This document shows positions 1 to 64,000 of a DNA stretch of 64,000 bases, piece after piece. This stretch comes from Methanobacteriota archaeon. GTDB lineage: Archaea; Thermoplasmatota; Poseidoniia; Poseidoniales; Poseidoniaceae. Below the pieces are notes generated by a model, which did no database searches, was not told the origin of the DNA, and saw only the letters and a program-made list of their open reading frames with translations. Numbering within the stretch: position 1 is the stretch's first letter; each line of letters opens with the position of its first letter. The stretch lies in the NCBI GenBank assembly GCA_002718195.1, contig PBDU01000017.1:53818-117817 (forward strand). Reading direction: 5' to 3'. The translations under genes and the position numbers were made by a program.

Positions 1-1755
1 GTCAACCCTCACGCAGACATCACATTCATCGATCCTGATGGAGAGGTATCACACTGGCCTAGGGTAACTGAAAGGTTGCCAAGAAAAGTTGATTCCATTA
101 AGCCACATCCAAGAGGAATAGAATTGGGGCAACTTCGAAGGATGCTTGAGATTACCAAACAACCGAGCTTGAGCTCGTTTTTACGTTTCGAATTCTCCGG
201 AGTTTCAACTCGCGCTGCAAAAGAGATGTGTGAGGTAGCAGAGTTAGCAGAATCTCCTAAGATTCATTTGCATAAGAGAAAGCCTAGTGGAATCAAAAAG
301 GAAGAAATAAGGTCCTTAGTAGAGGTTTTCCAAGGACAGAAAGGATTCATCAAAGGCTATCGAGGCTCAAAGGAAAAACACACATATGTTGAGGGGGCAA
401 AGAAGCCTGGAATGCCAGGAGAGAAAGTTTCTGACCTGATGCATAAGACGATTATGAGCGAATTAACAGGCAAAGGAATCGATGATGCGATTGCATATGT
501 CAAAAATCATACAGATTTTTATTGGGAAGAATCAATACAAGAATTGGAAGAAAAAATCCTGTCTAAGGTCGGGGAAGGACCATGGGATGAAAACCAAACA
601 GACCTGGTCAGCAAGTACATGAGAAGAGAATGGGACCCTAGAGTAACTTTCCAAGAGGTAAAACTACTCAACCCTCCTACAGATTGTCTTTCGCCAATAG
701 AGGAGATGTTGATCAAGAAAGGACTGAGTAAAGCCATAGACAGTAGATTTGTATCAACTATTACTAGATCGCCAAATGTATCTCACGGAAATCCTTTCCA
801 GATTGAAGTTGGTTTAATCTTTGGAAAGGGAATGCCGGCTGATTCCCATGTCGAAGTATTGAGATTTGCTAACCGTGTGCCTTTGATGTATCAGCAGGGA
901 GGTTGTTTGCTTACCAAAGCCATCGAAGAAGTTTCTTGGAAACAATATGGACTCGAGCAACCTGGAGGAAAGGGACTGCCAAAGGGTCCAGCAGCAGTAT
1001 TAGTGCATCTAGCAAGTACGAATGTACAGTTTACATCAGAAGCAAAAGAGGCTCTTGCAGATAATGAGGTAGTATTCGAGGAAGCAAAGAAAGCAATGCA
1101 AGAGATGGGCAGGAATCTCAAGAAACACCTTGCCAAGCGCAAGAAACTTGAGAAAACCAGAGAAAAGTTTGAGCTGATAAATGACATTTTACCCGCTATT
1201 GCAGAAAAGTCAGCAGGAATTTTAGAAAGACCAATCCCCGATTTGAGCAAGTCGATTACAAGTATAATGTCTGCAGTCATCGCAGAGTGTGATACTACCT
1301 GGAATAAGGAAACAAAGAATACCGATGTAGAAATCAGAATATTCAACTACACAAGTAGGTCTCGCGCTTATTCAATTCTAGCAAAGTGGCCTGAAAAGGA
1401 GGGTGCTACTTTAGAGAATAATGAAGTAGGCGGAAGGAAAGAAGTAACAGGAGTTTGGACTTGGAAATTACCGACTCTAGAGCCCGGTCAGCAATACAAA
1501 ATCACTTACTCCCTTGGGGGCTTGGAAAAAGGAGATTGGACGGAGACTGAAATATTCTATCGTGGTAGTGGCGACATCATCGGTGCTATGGAGATGGATG
1601 AGAAGTTGGTAAAACAAATCAGAGATCAAGAAAAAGCAGAATCTGAACCAGTGGTAAATGAAGAGAATGAAACTAGCCAAGAAGTAGAACATTCAGAGCC
1701 TGCATCTCCACCAAAAGAAAAGGGGCAAATGACACTTACCGGAGGTGACTTTTGA
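1..1755 (+). CDS. top6B: DNA topoisomerase VI subunit B (5' partial; reading frame is open from window position 1, ORF track start at 76 is an internal TTG)
   Basis: Transducer-domain motif ANRVPLMYQQGGC, H2TH-like region, acidic C-terminal tail; 4-nt ATGA overlap with downstream Top6A; GHKL ATPase N-terminus is missing, consistent with truncation at the window edge. Confidence 0.85.
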   Translation, partial: VNPHADITFIDPDGEVSHWPRVTERLPRKVDSIKPHPRGIELGQLRRMLEITKQPSLSSFLRFEFSGVSTRAAKEMCEVAELAESPKIHLHKRKPSGIKKEEIRSLVEVFQGQKGFIKGYRGSKEKHTYVEGAKKPGMPGEKVSDLMHKTIMSELTGKGIDDAIAYVKNHTDFYWEESIQELEEKILSKVGEGPWDENQTDLVSKYMRREWDPRVTFQEVKLLNPPTDCLSPIEEMLIKKGLSKAIDSRFVSTITRSPNVSHGNPFQIEVGLIFGKGMPADSHVEVLRFANRVPLMYQQGGCLLTKAIEEVSWKQYGLEQPGGKGLPKGPAAVLVHLASTNVQFTSEAKEALADNEVVFEEAKKAMQEMGRNLKKHLAKRKKLEKTREKFELINDILPAIAEKSAGILERPIPDLSKSITSIMSAVIAECDTTWNKETKNTDVEIRIFNYTSRSRAYSILAKWPEKEGATLENNEVGGRKEVTGVWTWKLPTLEPGQQYKITYSLGGLEKGDWTETEIFYRGSGDIIGAMEMDEKLVKQIRDQEKAESEPVVNEENETSQEVEHSEPASPPKEKGQMTLTGGDF

Positions 1756-2852
1756 TGTCTAGGGTTAGATCTAATGAGCAGACTAAGGAACATTTGCACA
1801 AAGTTGTAGCAGAAATGTATGACAAAATGGTCAAAGGTGAAGCACCGACGATGACATTACCAGTTCGTACAAAAAACAACATAACTTTTGATAGCAAGCT
1901 AGGGGTTTACAAGTACGGAAAAAGAAAATCGGTGAGAGATGCAACATCATTAGGTTCAGCCAAACAATTACTGAGGGCTTTGCATGTTGTTGAGTTCATT
2001 GAGGATATGATAGATTCGGGTAAGTCGAGCACTCTCAGAGAAATGTACTACATATCTGAGGGCTGGGGTTATGGAAAGTTCGGTTCACAAAATGACAGCA
2101 ATAACTTAGCCGAAGATCTGGAAGTAATCACCAAGTGTATGAGAGAAGATTTCAAGTTGAGGCCTGAGGAAGATGGCTCGAGAATCATTGGTAATCTTAC
2201 AATTAACGAACTGAACAGGCGTGGAGAGTGGATGAGGATTAATGCAAGGGACGATGTTGGAGATTCAGGCTATGGGGTTCCATACAATGTGGAGTCCGAA
2301 AAACTCGAACTTCTTGAACATGATATTGATTTCATAATGGCAATTGAAACCGGTGGTATGTTTGACCGATTGATTGAGAACGGTTTTGATGAGGATTACA
2401 GATGCGGTTTGGTTCACCTGAAAGGTCAGCCTGCCAGGTCTACTAGGAGAATAATCAAGAGGATGAGTGAAGAGTGGGATTTACCAGTTGTAGTATTTAC
2501 TGACGCAGATCCATGGTCATTCAGAATTTTTGCATCGATTGCATTTGGCGCTATCAAAACCGCACACATTTCAGAGTATCTTGCAACCCCTAGTGCGACC
2601 TATCTGGGTGTAACAAGCGATGATATTCTTGCATACGATCTCCCAAGTGACGAGTTATCTAAACAAGATATTCAAGCGCTTGAATCACAAAAGAGCGACC
2701 CTAGATTTACCGATGGTTGGTGGAGAGAACAAATTGAAATGATGCTTGAGATAGGAAAGAAATCCGAGCAACAATCACTTGCAAAATATGGTTTAGATTT
2801 CGTTACCGATACTTATCTACCTGAAAAATTGGGTGAGTTGGGACTTGCCTGA
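1752..2852 (+). CDS. top6A: DNA topoisomerase VI subunit A (Spo11 homolog)
   Basis: Toprim acidic motif VVVFTDADPWSF and IETGGMFDRL; translationally coupled to top6B (ATGA overlap); length 366 aa typical. Confidence 0.9.
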   Translation: MMSRVRSNEQTKEHLHKVVAEMYDKMVKGEAPTMTLPVRTKNNITFDSKLGVYKYGKRKSVRDATSLGSAKQLLRALHVVEFIEDMIDSGKSSTLREMYYISEGWGYGKFGSQNDSNNLAEDLEVITKCMREDFKLRPEEDGSRIIGNLTINELNRRGEWMRINARDDVGDSGYGVPYNVESEKLELLEHDIDFIMAIETGGMFDRLIENGFDEDYRCGLVHLKGQPARSTRRIIKRMSEEWDLPVVVFTDADPWSFRIFASIAFGAIKTAHISEYLATPSATYLGVTSDDILAYDLPSDELSKQDIQALESQKSDPRFTDGWWREQIEMMLEIGKKSEQQSLAKYGLDFVTDTYLPEKLGELGLA

Positions 2853-2896
2853 TAAGAATACGAGAGTAAAAAAGAGTAGAAATGTGAGATATAAGT

Positions 2897-3958
2897 ATGC
2901 AGGAGAAGCCAGTAAAGTCCAATCCATGGCCTAAGAGGTTACTCATTGCAGGGGGCATCATGCTGCTAATTGGTACCCTTGTTGTGTTTTCAAACTCAAA
3001 TAATCTTTTGGCTTCGTCTTCGCCTTTGACAAATAATATCCATAATCAAGTTGGCACATCCTCGTTCACAATTGAAGTAGATGAAACCAATTGCTACAAG
3101 TTAGTTTCAATTTATGATGACCCAGTGGTATCGGCTACAGTTAACGATCCTTTATCAGATTCTGGTGAAATCACTGCGGATAATTGTTTACCGGATTTCC
3201 GTCCCCAAGACAACGAATATGCATATGTCGTAATCGATGCATGGCAACTTGAAAACGGTAGTTACGAGGTTAGTATCCAGTGTCAAGAAGATGACTGTAG
3301 CACCACCTCGATTTACATGATAAATGCAAATTTAATTGCTCAATCATTCTTTTCTCTTCCTACTATTATCGGGTGTACATTGTGTTCTCTGGCTGCTTTC
3401 ATAATTCCCTTATCTGGAATTCTGATTTCGATTGATAACAGAAATAAAAAAGTTGTAATGCTAAACACTGACGGTTCTCAGATGCAATTCCAATCAATTG
3501 ATGAGATGAATAGAATGATTTTGGACGGCAGGTTCCAGCAAACTGAAGGAAATAATCAACAAGCCTCTCAAAATACTGTCCCTGATCCATTTGCTCCTGA
3601 ACAGCCCTCAAATCCACAGCAACAAGGATTTGCTGAAAATGATGCAGAAAACGATGCAGAAAATGGATACAATCAAGTCAGGGCCGGTCAACTTTTGACA
3701 ACCAACCAAATTTATGCGTTGATGCAAGGGGATTTAGAGAAAGCCAAGGACATCACGATGAAAAATATTGGAATTCAGCAGCCTAAACAAACCAAGCCTG
3801 ATGCAAATTACGCCTCCAAGGATACAATAGAAGCCTGGGATTCAGGAGGTGCGGTATCCAAACTGTCTCAAAAGAGCAATAATATCACAAAAACATCGTA
3901 TCCTAAACGAACTGAGCAAACCAAACCAGATAAGTGGAAAGAATGGGATGATAGTTAA
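2897..3958 (+). CDS. hypothetical membrane/secreted protein with N-terminal TM helix, central TM segment and AENDAENDAENG tandem repeat
   Basis: Long ORF; hydrophobic N-terminal segment LLIAGGIMLLIGTLVVF; second hydrophobic stretch around aa 150-175; no recognisable catalytic motif. Confidence 0.45.
   Translation: MQEKPVKSNPWPKRLLIAGGIMLLIGTLVVFSNSNNLLASSSPLTNNIHNQVGTSSFTIEVDETNCYKLVSIYDDPVVSATVNDPLSDSGEITADNCLPDFRPQDNEYAYVVIDAWQLENGSYEVSIQCQEDDCSTTSIYMINANLIAQSFFSLPTIIGCTLCSLAAFIIPLSGILISIDNRNKKVVMLNTDGSQMQFQSIDEMNRMILDGRFQQTEGNNQQASQNTVPDPFAPEQPSNPQQQGFAENDAENDAENGYNQVRAGQLLTTNQIYALMQGDLEKAKDITMKNIGIQQPKQTKPDANYASKDTIEAWDSGGAVSKLSQKSNNITKTSYPKRTEQTKPDKWKEWDDS
3636..3671 (+). repeat. 12-nt tandem repeat x3 encoding AEND-AEND-AENG
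   Basis: gctgaaaatgat gcagaaaacgat gcagaaaatgga within ORF 2897..3958. Confidence 0.7.
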
Positions 3959-4024
3959 ATTTCAAACGATTCGTGTCGCTTGGTTCAATAAGGAGGGCAT
4001 TCTAGGTAACCATGGGTTGTATAG

Positions 4025-4771
4025 ATGTCTGATATGGATACAGCACTTTCCCTGCTCCAAAATAAGCTTAGAAGACAAATTCTAGAGAGGTTGGTAAGAG
4101 AGCCTCACTACCCAATGCACCTAGCAGATTTAACTGGTGTATCTCAACAAGCCATAGTCAAACATCTAAGGGCGTTAGAACGAGGTGGCTTAGTTCAAAA
4201 AGAACAGGTCCCATCTGAGAAGGGCGGACCTCCAAAAACAGTTTATTCTGTTAATGATTCATTTTCATTAAGAATTGATCTAGGGCCAGATCTATTCAAT
4301 TGTGAACAACGAAAACTACCATCCGGCGGGCCAATGAGGCTTAGCAATAGATTGCCACAATCAGTAATTCCAATCGTAGATTCTGTATCAGGAAGAAAGA
4401 AGATTGCTGTTGGAGAAGGAATGGGATATCTTGGCGAATTAAACGAAGCCATTGAATCCCTAGATAGGCAACGAGACGCTCTTATTGCACTGCACCAACA
4501 AATAAGGGGCAGAATTGGAGCTGCTGTAGAAGCTGACTTCGATGTGTATGAAGAAAGGTCGATAGTTCATTCAATCGTAGAATCGAAGGGACAACTTGCT
4601 GATTTTTCCCGCTTAGCAGATGAGTTAAGATTAGAGACACCCGAATTCAATCAATTGATGAATCAAGTGAGCAAGAGATTAGAACACCAATTTGCCAAAA
4701 GAGCAGGACATGTTGTAGCTGTCAGCCCTACTAGCAGTTTGAAATGGTGGATTAATCCGAGTAAGGAATGA
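4025..4771 (+). CDS. winged helix-turn-helix (ArsR-like) transcriptional regulator with C-terminal coiled-coil extension
   Basis: N-terminal LADLTGVSQQAIVKHLRALERGGLV is a classic ArsR/SmtB-type recognition helix plus wing. Confidence 0.6.
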   Translation: MSDMDTALSLLQNKLRRQILERLVREPHYPMHLADLTGVSQQAIVKHLRALERGGLVQKEQVPSEKGGPPKTVYSVNDSFSLRIDLGPDLFNCEQRKLPSGGPMRLSNRLPQSVIPIVDSVSGRKKIAVGEGMGYLGELNEAIESLDRQRDALIALHQQIRGRIGAAVEADFDVYEERSIVHSIVESKGQLADFSRLADELRLETPEFNQLMNQVSKRLEHQFAKRAGHVVAVSPTSSLKWWINPSKE

Positions 4772-4775
4772 TTAA

Positions 4776-6326
4776 TCAATTAAATTCCCAATCTTCTGAA
4801 ACCCTGGCCCTGACTCTTCTATTTCTAAAACGTCTATTGGATATTTCTTGAGCTAAATCATTTGCAATTTCAACTGGGACCTCGATTACAGCCATTCTAG
4901 CAAGCAAATTGACCTTGCCTATCTGCTCTCCATCCACGACTCTGTTCGAAGTTGCGAGTTTCAAGACATCCCTCACGTTAGCTCCCTCACTCTTACCAAT
5001 GTTGATGATTATTGCACAAGTTCCTTGATTCTCTTCTTTTTGGGAACTTGAATATGCATTGGATATTGCCCTAAGTGCAATTTCATGGAGATCTAAACCA
5101 TTCGATAGAAGTGCATCTAATATGTCCTCTGATAGCGGGTTTGGTTTTGCTTCCATTAATTCATCTACAGAGTCATACAGCATTGCAGAATCTACATCTT
5201 CTTTTGTTGGCGCCTGGATATCATAAATTTCATTTCCGGATTTTCTAAGTTGTTTTAGACGATTCTTAGCCCTGGAGCCTGCAAAAATAATGCTTGTACC
5301 GTTCCTTCCCGCTCTTCCAGTTCTTCCAGTTCTATGGACATAAACTTCCTTTGTCATAGGCAGGTCGTCGTGTATAATCAAATCAACATGATCAACGTCT
5401 AGCCCGCGTGAAGCAACATCTGTTGCAATCAATAACTCTAGTTTACCTTCTCTAAATTGATTCATGCACCTTGACCTTTCATTCTGTGTGAATCCGCCGT
5501 GCAATACGCCTGCTCTAACTCCTTTGACGGCTTTCTGCAACTCCTCGACTCTTGCTCTTGTCTTACAGAAAACAATGGTTGCTCTTGGCTTCATTACTTT
5601 CAGCAAGTCTTCAATGACCTTTGGTCTCCTACCTTTATTGATTTGAATTACAAATTGTTCAATTGATGAAGGCGGAGATTGTTTGCCATCCATTCCTATT
5701 CTTACAGGATCTTGCATGGATTTTTCAGCAAATTTTCTTACGTGCTTGGGAAATGTAGCGGAGAAAAGAAGCACCTGTAATTCTTGATTCATATGGCTTC
5801 GAATGAAATTCAAATCCTCTGCAAATCCCATTGACATCATTTCATCCGCTTCATCAAGAATGAGCATTCCAAATTTGTCTAAGGATATCGTTTTCCTTTC
5901 TAGATGGTCTCTCATCCTTCCAGGAGTTGCGATAACTATCAGTTTTCCCTTCTTAGAAAGGTCTTTTTTCTGTGTTGAATATGATGCTCCACCAATGATT
6001 ACAGCAATACCGCTTTTATTGAAAGCATCTATCATCTGAAGTTCGGTACCAACCTGTTGAGCAAGCTCCCTTGTTGGGCACAAAACTAGAGCATTATCTG
6101 GAGAGAGTAAAGCAGGAATTCCAAATGCAAGTGTCTTTCCGGATCCAGTAGGAGAAGTAGCGAGTATATCTGCGCCGTTTTGAGCAATCGGTATTGCTTC
6201 TGCTTGGATAGGTGTCATTTCCTTAAATCCAGCTTTTGTGATACCTGTTTGAATCGATTTATTCAATTCTAGGTTTTCAAACGAATTGTTGCTCATGCTG
6301 AACCACCACCGAGTGGTGCCCGGCAA
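4776..6326 (-). CDS. DEAD-box ATP-dependent RNA helicase
   Basis: Q-motif (TPIQAEAIP), motif I ATSPTGSGKTLAF, motif II ILDEADEMM, motif III FSATF, motif VI HRTGRTGRAG; likely true start at the MSNNSFENLEL Met (about 6296). Confidence 0.92.
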   Translation of the reverse strand: MPGTTRWWFSMSNNSFENLELNKSIQTGITKAGFKEMTPIQAEAIPIAQNGADILATSPTGSGKTLAFGIPALLSPDNALVLCPTRELAQQVGTELQMIDAFNKSGIAVIIGGASYSTQKKDLSKKGKLIVIATPGRMRDHLERKTISLDKFGMLILDEADEMMSMGFAEDLNFIRSHMNQELQVLLFSATFPKHVRKFAEKSMQDPVRIGMDGKQSPPSSIEQFVIQINKGRRPKVIEDLLKVMKPRATIVFCKTRARVEELQKAVKGVRAGVLHGGFTQNERSRCMNQFREGKLELLIATDVASRGLDVDHVDLIIHDDLPMTKEVYVHRTGRTGRAGRNGTSIIFAGSRAKNRLKQLRKSGNEIYDIQAPTKEDVDSAMLYDSVDELMEAKPNPLSEDILDALLSNGLDLHEIALRAISNAYSSSQKEENQGTCAIIINIGKSEGANVRDVLKLATSNRVVDGEQIGKVNLLARMAVIEVPVEIANDLAQEISNRRFRNRRVRARVSEDWEFN

Positions 6327-6415
6327 TTGAGCGCCTGCCCTGCTCCATATAAACCCCCAATAGGGGATTTTGCATTATGATGGAGGTATTCAGTCTCCTT
6401 ACATTAGCCGAGTAA

Positions 6416-9400
6416 TCAATTCTCATCGCCGAGAACTGAAATCAAAGAGGATTGCTCCTCTATTCTGGATTTGACTTCAGCTCTTCTTGACTTTCCAACC
6501 ATGAACGCAACTGCGGTTAGGGCTATGGTTAGCAGAATAACCAATCCAGGCAATGCTGCTGCACCTACAACAACACTTGCTTGATCTAGAACTGGATTAT
6601 TCGATGACAAGTCTTGGTTGACAGCTATGATGTTGTCTCCTTCTCTAGTCTCAACAATTTCGTTACTTGGATCAACTATGACGAAAACACCGTGTTTACC
6701 AGCGCTTACTGGGTAGAGAAGGTATATTTCTACAACTTTCTCGTCTTCAGCATCCGTTGGCTCAAGAATTGCTCCAACGACTTGTCTCATAACAACGTCT
6801 TCTTCTGCACAACCTTCCTTCTTTAGGTCAGCTAATGTGCCAGACTTGCTGTTTCTTGCTTCACAAAGAATGACTTCGATATCTGTGGCATGTGTGTTAC
6901 CATCATTTGCAATGACTACTTGGATCGGTATAGTTTCATCAACGCTTGCAGAATTTTCAACAACTGTTGCCTCCTTAACAACCAAGTTAGGTGCTCTTAA
7001 TCTCAGCGTAACTACTAACTCGTTTGTATCCAGCAAATCTCCTTCCCAAGATGGTGAATCATCGTAATCACCATCATCTTCCATGTTACCGAACTCAGAT
7101 ACTACCTTGAGCCCGATATCTGTTGTGATAAGAGGAGTATTTGGTGCAACTGTTACGATTGCGACCATCTCAATGGTTTCATACGCATCCATTCTTGGTA
7201 GTTGGTATCTGCCATCAGGGAAGACCACGCATATATCATCTGGGAATATGGTTTCATCTGCATCGACTTCTGTACAAGGTGCTTCTTGTGTTATCTCGGT
7301 ATTTAGTGCTACCAATTGTCTCCACTCAACACTTGAGCCAGCAAGTGCTCCCATTCCTGGTGTTTCACTCATGAAGTCATCATCACCAATTTCTTGTGTA
7401 GTGTGATTATTCAATGATGGTGTGTCTGGAACGTTACCGTTGTTGGTAATGTTGACCGTGAACTTGACATTTCTTCCTGGGGAAGTGGTCTTAATCGCAT
7501 TGTCAACGTTTGAATCCATGATAATTTGCATATCATGGAATTCGTTGACTTGGACATTGAATATCATCTGATCTCTTAGTCTGGTGTCTCTTCCGGACGA
7601 ATCAGGATATGCCTCTTCAGAGAATGCTTGGAATACTACTGTGTATTCTCCCGCTTCAACTCTATCTGGTATCTGCATTTCAATATCAAACTCCTGGAAA
7701 GTATCTCTGCTCAGTTCGGTGAGAACATCTCTAGGAACGTCGATTTCCCACAAGACGTCAACTCCATCTGCGTCTGTTACTCTCGCCAATCTGAAATCGT
7801 ACCTATCAGGGCCATTTCCATCGTTGACGACGGTAATTGGTAGTATGATATCCTCTCCTGGATTCACGCTCAAGTCTGTGCCAACTTCTGGGTCAACGCC
7901 TGCATTCAGAGAATATACGTGAATTACATTCGTGGATAAAATCACAGAATCAGAAATTCTTGGATATCCCTCTAAGTTGGCTTTTAGAGTTACAGCAGGA
8001 CCTAGACCAGAACTTGCATTAGTTGGTGCACAAACCTCGACTCTTACTTCATATGCGACCATATCTGCTCCGCCTGGTAATTCCCACAATCTTGGTTCAC
8101 TCATTGGCAGGGAGTTGCCTCCAGGTGCATCTGAGAAATCAACATCGACAGTCCAGTGTTCCTGCCTCCATGTGCTCATTTCCATGCCATCGGGCTTAGC
8201 CTCTGGAGCTCCTGGAGTTGTGAATACCAAGTTTCCAGAATCAAAGTTCTTGGTGACTTCAATCGGGTAGGTTGCACACTCGCCCGGCAGGACATATTCG
8301 TTCGTGTCAAAGATTTCGAAAACAATGTTTCCAGTTGATCTAATCGATACGAATACTTGCAATTCCAAAATATCGTATGTACCTTGTTGTACAGATTTAA
8401 CCGGCTCTCCTTCAGACCATCCCTTCAGATATATTACGAATAATCCAGGGTCCTCAGTAGTTGGAACGCTTACCTCTAGATTCTTGGTAATCGACTGTCC
8501 AGGGTCAAGTGATACCGATGTAGGGAAGTTTACTTGCCAACCGAATGGAAGAACCCACTCTGTTTGTCCCTCAAGGGTATTTGGATCCCAGAATATGAAA
8601 CTATCATACACGTTACCAGTGTTGGTTATTGTGATTGAAAATATAGCGGACTGTCCTTGTTCGATATCTGCCATGCTGTGAGATGTATCAAGATTGATTC
8701 CATGGACAACATCCATCTTTGTTAGAGTGGTTAGAACAGATTGTATGGCAGGATCGCTTGTTGATTTCGCTTCGACTTCAATCTGTGCAAATTCATCTCC
8801 GTTTGCCTGATAAATCGACGGGGCTCTTACACGCATGTAGAATCTGATATCTTCTCCACCCATCAAGAAAATATCCGTGTCAGGGAAGATAGCAGTGTGG
8901 TTGCTTGCAAAGAACAGTGTCGCAGTCCAGTTTTGTGGTACACCAGATGAAATGTTGAGGTTGTAAGTGTCGGCAACAAGATCAGTTGGTCCCGGAGTTG
9001 AGTTGTTAACGGTTAAGTTGTACAAGGTCTGCTCTCCTGGCTCAATAACGTGATAGTATGTTTCTCCAGCGTCAAATTCAACGTCAACCTGCCCGGTCAA
9101 GATGTGAGAGTAACAAATTGTAAATCTGTTATTATTTGGATTCTGATCACACAGGTTGGTATCGGACCAACCTACGTGAGCACCGCTTCCCAAATCGTTA
9201 GCGAATGCAGGCGGCATACCTATGGAAGGTTGCCTTCCGTTGTCAGGCCCTAGTTTGTTTGAATTCCACGATGTGACCGTGTATGTTTCCCATGGGTCAA
9301 GTGCTGTTTCGCCAGGTCCAGTGTTGCTAGTTGAATTTAATCTGGTGTAAACAATTTCTTCACTAGCGGAAAGGTTTCCAGAGTCAACCCATGCAACGTG

Positions 9401-11458
9401 GATATTGTTTTGATTATCTGTAAGCAATGCTGGGAATACGGAATTTCCTCCATATGGTGAGTTTGAAGGCAGACCACTGTTACCTTCTACGTTAGAGAGT
9501 GGAGTATCTTCAATTTGCTTGATAGCGTAGGTGGATAATCCCTCTTCTGCACCATCCCAAGCACCTGCCCCTTGCATTCTTAGCTTGGTGTAGTACACTT
9601 CGTAGTTGACATCCTTTTCAAACCCATAATCACGCCCGTCCATCCAAGCAATGTGTGTATTTCCTTGGTTATCAACGCCGATAGATGGGTGGAAGGAATA
9701 TGCATCGTCTATGGTTACACGGGTATCGTTTACAACGACTAGGTGACCATCAGCTGCAGCACCAGTATCTTCTGAATAAGTTCCTCCAGATGAATCGTGT
9801 CCGGGGTTTCCAGGAGTCCATGTTGGGTCATTGTTCATCTTAGCATATGGGTCGAGAATTGTGGTGTAAATCTCACGAGAGTTATTTGTAGAGATGTAAA
9901 CCATTGCTTCTACAAGCAAGTCCATGTTGTTTGAAGTTCCAGATGGGAATTCATAGACTTGACCGCCAGCATCAGTGTTTCTGATGGTGGATCCAGGACA
10001 ATTTCTGGATGACTGTGAAACTACTCCGTTTGGACATTGTGCAAGGTCCATGAAGTGAGACTCAACCGTGTTTGCGCCACCGTATGTTTGTCCATACATT
10101 CCTACTGGAACAACACCTGCTCTTACGCAGGAATCGTGTGCCTCTTCGATAGAGGCAGTATCATCAGCGCCAGTGGCAGGATCTCCGTCCTTTGGTCCTT
10201 CGTCAGAAATTGGCAGAACAATCTTTGTTGCGTTAGGGTTCCACTTGTGATCAGCACTGGTTGGAGGGTTTCCAGGAACATTTCCTGCAGCATCCTTCCA
10301 TGATAGACATGCCCAGTTTGTTCCTGGACCCCAGTTCTCAACGTGGTTGGATGGGTTGCCATTGTAGACTTCATTTGGAAGCTTTCTTAGTCCACCAGAG
10401 TCATCTCCAGGAGTTTGTCCCAATGGGTTAGTTCTTGGTCCGGAATTTTGGTTGTATGCAGCACAGTTTCCTTGGCTAGCAGCGCCAGGTAATGCGTTCC
10501 CCAAACCGTAAATAGTCTCATAAACAGTCATGTTTGCTTCACTCAGCATAGGCTTGATACCTTGGAAGTAACCACCACTAGCGAAATTACCTCCGTAAAT
10601 AACGGTACAAACATCAGCCCATTCGGAATACATGGAACCAGACGTGTCAACGATGAAAACAAGCTCTACCTTACCTCCTCTTGTGTCGTCCCATGCAATC
10701 TGAACATTGTCGTTAGCATCAACAACGATGTCAGGGTGTCCCTTGTGACCGATAATAGGAGTCAACAATGTGTCATCGAATAGGGTGATGACAGATGAGG
10801 AAGCAATGTCGGGTTGGAGCATTGAATAATAGATTTGAGGCTGGTTGAAGAACCTGTTAAGGTCATCGTAGTTGTCTTGCCATACTATGTGTAAGTTGCC
10901 TTGACTATCAACGTCAATTGCGGGCCAGTCTCTGTTTTGCGCTCTTTGAGAGATCACGGTATCGTCAATCGCAGTAATCGTTCCATCTGTTGTGGCTAGG
11001 CCATCTAGAGGTGCGTTGAATGGCGATAGAGCAGTGTACATGATCTTGTGCTGTCCGGATTTATCAGCCCAAACGATGTGAACCTTGTCATTCTCATCGA
11101 CGACCATGTCAGGATGTGCAATTTTGTGCAATCCTGAATTGGTAATTTGAGTAGCATCAATTAGTGTTTCGCCTCTTGGTGATAGCATAGAATAGTACAG
11201 GTGCTGAGAGTTTCTAGACCACGCAATGTGTACGTTTCCTTCAGAGTCTGAGTGGACTGCTGCTTGCATATCTGAAGAAGTTCCGCCGTTCACAACTTGA
11301 ACAGCTTCAGTAATTACAACTTGGCTTGCTTCAACGTTTTCGGTGTATACTGCCATTGCAGAAAAATAGGATAGCAGTAGAATCATTACAAGGGATACAG
11401 ATTTCGTAGTTTGTCTCATGTTGCGGACCTCCGGTAGTCTAACACCGTAAAGGCTCAA
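6416..11458 (-). CDS. very large secreted surface protein: signal peptide, repeated HIAW propeller-like modules with embedded vWA (MIDAS DTSGS) domain, CARDB-like NxG domains, C-terminal TM anchor
   Basis: N-term MRQTTKSVSLVMILLLSYFSAMAVY signal-like; seven copies of x-H-[IV]-[AVG]-W-x-D module; VELVFIVDTSGSMYSEW vWA MIDAS; ITITNTGNV / NITNNGNV / VIANDGNTHATDIEV / VVNDGNGPDRYDF CARDB-like motifs; C-term ALPGLVILLTIALTAVAFMVGKSRR anchor. Probable start at internal Met around 11419. Confidence 0.75.
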   Translation of the reverse strand: MSLYGVRLPEVRNMRQTTKSVSLVMILLLSYFSAMAVYTENVEASQVVITEAVQVVNGGTSSDMQAAVHSDSEGNVHIAWSRNSQHLYYSMLSPRGETLIDATQITNSGLHKIAHPDMVVDENDKVHIVWADKSGQHKIMYTALSPFNAPLDGLATTDGTITAIDDTVISQRAQNRDWPAIDVDSQGNLHIVWQDNYDDLNRFFNQPQIYYSMLQPDIASSSVITLFDDTLLTPIIGHKGHPDIVVDANDNVQIAWDDTRGGKVELVFIVDTSGSMYSEWADVCTVIYGGNFASGGYFQGIKPMLSEANMTVYETIYGLGNALPGAASQGNCAAYNQNSGPRTNPLGQTPGDDSGGLRKLPNEVYNGNPSNHVENWGPGTNWACLSWKDAAGNVPGNPPTSADHKWNPNATKIVLPISDEGPKDGDPATGADDTASIEEAHDSCVRAGVVPVGMYGQTYGGANTVESHFMDLAQCPNGVVSQSSRNCPGSTIRNTDAGGQVYEFPSGTSNNMDLLVEAMVYISTNNSREIYTTILDPYAKMNNDPTWTPGNPGHDSSGGTYSEDTGAAADGHLVVVNDTRVTIDDAYSFHPSIGVDNQGNTHIAWMDGRDYGFEKDVNYEVYYTKLRMQGAGAWDGAEEGLSTYAIKQIEDTPLSNVEGNSGLPSNSPYGGNSVFPALLTDNQNNIHVAWVDSGNLSASEEIVYTRLNSTSNTGPGETALDPWETYTVTSWNSNKLGPDNGRQPSIGMPPAFANDLGSGAHVGWSDTNLCDQNPNNNRFTICYSHILTGQVDVEFDAGETYYHVIEPGEQTLYNLTVNNSTPGPTDLVADTYNLNISSGVPQNWTATLFFASNHTAIFPDTDIFLMGGEDIRFYMRVRAPSIYQANGDEFAQIEVEAKSTSDPAIQSVLTTLTKMDVVHGINLDTSHSMADIEQGQSAIFSITITNTGNVYDSFIFWDPNTLEGQTEWVLPFGWQVNFPTSVSLDPGQSITKNLEVSVPTTEDPGLFVIYLKGWSEGEPVKSVQQGTYDILELQVFVSIRSTGNIVFEIFDTNEYVLPGECATYPIEVTKNFDSGNLVFTTPGAPEAKPDGMEMSTWRQEHWTVDVDFSDAPGGNSLPMSEPRLWELPGGADMVAYEVRVEVCAPTNASSGLGPAVTLKANLEGYPRISDSVILSTNVIHVYSLNAGVDPEVGTDLSVNPGEDIILPITVVNDGNGPDRYDFRLARVTDADGVDVLWEIDVPRDVLTELSRDTFQEFDIEMQIPDRVEAGEYTVVFQAFSEEAYPDSSGRDTRLRDQMIFNVQVNEFHDMQIIMDSNVDNAIKTTSPGRNVKFTVNITNNGNVPDTPSLNNHTTQEIGDDDFMSETPGMGALAGSSVEWRQLVALNTEITQEAPCTEVDADETIFPDDICVVFPDGRYQLPRMDAYETIEMVAIVTVAPNTPLITTDIGLKVVSEFGNMEDDGDYDDSPSWEGDLLDTNELVVTLRLRAPNLVVKEATVVENSASVDETIPIQVVIANDGNTHATDIEVILCEARNSKSGTLADLKKEGCAEEDVVMRQVVGAILEPTDAEDEKVVEIYLLYPVSAGKHGVFVIVDPSNEIVETREGDNIIAVNQDLSSNNPVLDQASVVVGAAALPGLVILLTIALTAVAFMVGKSRRAEVKSRIEEQSSLISVLGDEN

Positions 11459-11539
11459 CTCATCATACTTAACCGCGACCCCTTCGCGTCATTTTACAAT
11501 TAAATGTAAATCATATGGATTAGGCGCATTGTTTAGTGA

Positions 11540-12172
11540 TTAAGCCCATTCGCTAGGGTCGAAACTTGCCCCAAAAGACATCGTTTCATCAACCTCAATT
11601 TCATGTGTTTCAACCTCATCTTTTGCAGGGCTTTGTTTTGTTTGAACTTTTCTTGCTTTGTTCTCCCAATCATCTACAGGACCCGGTTTTCCTTTACCCG
11701 GGCCATATGAGAATTTGATTTCATGAATTAATGTTAATTTAGCAAGCCATAATTTTCTTAATGAATGCATTAATTCGTTTTTGCTTAATCCATCAAACCA
11801 AATCGGTAGGCTAACATTGAATGCCTGGAGTGATTCTTTTCCGGGTTTCTTGCCCATGTGAATCCCCCAATCAACTCCGCTTTTGATTAGGTTTAATCTC
11901 ATCTCATGCATCCATTCTTTCCAATCTTCTGTAGATTCTTTGATGTGAGTTTCCATCTCTTCTTGCTGCCCAATATCCACTCTGGTCATTGAACTGATAG
12001 CGACTAAATCTCGTCCTTTGGGAACCACGACTGCAAACATGTGACCTTGTTTTCCTCCGGGGTACTTTACAAGAAAGTGTGCTTCTGCCCTTTGATCAGG
12101 TTGCATCTTATAACTTAGATTCTCTTGTTTGAACCATTTTTTTAGCAAATCCACTGCATCGATGGGTCCCAT
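11540..12172 (-). CDS. hypothetical cytoplasmic protein (possibly DUF2299/YbjN-like)
   Basis: Clean 210-aa ORF, no TM; weak resemblance only. Confidence 0.4.
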   Translation of the reverse strand: MGPIDAVDLLKKWFKQENLSYKMQPDQRAEAHFLVKYPGGKQGHMFAVVVPKGRDLVAISSMTRVDIGQQEEMETHIKESTEDWKEWMHEMRLNLIKSGVDWGIHMGKKPGKESLQAFNVSLPIWFDGLSKNELMHSLRKLWLAKLTLIHEIKFSYGPGKGKPGPVDDWENKARKVQTKQSPAKDEVETHEIEVDETMSFGASFDPSEWA

Positions 12173-12235
12173 TACTACAACCCAATACTACAACCCCTTT
12201 GAACCAAACTAATCCGGACTGTCAAGGAATTACTC

Positions 12236-13930
12236 TCAGTACGCTGCTAACTCGTCTTTGATTTCTTTAGAAATCAATAAAATCTCTTCAGAGTATTTTC
12301 TTGCACATTTTAGTCTTCTTAATGCTCTAAAGAAGTCCATGCAAATATCCCAAGACCTTACTGCTAATGAGCAACTTAATCTGAATAACAAAATGATTGT
12401 GACAAAGATCGGGATTGAGGAAAAATAAATTCCAAATCCTTGACCGAAGACCTCATCTAAACCTAGCAATTCACCGTTTAACAAGACCATGGTAGTCAGT
12501 AAACAAGCCATAACAGGCCAGATTATTGTAGAGCCAAATAGTGCAGTTAAAAGATGAAAAGTAGTTCTTGCATCTAGTCCTTCATCGGTATTGTTCCCAA
12601 GAATCTGTCCAAAGAATATTTGAATCCCCATAGACAAAACGAACAGAGGAGAGAAAGCCAAAAACGAGAGCAGAATTATGAAATTGAAAGGTATTTTACT
12701 AGGTTTAAATCTTGATAATTTCTCTCCCGAGTCATCCAAATCTCTGCCATTTAGTTTGTGACTTGACAAGATTGATTCCAACTTTGTTGCACTTTCAATC
12801 ACCGGACATTCCATTTTGTTTGGTCTGGCGCCAGGTTCCCGATTAGCATAATCCCATTGTTCCTTTTCCCTTAGGAACTCCCTGATGGTTCGAGTATTCC
12901 TAACTTCATGATCCCATTGATTGTACGGATTTCCTTCCATTCTTGCTTTGTAGTGTCCGATTAAATTAGCAACACCATGCTCATCATGGGATTCAAAATC
13001 AGGTGTCATTGGGCGTAGCACCTCATGTAGTCTATCTCTTAGGTCAACCACGTTTTCTCGACCGGGTTCAACCCAGTCATTTTGCGAAACAGCCTCAACC
13101 AATTCATTTGGTATGTCTTCTTGCAGTATTTCGATTGGCTTTCCAAATTCAACGTAAGCATCAGTTCTGAAAATATGTCTTTTTCTGAAATGAAGCCCAC
13201 ATGGGACAACCACGGGTATTTGTTTTCCTTGACTTTTTGCAAGGGCAGCAGCAGCCAATACGGTTCTCATTGGTCCGGTTCTAAATTTCATCATCCATGC
13301 ATCTGAATGTGAAGTTCCCTCAGGGAATAATACAACTGAATGACTGGATGCGATTCCTTGAGCCAGTTTTAGCAATGATCTACCATTGAGATAATCTGCT
13401 TCTTCTTGGGTACAACCTCCTCTTAGGAGCTCAGCCTTTCTTAAAACTGGCTGGAATGCCATTCTTTTCGTCCAAAATCTGAGAATCGGTCTAGTAACTA
13501 AATCATGTCTACCAGCTAAAACAAAGTAATGCGGATGGGAGACATAAATGCACATTGGATCGACAAGACCATTGGTGTGCCATGCACAAACCATATTCCC
13601 TCTGTCGATTGGGATGTTTTCAATTCCTGATACATGGTCTTCTCTGAATAAGCCATACCTTACCTGTTGTAGTAGAAACATCCCAAACTTCGTCCAAAAT
13701 GGTGACCCTGGGGTTTCCTTAGAAAAATCTGGAAGTGGCGCATCTAATAATTTTTGAATGTTAACATTGGATGAAGACTTTGACAAAATAGGCAAAAGAT
13801 CACCATTTTGATCCACAGCCCCGTCATCCAAAGTCTCGATTTTTGCCAAGATCAAACCTCCATCAATTTTGAACTTAGATTGGATAATGAAGCATGGTCG
13901 GGGGATAGTCCAGTAGGCGAATTGGGCCAC
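12236..13930 (-). CDS. lysophospholipid/glycerol-3-phosphate acyltransferase family (PlsC-like) protein with C-terminal multi-TM domain
   Basis: Acyltransferase block I-like AWHTNGLVD (H-x5-D variant) and block III FPEGTSHSD; C-terminal about 150 aa contains 4-5 hydrophobic helices. ORF-track start overlaps HIT gene by 79 nt so true start is probably downstream or uses an alternative codon. Confidence 0.7.
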   Translation of the reverse strand: MAQFAYWTIPRPCFIIQSKFKIDGGLILAKIETLDDGAVDQNGDLLPILSKSSSNVNIQKLLDAPLPDFSKETPGSPFWTKFGMFLLQQVRYGLFREDHVSGIENIPIDRGNMVCAWHTNGLVDPMCIYVSHPHYFVLAGRHDLVTRPILRFWTKRMAFQPVLRKAELLRGGCTQEEADYLNGRSLLKLAQGIASSHSVVLFPEGTSHSDAWMMKFRTGPMRTVLAAAALAKSQGKQIPVVVPCGLHFRKRHIFRTDAYVEFGKPIEILQEDIPNELVEAVSQNDWVEPGRENVVDLRDRLHEVLRPMTPDFESHDEHGVANLIGHYKARMEGNPYNQWDHEVRNTRTIREFLREKEQWDYANREPGARPNKMECPVIESATKLESILSSHKLNGRDLDDSGEKLSRFKPSKIPFNFIILLSFLAFSPLFVLSMGIQIFFGQILGNNTDEGLDARTTFHLLTALFGSTIIWPVMACLLTTMVLLNGELLGLDEVFGQGFGIYFSSIPIFVTIILLFRLSCSLAVRSWDICMDFFRALRRLKCARKYSEEILLISKEIKDELAAY

Positions 13931-14283
13931 ATTGCCATCATAGACTTCCCCCCGTCGTCAGCATTTCTTGGAATAACATGGAAGTGCACGTGGGGAACTT
14001 CTTGTCCTGCCAACCTACCGTCATGTAGGACCACTGAAAAATCAGTCGTTTTGAAAACGATTCCCAATTTTCTTTGCACCTCTTGGACTCCTTGGATTAA
14101 ACAACCGGCTTCGTTTGCTGAAAGCTTGGCTAAGTGTGAGACACCTTTGTGTGGTACAACAAGAGTATGACCTGGTCTTCTTGGGTTGATGTCGAGGAAA
14201 GCATACCATCCTTCACCCTTGGCAACGCCATGCGAAGGGATTTCGCCTGAAATTATCCTTTCGAACAAGGTTTCATCTGCCAT
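13852..14283 (-). CDS. HIT-family (histidine triad) nucleotide hydrolase
   Basis: Histidine triad HVHFHVIPR; size 143 aa. Confidence 0.88.
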   Translation of the reverse strand: MADETLFERIISGEIPSHGVAKGEGWYAFLDINPRRPGHTLVVPHKGVSHLAKLSANEAGCLIQGVQEVQRKLGIVFKTTDFSVVLHDGRLAGQEVPHVHFHVIPRNADDGGKSMMAMWPNSPTGLSPDHASLSNLSSKLMEV

Positions 14284-14320
14284 GATTGCTGTAGTCTGGA
14301 TTTATTTTCAAATCTGCCTA

Positions 14321-15967
14321 TCAAGCAGGAGGTAAAACCCAGTTTCCAGAACTTCCTTTTCGGATAGCCAATTTGTCAGTGTTGGAATCTTTGTCAGCTA
14401 AACTATGATGCATCAGATCAGCATTAGTTTCCGGGAAGTCAATTCTTCTAAATGCGCCACGAGATTCCTCTCTGCTAATTGCTGAGGCAACCACAATAGT
14501 TGCTAATTTGACCGCTGTCTTCAGTTGTTGGTTCATCAAGAAGTTCGTATTTAGAACAAATGATTTGTTGTCCAAGTGAAGATTTGATGCCTTTTCATTC
14601 AAAGCATGTAAGTCCGTTTTTGCAGATTCCAAAGAGGCTGATGACCAACCAGAATCAACAACTGCGTTCATGATTGAATTTAACTTAGAAGAAATAACTC
14701 CTGAACGGATAACTAGTCCTTCTGAGTCCTCAAGTTGTGCTTTCAGATTGTCTTCTGCATTTTTGAATGCCTCATTCATGCTAGAAACAGCACCGAAACC
14801 TTGCTCCTTGCTCCATTCAGCAGCGGATTTTCCAGCAGCGTAACCGCTTGCTACTGAGTCAAGGAATGAATTTCCTGGTAGAGCAGAGGCGCCATGAAGA
14901 CCTGTGTTTGCTGCTTGTCCTGCTGCATATAATCCAGTAAACCAACGGGACCACTTGCCTACGACTGCCCTAGACTGCTCATCTACCGCTATTCCTCCGA
15001 TACTCATGTTAATTCGATTTTCAATAGCAATGGTTTGTTTGGATAAATCAATTCCACATCTAGATTTGACTCTTTCAAATTCTGTCGTCCACCATACAGA
15101 TTCAGCACCAAGATTTCTTGCATCCAAAATTGGATTTTTAGCGTTAGAAATAGCATCACATAGCGCTCCGATTCCTCCCGCTGTATCATATTCAATAGAC
15201 GAACCGTCTGATTCCAGAATTTCAGCTCCGTCTGCGAGTAACGTGGTTGGAAGAATCAGATTTGTATCTTTTATTCCAAGCGGACTTGAAGAAAAGAATT
15301 CCATATCGCACAACGGCAAACCAGCATCAGCAACTAAGCCTAAACCTAGACCTACTGAACCATCTGTGAAAATGTTTTGAGCGCCTTGGTCGGCTATGAT
15401 CAGAGCTTTACATTGTATAGAAATCAAATTACCGTTTATCATATCCATAACGATGATGCCGTTGACCCTTTGCTCGTCATGAACCAGTGAAATAGGCACC
15501 TGGTCGCCTCTTCTAACAACTCCGTGGCGCATTACTTGCTCCTCAAAAATCAACTGAGATTCTCTTTTGTTAGCGTCTCCAGCACCGCTTACTCTAGGTT
15601 TATTGTGACCTGGCAATTTCACGCTTGCGGGGATTCCTTTTTGATCTCTCTTCCAAGTAAAGCCCCACCTTTCCATCAAATCGAGTTGTCTAATCGCTTG
15701 ATTTGTGTAATGAACTACAATATCTTGGTTATTTAGGAATTCCCCGTTGCGAATGGTATCATTTCTGTGGTCTCTGCTTGTTTCCTCGTTAACATGTGCA
15801 GCAAACCCATCAACCGCTGAAGAATCTCCTGCGCCTAAGCTGCTTGAATTAATCAACAAAACATTCGCTCCGTTGCTTGCAGCCTCGCCTGCTGCTCTGA
15901 GACCTGCAATACTATCGCCGATGACTATGATGTCCCAAGCTTCCATGATACTATCTCCGCATGCCAA
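14321..15967 (-). CDS. FAD-dependent flavoprotein of the succinate dehydrogenase/fumarate reductase/L-aspartate oxidase family (orphan, non-canonical)
   Basis: N-terminal dinucleotide fold DIIVIGDSIAGLRAAGEAASNG (SdhA-like GLRAA), HGASALPGNSFLDSVASG resembling HGANRLGGNSL; covalent-FAD His position appears substituted; no SdhB/C/D neighbours. Confidence 0.7.
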   Translation of the reverse strand: MACGDSIMEAWDIIVIGDSIAGLRAAGEAASNGANVLLINSSSLGAGDSSAVDGFAAHVNEETSRDHRNDTIRNGEFLNNQDIVVHYTNQAIRQLDLMERWGFTWKRDQKGIPASVKLPGHNKPRVSGAGDANKRESQLIFEEQVMRHGVVRRGDQVPISLVHDEQRVNGIIVMDMINGNLISIQCKALIIADQGAQNIFTDGSVGLGLGLVADAGLPLCDMEFFSSSPLGIKDTNLILPTTLLADGAEILESDGSSIEYDTAGGIGALCDAISNAKNPILDARNLGAESVWWTTEFERVKSRCGIDLSKQTIAIENRINMSIGGIAVDEQSRAVVGKWSRWFTGLYAAGQAANTGLHGASALPGNSFLDSVASGYAAGKSAAEWSKEQGFGAVSSMNEAFKNAEDNLKAQLEDSEGLVIRSGVISSKLNSIMNAVVDSGWSSASLESAKTDLHALNEKASNLHLDNKSFVLNTNFLMNQQLKTAVKLATIVVASAISREESRGAFRRIDFPETNADLMHHSLADKDSNTDKLAIRKGSSGNWVLPPA

Positions 15968-16048
15968 GCGAAGAGCAATCCCTCAATAAGATGCGCGCTC
16001 TAACCACTTCTAAGCCGATTAGTTAATTATGCGCTATAATCAGTAAAA

Positions 16049-17659
16049 TCACACCTTTGGAAGGGGCAAATCCCCGAATTTTCTTGCCTTTAGGATGCGA
16101 CGCAGTCTCTTCTTGAAAGGGTTGAAGGAAAATCTTCGAATTCTCGTAGTCCAAACCAATGAAGAAATAATTTCTTCATCCATATTACTTACGTTAAGTA
16201 TTACAAGATTTTCACCAAAAACATCTTTCGGCCAGGATAATCTTAGCCACATTATCGCACTGTTTTCCATAAAGTGAGGTAACTTCTCAACCACGTCAAT
16301 TTCTGTATTTGAGAATAATTCCAGTGGTTCAGAAATTTTTCCGCATGGTTTCAAACTGATCCTATGTTCTCGCGTCTTTGGCTCTCCTGATGGTGTCACG
16401 ATTTCCAAAATAAGATCTTGCCTTTTGTTGGTGTGATTGGTTAGTGCAATGAAAAGGTGGCCAATTCCAAATTCTGAGTATTCATCTAATGACCCATCCA
16501 CTCTCAGTCCACCGTATGCTGGCAATTTTCCTCTAATTAAATCGTCTTGAAGCCGACCGATTAGTTTCGAGGAACTGGGTTGCCATGCTCTTGCGTGCAG
16601 GATCAATCTTTGGATAGTTCTCCAATTCAGTGGGGCTTTGTCATTCATCAACAAAGAATCAATTCCCTCTTGTGTAAGGATTGATTTGACCTCTTTCATG
16701 GCAACCTCATCTGAAATTGTTTCATTAGCATTCAAAAATAAAATGTATAATAGCCTCTCTCTAACATGGTTTAGAGAAAACTCTGGTTTGATGACCTCGG
16801 ATAACTTTTCAATCCACTCGTCCCAGTCAATCTTCAAATCTGGATCTAGATGCGCCTCAATGATAGCTCCGAACATTGTATCAAATTGAGTTGAATGATG
16901 GGTTGGTGCATAGGATGAAAGAACGGGAAATTTATCTCCCATCTGTTGGATTAGCTTTGACGTAAGCGACGCATGGATTGATTGTATAACTCCTAAAATC
17001 GCACTAAATAGCAGAGTAATTAACCAGGGTTTGCTACCCACATCCACGACTGTCGATGCACACAATAGTGCAATCGAAGACAATACCAAAATTGTTTGAA
17101 TAGCATTTGTTTTCAGCATATTCAAATGGTCATCAGTAACTAAATCCATACCTGGACTACTGTCTAAGTCGTATTGTAATCCAAAGCCACCATCTTTCCT
17201 TAGACCCTTTTTTGAGTCGCTGGCAAGTCTAGAATATTCTCCGCACGCCCAAGCAGGACCTAAACAAAGTAGGACTACAGGGGTCCAGAAAGCAATAATG
17301 AATAGCGTGTAGGTTGTAAAATCTTCAGCAAGAACGTAGGTTAGGAACACATTGGAAAATATAAGCAAACCAAGTGCTGTTCGAAGGTATATCGATATTC
17401 TATTTCTTGCTAAGTTGCCCCAAAGTATCCTATTTTTTTCATACCTCTCCCAGTCCAATTTACTGGAATTCATAGCATCATCTGCTTTTGAGTAATCATC
17501 TCCATATGGTTGCGGCATCTCCAAGGGTTGACGCAGGTTTGAGATGCCAGAACCCGAGGACATTTGACTCAACGCTCCTAATACCTGTTGTCTTATGTGG
17601 GCTTCGCCATTTTTTCGAAGTTTTTTCAACATTCGATATAATCCGGGCCAATCCCGCAT
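16049..17659 (-). CDS. hypothetical membrane protein (about 4 TM helices plus approximately 300-aa C-terminal cytoplasmic domain)
   Basis: Hydrophobic helices between aa 95-230; no recognised motif. Confidence 0.45.
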   Translation of the reverse strand: MRDWPGLYRMLKKLRKNGEAHIRQQVLGALSQMSSGSGISNLRQPLEMPQPYGDDYSKADDAMNSSKLDWERYEKNRILWGNLARNRISIYLRTALGLLIFSNVFLTYVLAEDFTTYTLFIIAFWTPVVLLCLGPAWACGEYSRLASDSKKGLRKDGGFGLQYDLDSSPGMDLVTDDHLNMLKTNAIQTILVLSSIALLCASTVVDVGSKPWLITLLFSAILGVIQSIHASLTSKLIQQMGDKFPVLSSYAPTHHSTQFDTMFGAIIEAHLDPDLKIDWDEWIEKLSEVIKPEFSLNHVRERLLYILFLNANETISDEVAMKEVKSILTQEGIDSLLMNDKAPLNWRTIQRLILHARAWQPSSSKLIGRLQDDLIRGKLPAYGGLRVDGSLDEYSEFGIGHLFIALTNHTNKRQDLILEIVTPSGEPKTREHRISLKPCGKISEPLELFSNTEIDVVEKLPHFMENSAIMWLRLSWPKDVFGENLVILNVSNMDEEIISSLVWTTRIRRFSFNPFKKRLRRILKARKFGDLPLPKV

Positions 17660-18615
17660 TCAATTTTGCCCGATTTCCAATAGCCTCTGTACATTAATGT
17701 AGTTTGGAATGGTAAAATCAACTCTCCATCTCTAGAAACTGCGATTAACCCGCCTCTACCGTTCAAGGGTTTTACAAGTTCGAGGACATCAATGCCGGCT
17801 TTTTCTAGAGGATATTTTTCAGTTGGGAAATAATTTTTGTATCTATTTGCAACTTCATGGGCAGCACAAACTCGTATGAATGCCTCCCCAACTCCAGTAC
17901 AGGAAACAGCGACTGATTGATCTGCCCATGTGCCAGCACCAATTATTGGAGTATCACCAATTCTTCCATCAGGCTTTCCCGTCATTCCGCCAGTAGAAGT
18001 TGCTGCGGCAAGTCTGCCCTCATTATCCAAAACAACAGCGCCAACTGTTCCGGTTTGCTTGTCCTCTTCTATGTCCAAATCGTGGTCTAAAGCTGCATTA
18101 TCGTCTTCATCAGTAGAACCAGGTCTTGCATTTGCAGTTTTCCATTTTTGCCATTGTGCTTTTCTTAGATTTGTAATCAAATCTGAATTTTTCACTTCCT
18201 TACATCCATTTTCTATAGCCCAAGAGTCTGCAGGCTCAGAATTTAACATTACAGGCCAGCCTTTCTGCAGTATTTTTTCAGCGGCATTTATCGGGTTTTT
18301 CAAGCGCCTTGAGTTGACTATCGACCCAGCAGCACCATCACAACCCCGCATTATCGAAGCATCCATTGTTACAGAACCGTCAGCAGCGATGACACTACCC
18401 TTGCCTGCGTTGTATAATTCTTCATCTTCCATCATTGAGACAGCTATTCTAGATGCTTCTAAAGCATTGATATCTCCAGATTCTAGGGCGCTTCCGACCG
18501 TCTGTAATACATTCCTTAGGCACTCAAGTCGCTGAGGATCTAAATCGGTCAATCCTTTCCAGGGACCGTCTCCACCGGCTCCTCCATGGATGGCGATAAT
18601 CGCCATTAGTATCAC
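17626..18615 (-). CDS. isoaspartyl peptidase / plant-type L-asparaginase (Ntn hydrolase)
   Basis: IAIHGGAGG N-terminus, autoproteolytic/nucleophile region GTVGAVVLDNEGRLAAATSTGGMTGKPDGRIGDTPIIGAGTWAD. Confidence 0.88.
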   Translation of the reverse strand: MILMAIIAIHGGAGGDGPWKGLTDLDPQRLECLRNVLQTVGSALESGDINALEASRIAVSMMEDEELYNAGKGSVIAADGSVTMDASIMRGCDGAAGSIVNSRRLKNPINAAEKILQKGWPVMLNSEPADSWAIENGCKEVKNSDLITNLRKAQWQKWKTANARPGSTDEDDNAALDHDLDIEEDKQTGTVGAVVLDNEGRLAAATSTGGMTGKPDGRIGDTPIIGAGTWADQSVAVSCTGVGEAFIRVCAAHEVANRYKNYFPTEKYPLEKAGIDVLELVKPLNGRGGLIAVSRDGELILPFQTTLMYRGYWKSGKIECGIGPDYIEC

Positions 18616-19091
18616 TCCATTCTTACAGAGATAATCTTCTGGGGTTGTTTTGGTTTATCTCGCATGTTAGTTGGGGTATTTTCAATCGTTTTGACAACTG
18701 CCATGCCTCCAACAACCTCTCCGAATACTGCATGCCCTCCGTTTAACCATGGTGTTGGAACTGTAGTGATGAAGAATTGAGACCCACCAGAATCCCTTCC
18801 AGCATTGGCCATCGATAGGATTCCAGGCTTGTCGTGTGCGATTTTTAGTGCGGACTCTTCACATCTAATGCTCCAACCAGGTCCTCCGCTTCCTGCCCTG
18901 TTAGAGTCTGGGTCTGCAGAATGTGGGCATCCTCCTTGGAGCATAAAGTTAGGAATTACTCTGTGGAAATGCAAGCCATCATAATATCCCTTTTCCACCA
19001 GTTTGACAAAATTCGCAACAGTATCTGGTGCTCTGTCATTGTATAATTTCAAATTTATAGTTCCTGCTGAGGTCTCCATTATTGCTCGCAT
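18612..19091 (-). CDS. peptidyl-prolyl cis-trans isomerase, cyclophilin type
   Basis: FHRVIPNFMLQGG, ENTPTN; ORF track extends to 19193 but cyclophilin homology begins at METSAGTINLKLY so start placed at the MRAIMETS Met. Confidence 0.88.
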   Translation of the reverse strand: MRAIMETSAGTINLKLYNDRAPDTVANFVKLVEKGYYDGLHFHRVIPNFMLQGGCPHSADPDSNRAGSGGPGWSIRCEESALKIAHDKPGILSMANAGRDSGGSQFFITTVPTPWLNGGHAVFGEVVGGMAVVKTIENTPTNMRDKPKQPQKIISVRME

Positions 19092-19169
19092 GTTGATGTC
19101 TATTTGCTGGTACTTCATGAGTATTTTCTTATTCCAAATATTCAAAATCAAATTGGGCCAGCCCGAAAC
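19092..19169. promoter_or_regulatory. short AT-rich divergent intergenic region between cyclophilin (-) and glutathione peroxidase (+), presumed bidirectional promoter
   Basis: 78 bp AT-rich spacer (tatttgctggtacttcatgagtattttcttattccaaatattcaaaatc) between refined starts; no transcript data. Confidence 0.3.
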
Positions 19170-19616
19170 ATGGCAAATATAAGAGACATTCAATTTGAGG
19201 ATTCAGAAGGGAATAAAACATCATTAAACCAAATAACAGATAAAAAAATCGTTGTCGTAAATGTGGCAAGCGCTTGCGGCTTGACCCGACATTATTCCGG
19301 CTTGCAAGAACTTGCAGACAGTGGACATCAAGTGGTAGCCTTCCCTTGTAATCAATTCGGGGGTCAAGAGCCGGGCACAATTCAGGAGATTTGTGAATTT
19401 GCATCTTCCAAATATTCTGTAACATTTCCTATAATGGCAAAAATCGAGGTAAATGGGGATTCACAAATTCCTTTGTACACCGAATTAAACAAAGCAACCG
19501 ATTCAGAAGGGCACACAGGCGAAATACGCTGGAATTTTGAGAAATTCATCGTAGATGTTGATGGAAATGTTTCCAGATTCGCACCAGCGACATCACCCTC
19601 AGATTTACCTCTGTGA
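19170..19616 (+). CDS. glutathione peroxidase (Cys-type)
   Basis: VVVNVASACGLT peroxidatic Cys motif, WNFEKFIV; ORF-track TTG start at 19104 overlaps cyclophilin; ATG at 19170 (MANIRDIQF) fits GPx N-terminus. Confidence 0.88.
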   Translation: MANIRDIQFEDSEGNKTSLNQITDKKIVVVNVASACGLTRHYSGLQELADSGHQVVAFPCNQFGGQEPGTIQEICEFASSKYSVTFPIMAKIEVNGDSQIPLYTELNKATDSEGHTGEIRWNFEKFIVDVDGNVSRFAPATSPSDLPL

Positions 19617-20471
19617 TTGTAGTCCCTTGATTCGATTTTCCCTGTGAGTTTGGGCAATCCATGCTTTACCCATCTCGATTCCGAGAAGATAATCTCTGGT
19701 TAGTTCAATATCAGTACCACCTAGTCTAGAACATGACAGACTCTGCACAGGTTGTATTTGTTGAATTTTCAAACCCTCAGGAGGGTTTTCTATTAGATCC
19801 ACAGTATCATTGTAAACATCTGCTCTACTCAGAAGTGCCTTTGATAATTCTGGCATACTTCTCTTAAGTAATCTAGACATTAGTTTTGATGATTTACCAT
19901 CGTTTCGGTAACCTGTGGGTCTTGACCGAATTACTAGAATCTCAGTGGCTCCTAAATCAATTGCAGTTTGCAGAGGAATGGGCATTGTAATACCGCCATC
20001 AAGGAATCTTTTTCCATCGATTTCTATTGGATTTCTAACTACCAAAGGTAATGCAGAGGTTGCCATAATAACATGCTTCAGGTCTTTTTTGGTTGGTTTA
20101 TTCACCTCTAATTTTCCAGAGTCAACATTTGAAAGAGTTGCGTAAAACTCCTTTTTTGGGTTTGAGAAAATTTGTTCAATATCAAGCGGCTGAATTTCCT
20201 CCCCTATCTCGAAGAGCAAATCTAAATCTAGGAAATCACCACCTTTCAAGAAGTCTGAGAAACGTTTGAATGCACTTTTTGTTCTTGGGTCTTTCAGAAT
20301 TGTAATAGATCTCATAGGCTGTTTTGCTAAATAACTTGACAGCAGAATTGCTCCTGCAGATGTGCCTAGATGTAGGTCGAAGTTGACATCATTATCGGCC
20401 ATAAAGGCATCTAAGACTCCGGCTGCAAATGCTCCTCTTAGGCCACCACCCTCGACAATTATCGCTTTCAC
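19605..20471 (-). CDS. patatin-like phospholipase
   Basis: Oxyanion GGGLRGAFAAG, nucleophile elbow GTSAGA (GxSxG), catalytic DGG in RFLDGGITMPIP. Confidence 0.85.
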   Translation of the reverse strand: MKAIIVEGGGLRGAFAAGVLDAFMADNDVNFDLHLGTSAGAILLSSYLAKQPMRSITILKDPRTKSAFKRFSDFLKGGDFLDLDLLFEIGEEIQPLDIEQIFSNPKKEFYATLSNVDSGKLEVNKPTKKDLKHVIMATSALPLVVRNPIEIDGKRFLDGGITMPIPLQTAIDLGATEILVIRSRPTGYRNDGKSSKLMSRLLKRSMPELSKALLSRADVYNDTVDLIENPPEGLKIQQIQPVQSLSCSRLGGTDIELTRDYLLGIEMGKAWIAQTHRENRIKGLQSQR

Positions 20472-20576
20472 GGTTTAATTATTACACCGGCTGTATATCA
20501 AACTCTTCCTTAATTGTCTAACTTTATTGGTAAAAATCTAGGATGATAATATAAGCAAATAAGAACACATTAGAGC

Positions 20577-22343
20577 ATGAGCGAGAACCAAGCAATGACT
20601 GAGGAGCAAAAGAAGAAAGCTCATTTTGGCTATCAGATGTATGACTGGGCAAGGTCAGCGTTTGAAACATCAGTAGTTGTTGCTATTCTCCCAGTTTGGT
20701 TCGTATACCTATTTATGCAAGCAAATGGACAAGAAGTCTCAATTGCTGGTATGACACAAACCGCAGATGGATTATTTGCTTTCATAACGGGTTTGGCTGC
20801 TATTTCAGTAGCCATTCTCAGCCCTGGTTTAGGAGTAATTGCTGATAGGATTCCAGTAAAACAAGTGATGTTGCGTTGGTTCACCATAGTTGGAGCAGGA
20901 GCAACTATCCTACTGGGTGGGGCAATTATACTGCCAATGGAAGCAAAATGGGTTTGGCTTGCAGTAATGTTCTTTTTATCAAATGTAGGAGCTAATGCAG
21001 CAGGCGTATTCTACAATTCACTGCTTCCTCATATTTGTGAGACCGATGAGGAACTTGATAGAGTTTCGACAAAGGCTTTCATGTATGGATACGTAGGCGG
21101 TGGTCTACTATTGGCCGTTCATCTTGGTCTAGTTTTAGGAGTAACAGGGGATTGGGTAGTACCGTTTTGCTTGTCTTCATCCGGTGTTTGGTGGTTTGGA
21201 TTTGCAATTTACACCTTCAAAGGAATTCCAGAACCTGAAATTGTGAACCCAATTGAAAATTTATCATTAGGCAGCGCGACCAAATTAGCACTATCTGAGA
21301 TAGCAAAAACAATCAAAGATTTCCGCAGTACCTACAAGGTTCTTGGTTTGTATCTCATCTCCTACCTATTATTCATAGATGGAATAATTAGTGTTACGGC
21401 CTTAGGAGGAATCTATGGAGCATCAGTTTTAGGAGTTCCAGAAATATCGAACATGGCAGTCATTCTTCTAATTCAATTCGTAGCCTTTCCATCTGCTGCA
21501 TTTTTCATTTGGTTCGCAAAGAAGACTTCAACCAAAACCACAATTATAGTCACATGTGCATTATGGTGTGTTGTTATTTTAGGGGCAGTAAGTTTCGCCC
21601 CCCTTGCTCTGGAAAATCATGAAGATCACGATTTCATGGTCGTGCAAAATGAGGACGGGATCTCATTTACAATTTCAGTTGATTACGAAAATTTCTCGAT
21701 AGCATCTGGTGAAGCCGGAAGTGATGCTGAATTTAGGAATGCAGTATCATATTTGTATCCTCCAGAAGAAGTAAATTCAACTACAGAATTGTATGAATTC
21801 ACGGGAGAAAGTAGGATTCTGAATCAATCTGAGTTGGATGAGTTACTACAATATTTGCCGAGTACAAGATTTTCCTTGTCAGTTTCTAATGGCGAAGAGT
21901 TTGAATCATTCCTTGGCGAAGATCATCCTGTAAGCCTTGGAGATGGTTACATAGACGCCATACCAATTTGGACTAGAGACAATATTTGGCAACCCATGAA
22001 TATTGGAATTTCAATTCAATGGTTATTGATTGGCTTAGGAGCTGGCTTTTTGTTAGGTGGTAGCCAAGGAATGGCGCGTTCATTATTCGCTCAAATGGTG
22101 CCTGAAAGCAGAAGTGCTGAATTCTTTGGATTCATCGGATTCTTTGGAAAGGTTGCAGCATTCATAGGTCCGTGGATGTACGTTGCAATTGGTAACGTAG
22201 CGGATTCAAGGACCGCTATCATGTCGATTTTGATGTTGATCGTAGCAGGTGTAATTCTGCTATTCTTTGTTGATGTAGAAGAAGGAGCAAGAGTTGCCGC
22301 AGAAGAGGATGCTAAGTATAGAGCGGCTCAATCCGAAGATTAA
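20577..22343 (+). CDS. MFS transporter, Atg22/UMF1-like family
   Basis: N-terminal YQMYDWARSAFETSVV signature typical of UMF1/Atg22 family, about 12 hydrophobic helices with a large central soluble insertion. Confidence 0.65.
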   Translation: MSENQAMTEEQKKKAHFGYQMYDWARSAFETSVVVAILPVWFVYLFMQANGQEVSIAGMTQTADGLFAFITGLAAISVAILSPGLGVIADRIPVKQVMLRWFTIVGAGATILLGGAIILPMEAKWVWLAVMFFLSNVGANAAGVFYNSLLPHICETDEELDRVSTKAFMYGYVGGGLLLAVHLGLVLGVTGDWVVPFCLSSSGVWWFGFAIYTFKGIPEPEIVNPIENLSLGSATKLALSEIAKTIKDFRSTYKVLGLYLISYLLFIDGIISVTALGGIYGASVLGVPEISNMAVILLIQFVAFPSAAFFIWFAKKTSTKTTIIVTCALWCVVILGAVSFAPLALENHEDHDFMVVQNEDGISFTISVDYENFSIASGEAGSDAEFRNAVSYLYPPEEVNSTTELYEFTGESRILNQSELDELLQYLPSTRFSLSVSNGEEFESFLGEDHPVSLGDGYIDAIPIWTRDNIWQPMNIGISIQWLLIGLGAGFLLGGSQGMARSLFAQMVPESRSAEFFGFIGFFGKVAAFIGPWMYVAIGNVADSRTAIMSILMLIVAGVILLFFVDVEEGARVAAEEDAKYRAAQSED

Positions 22344-23722
22344 CCCCAATAATACGTCCAATAGAGTATGTTTGCTACTACTATGACCACAATTCCCATT
22401 GGGATAGATACGATTGCTCCCCAGCCCTGTGGCTTTCTATTTGTTGTGAATCCCATTATGCCGGTTGCTAATATGCTAAAAACTGAAAAAATTGGCATTG
22501 CTACAGTAGCGACATCATACATAAGCCATTCATTGTCTGTAATTACTTCACTTTCGTCAAATACGAAAAATGAGACAGAGATTACATCCATCTCTTCTGG
22601 AATAGCTATCCAAGCGGTCTGGTTTTCAGAATAGATATTCCCAATTTGGACAGTAGTGTATTCAATTTCATAATTCGGGGCACACTGGAAAAATTGATTA
22701 TAAGAATAAGATTCGCAATTGTAATCTATCCAAACGGTTGAATTATTCTTTTGATAAGAAAAACCGCCGCTCAAACTAACTATGCTATGATATTCAGAAA
22801 GGTCGTAAAAAATACCGGTTGAATTATTCTCGATGCTTGGCATGATATCTTCTACTCTTTCCCAATTGCCGTTTTCGGTTCGATAACTAAGCATTAACAC
22901 TCCATCTACAGATAAGTTTTCACCAGGAATGGAAATAATTCCATCATCGAGAGTAATTCTGTTAAGGTCATAATCTATGTCTAGGTAATGGTAAAACACT
23001 CCTGTTACCGGAGTTTCGTAATAATATCCACCGTAATCGTAGTATGTCTCTTCGATATAATAATCTGTTGAATCCCAACAGTCGATGACATTTTGTTGGC
23101 GGTAATGAGAAATAGATGGATCATAGAAAGAACAAGAATATACGAATTGGTCTGAACTCAGTCCTAGTTCGAACATCTGCAGTTCACTGGTTGATTGATC
23201 AATTGGTAAATACACCTCGCTATATTCAGAATCCCAACTATTTCCAGCATACGGGTCTGTGCTTATGATGATGATCGCAGATAGAATAAAAACCGCAGTC
23301 GGGATTCCTACGCCTATCAAAAACTGTTTTGTCTTTTCTCCATTTTTTGGCTTCTCATTCTTATGATCCCACAAACCCTGACCAACTGAACCCGAGATAG
23401 TTCCGCCAAACATTTGTTGATTCTGCATCATAATCTGGTTTGGATCAATTGGATTCTGAACTGAACTTCGGGCTTGATTGTTCAGAAGATTTTGATTCGT
23501 TTGGATTTGTTGCTGCATATTATCTGTGTTGAATTGCGCAGGATCTGCAAATCCCATACTGATGCCATCAGCAAATATATTTCCAACACCCTTTGGATCA
23601 TCTCCACCATCAAGGGGGTGACCTGGACCCAGTGTCATGTAGCGACTTAGAGGAATTTTTGATTTGAATATTTCTCCAGTTCGCAGGTAACTGCATCTAG
23701 GAAATTCGGGGAGCACTGGCAT
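22340..23722 (-). CDS. hypothetical membrane protein with Q/N-rich N-terminal region, Tyr-rich extracellular domain and C-terminal TM helices
   Basis: QQQIQTNQNLLNNQARSSVQNPIDPNQIMMQNQQMF low complexity; TM FLIGVGIPTAVFILSAIIIIST; YYDYGGYYYETP; two C-terminal hydrophobic helices. ORF start overlaps pckA stop by 26 nt; internal Met likely. Confidence 0.45.
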   Translation of the reverse strand: MPVLPEFPRCSYLRTGEIFKSKIPLSRYMTLGPGHPLDGGDDPKGVGNIFADGISMGFADPAQFNTDNMQQQIQTNQNLLNNQARSSVQNPIDPNQIMMQNQQMFGGTISGSVGQGLWDHKNEKPKNGEKTKQFLIGVGIPTAVFILSAIIIISTDPYAGNSWDSEYSEVYLPIDQSTSELQMFELGLSSDQFVYSCSFYDPSISHYRQQNVIDCWDSTDYYIEETYYDYGGYYYETPVTGVFYHYLDIDYDLNRITLDDGIISIPGENLSVDGVLMLSYRTENGNWERVEDIMPSIENNSTGIFYDLSEYHSIVSLSGGFSYQKNNSTVWIDYNCESYSYNQFFQCAPNYEIEYTTVQIGNIYSENQTAWIAIPEEMDVISVSFFVFDESEVITDNEWLMYDVATVAMPIFSVFSILATGIMGFTTNRKPQGWGAIVSIPMGIVVIVVANILYWTYYWG

Positions 23723-25295
23723 TTACCGCATCAGAAACTCCATTTGCATATCTCTTGAAATTTTCATTGAACATATTTGCCAATTTATCTGCAGTAGCAT
23801 CATATTCCGAAGCATTAACCCAAGTGTTTTTGGGTATCAAAACCTCACTCGGGACATCTTTGCAAGATGTGGGAACTTCAAATCCAAACCTTTCATCGAC
23901 CACAAACTCGACGTCATCAAGGTCTCCATTAAGAGCAGCATTCAACATTGCTCTAGTGTACTTGATTTTCATTCTTGAACCAACTCCGTAAGCCCCTCCG
24001 GACCATCCTGTGTTGATTAGCCAAGCAGTTGCTCCATGCTCTGCCATTTTTTCGCTAAGAAGGTCAGCATATACACCTGGGTGCATTGGCATGAATGGCT
24101 CTCCAAAGCAGGCTGAGAAAGTAGCTTGTGGTTCTTTTACACCAACTTCTGTTCCTGCAACCTTTGCAGTATAGCCAGAAATGAAATGGTATGCTGCTTG
24201 CGCTGGTGTTAATTTTGAGATAGGAGGAAGCACTCCAAACGCATCACAGGTTAGGAAAATCACATTTTGAGGATGACCACCTTTAGAATCAGCGGTTCTG
24301 TTGTCAATGAATTCAATTGGGTAAGATCCTCTAGTGTTCTGAGTTTTAGAGGTGTCATGGAAATCTGGGACTCCGGCATCATCTAGGACAATATTTTCAA
24401 GCACAGTTCCGAATTTTCTAGTTGTGGCAAAAATCGCTGGTTCGTCTTCCTCGTTTAGGTCGATTAGTTTTGCATAGCATCCGCCCTCGAAGTTGAATAC
24501 TCCATTTGCTCCCCATCCGTGCTCATCGTCACCGATTAGGGCACGGTTAGGATCTGCTGATAGGGTAGTTTTTCCGGTTCCGGAAAGACCGAAGAAAATT
24601 GCAGTATTATCGCCGGTGGTGTTTGCAGAGCAGTGCATAGGCAGGATTCCCTTCTTTGGTAGAATCAAATTCATTACGCTGAAGATAGATTTCTTGATTT
24701 CTCCAGCATATCTTGTTCCACCAATGATTACTTCCTTTGCATCATAATTGACTATTACAAAGCAGTGAGAATTAACTCCATCCACCTCAGGGTTAGCCTC
24801 GAAATGCGGTGCGTGTAGAACCGTAAATTGCGGTTCATGTCTACTGAGTTGGTCTTCGGTGGGCCTGATGAACATGTTTCTTGCGAAAGCATTGTGCCAG
24901 GCATTGTGGTTTACCACTCTAATCGGGAGTGCCTCGGACTCTTCAGCACCGCAATATAGGTCTTGAACGAATAGTGCATCTCTTTTGCTTAGGAAATCAA
25001 CAACTTTTGCTCTGAGGTTGGTGAAAGTCTCTAAGTCGGTTGAAACGTTGACGTCTCCCCAATTTATATCACCTTCAGTTGTTGCTTCTTTGACTATAAA
25101 TTTGTCATTTGGAGATCTTCCGGTTCTTTCTCCGGTTTCAGTTACAAGAGCTTTGTGCGCAGAATATTTCCCTTCTCCCCTTTCGACTGCTAATTCAATA
25201 AGAGATTGGGCATCTAGGTTGTGATAAATATTCCCGGATGGGTTCACGCCTAACGATTTTAACTCTGAACGGACGGCTATGTCAGCGTCGGTCAT
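23697..25295 (-). CDS. pckA: phosphoenolpyruvate carboxykinase (ATP-dependent)
   Basis: Kinase-1a FFGLSGTGKTTLS, LIGDDEHGW, INTGWSGG; N-terminus MTDADIAVRSELKSLGV aligns to bacterial PckA start; ORF track extends 46 codons further to 25433. Confidence 0.93.
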   Translation of the reverse strand: MTDADIAVRSELKSLGVNPSGNIYHNLDAQSLIELAVERGEGKYSAHKALVTETGERTGRSPNDKFIVKEATTEGDINWGDVNVSTDLETFTNLRAKVVDFLSKRDALFVQDLYCGAEESEALPIRVVNHNAWHNAFARNMFIRPTEDQLSRHEPQFTVLHAPHFEANPEVDGVNSHCFVIVNYDAKEVIIGGTRYAGEIKKSIFSVMNLILPKKGILPMHCSANTTGDNTAIFFGLSGTGKTTLSADPNRALIGDDEHGWGANGVFNFEGGCYAKLIDLNEEDEPAIFATTRKFGTVLENIVLDDAGVPDFHDTSKTQNTRGSYPIEFIDNRTADSKGGHPQNVIFLTCDAFGVLPPISKLTPAQAAYHFISGYTAKVAGTEVGVKEPQATFSACFGEPFMPMHPGVYADLLSEKMAEHGATAWLINTGWSGGAYGVGSRMKIKYTRAMLNAALNGDLDDVEFVVDERFGFEVPTSCKDVPSEVLIPKNTWVNASEYDATADKLANMFNENFKRYANGVSDAVNASAPRIS

Positions 25296-25470
25296 GAACC
25301 CGCCTCTCGCGCCCCTTCTTAGTGCATTTCGGTTAGAAGTGATTACAAAATCCGGTGTAGCCAGTAACACCGCTTCTCCGAACCCTATAATCGGGAATCG
25401 CCTGAATAATGGAATCATTGAGGTTTTATTCACAAATAGGTTTCAATATTAAGTCCCCAAGGGCTCTTTC

Positions 25471-28400
25471 ATGAGCAAAGACTCGTCTGATAATTCAGAT
25501 GAGTTGATTCGAAAGAAAAATTTTGGTAGAGCAACAGGAATTGACCTATCAGCATTTAATCTAAATCAGGATGTTGTTGAGAATAAAGAACCAGAACCCA
25601 AGCAAGAAATTCAGGAGCCTGAAATGGACCAAGCGGTTGGTGAAGTATACGAATTTTTCACAGAGGGTAAACAGGTTACAGAGGATAATGTTGAACAATT
25701 CGATAGCGTGACGGATTTCGCAGTTCAAGGAGAGAGTAGAGTAAGCGGTGGCTTGCTTGTCATGATGATTCTAACATACTCCATATTCGCAACATTGATC
25801 GGAACTGTGGTTCCTCAATTTATTGCGGCACCTACATTAGTAGCTTTGATCGTTAGTGGATTATACCTTGGCGAGCGTTGGATTCCAAACCCAAACATGA
25901 GGCTACTCGGTGTTACTTGGGTTATCATTTCTATGAAAATATTCTATGGTTTAGCAATCGATGCTCATCATTGGGGTTGGTTAGATGGGTTTGGAGTGGA
26001 TGAGGATATTGTTCTTGGAATTTCATTACTAGCCATAGTTGCTGTAAATGTATTCATCGCCCAAAGGCACAATGAGGACGCAATTGCTGCTCAGGCAACG
26101 CTAGTTCTTCTTGCAGTAGGTAGTGCTGCAGGAGCGATTTATGGGGAAATGGGCGTTGCAGTTATGATTTGTCTAGGAGTGATCTTATTCCATGTGCTTG
26201 CCTTTTTGAGAAATTCAGGTAATCTTGCAAGCCTTGGCATAGCAACATCATATCTATGGGTCGGTTTACATGCAATCTCGCAAAATTGGAAAATTGCAGG
26301 CATTGATTTCGTACCGTTTGAGGATGATTTGCTATTGTTCATCTTAATGTTCTTTGTCACAGGTATAAATGCCACCGTTGCAACTAGATTTTCAAGCGAA
26401 AGAAATTGGTTCTCGGATGGCTTTGAGGCACTAGGTCTTGGTAAACCCGGTCTGTGGTCAGTTTCTGTTGGTCTGGGAATGATTGGGGCATTTTTGGCCT
26501 TAACTGCATTTAGGGACCAAACCGGTTACGCATTGGCGCAATTGAGCTTACTTGGGTCTGCGTTCAGCGCGTCTTATCTTGTTGTGAGAGGAGTTTCCTG
26601 GAATAAGGTGATTGCATTTGTAGGATATCCTGCACCGATCTTACTAGCAATTCTAATTTTGATGACAGGGAGGGATACTGAACTATTTGGAGTTCTTTCC
26701 GGTTATGATGTATATTCTGTACTAACAGTGGTTTTGACCGGCTTTATTTTACTTCAAAATCAGACCAATGTTTCTGATCAAGTCATTTGGGGAGTGGGCG
26801 TTTCAGCCGTGCTTATTTTGACGATTTTAATCCCAGCCGAGGATTATTCCGGGGCAAGAATGTTGCTATACTCCCAGGCAGTTGTTTGGATTGGCATGGG
26901 CGCGTTGGCGCTTTTGAGAAAGTCGGCTGGTATTGCTGGCTTTTCTGTATTAGGGCCTTGGATTTGGTTGCTAATGGTTGCAAGTGGAGCAGAGGATAGA
27001 ATCATCTCAGTGGAAATTCTTCCTACTAATTTCCCAGAATATGATATGACCGCTGTAATTATTCTCATGCTTGTTCAGCAATATACAGTCAACGCCAAAT
27101 TAGGATCTACTAACCTCAATTTAGCAGCCGCAGTACCGGGGTTGAGTGAATTCGGTGCAAGGCTAAGAGATTCTAACTTCATGAATCTCTGGAATATAGG
27201 ATTCATTGTAGCATTGATTTCAATAAGTGCAATAACTCAGCCAGAAAAAGTACCAGCAGTTGGATTAATTGTTGCATTGAATTTGTTAGTAGTAGCGCAT
27301 GCAGCTATGGCTTATTTCCAAATTCATAGGGGAAATCCAAGGACCTTACTGGGTATATGGGGGGCATTTACGATAGTAATTTCATGGGTTTTTGGATACT
27401 CTCCATTCTGGACTCTCGGCTTGTTTATTGCCGTTCTACTGTTACTTCTTGATTCGGATAGATTGTTGCGTACTGATATTGCAAAACTCGATTTGGAAGC
27501 AAAAGAAGCGATGCCAGCAAAATTACTTACCATGTCTATGGGTTTGGTGGCAGGATATCTAATCGTTCTAATTTTAGAGCCGCCCAAACAAATCTATCTT
27601 ACCGGATATGACCTAATTTCTGATCGCGCTCTAGAAGCACAGTATCTAGGGTTTATTTCAGTCGGAATGTTGCTTTTGTATCTCAGAAGAGCAGCGAAAT
27701 TGGAGAAATTATTACCTCCTACCATATCTGCAGTTGGAATGATAATCTGCATTGCTTTGGCTGGGGGAGTATATGATTCACAAGAACTTCAGACGCTTGC
27801 AGCGGTAGTCTTTGTCGGCTCTGGACTTTGGTTGATATCACAAGGAGAAATACGCTCTTCAATGCGGTCTTTGGCAACAATTAACGAAAGATTACAGAGG
27901 CACCAGCTAATGTCCGAAGTTAATTACATGGAGTCAACTGTTGATGTTAGGCAAGATTCAAATCAACCCCCTAAGAGTCAACCAGTTCCAGAAACAGTGT
28001 TGAATGCGTCTCAAATACAAACAGAAGAAGTATTCGCAGCACAGCCCGAGCCACCTGGCGACTTTGAAGTTAGCACACCTTCAATACAAGCATTTGATGT
28101 AAGAAGTATTGAACTACTTGAAAAGCAAAAGAAGCGCGCTAAGCGTAGGTCAGTTGAAAGTGAGTATGACCTAATAGTCGGTGACATAAGTTACAATCCG
28201 ACAATCGTTATCTTATTCTTAGCAGTGTTGCAGTTATTTGGAATACTTGTTGCTTACAGCGGAACTAGTACTACGTTTATTCCCATTCTCGTAGTAGGTA
28301 CAATATCCGTCATGCTAATATTTGTAGCAAAACAAAGGGCTAAGTCATTCAGTCTTCGTTTGCCGGATTTATTAGGTCTCGAAGCTCCAATCGCAGCCTC

Positions 28401-29385
28401 AATGATAGGGCTTTCAGTAATTCTGTTGGCTGGCAGGATTGGATTAAGCCCAGTCTATATTGACGATCAACTAGATAGTATGTTTCTATTAGTGTGTTTA
28501 TCTGGATTAGCAGCTATAAACCTGATCGGTTTTTCAGATAAGAACCTCAGGTTATTGAGCTCATTAGAAGGTGTTGTTGGCTTGTATGCATTTGTGAGAA
28601 TAATCGGTTTATTTGCAGGAGGAGAAATGCCAATTCCATTCCGCATTAATCCCTTTGAAAATCCAATTTCATGGTCTGTTCCAATGCTAACCACTGAGAT
28701 ATTTCTCATAGGTGCTGCTGTTCTGTTTTGGAGTATTGAATCAAAGCATTTTGCTGAAGGGAGAGAAGATGTTAGGGGCGCAGGCGGCAGAATTGGTTGG
28801 TTTGCTCTGATTTTCATTCTCTCTTCTGGAATTGCCTCTTTGATTGCCTTAGTTTGCGTACTGAATACAGGAATAAAATGGAAACAACCAGCAGTTGTTT
28901 TGTCCACCTTTGTTTGTGTGCCCGCTTCGGTTTCACAACTACTATTCTGGCTGGAAGAATATATCCAATTCATAGAACCACTAGATAGATGGCATGTCTC
29001 AATTGCTTTCGGAGCAATATCTATGATGTCTCTTGTATATGTTATCAAAGAAAAGCTATCATTATGGCTTTCAACTTCAATTTGGGCAACTCACCTTCTG
29101 CTTGCATTTGCATCTTTCACTGGATTTGGATACAGTGGAGTTGTGGTGGCAATGTTGGTTTTGTCAGCATGCGCTTGGATACCCGGAGTTCTTACAATGC
29201 GCCGTGGTTGGAGATTGTTTGGAATGGTGGATTTGGTAATTGCATGGACAGTTATGGCTTCCGAATTGATGAATGGAGCCAGTTCAATTCAGGCATTGGT
29301 CATGTTGACAGCGACGATAGTTCTGCTCAGTGTGATTACTTACCTGACCCAATCACGAGAACAAGATATCATGGAATCATCATGA
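25471..29385 (+). CDS. giant polytopic integral membrane protein (1304 aa, roughly 30+ predicted helices), function unknown
   Basis: Continuous ORF with periodic hydrophobic 20-aa segments throughout, acidic N-terminal cytoplasmic region and one approximately 130-aa basic/polar central loop; no catalytic motif recognised. Confidence 0.6.
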   Translation: MSKDSSDNSDELIRKKNFGRATGIDLSAFNLNQDVVENKEPEPKQEIQEPEMDQAVGEVYEFFTEGKQVTEDNVEQFDSVTDFAVQGESRVSGGLLVMMILTYSIFATLIGTVVPQFIAAPTLVALIVSGLYLGERWIPNPNMRLLGVTWVIISMKIFYGLAIDAHHWGWLDGFGVDEDIVLGISLLAIVAVNVFIAQRHNEDAIAAQATLVLLAVGSAAGAIYGEMGVAVMICLGVILFHVLAFLRNSGNLASLGIATSYLWVGLHAISQNWKIAGIDFVPFEDDLLLFILMFFVTGINATVATRFSSERNWFSDGFEALGLGKPGLWSVSVGLGMIGAFLALTAFRDQTGYALAQLSLLGSAFSASYLVVRGVSWNKVIAFVGYPAPILLAILILMTGRDTELFGVLSGYDVYSVLTVVLTGFILLQNQTNVSDQVIWGVGVSAVLILTILIPAEDYSGARMLLYSQAVVWIGMGALALLRKSAGIAGFSVLGPWIWLLMVASGAEDRIISVEILPTNFPEYDMTAVIILMLVQQYTVNAKLGSTNLNLAAAVPGLSEFGARLRDSNFMNLWNIGFIVALISISAITQPEKVPAVGLIVALNLLVVAHAAMAYFQIHRGNPRTLLGIWGAFTIVISWVFGYSPFWTLGLFIAVLLLLLDSDRLLRTDIAKLDLEAKEAMPAKLLTMSMGLVAGYLIVLILEPPKQIYLTGYDLISDRALEAQYLGFISVGMLLLYLRRAAKLEKLLPPTISAVGMIICIALAGGVYDSQELQTLAAVVFVGSGLWLISQGEIRSSMRSLATINERLQRHQLMSEVNYMESTVDVRQDSNQPPKSQPVPETVLNASQIQTEEVFAAQPEPPGDFEVSTPSIQAFDVRSIELLEKQKKRAKRRSVESEYDLIVGDISYNPTIVILFLAVLQLFGILVAYSGTSTTFIPILVVGTISVMLIFVAKQRAKSFSLRLPDLLGLEAPIAASMIGLSVILLAGRIGLSPVYIDDQLDSMFLLVCLSGLAAINLIGFSDKNLRLLSSLEGVVGLYAFVRIIGLFAGGEMPIPFRINPFENPISWSVPMLTTEIFLIGAAVLFWSIESKHFAEGREDVRGAGGRIGWFALIFILSSGIASLIALVCVLNTGIKWKQPAVVLSTFVCVPASVSQLLFWLEEYIQFIEPLDRWHVSIAFGAISMMSLVYVIKEKLSLWLSTSIWATHLLLAFASFTGFGYSGVVVAMLVLSACAWIPGVLTMRRGWRLFGMVDLVIAWTVMASELMNGASSIQALVMLTATIVLLSVITYLTQSREQDIMESS

Positions 29386-31041
29386 CATTCTAAGTTCTAA
29401 TAACTTTGAAACTTCGTCGATTAAGGAATCGATAGCATCCTTGTTATGGTAAGAATCCATTCTAATTGAAATAGAGATTTTTTCTTGAGTTCCAGAATTT
29501 CTTATTCCAATCGAAATGTCTCTAGAGTCTATTTTTGCCTTTATCCTCATTAGGTTTTTTTCTCCTTCAACTCGATCTCTTGCCCAATTTTCGACACTGA
29601 AATTTTCCTCTAAATACTGCCTGAGCAGTACTTCAACTTCATCGCTTAACTCATTCAATCCATCCCACTTAGATCTTTCAACGCCATTCACTGATTTTCG
29701 ATTTTTATATCCTCTTTCAAGAACCGGGAATGTTGAGGGTTGAGCTAGCGCAGAAAGGTATGCAATCAGGCTCGCAACCCCATCGCCAACCAAACTGAAT
29801 GTGTTTTCTTGTGAAGGATGTGGACTTGGCAGAACCAAGTGTCCAGAATCCTCAACTCCTATCATCATTGGATAATCATCACTAGATATTAATCCACCAG
29901 CATTTTTCAGTCCTAAGGCAAAAGCCAGCCATCTGTCTCCTACAGCCGTTTCGTCGGCTAAATATGTACAATTCAATCTTTCAAGATCAGTCAAAAGCGA
30001 AAGTTCTGATTCTATACTTGCAGCAACATGTAGGTGATTGGTTTTGGTTGCCATAGATCTCAGGATTACATCTGCCATTTCATCCCCATCAACAACTTTG
30101 ACACCAACGTCAGTTGATTTCAGAAGCAAGCATCTATCCCCATCTCCATCCAAAGCAGCAGCTAATACAATTCCAGGCGGAGCCTTATCGAGTAGCCGAA
30201 CAAGCGAATGTTGCGAGTTTTCAACCTCTTCCCAAGTCCAAGAGTCATTAGGAGACAACTCCCCAGCCCCGCAATTTTCATTCATAGCATTCGCAAAAGT
30301 CGAAATTTCATGATTCCTAATTCCTCTTTTTTCGAGAAATTGCGAGAGCCAATAATGTGCAGAACCTTTTGAAGAATCCAAAAGCAGTGGGGCTGCTACC
30401 AACCCATCACCTTGTAGGTTTGAGATTATTGAGCCGTAATTGATTTCAAAACCAGTAAGTCGCTTATTCATCCACTCTCTATGTGTTTCAGTAGCCCAAG
30501 AGTGCTCAATATCATTTCCTGAATAGTCCGTGTCAGGAATCATCATTTCCTCTTTGTGAGTCGCATCGATAGATCTCTCTTCGTTTGCAAGACCAAATGC
30601 GGTTTGGGTTAGTGTTTCTTCAATCTCAGGAAATGTCTTGTAACCATTTTCATCAAAAATTTTCACACCAGAGTCAGAAACTGGATTATGTGATGCAGTT
30701 ATCATACATCCTGCAGCGCAACCGAGTTTGAGAGTCGAGTAGTGCAACAGAGGAGTAGCACATATACCGATATGAATTACTTTAATCCCAACGGATTTTA
30801 GCCCAAGGGTTAGATGACAAGCCAACGTTGCATTATTTGGGCGCTCGTCCCATCCAATCACTACGGTTTCAGAGGTTTTTGAAAATAAGTTGATGCAATG
30901 ACCAAGGCTTTCTCCAACCAAACGCATCAAACCAGGTGTGACTTTTCTGTCATTACTGAAAGCGTGTAGGCAATCTAAGTCTTCTAAACCTGAAATTTCC
31001 ACTAGTCCTCTTATTCCATCAGTTCCGAATAAGTTCTGCAT
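29380..31041 (-). CDS. glmM: phosphoglucosamine mutase / phosphomannomutase family (alpha-D-phosphohexomutase)
   Basis: N-term FGTDGIRG, active-site Ser CMITASHNP, metal-binding ALDGDGDR, sugar-binding GVEDSGH; approximately 100-aa C-terminal extension. Confidence 0.85.
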   Translation of the reverse strand: MQNLFGTDGIRGLVEISGLEDLDCLHAFSNDRKVTPGLMRLVGESLGHCINLFSKTSETVVIGWDERPNNATLACHLTLGLKSVGIKVIHIGICATPLLHYSTLKLGCAAGCMITASHNPVSDSGVKIFDENGYKTFPEIEETLTQTAFGLANEERSIDATHKEEMMIPDTDYSGNDIEHSWATETHREWMNKRLTGFEINYGSIISNLQGDGLVAAPLLLDSSKGSAHYWLSQFLEKRGIRNHEISTFANAMNENCGAGELSPNDSWTWEEVENSQHSLVRLLDKAPPGIVLAAALDGDGDRCLLLKSTDVGVKVVDGDEMADVILRSMATKTNHLHVAASIESELSLLTDLERLNCTYLADETAVGDRWLAFALGLKNAGGLISSDDYPMMIGVEDSGHLVLPSPHPSQENTFSLVGDGVASLIAYLSALAQPSTFPVLERGYKNRKSVNGVERSKWDGLNELSDEVEVLLRQYLEENFSVENWARDRVEGEKNLMRIKAKIDSRDISIGIRNSGTQEKISISIRMDSYHNKDAIDSLIDEVSKLLELRMS

Positions 31042-31051
31042 TCAAACGACC

Positions 31052-31741
31052 TCAAGGAATTCTAGATGATGGCCCGAAAATACCTGTTACTGTAGCATTT
31101 GGATGTACAAAACCATCGCGACCAATAACTACTCCAGGATTTGTTACACTATTGCATCCTAGTTGACAATTTTCACCAAGTATTGCTCCAAATTTACGTA
31201 ATCCAGTGCCGTGCCGATTTCCATCAATTCTTACATTGACCTCTTTCCCGTCATTTCTGAGGTTACTCAATTTCGTTCCCGCACCAAGATTTACTCCAGT
31301 GCCGAGAATAGAGTCTCCAACATAATTGAAATGAGGTGCTTTTGCGCCGGGAAGCAATATGCTGTGCTTAATTTCTGTGCAGTGTCCAACTATGGAATCA
31401 TTACAAATCCAAGAGTATTCTCTAACAAACGCGCCATGCCTAATTTCTGCTCCATCACCTATGAAGCATGGACCTATTATATGCACTGAGGGACCTATTT
31501 TTGCTGTCCTTGAAATGTAGATTGGTCCCTTTGAGTCATCATAAGTGCAATCAAGGTCTTCGATAGCGACTCCTTCTGTAGATTGGGAGATAACATCCAG
31601 CAATTGACCTTTTAATCCAGATTTAGAATTAGGATCTAGAATTGCCCATGCTGGAGAATTTTCAGGAAATACCGGCAAAGCATAACCTTCACCAAGCGAT
31701 GGAAAAAGCTCCTTCGAGTAGGTAGAACTAGGCCACTGCAT
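31052..31741 (-). CDS. left-handed beta-helix (hexapeptide-repeat) acyltransferase, GlmU C-terminal-domain-like
   Basis: Hexapeptide periodicity IGPCFIGDGAEIRHGAFV...VGDSILGTGVNLGAGTKLSNL; immediately upstream of and co-oriented with glmM-like gene. Confidence 0.65.
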   Translation of the reverse strand: MQWPSSTYSKELFPSLGEGYALPVFPENSPAWAILDPNSKSGLKGQLLDVISQSTEGVAIEDLDCTYDDSKGPIYISRTAKIGPSVHIIGPCFIGDGAEIRHGAFVREYSWICNDSIVGHCTEIKHSILLPGAKAPHFNYVGDSILGTGVNLGAGTKLSNLRNDGKEVNVRIDGNRHGTGLRKFGAILGENCQLGCNSVTNPGVVIGRDGFVHPNATVTGIFGPSSRIP

Positions 31742-31785
31742 GAATCAGGCGAGAATGACAATTTTCATGAAACTATTCATCACAT

Positions 31786-32037
31786 TCATGCCGCAATACT
31801 GTAAATTCTCTTTCCAGTGGTGTTATCCAACCTGTAAGAAACACGATCAGCCAGATATCTAGGTATGAAAAATCCAACTTTTCTAGTTGTAAGTCCATGG
31901 TTTCTCATCTTTCTTTCATTGCTAAGATAATTCACGATATCCGCAGCACTACACGAAGGTTGTGAAGCTACGTATTCCTCAATTTCTTTCATCAGTCTCT
32001 CAAGTCTTGCTTGCTTCTGACTTCCTCTTCCGTTCAT
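31786..32037 (-). CDS. small hypothetical protein, possible winged-helix DNA-binding
   Basis: 83-aa ORF; AADIVNYLSNERKMRNHGLTTRKVGFFIPRYL helix-wing-like pattern; weak. Confidence 0.3.
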   Translation of the reverse strand: MNGRGSQKQARLERLMKEIEEYVASQPSCSAADIVNYLSNERKMRNHGLTTRKVGFFIPRYLADRVSYRLDNTTGKRIYSIAA

Positions 32038-32097
32038 GAATATACATTGGTTGTTGGAGAATATTAACTCTTCATGGGATGTCTCGGGGAGCCCACA

Positions 32098-32904
32098 TTA
32101 ATTCACATCTAGGACCTCATCAAAAACAAAGGATGAACCTCTCCGGAATAGGTCCTGATGAAAATTTCTCTGATTGATGTGTTGGACTCTTGCAAGTTTT
32201 CCTCTGTTGTTGTAGGAACCTCTTCTTGTGTGCAGTGGGACGAAAACATCATTCAAATCAAGAATACTGCCCTCAATTTCTGTTAATTCATTTGCTACGG
32301 TTTCTTTTTCACCATCATAAGTGACGGCAGAGGAGGAAATTTCTGGGATTTCGGCTTCGTGTAAACGTATGACTCCCTCGCCAATTTTTGCAGGTTTCCA
32401 AGAACCTTTCATTCCGTTATCCAACCATTCAAACATTTTTTTCATTTGTGGCTTTGTAGCAAAGCCAAGGTATGTGCTTTCTCTCCAATTTTCAGATCGT
32501 GCTAGTGTGACATGATGCACACCTGGATTAGAATGTCTAGAATCTAAGCCATCAGACCAAACCCTACACAATCCATCAATTACTACTCTAAAAATCGGCA
32601 TAGATCCAATTCTAAGGTTTGACAAAGCCCAAGGATTTGCAAGTTCTCCTAGTAACAGAATTGGAAATCTATCCTTCATGCCAAGCTCATTTTTCTCTTC
32701 AAGCATTGAATCAACTGATTTCTCACCAACAATAAATTGGGAAATTTTATGTCTTAAATCATCTAAACTTTGAGGGCCATTTTCCCAAATTTGTATGTTC
32801 ATATTCTGTATTTTTGAATCCGAGTAAAAGTAGGAAGAATCTGTCAAGGGGAGAGGGGATGTATTAGGATTGTATAGCCAAAGTCGTGGAGAAACTTCAT
32901 CCAT
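32098..32904 (-). CDS. hypothetical protein (268 aa)
   Basis: Clean ORF, soluble, no motif recognised. Confidence 0.4.
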   Translation of the reverse strand: MDEVSPRLWLYNPNTSPLPLTDSSYFYSDSKIQNMNIQIWENGPQSLDDLRHKISQFIVGEKSVDSMLEEKNELGMKDRFPILLLGELANPWALSNLRIGSMPIFRVVIDGLCRVWSDGLDSRHSNPGVHHVTLARSENWRESTYLGFATKPQMKKMFEWLDNGMKGSWKPAKIGEGVIRLHEAEIPEISSSAVTYDGEKETVANELTEIEGSILDLNDVFVPLHTRRGSYNNRGKLARVQHINQRNFHQDLFRRGSSFVFDEVLDVN

Positions 32905-32943
32905 AGCAATTCCAATCGATGGTTGAACATAATATGCTCGGAT

Positions 32944-33351
32944 TTAGTTATTGAAAATCGATTCACTACCACAAGCGGGGCAGGTTATCTTGATGGGTCG
33001 AATTGATGGAATTCCAAGAGGTGCGCTACAAGTAGGACAAAGAATTGCTTCCGTGACTTGTTGCCTATTTTGCACAGCGTCTTGAGATGGGTTGTAATCA
33101 AACCTCATTCCCGATTTGTCAATTCTTTGTGGAGTATTTGCTACTGTTCCAAAATTTGAATATTCCTTTTCTGATGATTGAATTGTATCTAAGGGTGAAT
33201 TTTGTCCTGCAAGATTCGGTAGCATTGCCTCAATTTGCTGCGTAGAAATACCATATATCCTAGATGCAGTATCAATCTCTAATACTCTGTCGTAGCCGGA
33301 CAATTTTGCAATCCTGGCTAACTCTTCCCTTGGGATTTCTGCCATAATCAA
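32944..33351 (-). CDS. small HTH plus C-terminal zinc-ribbon protein
   Basis: N-terminal REELARIAKLSGYDRVLEIDTASRIYGISTQQIEAML HTH-like; C-terminal CPTC-x17-CPAC. Confidence 0.4.
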   Translation of the reverse strand: MIMAEIPREELARIAKLSGYDRVLEIDTASRIYGISTQQIEAMLPNLAGQNSPLDTIQSSEKEYSNFGTVANTPQRIDKSGMRFDYNPSQDAVQNRQQVTEAILCPTCSAPLGIPSIRPIKITCPACGSESIFNN

Positions 33352-33485
33352 TGATGAAGGCAGGTAGTTTTCAGTTTTCCTTTTTGATGATCTGATTTTG
33401 ATTTAATTTCATATTCAAATAACCACATCGATTCGAAACCCTTGAAAAAGAGGCGCGATGGGGCGGGATTGAAGGGAGTGGAGTT

Positions 33486-33956
33486 ATGGCTAGGACTAAG
33501 AGGCGTTTTTCTTCTAAACAAACTAAATCCAAAACTGGGGATTTAGATGTTAGGTCGCTTACCTGCAAGGCTACAATGAGCGAAGCAAATTTAGTATTCG
33601 AAAATAAATCAATGGCTGATGTGTTACATCTCCTGACCACAAAGAACCTAGATCACGTTATCGTCATTAACAAGGATTATGTTCCTCTGGGAAGGCTTCA
33701 TGCAGTAGATGTTCTAAAACTGATTTCCAAGAAAACCGTCAACAGGTCAATTGCATGGATGCATGGGGTTCCTGCTGGACAAATCCTGACAAATCCACCA
33801 CTTACTGTCAAAGAAACAACTCCTTTGTTGAAGGCAGCTGTATTGATGTTGACACATGACTTGAATCAATTACCAGTAGTAGACGAAGACGGAGCCCTTG
33901 TAGGCGTAGTTGGATACAAGACCATCGCAAGGCACATTCCAAAATTCATTTTGTGA
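33486..33956 (+). CDS. CBS-domain pair protein
   Basis: Two CBS-like units (LDHVIVINKDYVPLGRLHAVDVL; LPVVDEDGALVGVVGYKTIARHI); true start probably at MSEANLVF (about 33576). Confidence 0.7.
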   Translation: MARTKRRFSSKQTKSKTGDLDVRSLTCKATMSEANLVFENKSMADVLHLLTTKNLDHVIVINKDYVPLGRLHAVDVLKLISKKTVNRSIAWMHGVPAGQILTNPPLTVKETTPLLKAAVLMLTHDLNQLPVVDEDGALVGVVGYKTIARHIPKFIL

Positions 33957-33960
33957 TTGC

Positions 33961-35079
33961 TCAAATACCCCAATATCTTTCGGTTTGAGTCTGTCTTTCC
34001 TTTAAGGAATTCTTCAACAAAATTGCCCCCCACAGTACAATGAACCAGATTACAGGAGCCGCAATTTCATTCAAGATAGCGGCTGGACTGAATGTGAAAC
34101 TACCTTCAACAACTGTTCTTGATATGTCTAAGGAGGTGTCAAAGAACGAGTATATCAGCATACCAAAGATAGAGAGAATTACAACACGCCCTGAAAACGC
34201 ACCTCTCTTGATTCTAAGCAGAGTAAAGCCGATAGTTGTGGATAAGAAAGCAATAACTATCCACATTAGAGATGCTTGGAATGTATCGATATAGACAATA
34301 GAATTATCTAAATTTAAGGCAATATCATTGGAGTAGGTTCTCCATCCTTCAGCGACTGCGAAAAATACACTGAATACAGAAACCCCCCAGAAAATCGATG
34401 AAATCATCGCCGCATCGGTGTTGTCTCTCATCTCTCCAATAACTTTCTGAACGCTGGATTCCACACCTGCTCCCTTAGCGAGTAAGAAAAGCCCTGTTAG
34501 CAAGGGTAGTGCTCCGATAACAATTCCACCGATTTCATTTGGAAGCATGATCCCAAGGCCGAGTATTGCAATAATCAGGCCGAATGGAATCATTACCTTG
34601 GATCTCCATTTTTCGTCTTCAAGAGCCTTTACAATGTAGTAATAGGTACCCTCAATTCCCTTTGATTGTTTTACGATGATTTTTTCGATGTGAGAAATTC
34701 TTACCTGCGATTGAATTATCGGCAGAACCGACTCATCCTCAGCCCCATCAGTGACTAAAATCGCTTGGTCTGGTTGGAAATTTCCAACAACTTCCTCGAG
34801 TTGGGCAGCGACAGCTCTGTCGGACCTCATTCCAACATTTTGATCTCCGGTTAAAATCGCAACTTCAACCAAGTCATCTTTTTCCTTCGACTCGTTAATT
34901 GCATCGTGCTGTGAAAGAGCACCGAGTATTGCATTTGTATCCGATTCTTCAGGGTCAGCCATTCCGAGTTTTAGGGCTGCTGCAAGAACATCTCTTCTTC
35001 CTACAACCGGCCCACGAATTGATGTTTTTACTCCGAGATCGTTGTCTCTGTCAACTGTTAGAACCAAAGTTCTGGTCAT
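33961..35079 (-). CDS. archaeal membrane protein, DUF373-like (cytoplasmic N-terminal domain plus C-terminal multi-TM)
   Basis: N-term LVLTVDRDNDLGVKTSIRGPVVGRRDVLAAALKLGMADPEESDTNAILGA resembles DUF373 signature; 6-7 hydrophobic helices in C-terminal half. Confidence 0.5.
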   Translation of the reverse strand: MTRTLVLTVDRDNDLGVKTSIRGPVVGRRDVLAAALKLGMADPEESDTNAILGALSQHDAINESKEKDDLVEVAILTGDQNVGMRSDRAVAAQLEEVVGNFQPDQAILVTDGAEDESVLPIIQSQVRISHIEKIIVKQSKGIEGTYYYIVKALEDEKWRSKVMIPFGLIIAILGLGIMLPNEIGGIVIGALPLLTGLFLLAKGAGVESSVQKVIGEMRDNTDAAMISSIFWGVSVFSVFFAVAEGWRTYSNDIALNLDNSIVYIDTFQASLMWIVIAFLSTTIGFTLLRIKRGAFSGRVVILSIFGMLIYSFFDTSLDISRTVVEGSFTFSPAAILNEIAAPVIWFIVLWGAILLKNSLKERQTQTERYWGI

Positions 35080-35142
35080 TCCTCATCCCCCCCTAGGACA
35101 TCCTAAGCAATACTAAGTGGAACTACTGATATAAAAATCCCA

Positions 35143-36399
35143 TTAATCATCTTGACTTTCACCATCACCGCTATCGCTGGTGGTTTTTTGCTCGACCTTT
35201 TGTCTCATTGAATTGCTTCTTTGTTTTGCTCGAATGTATTTCAGAGGATGATTCATCCATTCAATATCACAAATTCTATCGTCGCCAGGAAGAACTGGAC
35301 AATTGTGATTCACCTTTAGTTTTCCACATCCAGAAGGAGTATATTCTCTATCGTAAATGTGAGCTACTTGGTATGCAGTCGTCTGTTCGGAAAAGTCAGG
35401 AGCCCCTCTAAAGAAATCCACACATGCCTCCTGAGGGAGGGCTAATGTAGAAGCCATTGAAGCCATGAAAACCCTTCCGAAGTGGTTGACGTTGACTCCC
35501 TGGGTGAGTTGAGCCACAATATTCTTCATGCAGGGAGGCCATTCTTCTTGGCTTGCTCCAACCAACTCAATTGCATCCTTCTGTATCTTTGACATTTGAC
35601 TTCTCAGCATTCCTACTGGCTCAGCTAATCTTATGGCCAATTCCGTGGTTACATCATTAACCCTCGAAAGCGCATCCCTTTCGATTTCTTGCTTGAATCT
35701 CTCACGCATTAATCTTGCAAGTTTTTTCGAAGAGTTATACTCGCTTTCATGATGAAGTTTAATCCACCCATCCTTGATATCAGTATTAGGTAATCTCCAC
35801 CTGTGCCCAGTTATCTTTGGACAGACTTCAATATAGTCTGACAATCCTATATTCCATGTTTTACCTTGTTCAACTTGGTTCAAATTCATCATTAGCGAAC
35901 CGGTGCTTTTCATCGAGGAAAAACCGTGCTTTACTGAACCGGAGTTAACTGAATCCTCGCTCTTTATTTTTGTAAAATAACTCCTTGCGATCAAATCAAG
36001 ATGCTGTTCATCAAAAGCTACTCCTTTATGGCTAACCAACATTCTTTCTGCCCTTTCGGCCTCGGTTTGAGCCCATCTTGCAATCAATTTTTCATCCTCT
36101 GAAGCACAAATCACAAGCCGAGCATAATAGAAAGCGAAAGCCTCGATTATTTGACCATCCTCTGTCCAAACATCGTTATTTGATTGTGAAGATTTGTCTT
36201 TTTCAAGGCTTTCTAGAAGTCGTTGCCTTGCCCTTAATCGTGCCTTTTCCATACTCGGACCCTCGAGTAATGTATCCAAATCGATTCCATGTTTATTAGC
36301 GAGCCCAGCAATCCAAGGGCTCGCCTGGGGTAGGAAGGGAAACCTCGCAAGCAAGCGCCCTTCGGCAATTGCAGGTTTCGAATCCGGTATAGGCATCAA
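35143..36399 (-). CDS. priL: DNA primase large subunit PriL
   Basis: C-terminal Fe-S domain motifs EEWPPCMKNIVAQL, NHFGRVFMASMASTLAL, QTTAYQVAHIYDREYTPSGC, NCPVLPGDDRIC, HPLKYIRAK match archaeal/eukaryal primase large subunit. Confidence 0.75.
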   Translation of the reverse strand: MMPIPDSKPAIAEGRLLARFPFLPQASPWIAGLANKHGIDLDTLLEGPSMEKARLRARQRLLESLEKDKSSQSNNDVWTEDGQIIEAFAFYYARLVICASEDEKLIARWAQTEAERAERMLVSHKGVAFDEQHLDLIARSYFTKIKSEDSVNSGSVKHGFSSMKSTGSLMMNLNQVEQGKTWNIGLSDYIEVCPKITGHRWRLPNTDIKDGWIKLHHESEYNSSKKLARLMRERFKQEIERDALSRVNDVTTELAIRLAEPVGMLRSQMSKIQKDAIELVGASQEEWPPCMKNIVAQLTQGVNVNHFGRVFMASMASTLALPQEACVDFFRGAPDFSEQTTAYQVAHIYDREYTPSGCGKLKVNHNCPVLPGDDRICDIEWMNHPLKYIRAKQRSNSMRQKVEQKTTSDSGDGESQDD

Positions 36400-36480
36400 G
36401 CCCGCTACTATGTCGAGTAATTATAGATGTTTGATAGAATTCTGGCAACCAATTGAAGAACATCTCGTCGTGGGCACCAT

Positions 36481-37212
36481 ATGCTCAAACCAGCACATAC
36501 ATCCTTGCTGGAAGTTCAAAACCGCGTTAGGGAAGATTTTGCCTGGTCTGAAAAAGAAGATTTAGAATCCGCTACTAGTCTAGAGTCAGAATTTAGCAAA
36601 CCCAGCCCGTTCGGCGTCCAGAAATGGAATGATTCAAATTTTTTTACAAACATAATGTTGTTGAAAGATAAATTAATTCAAACCGAAAAAGTGATTCTTG
36701 TTGGGGCAGCGGCTACTGCGCAAGAAGTATCAAACGCGATTAGTCAAGATTGCGTGGTCCTAGCGGCAGACGGTGCCGTAGGCGCTGTTCAAGATTTTAG
36801 CAAACTTGGTGCCATTGTATCAGATTTTGATGGTGAGGAGCACCTAGATTATGCAGCCTCATTAGGGCATCTCATAATCGGTCATGCTCATGGAGACAAT
36901 CTTTCCCTCTGGAGACAGAAGTTACAAACGTGGTCTAAGTTTGAGAAACCACCCGAACTAATACTCACGCATCAAACAAATTCTGAATTTGATTTCATCG
37001 TAAACCCAGGAGGATTCACAGATGGAGATCGTGCTCTTGCATTCGTTTTATCCCTCGGAATTTCAAAACAAAAACTTGAATTTATCGGGTACAGCATGAC
37101 TCCATCTTCGAACTGGTCAAGTATGAAAAATCCATCACGGAAAGCAAAAAAACTCACTTGGATGAAAGAAGTTTTCAGATTATGCGGGCTTGAAAATGAA
37201 ATAGATGTATGA
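36481..37212 (+). CDS. MptE-like 6-hydroxymethyl-7,8-dihydropterin pyrophosphokinase (DUF115) candidate
   Basis: VILVGAAATAQEV...VVLAADGAVGAV...GAIVSDFDGEE matches DUF115/MptE pattern (ADGA ... DxDG). Confidence 0.5.
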   Translation: MLKPAHTSLLEVQNRVREDFAWSEKEDLESATSLESEFSKPSPFGVQKWNDSNFFTNIMLLKDKLIQTEKVILVGAAATAQEVSNAISQDCVVLAADGAVGAVQDFSKLGAIVSDFDGEEHLDYAASLGHLIIGHAHGDNLSLWRQKLQTWSKFEKPPELILTHQTNSEFDFIVNPGGFTDGDRALAFVLSLGISKQKLEFIGYSMTPSSNWSSMKNPSRKAKKLTWMKEVFRLCGLENEIDV

Positions 37213-37243
37213 AATTTTATAACATTACATTAAACACGGAGGG

Positions 37244-37891
37244 TTGCTAAAACTAAGCGTGGAAATCTCTGCCAAGCAAATAAGACTACTTTCCCTGTGG
37301 CTTGTGTCATTGATTGTTGTTAACTTAATATGGTCTAATGTGGCAAGCATGACAGCGATTCAGGAATTGAATGATTTTGATAGAGAAGTTGATGAGTTTG
37401 CGCAGATTGAACTATCACAATTTTTTGGTTCATCGAAACCAATGCCAGTAAGTATTGTTACTGAAACCAGTGGAGGAGAAAATTCTGGAGAATCTTTTAC
37501 TTGGAGTATAACCGATAAAACCGGCCAGGAATTGTATCGCTGGTCTGGAGACTACAACACATCAATACCTGAATGGAGTGCTGAATTGGAACCTGGCGTG
37601 TATTCGGTTCAGGTGCAGCATCCCGATTTTGTAAGTGTCAAACAATATGCTGAGATTTCACCACTCGCTGCACATGAGACAAATGTGAGGATTTTGCTAA
37701 ACCTAGGACTTTTTCTAATTGCTGTGATAGATTTTTTGATAAGGAATAGACTTTCGAAAATTGAATCCAAGCCTAAATCCAAATCAGACTACACCCCCCC
37801 ATCTTTCAAGAAGGTATCAAAATTTGATGATTCAGCGGAACTCGTAGATGATCAAAGTCCATGGCGAGATCCAATCATAGGAAATCAGTGA
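37244..37891 (+). CDS. hypothetical membrane protein (N- and C-terminal TM helices)
   Basis: LLSLWLVSLIVVNLIW and LLNLGLFLIAVIDFLI hydrophobic segments. Confidence 0.35.
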   Translation: MLKLSVEISAKQIRLLSLWLVSLIVVNLIWSNVASMTAIQELNDFDREVDEFAQIELSQFFGSSKPMPVSIVTETSGGENSGESFTWSITDKTGQELYRWSGDYNTSIPEWSAELEPGVYSVQVQHPDFVSVKQYAEISPLAAHETNVRILLNLGLFLIAVIDFLIRNRLSKIESKPKSKSDYTPPSFKKVSKFDDSAELVDDQSPWRDPIIGNQ

Positions 37892-40800
37892 GCGACATCT
37901 GTTTGGCTTTGTCGTTATTGAACAATGATTCAACACTTCCAGTCAACCATTCTACATTTTGCTCGGTGTAAGTGTCAACTCCATAAGTTGCCATTACGTG
38001 TTTTGTAACATCTATGTATTTTCTGACCGCGCCCTCGCTTACAGTTAGAGCAAGATTTCCTCCACATTGATCGCCCTCACTCCGCCTGACTCCATGTGAA
38101 GCCAAACCTCCCGGACCTGCCACTTTAACCTGAATACATTGTCCTGCAATAGGCATTCTTCTGTATGAATGCCCACATTTTAGGCATCTTACCTTTTGCC
38201 TGCCATAGGCATTCAGATTTCCTCTGAGGTCAGGAAGGAAGTGCGATCTAATCACGCTGCTGGCAACATTTCTCACGTTTACTCCTCTCAATTTCTGTCC
38301 AAGTTCGAGCTGACCATTCATCTTATCTTTCATGGTTTCGAGTGTTTTGTAAGCACTCAATCTCGGACCTGCGTCTATTGCAGCACAATCATGCGTGTAT
38401 CCATAGCCTCTTACTGCCGCTATTGTCCCTAGCCTTCTTTCTACGAAATCCATGTAATGAGACAATTCCTTTGGATGAGGCTGATTCAGAGTTGCTTCGT
38501 AAAATCTGGCCTCGTAATACCAGGCAGCGTCGACATTCAGCGCCTCTTTGTCAACCTCCGTTGGATTTAACCTCGTTGTTAGAACAAGAGGCGCGTCCAT
38601 CTGCCCTCCTCTATTAGCAGGTAGAATGTCTCTGCTGAAATTGAGCAACCCATCCATTAACAGCATGATTGCGTCTTCATCACCATCACAATTTCTCCTC
38701 TTAGCAGCGTGCATCAATGGATGCGCATATCCACCCGAGCAGTCAGCCCATCCGATTATCCGGGAGAGCACACCTCCCGAGGTGTGAGGAGCAAGAGCAC
38801 AGATTAGATGACCAACCAAGTCATCGGGTGTGTTTACGTTGTAGTAAGGTTCCATCTGGTAATATTTTGCTAGCAAATCATCGATGAATTGAGCTACTCG
38901 CACGAAGTAATCTCCCGCATCAAGAGCAACGATGAAATCTTGTGGGAAAATTTCCAGCACTTGATCATCATTTTCCAATTCATTACCTTCAATATCGTGC
39001 GAATACCCTAGATTTTTCAGTTTCTTCCATGAAACTCTAATTTCTTTGGGCCTGAAATGGGTTACGGGAACATCACTCATATCGTACCTGGTGGTTCCAT
39101 CTCTGAACACTGGAACATTATGCAGCGCTCGAAGTATTCCTTTTTCAATAGGTTCCGGAGTTTGGATTTTGCTTGTCAATTTCTTTACGCATTTGACTTG
39201 AGCTGGTAATCTTGCCATACCCATTCGAATTCTTACATCCTCAAGGACTGAATCGAGTGGAATTGATTGGATTTCTCCACGTCTTCTGCCATTATTACTC
39301 TTTGAGGGTGTCATTTCGGTCCTTCCGTGGCATGTTTCCCCAACTTTTGGCTCTCCATATTCATCTAATACTCTATGATGGCATCTGATAAATGGGGATT
39401 CTTTACCACATTTTTGACAAATTCTTCTTCCAACTTGAACCCTTATATTCCCTTTTTCAGATGCATTTGTGATTAGCCTTTGCACCCCACCAAACAATTC
39501 AATCGGCATCAATGCATGGCTCAAAGGATTCATTTTCCTTGCAGCCGCTTTTTCAGGCCTTCCCATTCTACATCCAACTCTAACAGGTGCTGAGTGCTCC
39601 CACCTCAAGTTGGATATTTTTCTCACAATCTCAAGGATTCCAATAACTCCGTAGTCGTCTTCATCCTTTAGAGCAGAATTGTAAGCATCCTGATTTTTTG
39701 GCCCCTTGTCTTCGACTTTATCTGCAGCAGTTTTCCCTATGGCATCGGTCTGGGAAATCGATTTTCCTTGCTGCCTTGCTTCTGTTTCAGCCGCGATTCT
39801 AACAGTTGCTTTTTGCCTATCAAGTTCCTTTTTCCTGATCCTTTCTTCCTCAAGTATGCTAAATGACTCTCGGAATTTAGAGATTTTCGAATTGAAGTGT
39901 TTTGATGCATCAACGATTTGAACTGGTGTTTGATTGTTGTAAGTGAAGCCCAACCCTTCCAGCAATGCTTCCCAGCCCGTTGTAATAACTAAATCATCTC
40001 CCTCATGATGATGTGCAAGACCAAGAATTAACGCAGAGCCCTTCACTAGACCATGCTGCATTAATGTCCACCACTCAGGAATTTCTTTTGCGAAAATTGG
40101 ATCTTGCGGCAATATTTGATTGCCTGGGATTTCTATTTCGTTGAAGTTTGGTTGTTTTTCAGGCATGAGCTGGCTCATAGTGGAAGGTTTCCAATCTTTG
40201 ACGGCACCTTCGAATCGTAACTGTCTTTTGCTCGGTTTTGGTTGAATGGAGATGTTTTCTCCCAAATCTGGTAAGTTGCCCATTTCCTCTATCTTTGCAC
40301 TTGAAATCTCATTGTAAAAAGTAGGCAACCATTCGTATGGTAAATCTAGGAACCAAGGGTTGTAAGGAGGCGGTAGTGAGCATCCAAATCTCTGTGCGAC
40401 ACCCTTTGCACCATCCCAACTCAAATCAAAATTTGACAGATACCTATGCCACTTTCTTCTTGTGTGGAATTTGACATCCTCGCTTGTTTCAGAAGCAGGA
40501 AATCCATTTGGCAAATCATTAGAGTTTACTCCTAATAATCCAGCCAGTTCATCGGCTTCATCTTGATTTGAGATGAATTCTAACAAATCACTTGCCCACC
40601 AATCCATCGTGTAGCCTGCCGGAACCAAATTCTTGTTATTCTCCATAAATTCTCCATAGCCGAGAACCAACTCTCCATTATCCCATATTGATTTCACGCC
40701 TTTTTTTACAGCCTGTAGGGATTTTGCATCGTCAAATCTCAAAAATTGGCCACTTTCCATGATCACCCAAGGTCCCTCGGTATCGTCGCAGGGGACAATT

Positions 40801-41978
40801 GCACACGCCTTGCCTGGGCGCTCGATTTTCATTTGTGTGCCCACCGTGATGAAATCATCCATTGCAGTCATGCAGGCTTCGTTGGCTCCTGCTGCTGCTA
40901 ATCCACTAGGTCTTGGGCGCCCATATCGAAGCCTAAATCCTCCAGGGGCGAGAGGGGCTCCAAAAACAGGTCTGCCCGCAATAATATCCTTCATGAATTT
41001 TGTAATTGGCTGGACCTTTTTCGACTTGAATTCTGTTTTCTTTTTTGCCTCGGAATCTTCTTTCCCTTTGTTTGCAAATTTAGAGATAAAATCCCAACCC
41101 GGGACCTTTAGTCGCTCTGTATGTTTCTGTATTTTCGGAGCCTTCAAACACAAACCTTCTCCGATAACAAGTAAGACACCACCTCTAATTCTTGACTCGT
41201 CAATATTCCTTACATTCCCATATCCCGCACACTCTATTGATTCGGTCGATTCGCCGTTTACCATAACAGGGCAAGCATTGACGATCATTTCTATCTCTTC
41301 GGGGCTTGGTCTGTACTGGAGATTGCCCCGATATAATCCGAATTCCTCCTTAACACGCTCGACCTCGCCTTCCGAGGGTTGATAATGACCAACATCCAAT
41401 TCCCTTCTTATCATATCTGCGATTAAAACAGCTAATGCCTGGGCAGTACCTCCGGCAGCTCTAATTGGACCAGCAAAATGCACGCTTACAAATTGAGAGC
41501 CATCCAAATTATTGAGCAACCGAACCTCACTTATTCCTTCCAAAGGAGCAACTAAAACGGCTTCGGTTAGAATTGCCAAACCTACTCTTAGTCCAACATC
41601 AATTGCAGTCTCCAACCCAGAACCCTTGTCGTTGAATGCCTTTGCAACTCTTTGAGCCATTAGAATCGATGTGGTTTCTCTGTCGTGTTCTGAAAGCATC
41701 TCTCGGATGCCATCTGCAACTTCAAATCCATCAAGATACTCAAATAGCAACTTTTCGGTTCTGCTGGCTAAATCCGAAGCTCTGGGTATCTCTACTGTTT
41801 CTTTCCAGTCAAGCCCTTTTTTTCTTGCTACTTCAGCGATTAAGTATGCTTCTTCTGTCTTGTCATCCAATAACTGATGATACCTGTTCATCTCGGCTTC
41901 CAAGCGTTCTAAATCAAGCCCAACACAAGGGTCCTCTCCCTTGGTTTTGCTCGAATCCGAGGCGGTGCTTGAGCCCAT
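37875..41978 (-). CDS. polC: DNA polymerase II (PolD) large subunit DP2
   Basis: Catalytic HAAKRRNCDGDEDAIMLLMD motif, Zn-binding Cys clusters CQKCGKESPFIRCHH and CLKCGHSYRRMPIAGQC, N-terminal YLIAEVARKKGLDWKETVEIPRASDLASRTE; 1367 aa with no intein-like insertion evident. Confidence 0.95.
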   Translation of the reverse strand: MGSSTASDSSKTKGEDPCVGLDLERLEAEMNRYHQLLDDKTEEAYLIAEVARKKGLDWKETVEIPRASDLASRTEKLLFEYLDGFEVADGIREMLSEHDRETTSILMAQRVAKAFNDKGSGLETAIDVGLRVGLAILTEAVLVAPLEGISEVRLLNNLDGSQFVSVHFAGPIRAAGGTAQALAVLIADMIRRELDVGHYQPSEGEVERVKEEFGLYRGNLQYRPSPEEIEMIVNACPVMVNGESTESIECAGYGNVRNIDESRIRGGVLLVIGEGLCLKAPKIQKHTERLKVPGWDFISKFANKGKEDSEAKKKTEFKSKKVQPITKFMKDIIAGRPVFGAPLAPGGFRLRYGRPRPSGLAAAGANEACMTAMDDFITVGTQMKIERPGKACAIVPCDDTEGPWVIMESGQFLRFDDAKSLQAVKKGVKSIWDNGELVLGYGEFMENNKNLVPAGYTMDWWASDLLEFISNQDEADELAGLLGVNSNDLPNGFPASETSEDVKFHTRRKWHRYLSNFDLSWDGAKGVAQRFGCSLPPPYNPWFLDLPYEWLPTFYNEISSAKIEEMGNLPDLGENISIQPKPSKRQLRFEGAVKDWKPSTMSQLMPEKQPNFNEIEIPGNQILPQDPIFAKEIPEWWTLMQHGLVKGSALILGLAHHHEGDDLVITTGWEALLEGLGFTYNNQTPVQIVDASKHFNSKISKFRESFSILEEERIRKKELDRQKATVRIAAETEARQQGKSISQTDAIGKTAADKVEDKGPKNQDAYNSALKDEDDYGVIGILEIVRKISNLRWEHSAPVRVGCRMGRPEKAAARKMNPLSHALMPIELFGGVQRLITNASEKGNIRVQVGRRICQKCGKESPFIRCHHRVLDEYGEPKVGETCHGRTEMTPSKSNNGRRRGEIQSIPLDSVLEDVRIRMGMARLPAQVKCVKKLTSKIQTPEPIEKGILRALHNVPVFRDGTTRYDMSDVPVTHFRPKEIRVSWKKLKNLGYSHDIEGNELENDDQVLEIFPQDFIVALDAGDYFVRVAQFIDDLLAKYYQMEPYYNVNTPDDLVGHLICALAPHTSGGVLSRIIGWADCSGGYAHPLMHAAKRRNCDGDEDAIMLLMDGLLNFSRDILPANRGGQMDAPLVLTTRLNPTEVDKEALNVDAAWYYEARFYEATLNQPHPKELSHYMDFVERRLGTIAAVRGYGYTHDCAAIDAGPRLSAYKTLETMKDKMNGQLELGQKLRGVNVRNVASSVIRSHFLPDLRGNLNAYGRQKVRCLKCGHSYRRMPIAGQCIQVKVAGPGGLASHGVRRSEGDQCGGNLALTVSEGAVRKYIDVTKHVMATYGVDTYTEQNVEWLTGSVESLFNNDKAKQMSLTDFL

Positions 41979-42102
41979 CTTTGGTAGTTCATCGGCAGGG
42001 CTTTATGATTACATCGCTGGATATTTCTGAACAAAATATTAGCAATCATACTTGATGTGACATCGAGGTAACGTATTTGCGTCTTGTCCGCTTGGCTAAT
42101 TT
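41979..42102. promoter_or_regulatory. divergent intergenic region between PolD DP2 (-) and pyrE (+)
   Basis: 124 bp non-coding AT-rich spacer flanked by two divergently oriented start codons. Confidence 0.3.
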
Positions 42103-42699
42103 ATGTCGGTTTACCCAGAACTGAGAAACCTCGAAAGTTGGTCTAGGTTGAGAGATTTGGTGCATGAACTTGCATTTCTGGATGGTGGCAGTGACACAGC
42201 ATTCACTCTCGCAAGTGGAAAAACATCAAGATGGTTTTTCGATATGAAACCAGTTATGATGCACCCTGAATGTACGAAACTTCTTGGTGAGTTGATAAAT
42301 CTCAGACTTGATTCAATGGATTGTCGTTTCGTCGGTGGGCTTGAATTAGGAGCTGTCCCGTTGACAGCCCTGGTTATAGCAACCTCAGAGGAGGATTGCA
42401 AAAGAAGGGGTATAATGGTAAGAAAAGAACCCAAAGGCAGAGGCGGCAGAAAAACAAACAACCCTCCAGGTATTGAAGGAACTTCCTTAGCAGGAGGCGG
42501 CAATATCGTTGTGCTTGAAGATGTCACGACCACGGGCGGATCAGCAATAAAGGCAGTTCAGATGCTTGAGTCTGAAACCTCTTGTAAAGTGGTAGCAGTG
42601 ATTTCAATTTTAGATCGTGAAGAAGGCGGCGTTGAAGCCTTTGAAAAAGCCGGAATTAACTTCGAATCAATTTTTACGAGAAGCGATATTTCGGAGTGA
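42103..42699 (+). CDS. pyrE: orotate phosphoribosyltransferase
   Basis: PRPP-binding VVLEDVTTTGGSA, type I PRTase length. Confidence 0.75.
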   Translation: MSVYPELRNLESWSRLRDLVHELAFLDGGSDTAFTLASGKTSRWFFDMKPVMMHPECTKLLGELINLRLDSMDCRFVGGLELGAVPLTALVIATSEEDCKRRGIMVRKEPKGRGGRKTNNPPGIEGTSLAGGGNIVVLEDVTTTGGSAIKAVQMLESETSCKVVAVISILDREEGGVEAFEKAGINFESIFTRSDISE

Positions 42700-42704
42700 A
42701 TTAG

Positions 42705-44024
42705 ATGTATGATTTAATCCGGCCTGCAAAAATCGAGCAAATCGATTCAGAAGAGCCCGTGGTCGATAAAACATCAACTAATAATTTGGCATTTTATCAT
42801 GGTAGCACTGCAAAACCATTGTCAACGCCCTGGCAGGTATCTCTTGAAAGGGCTAAGAAACTCATTACCTATGAGTTGCCTGAAGGCTACATTGTTGATT
42901 GTGCCTGTGGCTCTGGGGTTCAATTGGCAGCCTATGCCTCGCTTGCAAGAAAACCGGCAGTTGGTATCGAGTTGGATGCATCCAGGGCATTTGCAAGTGC
43001 GAAAAATTTGGAAGTTGTAGCAAATCTTAGGAAAAATTTAGACCACAATTGGTTCAATGAATCAATTTTTCTGGTTGGAGATGGCAGAAAAGGAAGGGAA
43101 GTATTACAAACAATTCATCAACAAAATGAACAAGAATCCGAGCCAAAAGTTGGACTTTTGATATTAGACCCAGCACGTCCAAGAAACAGTCGAACACATG
43201 GTCTTGAGGAGATGTCACCACAACTCCCTGAGGTGTTCTCTGGCTGGAAGGATTTCCTTAGTCATGGAAAAAACGGTCCAGCAATAATTCTCGATTTATC
43301 CCCTAGGCTCGTCCATGAACAACGTCTAGAGGTCGAGTCAATTGTTGATGAGTACTGGCCTGGAATAGGGAAAACTTGGGAATGGGTTAGTCGCGGTGGA
43401 GGAAGAGTAGATCGTTTGACCTTGTGGTTAGGGGCGGTGGCAGATCAAAAATTCAAACGCAGATTTGTCAGACTCCCATCCAATCCGAAAAATAAGCCAA
43501 CGGTAATTCAAGACGAAAAACCGCTATCTGCTGGAGAAAATACCCCCGCAGTCGCAAGAAGACTACCCCGGAAAGGAGATTATCTCAGCATCATAGATTC
43601 AGCACTAGTGGAATCTGGATTAGCCCAAGAGTGGCTGGAATCTTGTTTGGATGAGAATGCCCTCTCCAAAATAACCGACCCAGACCACGCAAAGCCTTAC
43701 TGGTCTGATGTTAGGACTAGGAGGCCGCTATTTCATCATCCCGTTGAACTCAAACTCCCCTACGGAGGAGAAAATTTCATTCAAGCAGGCGGGAAGATAG
43801 TTGCAATCTTCCACGAAGAATTTAGTTTAGAAAATTCAGACAAAATAGTTGCCTTTGCGCGCAAACACGAAATCGGGAATTTGAAAATTCGCCTCCCAAT
43901 CGACCCATCAATACAACCAAAGCTTCAGGGTGCAATTGATAGACAATTATCTTCAACTGGTGGAAAAAGGAAGGGATTTATGGTTAAATCGGGCTCAGAT
44001 AGCATGTCTCTTTTGGTGGTTTAA
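42705..44024 (+). CDS. class I SAM-dependent methyltransferase, probable RNA methyltransferase
   Basis: Motif I YIVDCACGSGVQLAAYAS, post-I acidic VGIELD, LLILDPARP motif IV-like. Confidence 0.55.
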   Translation: MYDLIRPAKIEQIDSEEPVVDKTSTNNLAFYHGSTAKPLSTPWQVSLERAKKLITYELPEGYIVDCACGSGVQLAAYASLARKPAVGIELDASRAFASAKNLEVVANLRKNLDHNWFNESIFLVGDGRKGREVLQTIHQQNEQESEPKVGLLILDPARPRNSRTHGLEEMSPQLPEVFSGWKDFLSHGKNGPAIILDLSPRLVHEQRLEVESIVDEYWPGIGKTWEWVSRGGGRVDRLTLWLGAVADQKFKRRFVRLPSNPKNKPTVIQDEKPLSAGENTPAVARRLPRKGDYLSIIDSALVESGLAQEWLESCLDENALSKITDPDHAKPYWSDVRTRRPLFHHPVELKLPYGGENFIQAGGKIVAIFHEEFSLENSDKIVAFARKHEIGNLKIRLPIDPSIQPKLQGAIDRQLSSTGGKRKGFMVKSGSDSMSLLVV

Positions 44025-44170
44025 CGAACCACGATTCAGCCACTCCCAATGTCGCGATATGCTCCGATTTTTAGGATGAGCGGCGAGTTACTTAAATCGC
44101 GGTCTTGATATAGGGGAGGTTGGTCGGCAACTTGCTCGACAGTATGTTTGAGCATAGGGTGCGTAAAATG

Positions 44171-44632
44171 GCAAGACCAACAGAAGAAGAACTAGGCGAC
44201 GATTTCTCCTACATCATTCGTATGGCTGATGCGGACGTTGACGGGCTTAAGCCACTGGCAACCGCATTGACATCTATCAAAGGAATAGGGCACAGGACCG
44301 CACATCAAATCTGCAAACTAGGCGGATTTGATGCAGAAAGAGCCGCAGGTTTCCTCGACAAAGACCAACAAGCAAAGTTGGTAGAAATGGTGGAATCCTA
44401 CGCTGAAAATGTTCCGCTATGGATGCTAAACAGGCAGAGAGACATCGAAACCGGAGATGAACTTCACCTAACCGGGCAAGCTGTGAAATTCACACATCAA
44501 GACGACATTCAAAGACACAGGACAATGAAATCTTACAGAGGTGTAAGACACGCAAGTGGTCACAAGGTCCGTGGACAAAGAGGCAAGTCCAATGGAAGAT
44601 TTGGACTTACAATGGGTGTTAAGAGGAAGTGA
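44171..44632 (+). CDS. rps13: 30S ribosomal protein S13 (uS13)
   Basis: C-terminal SYRGVRHASGHKVRGQRGKSNGR, IKGIGHRTAHQI; ORF-track start 44120 is upstream, MARPTEEE Met chosen. Confidence 0.9.
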   Translation, partial: ARPTEEELGDDFSYIIRMADADVDGLKPLATALTSIKGIGHRTAHQICKLGGFDAERAAGFLDKDQQAKLVEMVESYAENVPLWMLNRQRDIETGDELHLTGQAVKFTHQDDIQRHRTMKSYRGVRHASGHKVRGQRGKSNGRFGLTMGVKRK

Positions 44633-44642
44633 GGGATAAATC

Positions 44643-45290
44643 ATGGGTGAGCCAAAATTTTCCAGACCAAAGTACGACACACCTTCCCATCCTTGGAAGG
44701 CTGACAGAATCGAAGAAGAGCATGCTCTGAAAGCAAACCACGGTTTGAAAAGCATGAAAGAGATTTGGAAAGCCAAATCACAGTTGAGAAGACACCGAAG
44801 ACAAGCAATGCGCTTGATTGGTAGCGTTGACACAACATCGGGACACGGTGCAAGAGAACAATCTGATCTTCTTGCTTCACTATACAACAAGGGCTTGGTA
44901 GGACAAGATGCCTCTCTCGACGACATTCTGGTCATTGGCGTAGAGGAAATTTTGAACCGCAGACTTCAAGCGCAAGTGTACTACAAGGGACTTGCTGCAA
45001 CAATGCGCCAAGCAAGACAACTAATCACTCACGGTCAAATATGTGTTGGTGAGCAAAAAATCACCATTCCGTCCTATCCTGTTTCAAGGGATGAGGAAGA
45101 AGAAATTCAATACCACTACTCCAGTGCTCTGAACAACGCAGAACACCCTATCAGAAAAGCGATAGAGGGTAGAATCGCAGAAGCTGGATATGACTCAGAA
45201 GAAGTAGATCCGGAAGCAAGCGAACAATTCGCACAAGAAGTAATCGAAGGTGCTCAAGACGCACCTTCTGCTGATGGAGGCGATGAATGA
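44643..45290 (+). CDS. rps4: 30S ribosomal protein S4 (uS4)
   Basis: [18 protein letters not shown] archaeal S4 N-terminus, S4 RNA-binding domain, acidic C-terminal tail. Confidence 0.9.
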
Positions 45291-45673
45291 TGACTCACAA
45301 AGCAATCGTAAACATCTTCTCCTCTTACAATAACATTGTAATGACAGCAACAGATCTTACTGGTGCTGAGACAATTTCCACCTGCTCCGGCGGGCAAGTC
45401 GTCAAGGCAAGTAAGGACACAGGGAGTCAATTTGCAGGAACTAGAGCAGCAGAGAGAATGGCTGATGAGCTGAAGGAGAGAGAATTCACTCAATTGATCA
45501 TCAAGTATCGTGCTCCTGGCGGAAACAAAGCAAACAACACTGGTCCAAGTGCACAAGCAGCAATCCGTGCATTCACTCGTGCTGGTATGACAATAACAAG
45601 AATCGAAGACGTTACTCCTATTGCTCATGATGGAACAAAATCCAAAGGTGGGCGCAGAGGAAGAAGAGTCTGA
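45287..45673 (+). CDS. rps11: 30S ribosomal protein S11 (uS11)
   Basis: [32 protein letters not shown]-term GGRRGRRV; ATGA overlap with rps4. Confidence 0.9.
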
Positions 45674-45676
45674 ATT

Positions 45677-46621
45677 TTGAGGTTGAGTAAAATGGATATA
45701 GAATTCGTGGAAGGCTGGCCAAAAGAAAACAAGGTAAGACTGTTGATTAAAAACACCGACAGCGCCCAAGTTAACGCACTGCGTAGAACCATCATTGCAG
45801 ACGTACCAAAGTTAGCAATTTCCAGAGTAGACTATTCCCAAGGAGTCACTCAAGACAACAAGGGCGAGGTTTATGAATCAGTTAATGCCTTACCTGATGA
45901 GGTACTAGCACACAGGCTTGCAATGGTCCCAGTACCAACAAACCCAGAAGAAAAATTGTATTTCCCAGATGAATGTCCAAATTGCATGGACCTTGCGCCA
46001 AAGGACAAAGGCTGCCCATCCTGTCAGGTACTTTACACTCTGAGTGCAAGAGGTCCAAGTTCAGAATCTGAAGAACAGTTCAAGACCGTCTACACAGGCG
46101 ACTTGACAACAATCTCCGACCCTATATTCGATGTTAGAGAGGAACACAGAAGAATCCCTCTTACAATCTTGGCTCAAGGGCAATACTTGGAATTCTATGC
46201 TTTCGCTGTATTGGGTAGAGGGAGAGAACATGCTAAGTTCACCCCTGCTTCTGCAATCACTTTCAGACCTAACAGAAAAGCAATCCTGAATGACGCAAAG
46301 GCTGCTGAAACCTTATTCTCTCTAAATTTGACTACAAATGATGGTACAAAAATCGACAAGAGCTTGTTCACCAAGAAAGTTTGCTCAGATGTAGACAAAG
46401 TATTGGACTTAGAGAAAGCAATGCACCAAGTTGGAGCAGGTACTGGCAGAGAGGAGGCATTTGGCGATGCGATTACCTTCGAGACCATTCCGAATGAATT
46501 TGTCTTCATGTTTGAGTCCGATGGATCTCTTACTCCTGAGCAAATCATTAATTCTGCTATGGACGAATTGCAGGGAAGATTCAGCAGAATCACAGAAGAA
46601 CTTGACTTCGCTCTTGCTTGA
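45677..46621 (+). CDS. rpoD: DNA-directed RNA polymerase subunit D (Rpo3) with Cys-cluster domain
   Basis: NALRRTIIADVPKLAI, DEVLAHRLAMVPV, CPNCMDLAPKDKGCPSCQ; conserved position after S13-S4-S11. Confidence 0.85.
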   Translation: MRLSKMDIEFVEGWPKENKVRLLIKNTDSAQVNALRRTIIADVPKLAISRVDYSQGVTQDNKGEVYESVNALPDEVLAHRLAMVPVPTNPEEKLYFPDECPNCMDLAPKDKGCPSCQVLYTLSARGPSSESEEQFKTVYTGDLTTISDPIFDVREEHRRIPLTILAQGQYLEFYAFAVLGRGREHAKFTPASAITFRPNRKAILNDAKAAETLFSLNLTTNDGTKIDKSLFTKKVCSDVDKVLDLEKAMHQVGAGTGREEAFGDAITFETIPNEFVFMFESDGSLTPEQIINSAMDELQGRFSRITEELDFALA

Positions 46622-46645
46622 TTCTTTCGTATAATATTTGCAATA

Positions 46646-47725
46646 GTGAAAATCTTTCACTATATTGATTTATTAAGCACAATTGGCTTGTTTAGAGGAA
46701 TCTCAGTGATACAGAGTAAATGCTCAGGCCATATTACTCTCATTTTTTCTATCCATGATAGTTCCTTACTTCCAAGAGCTCAAGGGTCGCGCGGCGTAGG
46801 TATTTGTTTAGAGGATGGGGTTAGAGTTGAACTTGTACATGCAGGAAAAGTCTCTCCGGATTCAGATGCAAGGACCAGTCATGGGCAATCAGTTGACATT
46901 CCTGCCGTCTATTCAAAGAAAGGTGATTTAATCGTCAATATTTATTCGATGAATGGCGAGAAATTTAGCGGTAGCGATTCAATGTACCATGACTTAGTGT
47001 CCGAGTTAAGAGAGATGTATCTTCTTTCAGAGTACGATTCCTTTGAATTAAACATATTTCTTGAATTACCGGTCTCACAAGGTTTCGGGATGTCTGCATC
47101 CGGTTTACTTTCGGCATCTCTAGCGTTTTTTGAATTTAGCAAAAAAGGGCGGCTAGATCAGTATGTAAGACTTGCACATAGGCTGGAACGGAAATACCAC
47201 GGAGGACTTGGAGACGTATTGGGAATATATCTCGGCGGAGTGGAGATGCGTACTATCGCAGGCAGCCCAGGTGCTGGAGGATTTGGTGTAAGTTTTGGTT
47301 CCAAAACTGATGTACTATTGGTTTGGGAAGACGAAGGAAAAAGGCATACATCGACGTATATAGACGACCCAAAATGGAAACTTTCCATTTCCGAAGCAGG
47401 AGATAAGTGCGTCGATGAGTTAAGTTCAGGAGCGTGGAATGAGGATAAATGGGAAAGCATTCTTGAAAATTCTATGAAATTTTCAAATGATTCAGGGATG
47501 CTTGAAGAAGATGTTAGAGCAAGTTTCCTTGCAAAGGTAAACTCTTCGATCGAAGCAATGGGTTTGTCAAACAAAGTTCAAGCATGTTTGTGCATGCTTG
47601 GTATATCAGCGGTGATTTTGCCAAAATCCTTAGATCAAGAGATTGCAACTGATCAATTACAAAATCTAGGAAAGGAGGTCCAAAGATTGGGTCTCGAGTA
47701 CAAAGTGTCTAGGATTGAGGGTTAG
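46646..47725 (+). CDS. GHMP-family kinase (pantoate kinase-like candidate)
   Basis: GHMP motif LPVSQGFGMSASGLLSASLA; N-terminal GHITLIF resembles archaeal pantoate kinase HITGFF; assignment within family uncertain. Confidence 0.55.
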   Translation: MKIFHYIDLLSTIGLFRGISVIQSKCSGHITLIFSIHDSSLLPRAQGSRGVGICLEDGVRVELVHAGKVSPDSDARTSHGQSVDIPAVYSKKGDLIVNIYSMNGEKFSGSDSMYHDLVSELREMYLLSEYDSFELNIFLELPVSQGFGMSASGLLSASLAFFEFSKKGRLDQYVRLAHRLERKYHGGLGDVLGIYLGGVEMRTIAGSPGAGGFGVSFGSKTDVLLVWEDEGKRHTSTYIDDPKWKLSISEAGDKCVDELSSGAWNEDKWESILENSMKFSNDSGMLEEDVRASFLAKVNSSIEAMGLSNKVQACLCMLGISAVILPKSLDQEIATDQLQNLGKEVQRLGLEYKVSRIEG

Positions 47726-48779
47726 CCTCTAATCTAGTTAAGTCAAGTTGTTCCGCATCCAATAAGATGCAACCGGGAATGTACATGTTTTCTGAGAAAC
47801 CATGTCTGTAGACTACGGCTCCAGAACCCCATTCATCTATGTAACGTGTCATTTGTTTAACCATTTTTTTCCTTTGGAATTCCACATCTGCGCCATAATA
47901 ATGTTTTGCGTCTATCCAAGCGATTGGTTCTCCATTAATTTCAACATGGTCTAAAAACAGTAGATCTGGAGTCCTAATTGGTCTTCCATGTTCTTGATTT
48001 TGTTCAGCAACCATTTCCGGTTGTCTGCGTAACCTAACTCCCTTCTGTTCGAACCAATCTGCTAACACTTCTTCGAACAAATCAGCCTTTTCGTGAGTTT
48101 CAGATTGATCCACATTACTCACTCTGTCAGCAGCCTCGGCTTTCTCAAATTCCTCACGCTCTCTTTTTTTGAATTTTGAGGGTTCTTTGAAGTGGGTTTT
48201 TATTCTTGCTTTAGACCATCCCTTCTCTGATAAAATTGTTCTAAAAATATTCATTGGGGGAAAATCAAATTTCCTCGATAAATCTACTACGCTGACGCCC
48301 TCTTCGTATAATCTTCGAAGCTGCTTCCCTTTTGACCTCATTCTATGATGGGAGTAAACTGTTTTTTGTTGAAGAAGAGCGCTTCGTAATGAAAGTGATT
48401 GGTCAAGGTTAATTTTCAAGTCTTGAATTTGGTCTCCGATTTCGTCAACTCTTTGCTCACTTAACCAACCAAATTCTCCTCTCTGAATTACTATTTTCGA
48501 TGCAGCCTCCTCATCACGAAGTGGAACAGGATTGGTTACCCACTCAAAAGAAAATGACTTCGCTTCTTCCAAATCTTCCGGAAACCCCATTTTTCTCGGT
48601 TCCACCTCGAATCTTTCCTCAGCCCGAGTTTTTGCCTCCTCTATGAAAGCCTCATTTCGGGTGTATATTGCCTCTGGGCTCGGTCCGCCGTATTTCTTAG
48701 GGCGTCGATTTTTATTGTTAGAGCGATTTCTCTGTTGCCGGGAATTATTTCTCCCAGTCGCACGATTCTTTTCACCCAT
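47709..48779 (-). CDS. TPD-motif / PD-(D/E)XK nuclease-fold protein (CDIN1/C15orf41-like) with polybasic N-terminal tail
   Basis: RTPDLLFLDHVEINGEPIAWIDAKHYYG (TPD ... IDAK = D...(D/E)xK core); N-terminus NRATGRNNSRQQRNRSNNKNRRPKKYGG. Confidence 0.55.
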   Translation of the reverse strand: MGEKNRATGRNNSRQQRNRSNNKNRRPKKYGGPSPEAIYTRNEAFIEEAKTRAEERFEVEPRKMGFPEDLEEAKSFSFEWVTNPVPLRDEEAASKIVIQRGEFGWLSEQRVDEIGDQIQDLKINLDQSLSLRSALLQQKTVYSHHRMRSKGKQLRRLYEEGVSVVDLSRKFDFPPMNIFRTILSEKGWSKARIKTHFKEPSKFKKREREEFEKAEAADRVSNVDQSETHEKADLFEEVLADWFEQKGVRLRRQPEMVAEQNQEHGRPIRTPDLLFLDHVEINGEPIAWIDAKHYYGADVEFQRKKMVKQMTRYIDEWGSGAVVYRHGFSENMYIPGCILLDAEQLDLTRLEANPQS

Positions 48780-48829
48780 AAATCAGTCGATATGAAGGAG
48801 GAGTATGAACCCTGCCCATTGTTTGCATT

Positions 48830-49366
48830 TTAATTCAATATTGCAATGACGTCTTTCATCCATGTCTTGGCCATGCTCTCAACACTCGTTCTAACCCATC
48901 TAGAAGCCAATGAGTAAATCTTATTCAAACTGTAATCAATATAAATTTCAATACCAGATTGGTCTTTGTCAGAAAGGATGGTAATTGTCATCTGCAGCGA
49001 CTTAATTGCGCCTCCGACATTTTTACCAAGTCTGGTTTGCCCATCCAACGAGATTTCCAATTCGTAAAATAATGGCTTTGAATCTGAACCCCTTGTGCTT
49101 TTGACAGTCCACTTTTCTTGGACTAAGGCCCCCTTTACTATTCTCTGAAGTTCAAATTCATCTCCCTGAACCAACGTATTCTGGGTTGAAGAAATGATAT
49201 GAGTAGTGGATTTCATCCAAGATGTCCAAGTCGTAATATCTGGCAGAATACCTACAATCCTGGCTGCTTCATCTTGCAAGAGTGTCTCGCGTACAAGAAC
49301 GCGCTTACCCTGCATGTACTTTCCTCGAAGGTGCTTCTCATCATCTTGTCGAATCATCTTAGCCAT
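48830..49366 (-). CDS. hypothetical protein (178 aa)
   Basis: Clean ORF, soluble; no motif. Confidence 0.4.
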   Translation of the reverse strand: MAKMIRQDDEKHLRGKYMQGKRVLVRETLLQDEAARIVGILPDITTWTSWMKSTTHIISSTQNTLVQGDEFELQRIVKGALVQEKWTVKSTRGSDSKPLFYELEISLDGQTRLGKNVGGAIKSLQMTITILSDKDQSGIEIYIDYSLNKIYSLASRWVRTSVESMAKTWMKDVIAILN

Positions 49367-49398
49367 TAATTCATAATTAAGAAGAGATTCCTCGGGAT

Positions 49399-52062
49399 AT
49401 GCATAGAAGGCAAATCGCTATTTTGAGCGTTTCAGCCTTGTTGCTATTTTCGTTATCTAATTTGCTAGCAGTCCATCAAATTACGGACCAAGACTATCTC
49501 GATTTTCCTCAAAAAATAGTATCAAACTCCGAGACCAACGCGGAATTACTTGGCTGGGCAAATTCTGCAGCTGGTTTTGGCCAGGATAACGTATACGATG
49601 CCCACGTGGACATAGAGGGTTTCACCTACCTAGTTGGATCTTATACAGATTGGATGGGCTTCAATGAACAAGTCGATGGCATTACTTCTGAAGGTGCGCT
49701 AGGGGATGTGGACATGTTCCTTGGGAAAATTGACAAGAATGGAGTTTGGCTAAATGCCACCACTGAAGGGAGTTCATCAGGTAAAGATACTATTCAAGCA
49801 ATCGACAGCTTCGAAAATGGAGACTTATTGTTGGCTGGAACATTTTGTGAAGGAACTGCCGGAATCTCTTGTAACCTAACATTAGGGGATATGCCGTCTC
49901 TTGAAAAAATATCCAACAACGATGAAGGTAACATATTCGTTGGCAGATACACAACCACAGGGGCCTGGCAGTGGGTTCAAAATATTGGAAACCAATATCC
50001 AGTTGAGATTATCGGAGCGGCTGTGAATTCAGTCCAAAATTCCGTTATTGCATTTACTCACTCGGAAGATATACCAATTAATGAGGCAGTCATCAATGGA
50101 ACACCCAATTATTCCCTTAGCATCTTAGAACTAGATTTCGCGGGTAATTATTCACAACACAGCACATTGGATGCATCACAGGGTTTTGAATCTCAAGGGG
50201 ATCTATGTCCGGGGAACGATGGTGAAACCTTTACTTTGTTTGGTTTTTCAGGAGTCCTCACCTCTCAAGAACTTTCAATTTCTAGTAATGGATGGAGCGA
50301 TATCGGTCTTACAAAATTCAGTTCAGGCTCAATTGAATGGATAAGCACAGGTGGCAGTGAAGAATCGGATATGCCGGCTTCCTGCTCCTATTCACCACTA
50401 GGAAAAATTGCGATGAGTTCGACAATAAGCGGTGATTCATTATTTGGATCTTTGGAGATTACCAATATCTCAAGTCGAGCAATGTCTGTAGTTGTAGCCG
50501 ATATGAGTGGTGAGTGGAAAGAATCGGCTTCACTGGATTCAGTTAACTATGAATCAATATCGGATATTGAATTTGATGTTCAGGGTGGATTAACAGTCCT
50601 CGGCTCAATTTCGTCAACTCTGACCATCGGTGATGATGTTCTAGATGATTTGGATTCGAGTAATGACATATACAGTAATGACGTTTTCTTGGGCTATCTC
50701 TCGAATAGCATGGAGTGGGAATGGGCACTCAATGCTGGTGGAGAAGGAAATGATGTAGGACGCTCCTTATCCAAAGGCCCAGATGGCTCTTGGGTCATCA
50801 CCTACATCTTCACCGATGAGAATACTATGGCAGGTCATGATGTAATTCACCAAGGATCAGAAGATGTTGGAATTTGGAGGTATGATACAGACATCGATGG
50901 TGATGGAATTCTAGATGGGGCTGATGTTTGCCCCAGAATACCGAATCCAGACCAAGCCAACCTGGACATGGACGAGTATGGGGATTTATGTGACCTGGAC
51001 GATGATGGAGATAGGATTCCAGATGAATTAGACGATTGTCCACTTGGTGAAACAGGCTGGGTGAGCCTTCAAAGCACTGACCATGATTCAGATGGTTGTA
51101 GAGATGCAGGTGAAGATCTTGATGATGATGAAGACAGAATTTTTGACCATAATGATGCTTGTCCATTGGGCCCTGTTGGCTGGATATCTACTCCCGAGGT
51201 AGATAGGGAAGGAGATGGTTGTGCAGATTTTGATACCGATGAGGATGGTTTTGTAGACCAAGCAGACAATTGCCCAAACCTACCCAATCCAACACAAACA
51301 GACCTAGATAATGATGGTAAAGGAGATCCATGTGATGAAGACGCAGATGGAGACACAATCAATTTGCCCCAAGACAACTGTCCTATGGATTTTGAACCCT
51401 GGATTAGTACAGAATTAATCGACCATGACAGAGATGGCTGCAGGGATTCAACAAATGATTTGGACGATGATGGCGATAATATCCTTGATGGCTTTGATGC
51501 CTGTCCAGTTGGTCAGACAGGATGGCTCTCAAACGATTCAACCGATTTAGATTCAGATGGATGCAATAATGAAGAAGATCTAGATGATGATAATGATGGT
51601 TTCAATGATGATGTGGATAACTGTCCTTTGGGGATTACCGGGGTTGCTCCACTCGGACAAGATCGTGACAATGATGGTTGCATAGATTCTGTAGAGGATT
51701 TAGATGATGATGGGGATGGTGTAGAGAATGATGCCGATCAATGTCCAAGAACGCCACTGATAGGTTCTGAGATCACGGCATATGGGTGTGCTTGGATTCA
51801 ACTGGATGATGATGGGGATGGCGTGTCTAACCTCGATGACCTTTGCCCTTCGTCCTCACAAGGAGCCCTGGTGACTCTAAATGGCTGTGAGATAATCCAA
51901 GAAACTAATACAGAGGTCAGTCCATCTTCATCTAATTCAGCCCTATATGTTGTTATCGCACTATTGTCGGTGGTAACAGGGGCAATCATTTTGAAGATAA
52001 AATCAGACAATTCAACAGGTGTGGAAAAAACAGTTCAATCCATTCCTAAAGAAGAGGAATGA
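49399..52062 (+). CDS. secreted protein with thrombospondin type-3-like Ca-binding repeats and C-terminal TM anchor
   Basis: Signal-like MHRRQIAILSVSALLLFSLSNLLAV; over 12 D-x-D-x-D-G-x-x-D-x-x-D/C units (DTDIDGDGILDGADVCP, DLDDDGDRIPDELDDCP ...); C-term LYVVIALLSVVTGAIILKIKS. Confidence 0.8.
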   Translation: MHRRQIAILSVSALLLFSLSNLLAVHQITDQDYLDFPQKIVSNSETNAELLGWANSAAGFGQDNVYDAHVDIEGFTYLVGSYTDWMGFNEQVDGITSEGALGDVDMFLGKIDKNGVWLNATTEGSSSGKDTIQAIDSFENGDLLLAGTFCEGTAGISCNLTLGDMPSLEKISNNDEGNIFVGRYTTTGAWQWVQNIGNQYPVEIIGAAVNSVQNSVIAFTHSEDIPINEAVINGTPNYSLSILELDFAGNYSQHSTLDASQGFESQGDLCPGNDGETFTLFGFSGVLTSQELSISSNGWSDIGLTKFSSGSIEWISTGGSEESDMPASCSYSPLGKIAMSSTISGDSLFGSLEITNISSRAMSVVVADMSGEWKESASLDSVNYESISDIEFDVQGGLTVLGSISSTLTIGDDVLDDLDSSNDIYSNDVFLGYLSNSMEWEWALNAGGEGNDVGRSLSKGPDGSWVITYIFTDENTMAGHDVIHQGSEDVGIWRYDTDIDGDGILDGADVCPRIPNPDQANLDMDEYGDLCDLDDDGDRIPDELDDCPLGETGWVSLQSTDHDSDGCRDAGEDLDDDEDRIFDHNDACPLGPVGWISTPEVDREGDGCADFDTDEDGFVDQADNCPNLPNPTQTDLDNDGKGDPCDEDADGDTINLPQDNCPMDFEPWISTELIDHDRDGCRDSTNDLDDDGDNILDGFDACPVGQTGWLSNDSTDLDSDGCNNEEDLDDDNDGFNDDVDNCPLGITGVAPLGQDRDNDGCIDSVEDLDDDGDGVENDADQCPRTPLIGSEITAYGCAWIQLDDDGDGVSNLDDLCPSSSQGALVTLNGCEIIQETNTEVSPSSSNSALYVVIALLSVVTGAIILKIKSDNSTGVEKTVQSIPKEEE

Positions 52063-54888
52063 TTAGGAATACACAATTGCTGGAGATAGCGGCATTGCTG
52101 CGCCTGCTTTACCAGTATCGTCTTCTGGGCTTTCAGCCATAATTACCTCAACACGCACCAATCCCAATTCATTGGAAATAAACTCGGTTCTGTCCATGAA
52201 TACTTTGAATTCACTTAATTTACTGAGAATAATCTCTCTAGTATCATCGTCCCATTTGAAAACTTGTGGTAACATTCTCTTAGACCAGAAGCCCATTACC
52301 TGACCTTTATTTTCATCATTTACTAATTCACTATTTGCGAGAAGTCCGATAAATTGTTTCGGATTTCCTCCAGAAATTATGTGCGATAGAGCCATTTTTG
52401 CCAGGTCGCGCTTCCAATCAGGAGAGACAACAATTTTCGCTTGTTGAGCACTACCTTCGAGATGCCTTTCAGCGATTGATTTGACCTTTCTAGCATTTTC
52501 CAAGAATGACTTCAGCAATTCTTCAGAATCTAGTATAGCCTTTTCTTGCTCATTTAAATCCGAAACCTCATCCATCACTTGGCTTGCAAGCAGTCCAGAT
52601 TCTCCGATTTGTTTCCACCAATCTTCTGCCAGGTGAGGTGTAGCCAATGCGATCATAAATGACCAGGATTTCAAAACCTTGGAACCTACTGAGGAATTGT
52701 TTCCTCCTCTTCTAACATACCAATTGATGTCTTTAGGGAGCTCATAATGGGATAATTCTACGGCTCTTCTCAAATCATATTCATCCATTGCGTCTTTCCA
52801 ATCAATCACTCGTTGTTTTAGCCTTGCTAGTAACCAGGAGTCCATCTCGGTTTCTTCATTACCCCATCCGAGAATGTTATCTGGAATTTTCTCCATTTGT
52901 TGCATGACCTTGTAATTTGCTTGCAGCGCTTTATCAGACCAATCCATTCCAGCAGTGGGATTAGCTGCAAATAGGATGAACAGCCTTACCGTATCTGCTC
53001 CAAAATTATCCACCATGTCTTCAGGTGAAACCGTATTCCCAAGACTCTTCGACATCTTTGCACTTCGAAGGCTTAGCGGGGAGTCACAGTGCGGGCAGTT
53101 CTTGTCAATATGTTCTACTGGTAGAGTAACTCCACAAGGTTCACACCAAGGAGCGGCCTTGTTTACCATTCCTTGGCAGAGTAAAGATTGGAATGGCTCA
53201 TCAATGTCGTGTAAGCCCAAGTCTCTTAGTGCCTTGGTCCAAAATCTAGCATATATCAGATGCATTTGTGCATGCTCTATTCCTCCACAGTAGAAATCCA
53301 CATTCATCCAATGATTTGCAACATCTTTGTCAAAACAAATATCATGATTCATTGCGTCCGTATATCTCAAGAAGTACCAGGATGAATCGACAAATGTATC
53401 CATGGTGTCAGTTTCTCTGCGGGCGGGCTTTCCACATTTAGGACAATCAACATTGAGGAAACTTTCCGAAGTTTCCAGTGGATTTCCTTTTCCAGTAAAC
53501 TCAACATCTCTTGGGAGCTCTACGGGCAATTGTTCTTCCGGAACTGCCACAGGTCCACAATCCTTACAGTGGATGATTGGAATCGGTGTGCCCCAATATC
53601 TCTGCCTTGATATTAGCCAAGGTCTTATTTTCCATTGAACAATTTTTTTTCCCATTCCAATTTCATGCAATTTATCACTAATCGCTGACTTGGCATCCTC
53701 GCCATATAGTCCATCAAATCCGGCTACTGGGGAATTAACCATCCAACCAAGTTCTGTTTCTGCCTTTTTCAACTCAGAACTTGGTTCTTGGTCCTCTTTC
53801 GTAACCAAAACACGTTTTACTGGAATGTCATACCTCTTTGCAAATTCAAAGTCTCTTTCATCATGACCCGGAACAGCCATCACTGCACCAGTTCCGTAAG
53901 ATGCGATTACAAAATTACCAATCCAAATCGGTATCTTCTCTTTTGTTAGAGGATGAATTACAAATTTACCAGTTGGTACGCCCTTTTTTGCACCTAGATT
54001 TTTTATCCTGTCGAATTCAGACATTATGCTCGTTTCTTCGAATAAATCCCGCCAAGCAGATTCAAATTCAGTGTCTTTAACTAGCATTTCAGCCAGTGGA
54101 TGCTCTGGTGCTAGAGTGACAAAAGTCACACCAAAAAGAGTATCAGGGCGGGTTGTGAAGACTTCAATATCCTGTTCAAAGTTTTCAATTTCAAACTTAA
54201 TTTCACACCCTTCACTTCTACCTAACCAATCTTGTTGAAGCAATTTCACATTGTTCGGAAAATCAATTTGCTCTAAACCATCAAGCAACTCTTGAGTATA
54301 ATCTGTAATATTGAGGAACCATTGACTCATGTCCTTCTGTTTTACAGGCCCATTGCATCTCCAACATCTCCCTGCTTTTACTTGCTCATTTGCTAATACA
54401 GTTGAACAAGATTCACACCAATTAACAGGAGCGAATTTCTGAACGGCTAAGCCATTTTCAAAAAATTTCGTGAAAAAATATTGATTCCACTTGTAGTATT
54501 TTGGGTCATGGCTCTTGATCATCCTTCTCCAATCATATGAGAATCCCATTCTTTTGATTTGTTGGGTAATTGAGTTCATGTTCTTCTCAGTGATATCATG
54601 TGGATGGCCACCTTCTTTGATAGCAGCATTTTCTGCAGGCATTCCGAATGAATCATATCCCATTGGGTACAAAACTTCGAAGCCCGACATTCTTTTGTAA
54701 CGAGCAACAGCATCACCAATTGAGTAATTCCTTACGTGTCCCATGTGCATTTTGCCGCTTGGGTAGGGGTACATTTCCAAGCAATAGAATGGAGGTTTAT
54801 CTCCTGATATTTCCGTTTCGAAAACTCCTGATTTATTCCACTGTTCCTGCCAGTAGACTTCATCACTTATCGGGCCTTCAGTCGACAT
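52063..54888 (-). CDS. leuS: leucyl-tRNA synthetase (archaeal type)
   Basis: HIGH variant HMGHVRNYSIGD, KMSKS (AKMSKSLGN), FPYPSGKMHMGH, CP1 editing region; 941 aa. Confidence 0.85.
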   Translation of the reverse strand: MSTEGPISDEVYWQEQWNKSGVFETEISGDKPPFYCLEMYPYPSGKMHMGHVRNYSIGDAVARYKRMSGFEVLYPMGYDSFGMPAENAAIKEGGHPHDITEKNMNSITQQIKRMGFSYDWRRMIKSHDPKYYKWNQYFFTKFFENGLAVQKFAPVNWCESCSTVLANEQVKAGRCWRCNGPVKQKDMSQWFLNITDYTQELLDGLEQIDFPNNVKLLQQDWLGRSEGCEIKFEIENFEQDIEVFTTRPDTLFGVTFVTLAPEHPLAEMLVKDTEFESAWRDLFEETSIMSEFDRIKNLGAKKGVPTGKFVIHPLTKEKIPIWIGNFVIASYGTGAVMAVPGHDERDFEFAKRYDIPVKRVLVTKEDQEPSSELKKAETELGWMVNSPVAGFDGLYGEDAKSAISDKLHEIGMGKKIVQWKIRPWLISRQRYWGTPIPIIHCKDCGPVAVPEEQLPVELPRDVEFTGKGNPLETSESFLNVDCPKCGKPARRETDTMDTFVDSSWYFLRYTDAMNHDICFDKDVANHWMNVDFYCGGIEHAQMHLIYARFWTKALRDLGLHDIDEPFQSLLCQGMVNKAAPWCEPCGVTLPVEHIDKNCPHCDSPLSLRSAKMSKSLGNTVSPEDMVDNFGADTVRLFILFAANPTAGMDWSDKALQANYKVMQQMEKIPDNILGWGNEETEMDSWLLARLKQRVIDWKDAMDEYDLRRAVELSHYELPKDINWYVRRGGNNSSVGSKVLKSWSFMIALATPHLAEDWWKQIGESGLLASQVMDEVSDLNEQEKAILDSEELLKSFLENARKVKSIAERHLEGSAQQAKIVVSPDWKRDLAKMALSHIISGGNPKQFIGLLANSELVNDENKGQVMGFWSKRMLPQVFKWDDDTREIILSKLSEFKVFMDRTEFISNELGLVRVEVIMAESPEDDTGKAGAAMPLSPAIVYS

Positions 54889-54950
54889 ATCTATCGCTCA
54901 AAGCGGGCTAAAACGCAACTTATTTCAAATGAACCATTGAAATACCAGTT

Positions 54951-57512
54951 TTAGCGACCAAATTTTTCATCGGTCTCAAGTAAGAAAATTGCTTCCCTTG
55001 TGAGTTTGTAACAGTTCTTCATCCCCATTTTCCTCCTTTCTACTAAGCCATATTTCTGAAGTGTTCTCAAATGGTGTGATATCAATTGCTGGCTTTTATC
55101 TAATCTCTTAGCCAGTGCGGCTTGGGTTGGGAATTCCCCCAATAATCCATCATCATCGAGGATTGTGAGGATTTTTCCTTGCAGAGATTTTGGATCAGGG
55201 CTAAGTGGTGGGACTGGTAACTCCTGCTCCTCAGTATAAGGATTCATGTCGCTTGTAAGAGGATAGTATCTCACCAATCTTCCATCTTTCTTTCTCCAAA
55301 TCTTATCTTCTTTTTCAAGAATTCTGATGTGATGAGTACACTGTCCATTAGACATCTGCATGGCAGCCATTAGTGCTCTAAAGTGACACCCAGGGTTTGC
55401 TGTGAGATAACCCATAATCCTTCCACGCTGGTATTTTCCATCCGTGGTTTCACTGGTTTTTCCAACTAAGCCAACTAACCAGAGTCCCATTGCAGTACTT
55501 GGAATTCTCAAGCTCTCATTGCTTATTATCGCAGTGACGAGTAAGGATAGCAAAGTAGTGCTTGCAATTACAGAAATTACTGGAATTACATTGTTAGCGG
55601 GGACTATTTGTTCTTGAATTTCTACTGTTTGTTCAACGGTTTCTTCTTCAATTAGTTGGATTTCTTCTACGTCGTCATAGATATAGACAATCTCTGTAAC
55701 ATCAAAATTTTGTATTTGGTAGTTCGAACAAGCAAGGGATGTATCAGAAGTCAATGAGCCTGTGAAAATACCAGATTGACCTTGTTGCGGAGCCCAATCG
55801 GTAATTCCCAATGCGCTATTCAAACCAAACTGAGTTTCGTCTTCTTGAGTTAATACCCAGCAAGTACCTTGCTCAGTCAAAAATCCAGTCCAAGTACCTA
55901 TTAGTTCAATCTCATTGATTATCGATTGTTCAGGAGCATCAGCCTCTTCTTCTGTTTGATCCTCAAGTGGCCAATTAAATTCAATAACGTGCTCGTTTAT
56001 TGAACGGGTTGCGAGTTTAATCTCGATTATGTATGTTCCATCCTCTAGGGAGCCACCTTCCGAGTTTAACATGATTATTTCATCTGTTTTGAGTATAAAT
56101 TCTGCTCCATCTGAAAGAGAGAAAGATCTACCATCGTATGTATCACAAACTGTCTGTCTAATCTGTAACCTTTGATTTTCGAGATTCTTCAGGGTAAGTT
56201 CAATCGCACAAGGTCCTTGCCAAGTCAAGTATGAGTTGCTTTGACTACTAAGTATAATGTCCATGTTAAAGCCATTTTCTGTTTCAGATAAATCAGCCTC
56301 GAGAGATAGTAAACTTTCTTCTCCGCATGGTTCTGCAAAGTTACGCTCAAACTCGAATGTTTGAGATTTGGATATTCCCAACTCTGGAATGCTCGCAACT
56401 ATGATGTATTCGCCAGTGCCTACAGAGCATCCATTTACATCAGTGAAGAACCAATTTGGCATCTGGAGATTTAGTACGCCCTGTGTAGGCACAACCCTTT
56501 CTTGTAACATTTCATTGCAGCCGCTTAATTGCTGGCTATCAAAAACAAGATTCCCTATTGCATCATAAATCCAGTAAACTGCACGACAGGAATTAGTAAA
56601 TTCCAGTTCAATATCACTGTCAAGAATATTTTCTAAGAGAATACTTGGTGCAAATGTAGAGTCTGAAGTAAGGATCTGTCCCGATGTTATACCATTTAGG
56701 TTAGAGGTCATTCCGTCAATCACCGGTTTAGGTAATAATGAAAATGTTTCACTCCATTCACCATTTGGTGTGGAGATTATCATCTCGGATCTTGTCTCGA
56801 TGTCGAAACTTAAGTCGATAACGTGATGCAATCTAGTCTCCCATCCCTCTAGTCCAATTTCATCAAAACAACTTGGACCAATTCTTTCCTCTCCGCTAAC
56901 TGAAATTATCAATTTGCAGAATTGGTCATCTGGCATAGATACGGAATTTTCATCGTAATTCGTCCACGTAAGTCTAGCAATTTCAGCATTATGTTCTGAA
57001 AAACCAGCAGAGGAGGACACTACCTCAACCTCCAAATTCAGGCTTTCAGGCCATTCCATTGGAGCAAAGAACTGAACATCAAATGACTTTGACAAATCAG
57101 TTCCGGTGTGTAACGATTCTATTGTGTATATTCCGCTTTCAACCAGTTGTTCGTTGATTTCAAAGTTCCAAAATGTCGAGTATGATTCACTGGTTTCGCC
57201 AGAATCAAGTGTTTGTCCACGAATTTGACCTCTGCAATTTTCTTCACCATTTTGAATGAGATTGCTTTCAGAGTCGTAAATGTTGACCACTATTCCACAT
57301 GTGGGGTCGTCATCAAAGGAAATAGAGTCTCCTGAATTCATCAGCCAAGAATTGAAGTTGATGCTGTCTCCTGAGACATACCACTCTTCAGCCTCGAAAT
57401 CAGTCTCAATTGACAGATTTACTTCCTGTTGAGCAGATATCCCCATCGGATATATTGCAAGAAGTAAAACCACGCACAAAGAGAGAATTTGCATGGTTCT
57501 CACTCTGCCCAT
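54951..57512 (-). CDS. membrane-anchored protein: signal peptide, large extracellular Cys-paired repeat domains, TM helix, two cytoplasmic winged-helix domains
   Basis: MGRVRTMQILSLCVVLLLAIYPMGISA; repeated C-x-[IV]-x-x-IYD-x-x-x-NL-x(6-8)-C units; TM VIPVISVIASTTLLSLLVTAIIS; wHTH-like PGCHFRALMAAMQMSNGQCTHHIRILEKE and QAALAKRLDKSQQLISHHLRTLQKYGLVERRK. Confidence 0.65.
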   Translation of the reverse strand: MGRVRTMQILSLCVVLLLAIYPMGISAQQEVNLSIETDFEAEEWYVSGDSINFNSWLMNSGDSISFDDDPTCGIVVNIYDSESNLIQNGEENCRGQIRGQTLDSGETSESYSTFWNFEINEQLVESGIYTIESLHTGTDLSKSFDVQFFAPMEWPESLNLEVEVVSSSAGFSEHNAEIARLTWTNYDENSVSMPDDQFCKLIISVSGEERIGPSCFDEIGLEGWETRLHHVIDLSFDIETRSEMIISTPNGEWSETFSLLPKPVIDGMTSNLNGITSGQILTSDSTFAPSILLENILDSDIELEFTNSCRAVYWIYDAIGNLVFDSQQLSGCNEMLQERVVPTQGVLNLQMPNWFFTDVNGCSVGTGEYIIVASIPELGISKSQTFEFERNFAEPCGEESLLSLEADLSETENGFNMDIILSSQSNSYLTWQGPCAIELTLKNLENQRLQIRQTVCDTYDGRSFSLSDGAEFILKTDEIIMLNSEGGSLEDGTYIIEIKLATRSINEHVIEFNWPLEDQTEEEADAPEQSIINEIELIGTWTGFLTEQGTCWVLTQEDETQFGLNSALGITDWAPQQGQSGIFTGSLTSDTSLACSNYQIQNFDVTEIVYIYDDVEEIQLIEEETVEQTVEIQEQIVPANNVIPVISVIASTTLLSLLVTAIISNESLRIPSTAMGLWLVGLVGKTSETTDGKYQRGRIMGYLTANPGCHFRALMAAMQMSNGQCTHHIRILEKEDKIWRKKDGRLVRYYPLTSDMNPYTEEQELPVPPLSPDPKSLQGKILTILDDDGLLGEFPTQAALAKRLDKSQQLISHHLRTLQKYGLVERRKMGMKNCYKLTREAIFLLETDEKFGR

Positions 57513-57566
57513 GTGTTAACGCAGGTAACTCATCCCTTGAAAGGGAATTGGTGCATACAGTGTGTA

Positions 57567-58334
57567 ATGGCGAGTACATCACCAGTGGTTTCTGAGTTGA
57601 TTTCAAATGATGAAATCGTAGTGCTGCAAGCCCAGTTAGGAGAGTGGGATAACCTAAATCACCTCTTGGTTTGCGCGAAGAGTAAAAGCGCTGTAATAAT
57701 CGACCCATTTGACGCTAAATTTTGGTTTGATATTTGTCTGGAGAATGGTTGGGAATTAGAACAAGCATGGCTCACACACAGCCATTGGGATCATTCCAAA
57801 GGCATTGAGGAATGTTTGGAATTAGGTGGTCCAAATTTCCAAGTAATATTACACGAAAAAGAGCTTGAGAGGGGCTGGAATGGGCCTCATACTCATTTAT
57901 TGACAAACTCAGAACTTTCAAGTCACCCTCTTGGAATAGGGAAACTGACATTCCAGGCTCATTGCACTCCTGGGCACACTCCTGGGCATCTTACCTTCAC
58001 AGGAAATGGAGTAGTCATCTCTGGTGACTGTTTGTTCTTAGGGCGCTGTGGAAGGGCTGACCTCTATGGTGGAGATGAAAGCAAACTCAGACTAAGTCTT
58101 CGGTATTTGAGGGATGAAATCTCCCATATTCAAGACTGGATGGTTCTTCCTGGGCATCAGTATAAGCTCGAAGACGGCTCAAATCCCACCTCACTAACAG
58201 TCGCTGAATTGTTGATTAACAATCTTGCAATCAAAGCAGTTGATAATGATGAAGATTGGAATAGTCTTGATTTCCTCTCATTTGAGGATTCCTTGGCAGA
58301 AAAGGCAAGAAGACAGCGTGCAATGCAATCCTAA
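57567..58334 (+). CDS. MBL-fold metallo-hydrolase (glyoxalase II-like)
   Basis: THSHWDHSKG (HxHxDH), downstream His/Asp ligands HTPGH, D in SGDCLF; ORF-track start 57489 overlaps upstream gene, MASTSPVV Met chosen. Confidence 0.8.
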   Translation: MASTSPVVSELISNDEIVVLQAQLGEWDNLNHLLVCAKSKSAVIIDPFDAKFWFDICLENGWELEQAWLTHSHWDHSKGIEECLELGGPNFQVILHEKELERGWNGPHTHLLTNSELSSHPLGIGKLTFQAHCTPGHTPGHLTFTGNGVVISGDCLFLGRCGRADLYGGDESKLRLSLRYLRDEISHIQDWMVLPGHQYKLEDGSNPTSLTVAELLINNLAIKAVDNDEDWNSLDFLSFEDSLAEKARRQRAMQS

Positions 58335-61300
58335 TCATAGATTATCTAAGTCTATCATACCAGGCATGGACGCTCTTTCTTCCTCGACTCTCTGCTGTTC
58401 ATATTGTTGCCAAACCGGAACTTGTTCAGGTCCAGTCCAGCCCAATTCTCTAGCTTTTTCCAGGTCTCCCTGACCGACGTAATAGTCAATCCATTCCTGT
58501 CTTCGCAACTCTTCATCTTCCATGGCCATATTGACCATTCTTTCCTCTGCTCTTCTTTTAGCACTCTTTCTGCCGGCAATTTGTTTTGAAATCATAGCCA
58601 CGAATATGAGGGTAAGCATCAGTGCAGCAACTCCACCAAGAACTAACATTCCAGTATCGCTCCCGCCTGAGGTAGAATCTACTTCTCCATCTCCTGTATT
58701 CTGATTCAGAGTCGGGTCTTCAGTGATCAAGCAGGTTACTTGACCTCTGATTCCCGCACTAATTGAGGGGTCCCATTGGCAAGGGTCATTGATATTGGAA
58801 ACACCATCTCCATCATCATCTCTGCAACCGTACCTATCAATAGTTGAGTTGCCCCACTCATTCCTACAATCATCGTTCTGGTATCCAGTGAAGTTATCTC
58901 CGAAACCATCTCCATCCGCGTCTCTGCTTTGAGATGTCCTCAACGGGAAAGCGTCAGGAATTGCACCTTCGGGATTATCTCCAACTCCGTCTCCATCCAT
59001 GTCGGACCATTGCGATACGGTATCGGGGAATGCGTCTCCGTTTTGCTCTCTGATTGTAATTAGATTACCAGGATTTTCTTCATCCTCAATGGTTTTGTTA
59101 ACCCAAGTATAATTGTCACCATATCCATCGCCATCAGAATCTTCCCACTGTGTTCCATCGTTAGGGAATGTATCATCATCATCGGCATAACCGTCTCCAT
59201 CTGCATCTGGACAGCCTTGATAGTTATTCATGGTAGCTTCTCCGTATACGTCTGGACAATCATCACCACCAGGAATGTTTTCATCACCATATCCATCTCC
59301 GTCAGAATCAGCCCACTGGAACGGGTCGTTGGGGAATGCATCTAGCGGATCAGTGACTCCATCAGCATCTGTATCAGGGCAACCTCTTGTTAGAGGATTG
59401 TTGGATGTTCCATAGGATTCAGGGCAAACATCCGGCTCATTTCCGTCCTGATTGTCTCCATATCCGTCACCGTCCGTGTCATCCCACTGAGTAGGGTCTG
59501 CAGGGAATCTGTCTCCATTATTTCCACCAGGGTTGTCACCTCTGCCATCACCATCAGAGTCTTCCCATTGACTTGCATCATCAGGGAACTGATCAGGATT
59601 GTTTCCATCTGGGTTGTCCCCTCTGTTGTCTCCATCTCTATCTTCCCACTGGGTTGAGTCATCAGGGAAAGGGTCTCCAGCATTTGAGTAGCCGTCACCG
59701 TCTCTGTCAGGGCATCCTAATCTATCTTCAGTTGATGTTCCTGAATCACCAGGGCAATCGTCAGCATTATTTCCGGATTGATTGCTTCCAAAACCATCTC
59801 CGTCATCATCGCACCACTGTGTTGGGTCATTAGGGAATGCGTCTGCTCCGTCATTACAAGGGCTGAGAGTAGGCCAACCAGGGGTTGGGTCTGACCAGCC
59901 ATCGCCGTCAGAATCAGGGCAACCAAGTCTATCAAATTGTGAATCTCCCCATGCATTTGGACAACCATCGGGTCTGCTACTGGCTTGCTCATCACCAACC
60001 CAATCTCCGTCAGAATCAGCCCACTGGGTTCTGTCTAGAGGGAATACGTCAACATTAGTTGCGCCAGTAACTAATTCTCCTGGCCACTCCATTGGTCTAA
60101 TGTTAAGCCAAGAGTTGTTAGCAAAGTTGTCTCCATAGCCGTCTCCATCAGTATCGTTCCATTGAGTTGGGTCATTAGGGAATGCATCTCCTCTCTGATT
60201 TATGTGATATTGCTGATTATCCACGTCATACAGATAGTTGTCTCCATAGCCGTCCATGTCCATATCTGCCCATTGTTCGGGGTCAGATGGCCAAAGGTCC
60301 CCCTCGTCTGACCACCCGTCTCCATCTGCATCAGGGCAGCCGAACCTGTCTTCAGTTGAATTACCCCAAGTTAGGATGCAAGCATCTGGTTGGAAAGCGG
60401 GCTCAGGATTGTCACCAAAACCATCGTTATCAGTGTCATTCCACTGGGTTGGCTCATCAGGGAATTGATCTACCTTGCCATCTCCTTGGTCTGTAGTATT
60501 CCAACCATCTTGGTCCGGGTCAATGTTAGCAAACCAAATGTAGAAACCTTCATCATTTCTTCCAAAGGCTTGTGCGATATTCATTCCAGTTGGGGACCAT
60601 GAAACACCATTGTTTTGTCCGCAGTTGTTACCATTACCAGTGCTCGTGCAACCTCCCGGTCTTGGTTGGCTGAAAGAGTCGATAGATTGCCCGGACGCAA
60701 CATCAAAAATCAAAGCCGTTGCGCCATCGCTGTTATACCATCCCATACCGAATATTACTTGAGTGCTGTCTGGGGAAAAATCGGTTCCGTAGCAAGATGT
60801 AGATCCAATCTTAGTCCACGAATTTGTCCAAGTCGAAGTTTCATACATTCTTAGTTTGGAATTTCCAGAATTCTGGTCATATCCCTCACACACAGAAATG
60901 TATTCACCATCATGCGACCATGCTATAGAATTGACAGTACCAGTAGGAGATGATATTGATTGAATTGTTGACCAATCTGTTGTATCAACAACGTAAGCGT
61001 CACCAACTGTACCAATTGCTAGCTCTCCATTTGGTCCGAAGTCAACAGAATGGAATCTGTCTTCGCTTCCTGGATTTAGATTTTGCAATACATTAGCGTT
61101 TGAAGTATCAATTACTCTAACTACTCCGTTAGTACCGCCCCAACCGCTTCTGCCAATTGCAATTGCAGCCATGCTTCCGTCTTCTGATAGGTCGATGTCA
61201 TAAGTGAAATCACCTCCGCCGACATCTGCTGAAATTGACCCATGGATATCGGTTAGGTTGCTTGCATGGTATAATTTTACGGTGTCATCATCGCCAGTCA

Positions 61301-61775
61301 CTCCGATGTATCTTCCATCACCTGACCAAGAAACAGACCCAACATCCCCTCCACTGTAAGCAACAACAGACCTGTCATTTACTCCAGTGCTTGCATTCCA
61401 GACTCTTAGATATCCATTTTCATCTGCAGTCGCAACCCATTCGCCATCTGGCGAATAATCTGCATCATTGAAATCATAATTTTGCGGTATCGAAAATTCC
61501 TTTTGGAAATTTGGATTTGTGCTTGTCCATGAATCAGCCCAGTCGCTAGTCCCATCCCCGTCTCTGTCTGGACAACCTACTTTGTCTATGGTCGAAGTCC
61601 CAGCAGCATAAGGGCAATCATCACTTGCATCATCAGTTCCATCCCCATCAGTGTCAACAGCAGAAACAGTTGGAAGGATAACAGAAGCAACAAGGATTGC
61701 AACTAAAAAAGCAGGCAAAAAATGACCTTTTCTGTCTTCATGCGAAATAGCCATAAAACTCCGAGCATGCATCAT
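58335..61775 (-). CDS. giant surface protein: N-terminal signal/anchor, WD40-like beta-propeller region, long array of thrombospondin type-3-like Ca-binding repeats, C-terminal TM helix plus approximately 80-aa cytoplasmic tail
   Basis: AFLVAILVASVILPTVSAV; propeller-like repeats (SPDGEWVATADENGYLRVW, SWSGDGRYIGVTGDDDTVKLY, AWSHDGEYISVCEG); over 20 D-x-D-G-D-G units; C-term GMLVLGGVAALMLTLIFVAMISKQIAGRKSAKRR. Confidence 0.8.
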   Translation of the reverse strand: MMHARSFMAISHEDRKGHFLPAFLVAILVASVILPTVSAVDTDGDGTDDASDDCPYAAGTSTIDKVGCPDRDGDGTSDWADSWTSTNPNFQKEFSIPQNYDFNDADYSPDGEWVATADENGYLRVWNASTGVNDRSVVAYSGGDVGSVSWSGDGRYIGVTGDDDTVKLYHASNLTDIHGSISADVGGGDFTYDIDLSEDGSMAAIAIGRSGWGGTNGVVRVIDTSNANVLQNLNPGSEDRFHSVDFGPNGELAIGTVGDAYVVDTTDWSTIQSISSPTGTVNSIAWSHDGEYISVCEGYDQNSGNSKLRMYETSTWTNSWTKIGSTSCYGTDFSPDSTQVIFGMGWYNSDGATALIFDVASGQSIDSFSQPRPGGCTSTGNGNNCGQNNGVSWSPTGMNIAQAFGRNDEGFYIWFANIDPDQDGWNTTDQGDGKVDQFPDEPTQWNDTDNDGFGDNPEPAFQPDACILTWGNSTEDRFGCPDADGDGWSDEGDLWPSDPEQWADMDMDGYGDNYLYDVDNQQYHINQRGDAFPNDPTQWNDTDGDGYGDNFANNSWLNIRPMEWPGELVTGATNVDVFPLDRTQWADSDGDWVGDEQASSRPDGCPNAWGDSQFDRLGCPDSDGDGWSDPTPGWPTLSPCNDGADAFPNDPTQWCDDDGDGFGSNQSGNNADDCPGDSGTSTEDRLGCPDRDGDGYSNAGDPFPDDSTQWEDRDGDNRGDNPDGNNPDQFPDDASQWEDSDGDGRGDNPGGNNGDRFPADPTQWDDTDGDGYGDNQDGNEPDVCPESYGTSNNPLTRGCPDTDADGVTDPLDAFPNDPFQWADSDGDGYGDENIPGGDDCPDVYGEATMNNYQGCPDADGDGYADDDDTFPNDGTQWEDSDGDGYGDNYTWVNKTIEDEENPGNLITIREQNGDAFPDTVSQWSDMDGDGVGDNPEGAIPDAFPLRTSQSRDADGDGFGDNFTGYQNDDCRNEWGNSTIDRYGCRDDDGDGVSNINDPCQWDPSISAGIRGQVTCLITEDPTLNQNTGDGEVDSTSGGSDTGMLVLGGVAALMLTLIFVAMISKQIAGRKSAKRRAEERMVNMAMEDEELRRQEWIDYYVGQGDLEKARELGWTGPEQVPVWQQYEQQRVEEERASMPGMIDLDNL

Positions 61776-61878
61776 TAAAAGGAATATCGGTTAAATTGCT
61801 CAACAATAAAGAAACACTGGAGCGGAAAAATGCCCAATTTTCCGAAATGCTTGAACATATAATCTCTGTGAGGTAAGC

Positions 61879-63429
61879 GTGTCTGAGGGCAGTAAGGTCA
61901 ACATCGCGGTCGCAGACCGCGTTTTGCTTCACCTATTTGCTCACTATGAACAACTCGATCAATACATGGTCACATCCGATCTAACCAGGAACGGAATCGC
62001 TCAGGCATGTGCACAGCACCCTCCAAATGTTAGTCGAGCAATGAAAGATCTTCTTCTTGATGGCTTGGTCGAAGAGCATTCGAGAAGCATAATCAACGAG
62101 GATAGGAGGAAAAAAGCCTGGCAACTAACTCCAGCAGGGCATTCCACTGCAAAAAGACGCTACAATGACCTTGCAAAAGTGAAGGTCCTCCTTAGAGGTA
62201 AAGATGGTAAATTACTGGAAATAGAAGCGGGCGAAGCTGCTGACCGTTTATCTACTGATATCGGCTTACTTCAGATTCTACTTCATTCGCAGTATGAGGG
62301 TGCACTTACCTATGGCGACATCAGATTTGGATTAATTAAGAAAAAGAATGAGGGTAAAGATACGCCACAGCCAGGAAGATTGGTACCTTTCCTCGGAGCT
62401 CATGCTACCTACCACACAGAGGCTCCTCAGACGAGAGAAGTTCATGGCAGAGAATCTGAAAGGGAACTAATAGACTCTTGGATGGAGGAAAAAAGTCCTT
62501 GTCTGGTGGTTCATGGAATCGCAGGAATTGGAAAATCAACACTCGTTTCCCACTGGCTTTCAAAACATAAAATGGAGAATAAAAATCTCTCTGTGTGTTG
62601 GTATCCATGCCATCCATGGGACAAGGAATTGGGGCTTGCAACAAGCCTTCTTCACAGATTTGGCGTGGATGAAAACCATGATCCATACAATTTAATCGAG
62701 ACTTTACCCCTCAAACCCGGAGCAAAGATGGATGTTGAATTATGGTATAGGCGCTTGCTTGCATATCTAACCGATGCTAACGCAATCAGGGAGCGTTTCA
62801 GTCGACGAAAAGGCGGGCCTCCACCATATTGGCTGATTATTTTAGACGACGTACATCTGATCGAGAATGAGTGTAAAGAGTTGTTAACTGCTCTTTTGAC
62901 TTTGAGCACAAAAACCCCGCTAAGGCTTGTAATGATCTCCAGAGCAACTCTTTCCTTCTATGATAGGCGTGACGTTTTTACAAGAAAAATCGTGCAAGAA
63001 ATGCCTCTAAAAGGCCTGACATTGGATGAAGTCAAAATTTGGATTGAAGACTTTGATCCGGAATCAAACCTTGACATCGATGAATTATTTGCACAAATTG
63101 GAGGTCATCCATTGGCACTTGAGTTTTTGGAACTATACGGTACAAAAATTCACGGGGATTGGTTGAAGTTCTTAGATCAAGAGATTCTAGAAAGGCTACC
63201 GGAAATGGAGAGGAACTTACTCTCTACGCTTGCTGTTAGCGAGAAACCTGTGGTTTGGGAGAAACTTGCAAAAGCGGTTGGCTGGAATGGAAACCCCCCT
63301 GAAAATCTTCTATCTCATGGGCTGATTATAGAGCTAGAAGATGGCATGTGGTTGCATGAGGCACTCAGAGAACGCCTCCTACGGGAAGTCGGAGCAAAGA
63401 AGGAAGAAAGACGAGAATCTCTGATTTAA
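61879..63429 (+). CDS. winged-HTH plus P-loop NTPase (AAA/STAND-like) putative regulator
   Basis: N-terminal MarR-like wHTH (TRNGIAQACAQHPPNVSRAMKDLLLDGLVEE), Walker A CLVVHGIAGIGKSTLVSHWL, Walker B-like WLIILDDVHLIE; GTG start. Confidence 0.6.
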   Translation: MSEGSKVNIAVADRVLLHLFAHYEQLDQYMVTSDLTRNGIAQACAQHPPNVSRAMKDLLLDGLVEEHSRSIINEDRRKKAWQLTPAGHSTAKRRYNDLAKVKVLLRGKDGKLLEIEAGEAADRLSTDIGLLQILLHSQYEGALTYGDIRFGLIKKKNEGKDTPQPGRLVPFLGAHATYHTEAPQTREVHGRESERELIDSWMEEKSPCLVVHGIAGIGKSTLVSHWLSKHKMENKNLSVCWYPCHPWDKELGLATSLLHRFGVDENHDPYNLIETLPLKPGAKMDVELWYRRLLAYLTDANAIRERFSRRKGGPPPYWLIILDDVHLIENECKELLTALLTLSTKTPLRLVMISRATLSFYDRRDVFTRKIVQEMPLKGLTLDEVKIWIEDFDPESNLDIDELFAQIGGHPLALEFLELYGTKIHGDWLKFLDQEILERLPEMERNLLSTLAVSEKPVVWEKLAKAVGWNGNPPENLLSHGLIIELEDGMWLHEALRERLLREVGAKKEERRESLI

Positions 63430-63762
63430 TCAGAAGTCATCAGCAGTAACATGCTGGTCAATCCAATTTGAAAGCTGTGCCTTTGGTTGGGCACCGGATA
63501 GGTTGCCAACGACTTTTCCATTTTTGAACATGTAAAGGGCAGGGATGCCTCTTACGCCTAGTTTTGCGGCATTCATTGAGTCAGTGTCAGTGTTCACTTT
63601 TACGATTTGAACATCATCTCTTTCACCAGAAATTTGGTCAAGGACCGGTGCAATCATCTTGCATGGGCCACACCATGGTGCCCAGAAGTCAACCAAGACA
63701 AATTCGTGATTTGCTAAAGTTGAGTCAAACTCTGCATCTGTTATGTTGAGTATTTCTGCCAT
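63430..63762 (-). CDS. trxA: thioredoxin
   Basis: WAPWCGPCKMIAP active site, 110 aa. Confidence 0.93.
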   Translation of the reverse strand: MAEILNITDAEFDSTLANHEFVLVDFWAPWCGPCKMIAPVLDQISGERDDVQIVKVNTDTDSMNAAKLGVRGIPALYMFKNGKVVGNLSGAQPKAQLSNWIDQHVTADDF

Positions 63763-63878
63763 ATGATTCCCTAGCCTTCCGTGAGAGAAGGAGTGTTATA
63801 TGGCTTTGCACACATAACCTAACCAATTTTAGGTAATACTCATGACAGGGGACCGATTCAAGGGACATGAGGGGAACT

Positions 63879-64000
63879 ATGATTATCGCACCTAGCGTAC
63901 TAACTGCAGACCTTTCAAACCTTGCAGAATCTTGCAAAAAAGCAGTAGACGCAGGGCTTAATTGGATGCATTTAGATGTCATGGACGGTAACTTTGTTCC
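63879..64000 (+). CDS. rpe: ribulose-phosphate 3-epimerase (3' partial, runs off window end)
   Basis: [40 protein letters not shown] matches Rpe N-terminus (IAPSILSADF ... HVDVMDGHFVPN); GAGGGG Shine-Dalgarno-like 7-12 nt upstream. Confidence 0.75.

Follow-up and report, generated by a model that had tools for sequence, protein, structure and literature searches.

A probable type I transmembrane transcription regulator with a tandem winged-helix tail, conserved and syntenic in Poseidoniales

Transmembrane transcription regulators (TTRs) have been surveyed in archaea, where 1,384 were found (Demey et al. 2023, PMC10269533); single-pass proteins are the commonest type (56%), 57% have no recognizable domain other than the DNA-binding one, and some have an adjacent membrane co-component. 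ArnR/ArnR1 of Sulfolobus acidocaldarius is the sole archaeal TTR listed as characterized in that 2023 survey (PMC10269533). The prototypes of the class, ToxR, TcpP and CadC, combine an extracytoplasmic domain, one transmembrane (TM) helix and a cytoplasmic winged helix, as does the protein described here. ToxR and CadC, however, are type II proteins: an N-terminal OmpR-type winged helix-turn-helix (wHTH) lies inside, the C-terminus is outside, and a signal peptide is lacking. The present protein runs the other way round, from signal peptide through ectodomain and TM helix to a C-terminal tail, and its parts are a 613-aa five-domain rod and a tandem of two ArsR-type units. No match to Trans_reg_C, the OmpR/PhoB-type wHTH family, was found in the protein. 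ArnR and ArnR1 are membrane-bound archaeal proteins that contain an HTH and regulate surface structures; ArnR has C-terminal membrane spans and is not known to have a large ectodomain. Its HTH is N-terminal, the opposite of the domain order here, it comes from a different phylum and is unrelated in sequence, and the combination of N-terminal HTH and C-terminal membrane spans does not occur in our protein.

We analyzed a gene on the minus strand of a 64,000-nucleotide stretch of a Poseidoniaceae genome (contig PBDU01000017.1; the window) that probably encodes a type I single-pass transmembrane transcription regulator, core and syntenic in Poseidoniales (Table 1). Two defining parts of a TTR, a TM stretch and a domain predicted to bind DNA, lie in one polypeptide. 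The initial annotation knew of no described archaeal family with this combination, a claim unsupported in view of the archaeal TTR survey (PMC10269533), of a curated Pfam family for the first winged helix, and of public records that name relatives "ArsR family transcriptional regulator." The TTR class is already described, and the present family appears from its sequence to be a conserved, uncharacterized member of it; we found nothing specific in the literature on HVO_0163, COG3398 or MGII surface regulators.

Table 1. Predicted features of the gene, its upstream element and its syntenic neighbors (window coordinates).
Feature	Residues	Position	Strand	Description
Whole ORF		54951..57512	-	853 aa + stop; probable type I transmembrane transcription regulator
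Signal peptide	1-27	57432..57512	-	Predicted cleavage after ISA; from hydropathy and motif, plan kept in orthologs
Module D1	28-152	57057..57431	-	BsuPI-like beta-sandwich, Cys72-Cys93
Module D2	153-262	56727..57056	-	Cys199-Cys215
Module D3	263-392	56337..56726	-	Cys309-Cys332, extra Cys362/Cys396; weak BsuPI Pfam match at 286-324
Module D4	397-517	55962..56324	-	Cys435-Cys456
Juxtamembrane beta domain D5	532-612	55677..55919	-	Cys551-Cys595; unrelated to D1-D4
Stalk	613-641	55590..55676	-	Acidic, disordered (pLDDT <50), poorly conserved (14% mean identity)
Single TM helix	642-664	55521..55589	-	Ser/Thr-rich
Juxtamembrane segment	665-694	55431..55520	-	NESLRIPSTAMGLWLVGLVGKTSETTDGKY; conserved; predicted second helix at 666-685
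wHTH1	695-751	55260..55430	-	PF24266 HTH_HVO_0163_N; recognition helix MSNGQCTHHIRILE and wing; 5duk match
Linker	752-776	55185..55259	-	...LPVPPLSPDPKSLQG; Pro-rich, conserved
wHTH2	777-847	54972..55184	-	ArsR/SmtB-like (HTH_5, HTH_20, MarR_2); recognition helix KSQQLISHHLRTLQ and wing
Promoter element		57534..57567	-	TTACACACTGTATGCACCAATTCCCTTTCAAGGG; 34 nt, conserved
Syntenic upstream gene		58335..61775	-	1146-aa type I surface protein; 74/80 loci
Syntenic divergent gene		61879..63429	+	wHTH + AAA_16 STAND-like NTPase

The open reading frame was confirmed, with an ATG start. Its N-terminus (MGRVRTMQILSLCVVLLLAIYPMGISA, with QQ following the predicted cleavage) shows a basic n-region together with a hydrophobic core and the motif I-S-A, as expected of a Sec-type signal peptide. 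Residues 28 to 640, the ectodomain, contain 12 Cys and carry a net charge of -91, the tail (665 to 853) has a net charge of +7, and one strong hydrophobic segment lies between them, with a Kyte-Doolittle peak of 2.36 at residues 645 to 663 and in agreement with a helix at 639 to 664 in the AlphaFold2 model. Topology was called from hydropathy and charge: the 20 positions preceding the TM helix hold 0 to 2 K/R versus 2 to 8 D/E in 22/22 orthologs, the invariant Cys pairs are confined to the outside part, and the tail is basic. The best reading of these signals is a predicted type I single-pass protein (N-out, C-in), and the features that the initial annotation had drawn from the letters, an 853-aa product with a signal peptide, a single strong TM helix and a large outer region with the C-terminus inside, are all supported, on the minus strand, which it had not given. 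It is extremely improbable that AMGLWLVGLVG (674 to 684) forms a second membrane span, leaving the winged helices extracellular with no DNA-binding output. This stretch is indeed a conserved second hydrophobic segment directly after the TM helix and is modeled as a helix by AlphaFold2, but its 10 to 11 apolar residues are too short for a bilayer and the hydropathy threshold is never reached; the tail is also net basic, without a conserved Cys pair, unlike every extracellular domain, and homologous to soluble cytoplasmic regulators.

Within the cytoplasmic tail, residues 695 to 755 match PF24266 (HTH_HVO_0163_N) at 55.4 bits, above the gathering cutoff of 31, and are followed by a second wHTH matched at 795 to 828 by HTH_5 (32.1 bits, cutoff 22), HTH_20 (29.8, cutoff 27) and MarR_2, with HTH_24 likewise at or over cutoff; the NCBIfam model NF033788 (ArsR/SmtB) scores 53.4, just under its cutoff of 55. 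The AlphaFold2 model of the tail (pLDDT 79.6) comprises the TM helix, a juxtamembrane helix and two H-H-H-beta-beta units with the recognition helix and beta-hairpin wing of the ArsR/SmtB fold. Foldseek matched it to the ArsR/SmtB repressors SmtB, CadC, CzrA and HlyU at 2 to 3 Å and to tandem-WH proteins, including the scaffolds ESCRT-II, ScpB and RPC62. When aligned to each other, wHTH1 and wHTH2 share the motif SxxQxxHHLRxL...GRxxRY, and each has 8 K/R in its recognition helix and wing. Family profiles and model together identify the tail as two paralogous winged helices of predicted ArsR/SmtB type in tandem, equal to a complete free-standing HVO_0163-like regulator, and the two C-terminal ArsR-like units proposed at the outset are thus supported by Pfam, by the modeled folds and by the Foldseek matches. 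We infer that the tail binds DNA. HVO_0163-like proteins have the same two units (PF24266, then an ArsR/MarR-type wHTH) as residues 695 to 847, but they and the ArsR/SmtB proteins are soluble, whereas here the units are fused to a signal peptide, an ectodomain and a TM helix, and two units stand in one chain where ArsR/SmtB repressors form a homodimer. On inspection, the 22-ortholog alignment showed neither a conserved CXC in alpha3 nor a conserved alpha5 His/Asp/Glu set, the ArsR-type metal sites; ArsR/SmtB homodimers carry an inducer (metal or redox) site. Cys709 varies among these orthologs.

On the outer side, comparing the ectodomain with itself by BLAST gave no repeats. They came to light only in a profile-profile comparison of sub-alignments of the orthologs, which recovered four homologous modules whose Cys pairs stand in register (D1-D3, 99.3%, E 3e-20; D1-D2, 97.5%; D3-D4, 96.7%; D2-D3, 96%; D1-D4, 95.7%; D2-D4, 75.5%) and no relation of these to the fifth domain (C551/C595), which has the motif GxW...GxCW...W.P..G..G.Y...C. 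The three Cys-paired segments quoted in the initial annotation (C72/C93, C309/C332, C435/C456) are present, but the modules number four rather than three. All 12 ectodomain Cys are invariant among the 22 orthologs (26 to 60% identity). By beta-sandwich fold or family model (PF12690), the modules resemble BsuPI, the intracellular proteinase inhibitor of B. subtilis (PDB 3isy), with the window protein at 18.3 bits under the Pfam cutoff of 22.9; BsuPI is a single cytoplasmic domain, whereas here there are four extracellular copies with a disulfide pair in each. The ectodomain is accordingly modeled as four BsuPI-like beta-sandwich modules, a juxtamembrane beta domain distinct from them, and an acidic, disordered stalk, and we infer that it acts as a sensor. 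Its likeness is to structural, adhesin or S-layer-type beta-sandwich arrays (MG/Ig arrays, RbmA, the Haloferax S-layer glycoprotein), and it has no recognizable ligand pocket or known sensor domain. A generic array of this kind on a disulfide framework would also suit a mainly structural protein, an envelope or surface component (an adhesin or S-layer-associated rod) that the winged helices would tie to the nucleoid or to a partner in the cytoplasm, carrying no environmental signal to specific promoters. Such a role would agree with neighboring surface proteins that share the same plan, with the frequent use of tandem WH domains in protein-protein contacts, and with an evolution as fast as that of exposed envelope proteins.

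Sequence comparison confirms the gene as real, with ∼28 full-length ortholog clusters and 280 loci in reference genomes, the best 80 of which are all in Poseidoniales. Mean identity across orthologs is 18 to 28% in the ectodomain domains and 30% in the TM helix, 56% in the juxtamembrane segment, where E666 and R669 are invariant, and 76% and 69% in wHTH1 and wHTH2. The ArsR recognition-helix signature and basic wing are kept in both wHTH units at this 69 to 76% identity across the order, matches at the sequence level are to DNA-binding repressors and not to scaffolds, and the same tail is joined to many unrelated ectodomains, as expected of an output module; we therefore regard a mainly structural protein as rather improbable. 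Among 106 representative proteins with a complete tail, the tail is C-terminal in every one and a TM helix lies ≤80 aa upstream of it in 92, and on metagenomic proteins the same TM and double-wHTH tail follows CARDB, NosD beta-helix, TSP3, LTD and PKD ectodomains. Soluble double-wHTH homologs of 162 to 189 aa also exist. This distribution suggests that the cassette, set on many ectodomains, may define an unstudied modular receptor family.

The search for orthologs and conserved neighbors that the initial annotation had proposed returned Poseidoniales orthologs in a kept gene order, STAND-WD40-[MBL]-gene-LeuRS, which marks a syntenic core gene and is retained down to 26% identity. The WD40 neighbor, built of a signal peptide, a WD40 propeller, Asp-rich motifs, one TM helix and an 85-aa tail, is a possible partner, and an association with the syntenic STAND-like NTPase gene is putative. 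No paralog of the gene was found in the window.

Upstream of the gene lies an element with the pattern TTACRCAY-N3-4-WTGYACCGCTG-NN-CCTTTCAA, made up of block A (TTACRCAY), block B (WTGYACCGCTG) and block C (CCTTTCAA), the last being TATA-like (57537 to 57542), with the ATG 24 nt further on. It is kept in 72/80 Poseidoniaceae loci as a single copy per locus, with TTTCAA changed to TTTTAT in 3 loci, and is missing at the most divergent ortholog locus. We sampled 120 metagenome matches, 21 of which had the full element, followed by the gene in 21/21; the TATA part occurred in 0/99 noncognate matches, and these 99 are, by our estimate, about the number expected by chance for a ∼32-bit pattern. 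No second copy of the element was found within ±6 kb at the 80 loci, in the window, or among the 120 sampled metagenome matches, so that no regulon is visible, a point in favor of the structural alternative above. An RNA motif was rejected, as Rfam gave no match and the fixed TATA-like spacing argues for a promoter. The element was likewise rejected as a regulon motif or as a promoter consensus general to MGII, since it occurs once in the window and once at each locus. The palindrome CCCTTTCAAGGG upstream of the ATG was rejected as an operator, since its palindromic flanks are not conserved at other loci. New here is an element that is conserved across Poseidoniaceae and, in the loci, window and metagenome matches searched, stands upstream of this gene only. 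Dedicated control of the gene may run through this family-specific element, which sits directly before an atypical BRE/TATA, and the simplest possibility is autoregulation through its own equally conserved recognition helices.

The N-out/C-in topology, together with genuine ArsR-like winged helices inside, makes the one-component transmembrane transcription factor suggested by the initial annotation the best reading. Its other suggestion, an anti-sigma-like tether, found no backing: no anti-sigma Pfam family matched at E≤0.1, and archaea are not known to have sigma factors. We hypothesize that the ectodomain serves as a fast-evolving surface receptor or contact module, closer to macromolecule-binding domain arrays than to a small-molecule pocket, and that ligand binding, clustering or clipping would alter its state, an alteration relayed by the TM and juxtamembrane helices to the tail, where the two tethered wHTH units could bind DNA as an intramolecular pseudo-dimer. 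Transcription would then be controlled from the membrane, as in ToxR/CadC-type regulators. Several observations count against this main reading. The tail begins ∼30 residues past the membrane, so that DNA would need to approach the membrane very closely, and tandem winged helices also act as protein-protein scaffolds. The ectodomain's likeness to structural arrays, with no recognizable pocket, the NCBIfam score just under cutoff, the lack of a visible regulon and the loss of the element at the most divergent locus count against it too.

The short tether, which would make action at the membrane sterically awkward, also fits a latent, Notch-like transcription factor, in which an event outside the cell, either ligand binding or a clip in the stalk or ectodomain, licenses an intramembrane cut of the Ser/Thr-rich TM helix and frees a soluble double-wHTH fragment for the chromosome. 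Notch and other type I receptors that regulated intramembrane proteolysis (RIP) sets free follow, by analogy, the same plan, with repeats rich in disulfides on the outside, a single TM helix, and a domain inside that controls transcription, but there is no homology, the present organism is a prokaryote without a nuclear barrier, and cleavage here is a proposal. As in RIP substrates, the protein spans the membrane once and carries a cytoplasmic effector that could be released: its topology is type I, the ectodomain is large, the stalk is disordered and the TM helix has many small or polar residues (VIPVISVIASTTLLSLLVTAIIS), its tail matches a complete free-standing regulator that is soluble elsewhere, and the strong conservation of the membrane-proximal segment, in which E666/R669 never vary, would suit a determinant of recognition or cleavage. 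Proteases of the S2P, SPP/presenilin-like and rhomboid types are encoded by archaea, and no natural substrates of theirs are known (PMC9263693); given a type I topology, a presenilin homologue or a rhomboid would be the one to cut. No intramembrane protease gene was found in the window or the conserved neighborhood, however, there is no recognizable cleavage motif, and the TM sequence is poorly conserved. Tail-only database proteins on long contigs that resemble natural soluble or short forms were rejected as such in the one case examined, because contig frameshifts there also split WD40 and LeuRS. Release by regulated proteolysis is thus possible but unlikely, and its fuller form, an archaeal Notch-type signaling in which the ectodomain state licenses the presenilin-homologue or rhomboid cut and the tandem-wHTH factor returns to its own element (TTACRCAY-N-WTGYACCGCTG) and other targets, is rather improbable.

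Were it true, the family would give archaeal intramembrane proteases their first class of natural substrates and would form a modular family of receptors whose ectodomains are interchangeable (BsuPI repeats, CARDB, NosD beta-helix, TSP3); its type I topology makes it a candidate substrate for the presenilin-like or rhomboid enzymes. On the preferred reading of a transmembrane transcription regulator, the gene-specific element offers a concrete first candidate binding site. Marine Group II archaea, which are uncultured, rank with the most abundant archaea of the plankton. In this lineage, a conserved syntenic core gene that joins a fast-evolving surface rod to a highly constrained, predicted DNA-binding output is a prime candidate for a surface-to-genome signaling route.

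The gene at 54951-57512 is an ATG-initiated, minus-strand open reading frame of 853 codons (ORF listing and translation), and the opposite, plus frame carries stops throughout. The initial annotation located the gene correctly without giving its strand, and its description of the product agrees with the ORF, translation, hydropathy, and charge; the three Cys-pair peptides that it cited are all found in the translation. The N terminus, MGRVRTMQILSLCVVLLLAIYPMGISA/QQ, combines a basic n-region with a hydrophobic core and an I-S-A motif. Residues 28 to 640 are highly acidic (18% D+E versus 3% K+R, net charge -91) and contain 12 cysteines, residues 642 to 664 form the sole strong hydrophobic segment besides the signal sequence (Kyte-Doolittle up to 2.36), and residues 665 to 853 carry a net charge of +7. 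In every ortholog of a 22-sequence alignment, the 20 residues ahead of the TM helix include 0 to 2 K/R and 2 to 8 D/E. An N-out/C-in topology is probable given the signal peptide, this charge bias, the restriction of disulfide-type Cys pairs to the N-terminal side, and a tail that is basic, poor in Cys, and homologous to soluble regulators; that the tail lies outside the cell appears very improbable.

The tail is composed of two winged helices. Pfam places PF24266 (HTH_HVO_0163_N) at residues 695 to 755 (55.4 bits against a cutoff of 31) and HTH_5, HTH_20, and MarR_2 at residues 795 to 828, and the NCBIfam ArsR/SmtB model scores 53.4 on the tail, narrowly below its cutoff of 55. The top PDB sequence match of the first unit (wHTH1) is 5duk, a 77-residue "putative DNA binding protein," and those of the second (wHTH2) are ArsR-family repressors. 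An AlphaFold2 model built from an alignment of 40 sequences (mean pLDDT 79.6) has the TM helix at 639 to 664, a second helix at 666 to 685, and two canonical three-helix plus beta-hairpin units at 690 to 751 and 777 to 847 joined by a Pro-rich linker. In Foldseek, single units superpose on SmtB, CadC(pI258), CzrA, HlyU, and NolR at 2 to 3 Å and 20 to 33% identity, and matches to the tail include the tandem winged-helix proteins RPC62, TFIIIC, ESCRT-II, ScpB, and PF0095. The two units are mutually alignable (hhalign, 86%) and share the motif S-x-x-Q-x-x-H-H-L-R-x-L ... G-R-x-x-R-Y, the recognition-helix/wing signature of ArsR proteins, with 8 K/R in the recognition helix and wing of each. The possibility of some other fold, raised in the initial annotation, is not borne out, since Pfam, AlphaFold2, Foldseek, and the ArsR signature all show winged helices.

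The ectodomain was modeled confidently by AlphaFold2 as all-beta (29 sequences; pLDDT 83.5, pTM 0.67), with four sandwich domains (D1 to D4, at about residues 33 to 149, 158 to 259, 268 to 389, and 402 to 514), a small fifth beta domain (D5, 535 to 611), and disordered stretches at 518 to 531 and in the acidic stalk at 615 to 640. Self-BLAST detected no repeats within the ectodomain. Profile-profile comparison of ortholog sub-alignments showed that D1 to D4 are homologous with their Cys pair in register (probabilities 75.5 to 99.3%, best E value 3e-20), so that the "at least three" modules first proposed are four, and that D5 is unrelated to them. Foldseek matches to the whole rod are macroglobulin/Ig-type arrays (C5, C3, alpha-2-macroglobulin, and CD109; E about 1e-10, TM-score about 0.15), a likeness that is generic, and no enzyme or known sensor domain was found in the ectodomain.

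Conservation is much higher in the cytoplasmic tail than in the ectodomain. An exhaustive HMMER search found 1384 clusters at E<=1e-3, including about 28 clusters of full-length orthologs (830 to 920 aa, 29 to 47% identity). Across the 22 aligned sequences all 12 ectodomain cysteines are invariant, and mean pairwise identity is 18 to 28% across D1 to D5 and 14% for the stalk, against 30% for the TM helix, 56% for both the juxtamembrane segment and the linker, 69% for wHTH2, and 76% for wHTH1. The juxtamembrane motif (residues 665 to 694; 55431-55520, minus strand), NESxRIPxTxAGLWxLGLxGK/RTxETxDGR/KYQRGR, with E666 and R669 invariant, is thus much better conserved than the adjoining TM helix; candidate roles are an interfacial helix, a partner or protease site, or a phosphosite. 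Its conserved apolar stretch (AGLWLLGLxG), only 10 to 11 residues long and forming the second helix of the model, would most simply be an interfacial helix.

Many metagenomic proteins, 280 to 1463 aa long, terminate at the C terminus in the TM and double-wHTH cassette. A TM helix lies no more than 80 residues upstream of the tail in 92 of the 106 representatives with a complete tail, and in 72 of those 92 the N terminus also carries a hydrophobic signal-like segment. The ectodomains joined to the cassette include CARDB, NosD-type beta-helix, TSP3 repeats, lamin-tail, PKD, or nothing recognizable, and full soluble forms of the tail occur at 162 to 189 aa. Because the cassette ends proteins with such unlike ectodomains and has soluble versions, the tail behaves as an output module whose input, the ectodomain, is swappable. 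The 200- to 370-aa tail-only "short forms" are fragments rather than genuine variants, and the case examined was a frameshifted long-read assembly (ERZ28548062 contig_12602_pilon), in which frameshifts divide WD40, target, and LeuRS into two ORFs apiece; assemblies of this kind account for at least some of the "short" tail-only proteins in databases.

We consider it fairly likely that the product acts as a type I transmembrane transcription regulator. In this reading the ectodomain would report an event at the surface, the TM and juxtamembrane helices would couple it to the tail, and the predicted DNA binder is a pseudo-dimer formed by the two tethered ArsR-type winged helices, acting either at the membrane, as in ToxR/CadC, or after release. 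The short tether, the Ser- and Thr-rich TM helix, and a tail that is a complete regulator make proteolytic release from the membrane attractive, but no protease linked to the locus was found in the window or the syntenic neighborhood, and we regard release as possible though unlikely. Intramembrane proteases have orientation preferences, by which presenilin-like or rhomboid enzymes would be the candidates for a type I substrate. The archaeal substrates of both are unknown (PMC9263693).

Close homologs carry the label Candidatus Poseidoniaceae. In reference genomes, two tail peptides used as queries located 280 loci, the best 80 of which all come from MAGs of Poseidoniales/MGII, among them the original MG-II assembly CM001443.1. 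The gene order is a divergent STAND-like gene (wHTH plus AAA_16), a WD40 surface protein, a divergent and variably present MBL-fold gene, the target, and LeuRS; among the best 80 of the 280 loci, WD40 lies upstream in 74, LeuRS downstream in 79, and the MBL gene is present in 23. This order is identical around two orthologs with just 26 to 28% identity, the STAND-like gene included. As LeuRS is equally syntenic, synteny alone is no proof that WD40 or STAND is functionally linked to the target. One locus titled "Verrucomicrobiales bacterium" (NZEQ01000060.1) has the full MGII block (STAND, WD40, target, LeuRS, and TSP3) and is probably a mis-binned contig. The window holds no target paralog; apart from a soluble ArsR-like protein, nothing else in it matches the tail even weakly. 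It also encodes three further large type I surface proteins, all with a signal peptide ahead of a Cys-rich, strongly acidic ectodomain (net -151 to -177) and a single C-terminal TM helix followed by a short tail; one contains a WD40 propeller and one six TSP3 repeats.

Features of the window related to the target gene or its surroundings
Feature	Position	Strand	Remarks
Promoter element TTACACACTGTATGCACCAATTCCCTTTCAAGGG	57534-57567	-	Cross-locus upstream alignment
STAND-like neighbor, 516 aa	61879-63429	+	N-terminal wHTH (sub-threshold HTH_Crp_2) and AAA_16 NTPase; divergent from WD40 gene
Type I surface protein, 1680 aa	6416-11458	-	
Type I surface protein, 1146 aa	58335-61775	-	
Type I surface protein, 887 aa	49399-52062	+	
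ORF, 1304 aa	25471-29385	+	About 29 predicted TM segments; no Pfam match at E<=1e-6
Soluble ArsR-like protein, 248 aa	4025-4771	+	N-terminal HTH_20; without TM helix

Alignment of upstream DNA across loci revealed a conserved block ahead of the start codon, with the consensus ttACaCAt.gttTGCACCGCTgacCTTTCAAg. TTTCAA, replaced by TTTTAT in three loci, stands at a fixed 24 nt ahead of the ATG and would serve as the TATA box for a promoter that is leaderless or nearly so; upstream of it are blocks A (TTACRCAY) and B (WTGYACCGCTG), the latter partly at the BRE position and not A-rich. The element is retained both where WD40 (same strand) is the upstream gene and where MBL (divergent) is, and in WD40-upstream loci it makes up almost the whole of the roughly 60-nt spacer. 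A weight matrix recovered it at a constant position in 72 of the best 80 of 280 loci and at a single site in the 64-kb window (score 38.7; no other site at or above 8). The best 30-nt stretch holds 0.87 bits per position upstream of the target versus 0.48 for LeuRS and 0.21 for WD40 in ATG-anchored controls. A metagenome scan for blocks A and B gave at least 120 matches: 21 also had the TATA part, all with the target gene next, and the other 99 listed had neither, by our estimate about the chance number for a pattern of roughly 32 bits. At the most divergent locus (L083) the element is absent; it is only partly recognizable at another (L082) and has no RNA family match in Rfam. In the interval 57537-57569, the divergent MBL-fold gene has its likely ATG (57567, plus strand) directly against the 5' edge of the element; with TTGAAA, the plus-strand form of TTTCAA, about 25 nt upstream of that ATG, the two genes may share one TATA box.

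Because the element is conserved and specific to this upstream region, the gene thus appears to be under dedicated, conserved cis-control in Poseidoniaceae, and autoregulation through the element is the simplest candidate hypothesis. Regulon sites were not visible in the 64-kb window, within 6 kb on either side in the 80 loci, or among the metagenome matches listed. This lack of visible target sites, together with the adhesin- or S-layer-like ectodomain, would suit a mainly structural protein, a role that we judge doubtful.

A type I transmembrane regulator would belong to a class already known. Transmembrane transcription regulators were surveyed in 404 archaeal species, yielding 1,384 proteins at about 4 per genome, of which 56% are single-pass and 57% lack a recognizable non-DNA-binding domain; ArnR is the only archaeal member listed as characterized (PMC10269533). 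The protein has both defining features of the class. The one-component transmembrane factor first suggested is the best reading; the accompanying statement that no described family matches is not supported, nor is an "anti-sigma-like" reading. The target has the opposite domain order and a different wHTH type from both ToxR/CadC and ArnR and is therefore not a relative of either. What distinguishes it is a type I order dependent on a signal peptide, a tandem ArsR-type output that corresponds to an HVO_0163-like regulator, a disulfide-braced rod of four BsuPI-like modules, and a new promoter element specific to the gene, all in a gene that belongs to the syntenic core of an abundant uncultured lineage.

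Follow-up and report, generated by a model that had tools for sequence, protein, structure and literature searches.

The four genes between leuS and trxA in the window (the whole 64,000-nucleotide stretch of Poseidoniales DNA that was analysed) are best explained as separate transcription units in an old, vertically inherited piece of the Poseidoniales core chromosome, a reading that as a whole is considered reasonably probable. The ORF list bore out the initial description of four ORFs on alternating strands between these two genes. The genes and their associated features are:

52063-54888, minus strand: leuS, flanking core gene with tRNA-synthetase domains
54951..57512, minus strand: P1, 853 aa, predicted type-I transmembrane transcription regulator (Pfam, hydropathy, 15-orthologue alignment)
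54987..55430, minus strand: cytoplasmic wHTH pair of P1, HVO_0163-type (aa 695-755) and ArsR/MarR-type (aa 795-842)
55524..55580, minus strand: predicted membrane helix of P1 (aa 645-663), Kyte-Doolittle 19-residue window mean 2.36
57530..57556, no strand assigned: element A, P1-MBL intergenic, TCATCnCTT(G/A)(A/G)AAG-N6-YGGTnCAT
57567..58334, plus strand: P2 (MBL), 255 aa, predicted cytoplasmic hydrolase with an MBL fold and an HxHxDH motif, glyoxalase-II-like branch
58335..61775, minus strand: P3, surface protein of type I, 1146 aa when counted from the first ATG
58338..58589, minus strand: cytoplasmic tail of P3 (alignment of 40+ orthologue tails)
61776..61802, no strand assigned: element B, beside the P3 start, (A/T)AAAAGG-N6-GGT-N5-TG(T/C)(G/T)CA
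61850..61857, plus strand: CTTGAACA box, its centre 25.5 nt upstream of the GTG start codon of P4
61879..63429, plus strand: P4, 516 aa, cytoplasmic wHTH-STAND NTPase with a GTG start
63430-63762, minus strand: trxA, flanking core gene (Thioredoxin, E 7.1e-32)

Layout, synteny and composition of the locus

leuS lies downstream of P1 and is codirectional with it across a gap of 62 nt, and P4 and trxA are convergent with a gap of 0. Because the strands alternate, the four genes do not form an operon. The core region around the block also carries rpoD, S11 and S4 genes. Orthologues of leuS have a leader hairpin and a promoter-like box, ATTCAAG, of their own, and the leuS-P1 gap is about 1 kb in about half of the loci. 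In locus L002 this gap encloses a 291-aa ORF on the opposite strand.

The sequence-only reading had proposed that co-occurrence and gene order be compared across related genomes, and the order leuS-P1-MBL-P3-P4-trxA was kept in nearly all of 49 species-level loci from different Poseidoniales (Marine Group II) species and in deeper relatives. P1 was adjacent to MBL in 42/47 cases, MBL to P3 in 40/44, P3 to P4 in 33/37 and P4 to trxA in 32/35. However, the flanking housekeeping pairs were equally syntenic (trxA-rpe 31/32, rpe-glycosyltransferase (GT4) 32/33), as were the flanking TPD, rpoD and ribosomal protein genes, so the synteny test does not discriminate and gives no specific signal for the four genes. 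Deeper relatives, in which leuS is 49-61% identical and GC is 38-68%, kept the order rpe-trxA-P4-P3-MBL-P1-leuS-TPD-GHMP-rpoD-S11-S4-S13. The MBL-P1 divergent pair was present in every deeper relative examined, and in L055 and L057 the four genes were still together despite the insertion of other genes.

Departures from this order were of three kinds. P4 was present and P1 and P3 were absent in L045 and L052-L054, a lineage that is also without TSP3_887, another large surface protein. In L016 and L020 the locus has P1 and MBL but not P3 and P4, and a giant PA14/LamG surface protein fills the P3 slot. In L039 the leuS..P4 block had moved as one unit with the inversion breakpoints exactly at the block borders, which hints at selection for keeping the block together.

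The block had also been described as a self-contained accessory island rather than core metabolism. An accessory or horizontally acquired genomic island would fit the 'non-housekeeping' character of the genes, which include large surface proteins, a class that is often variable, as well as the replacement of P3 in L016 and L020. However, the block is native in codon usage and in GC3 (0.35-0.40; mean of the window 0.362 +/- 0.035), it contains no tRNA and no defence-system match (P4 gave no PADLOC match), and any ORF of at least 80 aa inside it either belongs to the four genes or overlaps with one of these. Its position in the core region is also the same in nearly all species examined, down to a leuS identity of 49%. 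An island origin is thus refuted and keeps next to no probability, and composition, position and vertical inheritance all agree with a piece of the core chromosome.

The four encoded proteins

The description of P1 as a membrane-tethered tandem-wHTH protein agrees with Pfam wHTH matches and hydropathy. There are two hydrophobic segments by hydropathy, one N-terminal and signal-like (aa 9-27, within a signal peptide of aa 1-27) and one at aa 645-663 directly preceding the HTH pair. The first wHTH matches Pfam HTH_HVO_0163_N (PF24266; E 6.4e-15), and the pair gave further Pfam matches to HTH_5, HTH_20 and MarR_2, a score of 53.4 bits with NF033788, which is under the cutoff of 55, and a PDB match to the ArsR-family protein 2oqg (E 4.7e-4). 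In the 15-orthologue alignment the cytoplasmic part was nearly invariant, with GYLTANPGCHFRAL and SQQLxSHHLRTL as invariant motifs, and the cysteine-rich, beta-rich and fast-evolving outer domain (aa 28-640) was 24-39% identical with invariant Cys columns. The outer domain matched no Pfam family above cutoff, and the AF2 model of P1 had a pLDDT of 34. The P1 family comprises 234 clusters (50% identity, E <= 1e-10). Distant relatives of the wHTH pair were sampled as well: 37 of 47 have a hydrophobic segment directly ahead of the HTH, and the layout of signal peptide, membrane helix and C-terminal wHTH pair likewise occurs in 37/47. Judged from these sequence features, P1 is predicted to be a single-pass transmembrane transcription regulator. 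The disulfide-rich outer domain would then serve to bind an external cue, and the wHTH pair on the cytoplasmic side to bind DNA while anchored in the membrane.

This architecture resembles that of transmembrane transcription regulators (TTRs), which are reported to be widespread in archaea (Demey et al. 2023, PMC10269533), in that a DNA-binding domain, a membrane-spanning segment and an outer domain are combined in one polypeptide. Known examples are ToxR, CadC and TcpP in bacteria and ArnR/ArnR1 in Sulfolobus, and 56% of catalogued TTRs are single-pass, as P1 is predicted to be (PMC10269533). The domain order of P1 is the reverse of that of ToxR and CadC: its signal peptide and outer domain are N-terminal and its DNA-binding part is C-terminal. 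That part is a wHTH pair (HVO_0163-type plus ArsR/MarR-type) and not a wHTH of OmpR type. HVO_0163 of Haloferax volcanii, the source of PF24266, is reported to be an ArsR-type transcription protein that was increased after hypochlorite stress (PMC10294847). The likeness between the first wHTH of P1 and HVO_0163 is one of sequence. According to the Pfam description the HTH is N-terminal in HVO_0163; that of P1 is preceded by 640 aa of outer domain and by a membrane helix. No experimental study of the P1 subfamily was found in the literature searched.

P2 is, as had been described, an MBL-fold hydrolase (Lactamase_B, E 5.4e-12). GloB was the best match in both the PDB (6rz0, E 4.8e-15) and NCBIfam (TIGR03413), and P2 shares with glyoxalase II/GloB the MBL fold, the HxHxDH metal motif, a similar length and a cytoplasmic location. 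However, it scores far under the equivalog cutoff (75 bits vs 200.8) and is extended by about 60 aa at its C-terminus. Hydropathy detected no signal peptide and no membrane or other hydrophobic segment, and by this measure the protein is predicted to be cytoplasmic and not secreted; it would hydrolyse a thioester or small molecule in the cytoplasm in a glyoxalase-II-like manner. A start of the gene overlapping P1 had been reported, which was an artefact of the longest ORF (TTG at 57489). The independent call starts at ATG 57567, orthologue alignments likewise begin there, and where the overlap was supposed to be, a conserved promoter-like element lies between these divergent genes, which are 54 nt apart.

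For P3, the independent gene call gave a start at Met8 (ATG 61754) and 1139 aa, which is more likely than the first ATG. The propeller, surface location and cytoplasmic tail ascribed to this protein stood, and the TSP3 repeats did not. A WD40-type beta-propeller spans aa ~97-370 (Pfam WD40, 43.2 bits vs a cutoff of 27), and hydropathy showed a signal-like segment at the N-terminus and a membrane helix spanning aa 1044-1062, which leaves a tail of 84 aa. About 20 acidic calcium-type DxDxDG repeats lie at aa ~419-1000 (20 counts of D-x-D-x-D-[GN], 15/20 in the form D.D.DG..D), but the Pfam TSP_3 model gave no match to P3 even at E <= 1. The protein that does match Pfam TSP_3 is encoded next to the block, at 49399-52062 (E 4.4e-28). 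The tail carries a near-invariant motif, W[IV][DE][HY]YV..G....A..LGW ... VPQW.Q ... P.M.DLD.L, which occurs once per locus and solely in P3, is kept in the deep relatives L055 and L057, and had no PDB or Pfam match. 'Thrombospondin' genes are reported to be widespread in Poseidoniales and have been linked to adhesion (Rinke et al. 2018, PMC6461757). P3 is like the thrombospondin-type-3-repeat proteins of this group in its large size, its surface location and its many acidic repeats of calcium type, and differs from them in its lack of a TSP_3 match, its additional WD40-type propeller and its conserved cytoplasmic tail. It is predicted to be a calcium-dependent, adhesin-like protein at the cell surface.

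That P4 is a wHTH-P-loop NTPase was supported by an AAA_16 match (E 1.2e-10) and an N-terminal wHTH (aa ~11-83), which is followed by a small alpha/beta domain (aa ~85-145), a disordered linker and a nucleotide-binding oligomerisation core (aa ~186-516). In a 33-orthologue alignment the core has Walker A GIAGIGKST, Walker B LIILDDVH, a GGHPLAL motif and a C-terminal winged helix. The AF2 model (pLDDT 78, pTM 0.69) places P4 in the STAND ATPase fold class of MalT and CED-4, with MalT 8bob, CED-4, PH0952 6mfv, Apaf-1 and Avs as the best Foldseek matches (probability 1.0), and 6mfv was also the PDB sequence match. P4 shares with MalT/LAL, AfsR/SARP and the archaeal STAND protein PH0952 (6mfv) the nucleotide-binding core, Walker A/B, GxP helical domain and winged helix, and its core is fused to a DNA-binding domain as in STAND NTPase transcription factors. 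However, it has no C-terminal sensor repeats, whereas MalT, AfsR and PH0952 have TPR-type sensors, and its HTH is N-terminal and MarR/Crp-like, whereas that of MalT is C-terminal and of LuxR type and that of SARP is of OmpR type. Unlike variable defence-type STANDs, P4 is a highly conserved single gene: it is single-copy at the locus in each examined lineage that has it, with 53-65% identity across lineages, about the same as leuS. P4 is predicted to be an ATP-driven STAND switch with the wHTH as its output domain.

Intergenic elements

Element A was present in 47/47 loci examined and in the window itself. Its palindromic core CTTGAAAG (57536-57543) is 27.5 nt from the start codons of P1 and MBL alike, and the flanks of the palindrome co-vary by clade (CCCTT..AAGGG, ATCCCTT..AAGGGAT, ACTT..AAGT). 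The element may be a bidirectional TATA-like box common to two leaderless transcripts, P1 and MBL, though a dedicated dimeric regulator site would give the same flank co-variation. The P1 and MBL starts keep a distance of 28-105 nt across loci, with the palindromic box placed symmetrically between them, and this makes it likely that the two genes are co-regulated to some extent. P1 most likely targets this promoter, its own and common to the divergent MBL gene, although that is a guess.

The A/T-rich part of element B is centred ~24 nt upstream of the P3 Met8 start. The pattern AAAAGG-N6-GGT-N5-TGCA was found in the deep relative L059 and the related TTGCGGT-N5-TGCA in L061. Each element is unique within the window: the PWM of element A scored 24.6 bits at its site (next best in the 64 kb 12.8, shuffle maximum 21.0) and that of element B 25.0 bits (next best 11.5, shuffle maximum 16.3). 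Neither PWM detected the other's site or any third site in the window, so no shared operator was found.

On the P4 side, the loci share a conserved G(A/G)AAnnGTTGA(A/G) block ~30 nt ahead of the P4 start, with AAGTTCAAC as the counterpart in L059 and L061. In the window the CTTGAACA box contains an in-frame TGA and is therefore not coding; from its position it is probably P4's own core promoter. P4 most likely regulates this promoter or the divergent P3 promoter, which is again a guess. Promoter-like boxes lie 24-28 nt upstream of each start codon, and sharing is limited to P1 and MBL. Among 41 window genes, 6 have TT[GC]AA centred at -22 to -32, where 2.3 were expected.

Intergenic regions of housekeeping genes (the leuS leader and trxA-rpe) show a similar level of conservation. 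This would suit pure synteny inertia, in which functionally unrelated neighbours persist in a slowly rearranging genome and the divergent promoters are merely space-saving. Conservation extends over the entire backbone of ~20 kb, from rpe through to the ribosomal protein genes, and other long syntenic clusters have been reported in Poseidoniales (PMC10877094), which also fits. However, the close spacing of the P1 and MBL starts around a symmetric box and the persistence of this divergent pair in the deeper relatives argue against inertia as the full account, and it is regarded as quite improbable.

Possible coordination of the four genes

It had been proposed that two regulators flank two secreted or exposed proteins. 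P1 and P4 are indeed the candidate regulators, but this statement is half wrong because MBL is predicted to be cytoplasmic and P1 is itself exposed, which makes P1 and P3 the exposed pair.

A stronger version holds that the genes are an integrated surface-sensing module, with P1 sensing surface or particle contact, P4 integrating a cytoplasmic signal, P3 serving as the adhesin, and P1 and P4 controlling P3 and MBL as one regulon; the two divergent pairs would then be coupled. This reading is unproven and rather unlikely. The lack of an operon, the lack of a shared operator and the equal synteny of the flanking housekeeping genes stand against it, as do the loci that keep P4 without P1 and P3 or keep P1 and MBL without P3 and P4. 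The joint absence of P1, P3 and TSP3_887 in one lineage would be expected of such a module, but may equally reflect streamlining or the ancestral state. Also in its favour are the arrangement as two divergent pairs of regulator and target, whose intergenic elements are strongly conserved, the intact leuS..P4 block in the L039 inversion, and the persistence of the four-gene group in deep relatives, including those with other genes inserted.

Gene order and composition between leuS and trxA

The stretch belongs to a Ca. Poseidoniales (Marine Group II) archaeon. Four ORFs lie between leuS and trxA, as the sequence-only reading had placed them. The block and its flanks are listed here, and the independent gene call referred to was taken from a 99%-identical contig of 2.06 Mb.

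52063-54888, minus strand: leuS, flank of the four-gene block
54951-57512, minus strand: P1, the membrane-tethered tandem-wHTH protein, between leuS and MBL
57567-58334, plus strand: MBL, the metallo-beta-lactamase-fold hydrolase, 255 aa by the independent gene call
58335-61775, minus strand: P3, the propeller and repeat surface protein, 1139 aa by the independent gene call
61879-63429, plus strand: P4, the wHTH-STAND NTPase, 516 aa, with which the independent gene call agrees
63430-63762, minus strand: trxA, flank of the four-gene block

The strands alternate from P1 (minus) through MBL (plus) and P3 (minus) to P4 (plus), so the block in the window is not an operon of co-directional, closely spaced genes. 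The four genes had also been read as a self-contained accessory island, and the composition and distribution data contradict this. GC3 of the four genes is 0.351-0.400 vs 0.362 +/- 0.035 for the window, and their codon-usage divergence is 0.03-0.08 vs 0.085 +/- 0.041, which places them inside the window's own distribution with no foreign signal. The features by which genomic islands are recognized, namely atypical composition, patchy distribution and marks of mobility, were not found: a tRNA scan of the window returned none, and the block holds no ORFs of at least 80 aa besides the four genes or ORFs overlapping them. Rfam (E <= 0.1) and PADLOC scans of the region gave nothing relevant, and the surroundings carry DNA polymerase D, rpoD and ribosomal protein genes. 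With native GC3 and codon usage, no tRNA and the same position in nearly all loci, the island reading was rejected. The four genes sit in a core block, not an accessory one, and a false lead is thereby removed.

Just outside the block, beyond leuS (49399-52062, plus strand), lies an 887-aa protein with a signal peptide, a C-terminal membrane helix and true Pfam TSP_3 repeats (E 4.4e-28). Because this protein adjoins leuS on its far side, the leuS boundary of the supposed island is arbitrary.

A scan with the MBL protein, taking one genome per species, returned 49 loci, the closest 89% identical and most of them titled Poseidoniales or Poseidoniaceae. Nearly all of them preserve the order leuS-P1-MBL-P3-P4-trxA, and flanking control pairs gave similar adjacency counts.

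Adjacency of neighbouring genes among assessable loci (most non-adjacent cases are partial alignments)
P1-MBL: 42 of 47
MBL-P3: 40 of 44
P3-P4: 33 of 37
P4-trxA: 32 of 35
trxA-rpe (control): 31 of 32
rpe-glycosyltransferase (control): 32 of 33

Nine further loci, reached through more distant P1 relatives, show the same arrangement at GC contents of 38-68% and at leuS identities of 49-61% where leuS is fully aligned; in L055 the locus was followed as far as its P3-like gene. The full backbone rpe-trxA-P4-P3-MBL-P1-leuS-TPD-GHMP-rpoD-S11-S4-S13 is present in L060 and L061 / L062. The expectation that the four genes co-occur and keep their order thus holds almost throughout the 49 loci as well as for the deeper relatives, though such a comparison does not tell a functional module apart from general synteny. 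The four genes travel together within a core backbone that is deeply conserved, and they do not form an accessory island. All MAGs that could be placed by name in published tables belong to the MGIIa subgroup; for MGIIb, we infer conservation of the block from the deeper relatives and one record titled Thalassarchaeaceae (L015).

Properties of the four proteins

The description of P1 as a membrane-tethered tandem-wHTH protein was confirmed by two wHTH domains and a membrane helix at aa 645-663 (peak 2.36, from the hydropathy profile only). The Pfam family PF24266 HTH_HVO_0163_N was matched at E 6.4e-15 (55.4 bits vs a cutoff of 31), and HTH_24, HTH_5, HTH_20 and MarR_2 also reached their cutoffs. 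The second wHTH domain is ArsR/MarR-like, and both domains lie in the cytoplasmic part. In a comparison with ArsR/SmtB metalloregulators, P1 scored 53.4 bits with NF033788, slightly under the cutoff of 55, and PDB ArsR proteins matched only at E 5e-4. Hydropathy also indicates a signal-like segment at the N-terminus, followed by an outer part of about 610 residues that is beta-rich and has invariant cysteine columns. Between species the outer part is 24-39% identical and the cytoplasmic part nearly invariant, and the invariant Cys/His residues in the ortholog alignment fall in PGCHF, THH and SHH. An AlphaFold model built on an alignment of 8 close sequences was unusable (pLDDT 34).

A homologue search with the 15-orthologue P1 alignment returned the same 19 close proteins and reached no further. 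When the wHTH pair alone was the query, 234 clusters at 50% identity were recovered (E <= 1e-10), in which the pair typically forms the very C-terminal end of a protein of 280-1460 aa. A hydrophobic segment directly precedes the pair in 37 of 47 sampled relatives, and most of those 37 also have an N-terminal signal-like segment. Transmembrane transcription regulators have been described as a class that is widespread in archaea (PMC10269533); P1 combines the DNA-binding domain and membrane segment that define them in one protein. Because distant relatives keep both the wHTH pair and the preceding hydrophobic segment, P1 is predicted to belong to a large, unstudied type-I subfamily of these regulators. 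PADLOC matches of P1 to Csa3 / CasR are generic HTH matches and were discarded as a sign of a defence system. One 3.0-Mb contig with a GC content of 68% (L055) encodes two P1-like proteins, P0160 and P0182, which are 60% and 42% identical to the window's wHTH pair; the P1 family is therefore duplicated in some lineages.

MBL was thought to start within P1 and to be secreted or exposed, and neither idea held. The overlap is a longest-ORF artefact, since the independent gene call gives the 255-aa protein; the two genes are divergent and 54 nt apart. No hydrophobic segment was found by hydropathy, and by this prediction MBL is cytoplasmic rather than exposed. It resembles glyoxalase II (PDB 6rz0, E 4.8e-15) and shares the HxHxDH motif, present as THSHWDH in translation, but differs from GloB in failing the equivalog cutoffs of TIGR03413 / NF007597 (75.3 vs 200.8 bits and 59 vs 421 bits).

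P3 probably starts at Met8 (61754). Its WD40-type propeller spans aa ~97-370, where several propeller families match (PF00400 WD40, 43.2 bits vs a cutoff of 27). The protein had been described as a beta-propeller and TSP3-repeat surface protein with a cytoplasmic tail, of which the propeller and the tail were upheld and the Pfam TSP_3 class was not. P3 is like thrombospondin type 3 repeat proteins in its 20 D-x-D-x-D-[GN] motifs but unlike them by profile, as Pfam TSP_3 gave no match to P3 even at E <= 1. The label 'TSP3-like calcium-type repeats' thus stays putative, held by the motif only. By hydropathy, a membrane helix lies at aa 1044-1062, and an 84-aa tail follows it.

58338-58589, minus strand: cytoplasmic tail of P3

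The tail is conserved above the outer domains of P3. All orthologues retain its motif W[IV][DE][HY]YV..G....A..LGW ... P.M.DLD.L, with the acidic P.M.DLD.L at the end. Each locus has the motif a single time, and it confirms P3 in L005, L011 and L040. Searches of the tail found no PDB relative and no match to a known domain.

P4 was correctly recognized as a wHTH-P-loop NTPase. The AlphaFold model is good (pLDDT 78) and shows an N-terminal wHTH, then a small alpha/beta domain that a disordered linker separates from a STAND core. Foldseek's top fold matches, at probability 1.0, were MalT, CED-4, PH0952, Apaf-1 and Avs. The P-loop core, helical domain and winged helix of a STAND NOD module are all present, and Walker A GIAGIGKST, Walker B LIILDDVH and GGHPLAL are invariant in the ortholog alignment. 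The protein stops at aa 516, directly after the winged helix, and so lacks a C-terminal repeat sensor (TPR, WD40, LRR); Pfam found no repeat family in it. MalT / LAL regulators carry a C-terminal LuxR-type HTH, whereas the HTH of P4 is N-terminal and MarR/Crp-like. PADLOC did not match P4 to a defence system. In its degree of conservation P4 is close to leuS.

Several database versions of P4 (P0003, P0007, P0011, P0018 and others) have N-terminal extensions of 10-50 aa, which cross a conserved promoter-like block ahead of the real start (within 61776-61878 in the window, where the block has an in-frame stop). These extensions are probably mis-called starts.

Conserved control regions

The P1-MBL spacer measures 28-105 nt (40-61 nt in most loci) and the P3-P4 spacer 60-183 nt (about 63-116 nt in most loci). 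Three elements were delimited in them.

57530-57556, P1-MBL spacer: element A, TCATCnCTTGAAAG-N6-YGGTnCAT
61776-61802, beside the P3 start: element B, conserved across loci
61850-61857, with its centre 25.5 nt ahead of the P4 start: CTTGAACA box, conserved and separate from element B

Element A was found in 47 of 47 loci examined. Its palindromic core CTTGAAAG (57536-57543) lies 27.5 nt from both start codons, and the sequences on either side of the palindrome change in a correlated way from clade to clade. From this placement, the core may be one TATA-like box common to two leaderless transcripts. L059 and L061, two of the deep relatives, have related forms of element B and of the CTTGAACA box.

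A shared operator that would connect the two divergent pairs was considered and dropped: across the 64 kb the weight matrix of element A hits no site but its own, the same is true of the matrix of element B, and the relaxed pattern AARGG-N6-GGT is not enriched (2 matches vs 3.4 expected). Similar conservation is seen in the trxA-rpe spacer and in the leuS leader, which has an ATTCAAG box and a GC-rich hairpin. Of the 41 genes in the window, 6 have a TT[GC]AA box whose centre lies 22-32 nt before the start codon, vs 2.3 expected; these boxes include those at 57536-57543 and 61850-61857 and those upstream of the genes at 11540..12172, 25471..29385 and 36481..37212. Given this recurrence and the similarly conserved controls, the boxes look like ordinary core promoters, and TT[GC]AA may be the form that the TATA box of leaderless transcripts takes locally in this archaeon.

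A GCCCC-N3-GGGGC palindrome was seen in the leuS leaders of other genomes (L007:7373-7385, L008:7386-7398, L013:7357-7369, L025:7363-7375, L037:7361-7373) and in P1-MBL spacers (L016:9954-9966, L020:6565-6577, L039:9963-9975). It shows compensatory changes between species and in some lineages lies next to the P1 or MBL start. This leader hairpin is absent from the window.

Variable lineages and the question of a module

A few lineages depart from the common arrangement. L045, which is MAG SP3059 and falls in a separate MGIIa clade (tree in Tully 2019 supplement), has leuS-MBL-P4-trxA-rpe and lacks P1, P3 and the neighbouring TSP3 protein. Three metagenome contigs (L052, L053, L054) are arranged in the same way, one of them from a second species with 77% P4 identity. 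MBL and P4 are co-directional and 2 nt apart in this lineage, the sole co-directional case, and the L045 P4 lacks the loop IRERF..GGPPPY that is invariant in all other P4. L016 and L020 keep leuS-P1-MBL, have a 1724-aa PA14 / LamG protein in place of P3 and show no P4 or trxA nearby.

L045:3666-9182: locus of the L045 lineage, low GC
L016:11684-16858, minus strand: PA14 / Laminin_G_3 surface protein, 1724 aa, cytoplasmic tail unrelated to the P3 tail

Because this protein occupies the P3 position in L016 and L020, a replaceable surface protein slot beside MBL is suggested. L039 has an inversion with breakpoints exactly at the leuS..P4 borders, and the sequence between P3 and MBL has taken up seven genes in L055 and a PAS-HisKA kinase in L057. 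These exceptions show that linkage of the four genes is not obligatory; the divergent MBL-P1 pair is the most persistent association of the block. In about half of the loci, leuS and P1 are separated by a gap of ~1 kb. The gap in L002 contains an oppositely oriented ORF of 291 aa (L002:6450-7325, plus strand), so P1 and leuS cannot be co-transcribed in that genome.

The observation of four genes was largely right, once the MBL start and location and the P3 repeat class and start are corrected. Of the picture of two candidate regulators flanking two exposed proteins, P1, P4 and P3 stand, and MBL, as a predicted cytoplasmic protein, does not. The proposal of a surface-sensing module keeps its claim that the genes travel together, and a single sensing module made of them stays hypothetical. 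Most likely, the block contains two independent regulators, whose neighbours may or may not be under their control. P1 would be a membrane-tethered one-component regulator with a bidirectional promoter common to the cytoplasmic hydrolase MBL, and P4 would be a sensor-less STAND switch divergent from the adhesin-like surface protein P3.

A much bolder arrangement, which we regard as very improbable, would make P3 and P4 a split receptor in an ancient adhesion-sensing circuit across Poseidoniales. The near-invariant P3 tail would supply the missing sensor input of P4, so that binding at the cell exterior, to a surface or dependent on calcium, would reach an intracellular transcription switch driven by ATP, and P1 would be a second, parallel input. 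P4 lacks any sensor domain, the tail of P3 is better conserved than its outer domain, and P4 in the P3-less lineage is without the otherwise invariant IRERF..GGPPPY surface loop; each of these is no more than consistent with the idea. Independent regulators remain our preferred interpretation.

To our knowledge, almost nothing is known of gene regulation and particle sensing in Poseidoniales. The block brings three conserved and so far uncharacterised kinds of protein within reach of direct study: a large type-I family, anchored in the membrane, whose members end in a wHTH pair; a sensor-less wHTH-STAND regulator conserved about as well as leuS; and a propeller protein of the cell surface whose cytoplasmic tail is conserved. 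Its compact conserved promoter regions are concrete DNA targets for binding work.

Two of the contigs carrying a Poseidoniales leuS-P1-MBL block are titled 'Yoonia sp.' (L016, CAXRJJ010000044.1) and 'Deltaproteobacteria bacterium' (L039, JAOMAZ010000005.1), and both are probably mis-binned or contaminating.

Follow-up and report, generated by a model that had tools for sequence, protein, structure and literature searches.

CED-4 of C. elegans is a classical STAND protein, that pairs an effector with the nucleotide-binding core, lacks a repeat sensor and is regulated in trans through CED-9. The DNA-binding domain of MalT, the STAND transcription activator of E. coli that serves as functional archetype here, is a C-terminal LuxR-type HTH. 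The ATPase_2 (PF01637) and Orc1/Cdc6 families, archaeal P-loop ATPases combined with winged helices like the NTPase described below, bind DNA through a C-terminal winged helix. In STAND proteins, an arm and a repeat sensor (TPR, WD40 or LRR) follow the core "in most cases", an arrangement that is typical and not obligatory (PMC6468293). PH0952 of Pyrococcus horikoshii (PDB 6MFV; Lisa et al., NAR 2019, PMC6468293) has a nucleotide-binding domain (NBD) that is autoinhibited by an arm of three hairpins and a sensor of six TPR repeats; an arm and a sensor of TPR type are also present in MalT (PMC6468293). MalT is described as undergoing ATP- and inducer-dependent oligomerisation, which brings its DNA-binding domains onto repeated promoter sites, and as being restrained by inhibitor proteins (PMC10427625; PMC6468293).

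A STAND-type gene was located in the 64-kb window (the whole stretch of Poseidoniales DNA analysed). A single open reading frame spanned exactly 61879..63429 on the plus strand, the extent proposed by a first-pass annotation, and the recognition helix, Walker A and Walker B strings which that annotation quoted were all present. The upstream in-frame stop ended at 61854, GAGG was found 6-9 nt 5' of the GTG start codon, and the next possible start was a TTG at 61924. Database searches matched 501 clusters at E<=1e-3; the best 120 were without exception full-length proteins of about 498-560 aa with 56-99% identity, so the open reading frame is a real gene and not a chance reading frame. No second copy was found in the window, where the other 516-aa open reading frame (4776-6326, minus strand) was unrelated to the NTPase, and the Rfam families and tRNAs searched for in the window were not found either. 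The features of the gene were as follows.

61879..63429, plus strand: complete wHTH-STAND NTPase gene, 516 aa, GTG start, stop codon included (ORF call, start context, full-length homologues)
61909..62175, plus strand: MarR/ArsR-type winged helix-turn-helix (wHTH), residues 11-99, with recognition helix HPPNVSRAMKDL (residues 47-58) at 62017-62052
62176..62310, plus strand: small middle domain, residues 100-144, a beta-hairpin and two helices (AF2 pLDDT 82-91)
62311..62424, plus strand: linker, residues 145-182, in which the blocks YGDIRFG and PGRLxxxxGAHATY flank a variable stretch
62425..62958, plus strand: STAND NBD, residues 183-360 (Pfam AAA_16, invariant residues, Foldseek)
62515-62541, plus strand: Walker A GIAGIGKST, residues 213-221, within the NBD
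62644-62721 and 62788-62832, plus strand: lineage-specific insertions in the ISM region of the NBD
62833-62856, plus strand: Walker B LIILDDVH, residues 319-326, within the NBD
62935-62949, plus strand: ISRAT with the sensor-1 Arg355, within the NBD
62956-62976, plus strand: FYDRRDV motif, grouped with the helical domain
62959..63150, plus strand: STAND helical domain (HD), residues 361-424 (alignment to PH0952)
63100-63120, plus strand: GxP-type motif GGHPLAL, residues 408-414, aligned with GHPLML of PH0952
63151..63426, plus strand: STAND winged-helix domain (WHD), residues 425-516, aligned with the WHD of PH0952 (chain residues 204-298)
63346-63378, plus strand: MHD-like motif MWLHEALRERL with His493, LHEALRE aligning with VHDMVRE of PH0952

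The predicted protein thus comprises a wHTH followed by a complete STAND core, with an NBD bearing Walker A and B, an HD bearing a GxP-type motif and a WHD bearing a conserved MHD-like histidine. Both the domain identities and the integrity of the motifs are established. Pfam AAA_16 matched above threshold (E 1.2e-10, 42.6 bits vs a cutoff of 32.6), in line with one of the families proposed by the first-pass annotation, while its "Arch_ATPase", taken here as Pfam ATPase_2 (PF01637), stayed below threshold (21 bits vs 33.2). Walker A and LIILDD (319-324) were invariant in 32 family members and distant relatives. The NBD residues G213, G216, G218, K219, D323, D324 and R355 were likewise invariant with distant relatives included, as were G409, H410, P411 and L412 of the HD (Poseidoniales alignment and distant relatives) and His493, TPR-bearing relatives included. 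All the residues of the nucleotide switch (K219, D323/D324, R355, GHPL 409-412 and H493) were therefore invariant. In the AF2 model, built on a shallow alignment (32 sequences, Neff about 2), the WHD showed helices and a beta-hairpin wing, and the linker was not confidently placed (pLDDT 45-57). The two linker blocks were invariant across the alignment columns of Poseidoniales, and the linker was of variable length or carried insertions in relatives. Since MarR chains aligned with only about 98 of the 150 modelled residues, the middle domain appears to have no MarR counterpart; it was also kept in TPR-bearing relatives, and it may have a role in dimerisation. The position of FYDRRDV was reminiscent of an AAA+ arginine finger. 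The Cys240/Cys244 pair (CWYPC) was specific to Poseidoniales.

Among solved structures, PH0952 was the best match in both sequence and fold. Foldseek returned 6mfv PH0952 (5e-10), 8bob MalT (6e-10), CED-4, Avs3 and Apaf-1 as best matches of the STAND core, and a profile of the NTPase matched 6mfv in the PDB with E 2e-14 over HD and WHD. In both proteins the core is of the STAND type, and their GxP and MHD-like His motifs align, but the kinship is remote: PH0952 was absent from the word-based homologue lists of the NTPase, and the ISM insertions are specific to the lineage of the latter. Of the features marking the PH0952-like clade, the ArsR/MarR-like wHTH preceding the core was found, whereas the arm and the TPR sensor autoinhibiting the NBD were not. 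MalT (PDB 8BOB), second in fold, also differs by its arm and sensor, and the NTPase was not assignable as a MalT/LAL regulator (NF003420 13.2 bits vs a cutoff of 537, no LuxR/GerE match, HTH N-terminal and MarR-like). CED-4 (PDB 2A5Y, 4M9S, 3LQQ) ranked high and gave the best TM-score in the list (0.40); it is a eukaryotic protein with a CARD effector, acts in caspase activation and shares only about 16% identity with the NTPase. Orc1/Cdc6, MalT, HdaA, RFC and TniB/TnsC models gave trace P-loop matches only, far below cutoffs.

Among the closest known systems were uncharacterised Thermoplasmata wHTH-NOD-TPR proteins (for example P0141, P0146, P0148, P0138; about 800-1000 aa), annotated at source as "TPR repeat protein / MarR family regulator" and also as MalT-type regulators. 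They were collinear with residues 4-506 of the NTPase (26-27% identity, hhalign probability 100%, E 1.6e-62) and shared the wHTH, the middle domain, the NOD motifs and FYDxRD. The first-pass annotation had presented the wHTH-first order as the inverse of the common archaeal arrangement; given these collinear relatives, the order is not new. As both domain order and family are already known, the NTPase does not represent a new protein class and is most likely a shortened form of an archaeal family described before. That annotation's broader reading, a wHTH followed by a P-loop NTPase in a minimal STAND-like regulator, agrees with the domain, motif and fold evidence. Unlike the NTPase, the Thermoplasmata proteins have neither the linker blocks of Poseidoniales nor the CWYPC pair or the GGPPPYW insertion, exceed the PF01637 threshold, and run on beyond the WHD into 300-500 extra C-terminal residues of TPR (TPR_12, TPR_MalT).

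In the Poseidoniales protein, only about 20 aa follow His493, which leaves no room for an arm or a sensor. When the C-terminus was checked for repeats, as the first-pass annotation had proposed, no TPR or other repeat family was found in the NTPase or in its 120 best homologues. The helical C-terminus of about 200 aa that it described does exist; it is no separate sensor, being the rest of the NBD together with the helical and winged-helix domains. Compared with the TPR-bearing Thermoplasmata relatives, both arm and sensor have been lost.

The NTPase gene is conserved across the Marine Group II archaea, relatives being present in 428 species-representative genomes. With one near-identical relative set aside, the protein shared 57-65% identity with its counterparts at the remaining loci compared, and one gene was found per locus examined. 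With a median identity of 62%, against 67% for LeuRS and 57% for thioredoxin, its conservation is housekeeping-grade and about that of LeuRS. A literature search for this Poseidoniales family found no paper.

The surroundings of the gene comprised two neighbouring genes and two intergenic motifs.

58335..61754, minus strand: divergent neighbour, a membrane-anchored WD40 beta-propeller / Ca-binding TSP3-repeat surface protein of about 1139 aa
61775..61802, no strand assigned: motif 1, nTAAAAGG-NN-TTGTGGT-N5-TGTKCA, 28 nt (conserved upstream regions), of which the window copy TTAAAAGGAATATCGGTTAAATTGCTCA is diverged
61851..61856, plus strand: motif 2, TTGAAC (TTGA[AG]), some 28-32 nt before the GTG start of the NTPase gene
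63430..63762, minus strand: convergent neighbour, a thioredoxin (Pfam Thioredoxin E 7e-32), abutting the NTPase stop codon

The start of the surface protein was revised to M8 on the basis of a conserved CCAT in the upstream regions; a Pfam WD40/beta-propeller match was obtained for the protein itself and TSP_3 matches for its orthologues. Adjacency to a large surface-protein gene, pointed out by the first-pass annotation, extended well beyond this contig, the divergent pair being kept in 82/82 loci while genes farther out varied. Because LeuRS also lies nearby, this synteny could partly reflect general collinearity in Poseidoniales. Neither WD40/TSP3 nor thioredoxin neighbours were found at the TPR-bearing relatives in the three contexts examined.

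On balance, the NTPase appears to be a nucleotide-switched STAND-class transcription factor, with the divergent surface-protein promoter region as its most probable target; its binding to DNA, its oligomerisation under ATP, its target and the direction in which it regulates are inferred here. The N-terminal MarR/ArsR-type winged helix would be the effector, joined through the middle domain and the conserved linker to the STAND core. In this assignment the N-terminal domain would bind DNA, and the C-terminal winged helix is the STAND regulatory WHD. If MalT, PH0952 and Apaf-1/CED-4 are a guide, the core would be monomeric and closed when ADP is bound, with the nucleotide clamped by His493 of the MHD-like motif. 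Exchange of ADP for ATP would open the core and lead to oligomerisation, clustering the wHTH domains for cooperative DNA binding. The target would be the divergent promoter region shared with the WD40/TSP3 surface-protein gene, which carries the order-wide 28-nt element. As arm and sensor are lost, the switch must be set in another way. The nucleotide state of the cell may do so, as may the invariant linker of the protein itself or its remodelled ISM surface; a partner protein may also be responsible, in the way that CED-9 controls CED-4 and MalY/MalK control MalT. A STAND protein free of arm and sensor could also be active at all times, or might fail to switch.

Motif 1 was found in 82 of the 83 different upstream regions, where it carries 28 bits, against about 0.1 bit in the columns of the spacers, and consists of a TATA-like box and two conserved G/T-rich blocks, making it a candidate promoter/operator of the surface-protein gene. 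A possible but rather unlikely alternative is that the NTPase is a STAND transcription factor acting on itself or on a dispersed regulon, the element being a normal core promoter that drives a highly expressed surface protein; motif 1 may indeed be just a strong core promoter for TBP/TFB or another factor. The TATA-like half was generic (692 matches in the scan), and the spacing of the element was fixed at 20 nt to the conserved CCAT (the surface-protein ATG), as a core promoter would show, vs 47-127 nt to the NTPase start. Neighbours such as LeuRS are syntenic too, and the window copy of the specific half had diverged (TATCGGT for TTGTGGT, below the 60% PWM threshold) though the wHTH recognition helix was unchanged. 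Against this, the specific half TTGTGGT-N5-TGTKCA was nearly confined to the site, with 73 anchor matches and six weak ones elsewhere in 1.96 million positions scanned, and the divergent pair persisted while both outer flanks varied. The sole exact motif match in the window was at 61785-61802. A relaxed search of the window gave three matches vs 2.1 expected, of which only the intergenic one was exact, and the window therefore gives no basis for proposing a regulon.

The placement of FYDRRDV, the absence of a sensor domain and the housekeeping-grade conservation with one gene per locus examined would also suit a non-transcriptional role on DNA, as a chromosome-organising or scaffold ATPase whose wHTH is a general DNA anchor or a protein-interaction module. 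This is doubtful, however, since a role in transcription regulation is predicted or proven for the closest homologues and for PH0952 and MalT, the closest solved relatives, and the wHTH is of the sequence-specific MarR/ArsR type. An antiviral or conflict STAND protein (Avs/NLR-like) using its DNA-binding domain as effector is very improbable. Avs3 and Avs4 appeared among the fold matches and Pfam nSTAND6 and nSTAND1 matched weakly, but the best PADLOC match had E 0.0099 (12 bits, with no family above 13 bits) and Avs3a E 0.027, neither significant; the protein lacks a sensor as well as any effector of the nuclease, protease or TIR kind, and no defence genes were seen among the called neighbours. 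Defence genes are typically patchy and fast-evolving, whereas this gene kept its synteny and an identity of about 62% throughout the order. An Orc1/Cdc6-type or other housekeeping AAA+ protein with a spurious N-terminal wHTH, the outcome against which the first-pass annotation had set its reading, is next to inconceivable: Orc/Cdc6 chains entered the Foldseek list only from rank 16 (E 1e-7 to 1e-5), outranked by STAND chains, TIGR02928 gave a trace match (10.6 bits vs a cutoff of 181.3), the sole sequence-level PDB match of the ATPase part was PH0952, the STAND-specific GxP and MHD-like His motifs were present, and the wHTH was confidently folded and MarR-like.

Within the preferred reading of a STAND transcription factor acting at the surface-protein promoter, an unlikely extension would be a core order-wide regulator without arm and sensor that is read in trans: the conserved cytoplasmic tail of the surface protein (about 85 aa), or ATP/ADP, or redox (the invariant CWYPC and the adjacent thioredoxin) would hold or release the NTPase, which would then oligomerise on the shared promoter. 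A redox switch formed by Cys240/Cys244 and the neighbouring thioredoxin is a guess. If true, such a readout would give the most abundant planktonic surface-ocean archaea an outside-in feedback circuit over their main adhesin/surface protein, and would be an archaeal counterpart of control by CED-9/CED-4 or MalK/MalT.

Few archaea in the surface ocean are as abundant as the Marine Group II archaea (Poseidoniales), which are uncultured, and a literature search on their gene regulation found no paper. The NTPase is one of few clearly regulatory proteins kept order-wide at a level like that of an aminoacyl-tRNA synthetase, locked beside a large adhesin-like surface protein. Adhesion and surface traits have been discussed as ecologically important (PMC6461757), and in Rinke et al. 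thrombospondin-type genes were discussed as adhesion markers only. If the NTPase controls the surface-protein gene, it would offer a handle on the regulation of cell-surface and adhesion properties. For STAND biology, it is a natural experiment on a nucleotide-binding core without the normally autoinhibiting arm and sensor, and its compact size of 516 aa should suit structural and biochemical work.

Motif 2 was tried as an inverted half-site (TTGAAC) of the distal half of motif 1 (TGTTCA); the idea of a shared half-site was dropped because, by eye, the variants of the two motifs did not covary between clades. Motif 2 itself was found at -28 to -32 in 76 of 83 upstream regions. On the other side of the NTPase gene, the thioredoxin gene, which lies on the opposite strand, was convergent with it in 85/85 loci.

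The NTPase, a 516-aa protein in which a winged helix-turn-helix (wHTH) precedes a STAND core, was encoded by a single ORF at exactly 61879..63429 (+), with a GTG start and a GAGG 6-9 nt 5' of it. The frame was open from 61855, and the next alternative start was a TTG at 61924. All sequence strings cited in the first-pass annotation were recovered, namely the HTH helix HPPNVSRAMKDL (residues 47-58), Walker A GIAGIGKST (residues 213-221) and Walker B LIILDDVH (residues 319-326). No paralogue was found within the 64-kb window, another 516-aa ORF (4776-6326) being rejected as unrelated, and the window displayed no tRNA genes or Rfam families.

The N-terminal winged HTH is real, as the NTPase family profile matched MepR/MarR chains at the sequence level (E ~4e-3) and Pfam HTH_Crp_2 was matched by the NTPase (E 5.8e-5, under its threshold). 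In an AlphaFold2 model built on a shallow 32-sequence alignment (pLDDT 79, pTM 0.66), residues 100-144 were predicted to form a small domain of a beta-hairpin and two helices, which appears to be without MarR counterpart: of the 150 modelled residues, only about 98 could be aligned to MarR chains. Residues 145-182 constituted a linker unplaced by AlphaFold2 (pLDDT 45-57), whose blocks YGDIRFG and PGRLxxxxGAHATY were invariant within Poseidoniales. Residues 183-516 corresponded to a STAND nucleotide-binding oligomerisation domain, with Pfam AAA_16 over threshold and weaker matches to NPHP3_N, AAA_22, nSTAND6 and NB-ARC. STAND signature positions were complete and invariant, distant relatives included, and the protein ended about 20 residues past His493, with the predicted last helix of the WHD.

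STAND signature positions of the NTPase
Walker A: K219; invariant
Walker B: D323/D324; invariant
Sensor-1: R355 (ISRT); invariant
GxP-type motif: GGHPLAL; invariant
MHD-like motif: His493 in MWLHEAL; aligns to VHD of PH0952; invariant

The only significant PDB sequence match to the ATPase part was the Pyrococcus horikoshii STAND protein PH0952 (6mfv; E 1.2e-6 with the single sequence, 2e-14 with the profile), the alignment running through the helical and winged-helix domains. Foldseek ranked 6mfv PH0952, 8bob MalT, CED-4, Avs3 and Apaf-1 first, while Orc/Cdc6 chains were listed only from rank 16 onward (E 1e-7 to 1e-5) and TIGR02928, at 10.6 bits, fell far below its cutoff of 181. Within the reach of these analyses, an Orc1/Cdc6 identity with a spurious wHTH, the alternative named in the first-pass annotation, is excluded. 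The wHTH-first order, which had been deemed unusual, turned out to be the known architecture of the PH0952 branch of STANDs, because it is described for PH0952, crystallised without its N-terminal wHTH domain (Lisa et al., PMC6468293).

In PH0952, an arm and a TPR sensor clamp the nucleotide-binding domain (NBD) at its ISM helices and hold the core closed on ADP (PMC6468293). The Poseidoniales NTPase, in contrast, has completely lost both, and its remodelled ISM surface is the one contacted by arm and sensor in PH0952. TPR or other repeat families, considered possible for the C-terminus, were matched neither in the NTPase nor in the best 120 listed homologues. Judged by its sequence, the NTPase is an arm-less, sensor-less, apparently order-wide core-gene form of the archaeal PH0952-type wHTH-STAND regulators; a literature search found no published work on this Poseidoniales family. 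CED-4, among its best fold matches (Foldseek TM-score 0.40), is the best-known STAND made solely of effector and core, and CED-9 exerts control over it in trans.

An exhaustive profile search of 1.84 billion representatives returned 2131 relatives (319 below 1e-30). At 50% clustering, the entire Poseidoniales family collapsed into one full-length representative (P0121), and the next full-length matches were proteins of about 780-1000 aa, matching the N-terminal part (profile positions 6-258) and the core (320-510). Ten of these long relatives were analyzed with Pfam: all ten harbored ATPase_2 (PF01637) and/or NB-ARC over threshold, N-terminal matches were of HTH_Crp_2, MarR, PadR or TrmB type, and in nine the C-terminus contained strong TPR arrays (TPR_12, TPR_MalT). 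The tenth, P0153, was a partial sequence with no TPR match. Their source labels included 'TPR repeat protein / DNA-binding MarR family transcriptional regulator', 'MalT / MarR family' and 'tetratricopeptide repeat protein [Thermoplasmata archaeon]'. Homology to the NTPase was collinear over residues 4-506 (26-27% identity; hhalign probability 100%, E 1.6e-62), and the TPR region began where the Poseidoniales protein ends. The Poseidoniales NTPase differed from these relatives by its linker blocks, by the invariant pair CWYPC (Cys240/Cys244) and, in the ISM region ahead of Walker B, by the two insertions SLLHRFGIDExHDPYNLIETLPLxPG and RERFxxxxGGPPPYW. Genomic contexts of three TPR-bearing relatives, P0327 among them, were unrelated to the NTPase locus.

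Two Thermoplasmata relatives displayed other arrangements. P0327 (521 aa; locus L087, 8001-10821) comprised wHTH and core only, with a separate 411-aa TPR gene 20 bp further on, and is a split form of the wHTH-NOD-TPR architecture. P0176 (1061 aa) harbored a DUF835 domain (residues 171-289) between wHTH and STAND core, in the position of the conserved Poseidoniales linker.

A search of 5.8 billion protein clusters yielded 501 relatives of the NTPase. Each of the best 120 was full length (about 498-560 aa), at 56-99% identity, and source names included 'AAA family ATPase [Candidatus Poseidoniales archaeon]', 'ATP-binding protein [Euryarchaeota archaeon]' and 'DNA-binding MarR family transcriptional regulator'. 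When a single genome per GTDB species was scanned, 428 genomes proved to encode a relative; the best 80, whose loci were viewed, were without exception MAGs or single-cell genomes of Poseidoniales, the MG-II chromosome CM001443.1 among them. Mean column identity was 66% in an alignment of 32 members, with invariant residues along the entire protein. Identity to the window NTPase was 57-65% (median 62%) across 85 loci, leaving out the 95% identical L007. For comparison, the nearby leucyl-tRNA synthetase reached 67%, thioredoxin and the surface protein 57% each, and a neighbouring membrane HTH protein 36%. These comparisons show the NTPase gene to be genuine and strongly conserved in Marine Group II archaea. 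Two NTPase-positive bins with bacterial labels ('uncultured Rhodobiaceae bacterium' and 'Salipiger bermudensis') are evidently contaminated: both carried the Poseidoniales locus with complete synteny, on contigs that are archaeal contamination.

Features surrounding the NTPase gene in the window
54951-57512 (-): 853-aa protein with N-terminal signal/TM segment, large extracellular part, TM helix and two cytoplasmic winged helices
57489-58334 (+): metallo-beta-lactamase-fold gene
58335..61775 (-): surface protein (WD40/TSP3)
61775-61802: intergenic element, TTAAAAGGAATATCGGTTAAATTGCTCA
63430-63762 (-): thioredoxin

Called genes showed the same core order in six relatives of 57-62% identity. In five, the divergent surface-protein gene (about 1140-1200 aa, WD40/TSP_3) was separated from the NTPase gene by about 100-130 bp, the gene call being fragmented in the sixth (L001), and a convergent thioredoxin lay 1-5 bp past the NTPase stop in all six. 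A tblastn comparison of 86 loci identified the surface-protein gene as divergent neighbour in 82 of the 82 with enough upstream DNA, and thioredoxin as the convergent one in 85/85. Outer genes varied, with the metallo-beta-lactamase and membrane HTH genes present or absent upstream, and either ribulose-phosphate epimerase with glycosyltransferases or hexapeptide/PGM genes downstream.

An EM search recovered a 28-nt element, nTAAAAGG-NN-TTGTGGT-N5-TGTKCA (28 bits), in 82 of 83 distinct upstream regions. Near-invariant columns (1.6-1.8 bits) were interleaved with spacer columns (~0.1 bit), and average information was 1.06 bit inside the element versus 0.17-0.35 bit in the flanks; this alternation and the low-information flanks are not explained by shared ancestry alone. 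A conserved CCAT, containing the ATG of the surface-protein gene, lay exactly 20 nt from the element in about 75 of 82 loci, so the mechanically called start (ATG at 61775) is probably wrong and Met8 (ATG at 61754) was taken instead. The distance to the NTPase start was variable (47-127 nt), and TTGA[AG] occurred 28-32 nt 5' of that start in 76/83 regions. Over about 1.96 million scanned positions, covering both strands of the window and of all loci, the full element occurred about once per locus (72 matches, 71 loci) and its specific half gave 73 anchor matches plus six weak others, while the TATA-like half alone was generic (692 matches). The window copy was diverged and under the 60% PWM threshold; still, a degenerate form of the specific half matched exactly there and nowhere else in the window. 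The conserved G/T-rich blocks TTGTGGT and TGTKCA begin about one helical turn apart, a spacing that would suit binding by an oligomer.

The NTPase is most likely a STAND-type, nucleotide-switched candidate transcription factor. ADP held between NBD-HD and WHD would maintain a closed monomer, and ATP would open the core and allow oligomerisation; the clustered MarR-like domains would then engage cooperatively with the putative target, the divergent promoter region shared with the surface-protein gene, whichever direction regulation may take. Since arm and sensor are gone, input to the switch would come from elsewhere, possibly from the nucleotide pool, from the invariant linker docked on the remodelled ISM face, or from a partner protein. 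A speculative candidate for such a partner is the surface protein's cytoplasmic tail, and redox input via Cys240/Cys244 and the neighbouring thioredoxin is likewise speculative. The element may also be an ordinary strong core promoter, and a regulator with other targets is quite possible. The MarR-type domain and the relatives annotated as regulators make a DNA-associated NTPase with a non-transcriptional role less likely, though possible. A defence STAND is unlikely in view of housekeeping-grade conservation and synteny, with no PADLOC match and no toxic effector.

The surface-protein tail (window 58335-58600) extended about 85 aa past the C-terminal transmembrane helix, and its pattern W..YY..G....A..LGW......P.W was invariant in 65 orthologues, which suggests an intracellular partner. 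The CxxxC pair Cys240/Cys244 (SVCWYPCHPWD, residues 238-248, window 62590-62622) was invariant in Poseidoniales and not in relatives; the thioredoxin gene always abutted the NTPase 3' end, and a redox link between the two is conceivable. FYDRRDV (residues 360-366, window 62956-62976), invariant 5-11 residues past the sensor-1 Arg, was common to the TPR-bearing relatives but not to PH0952, in a position reminiscent of the AAA+ box VII/arginine-finger region normally missing from STANDs.

The 853-aa protein, with winged helices at residues 695-755 (HTH_HVO_0163_N) and 795-827 (ArsR/MarR-like), resembles a membrane-tethered one-component transcription factor. Its identity among loci was only about 36%, and some lacked it. 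The metallo-beta-lactamase-fold gene was confined to a subset of the related loci; from its listed TTG it overlaps the beginning of the divergent 853-aa gene, and a start near 57567 is more likely. On the 4.7-kb contig of L039, the element occurred twice (positions 117 and 2477) along with two NTPase matches, which probably reflects a repeat introduced in assembly and not a genuine duplication.
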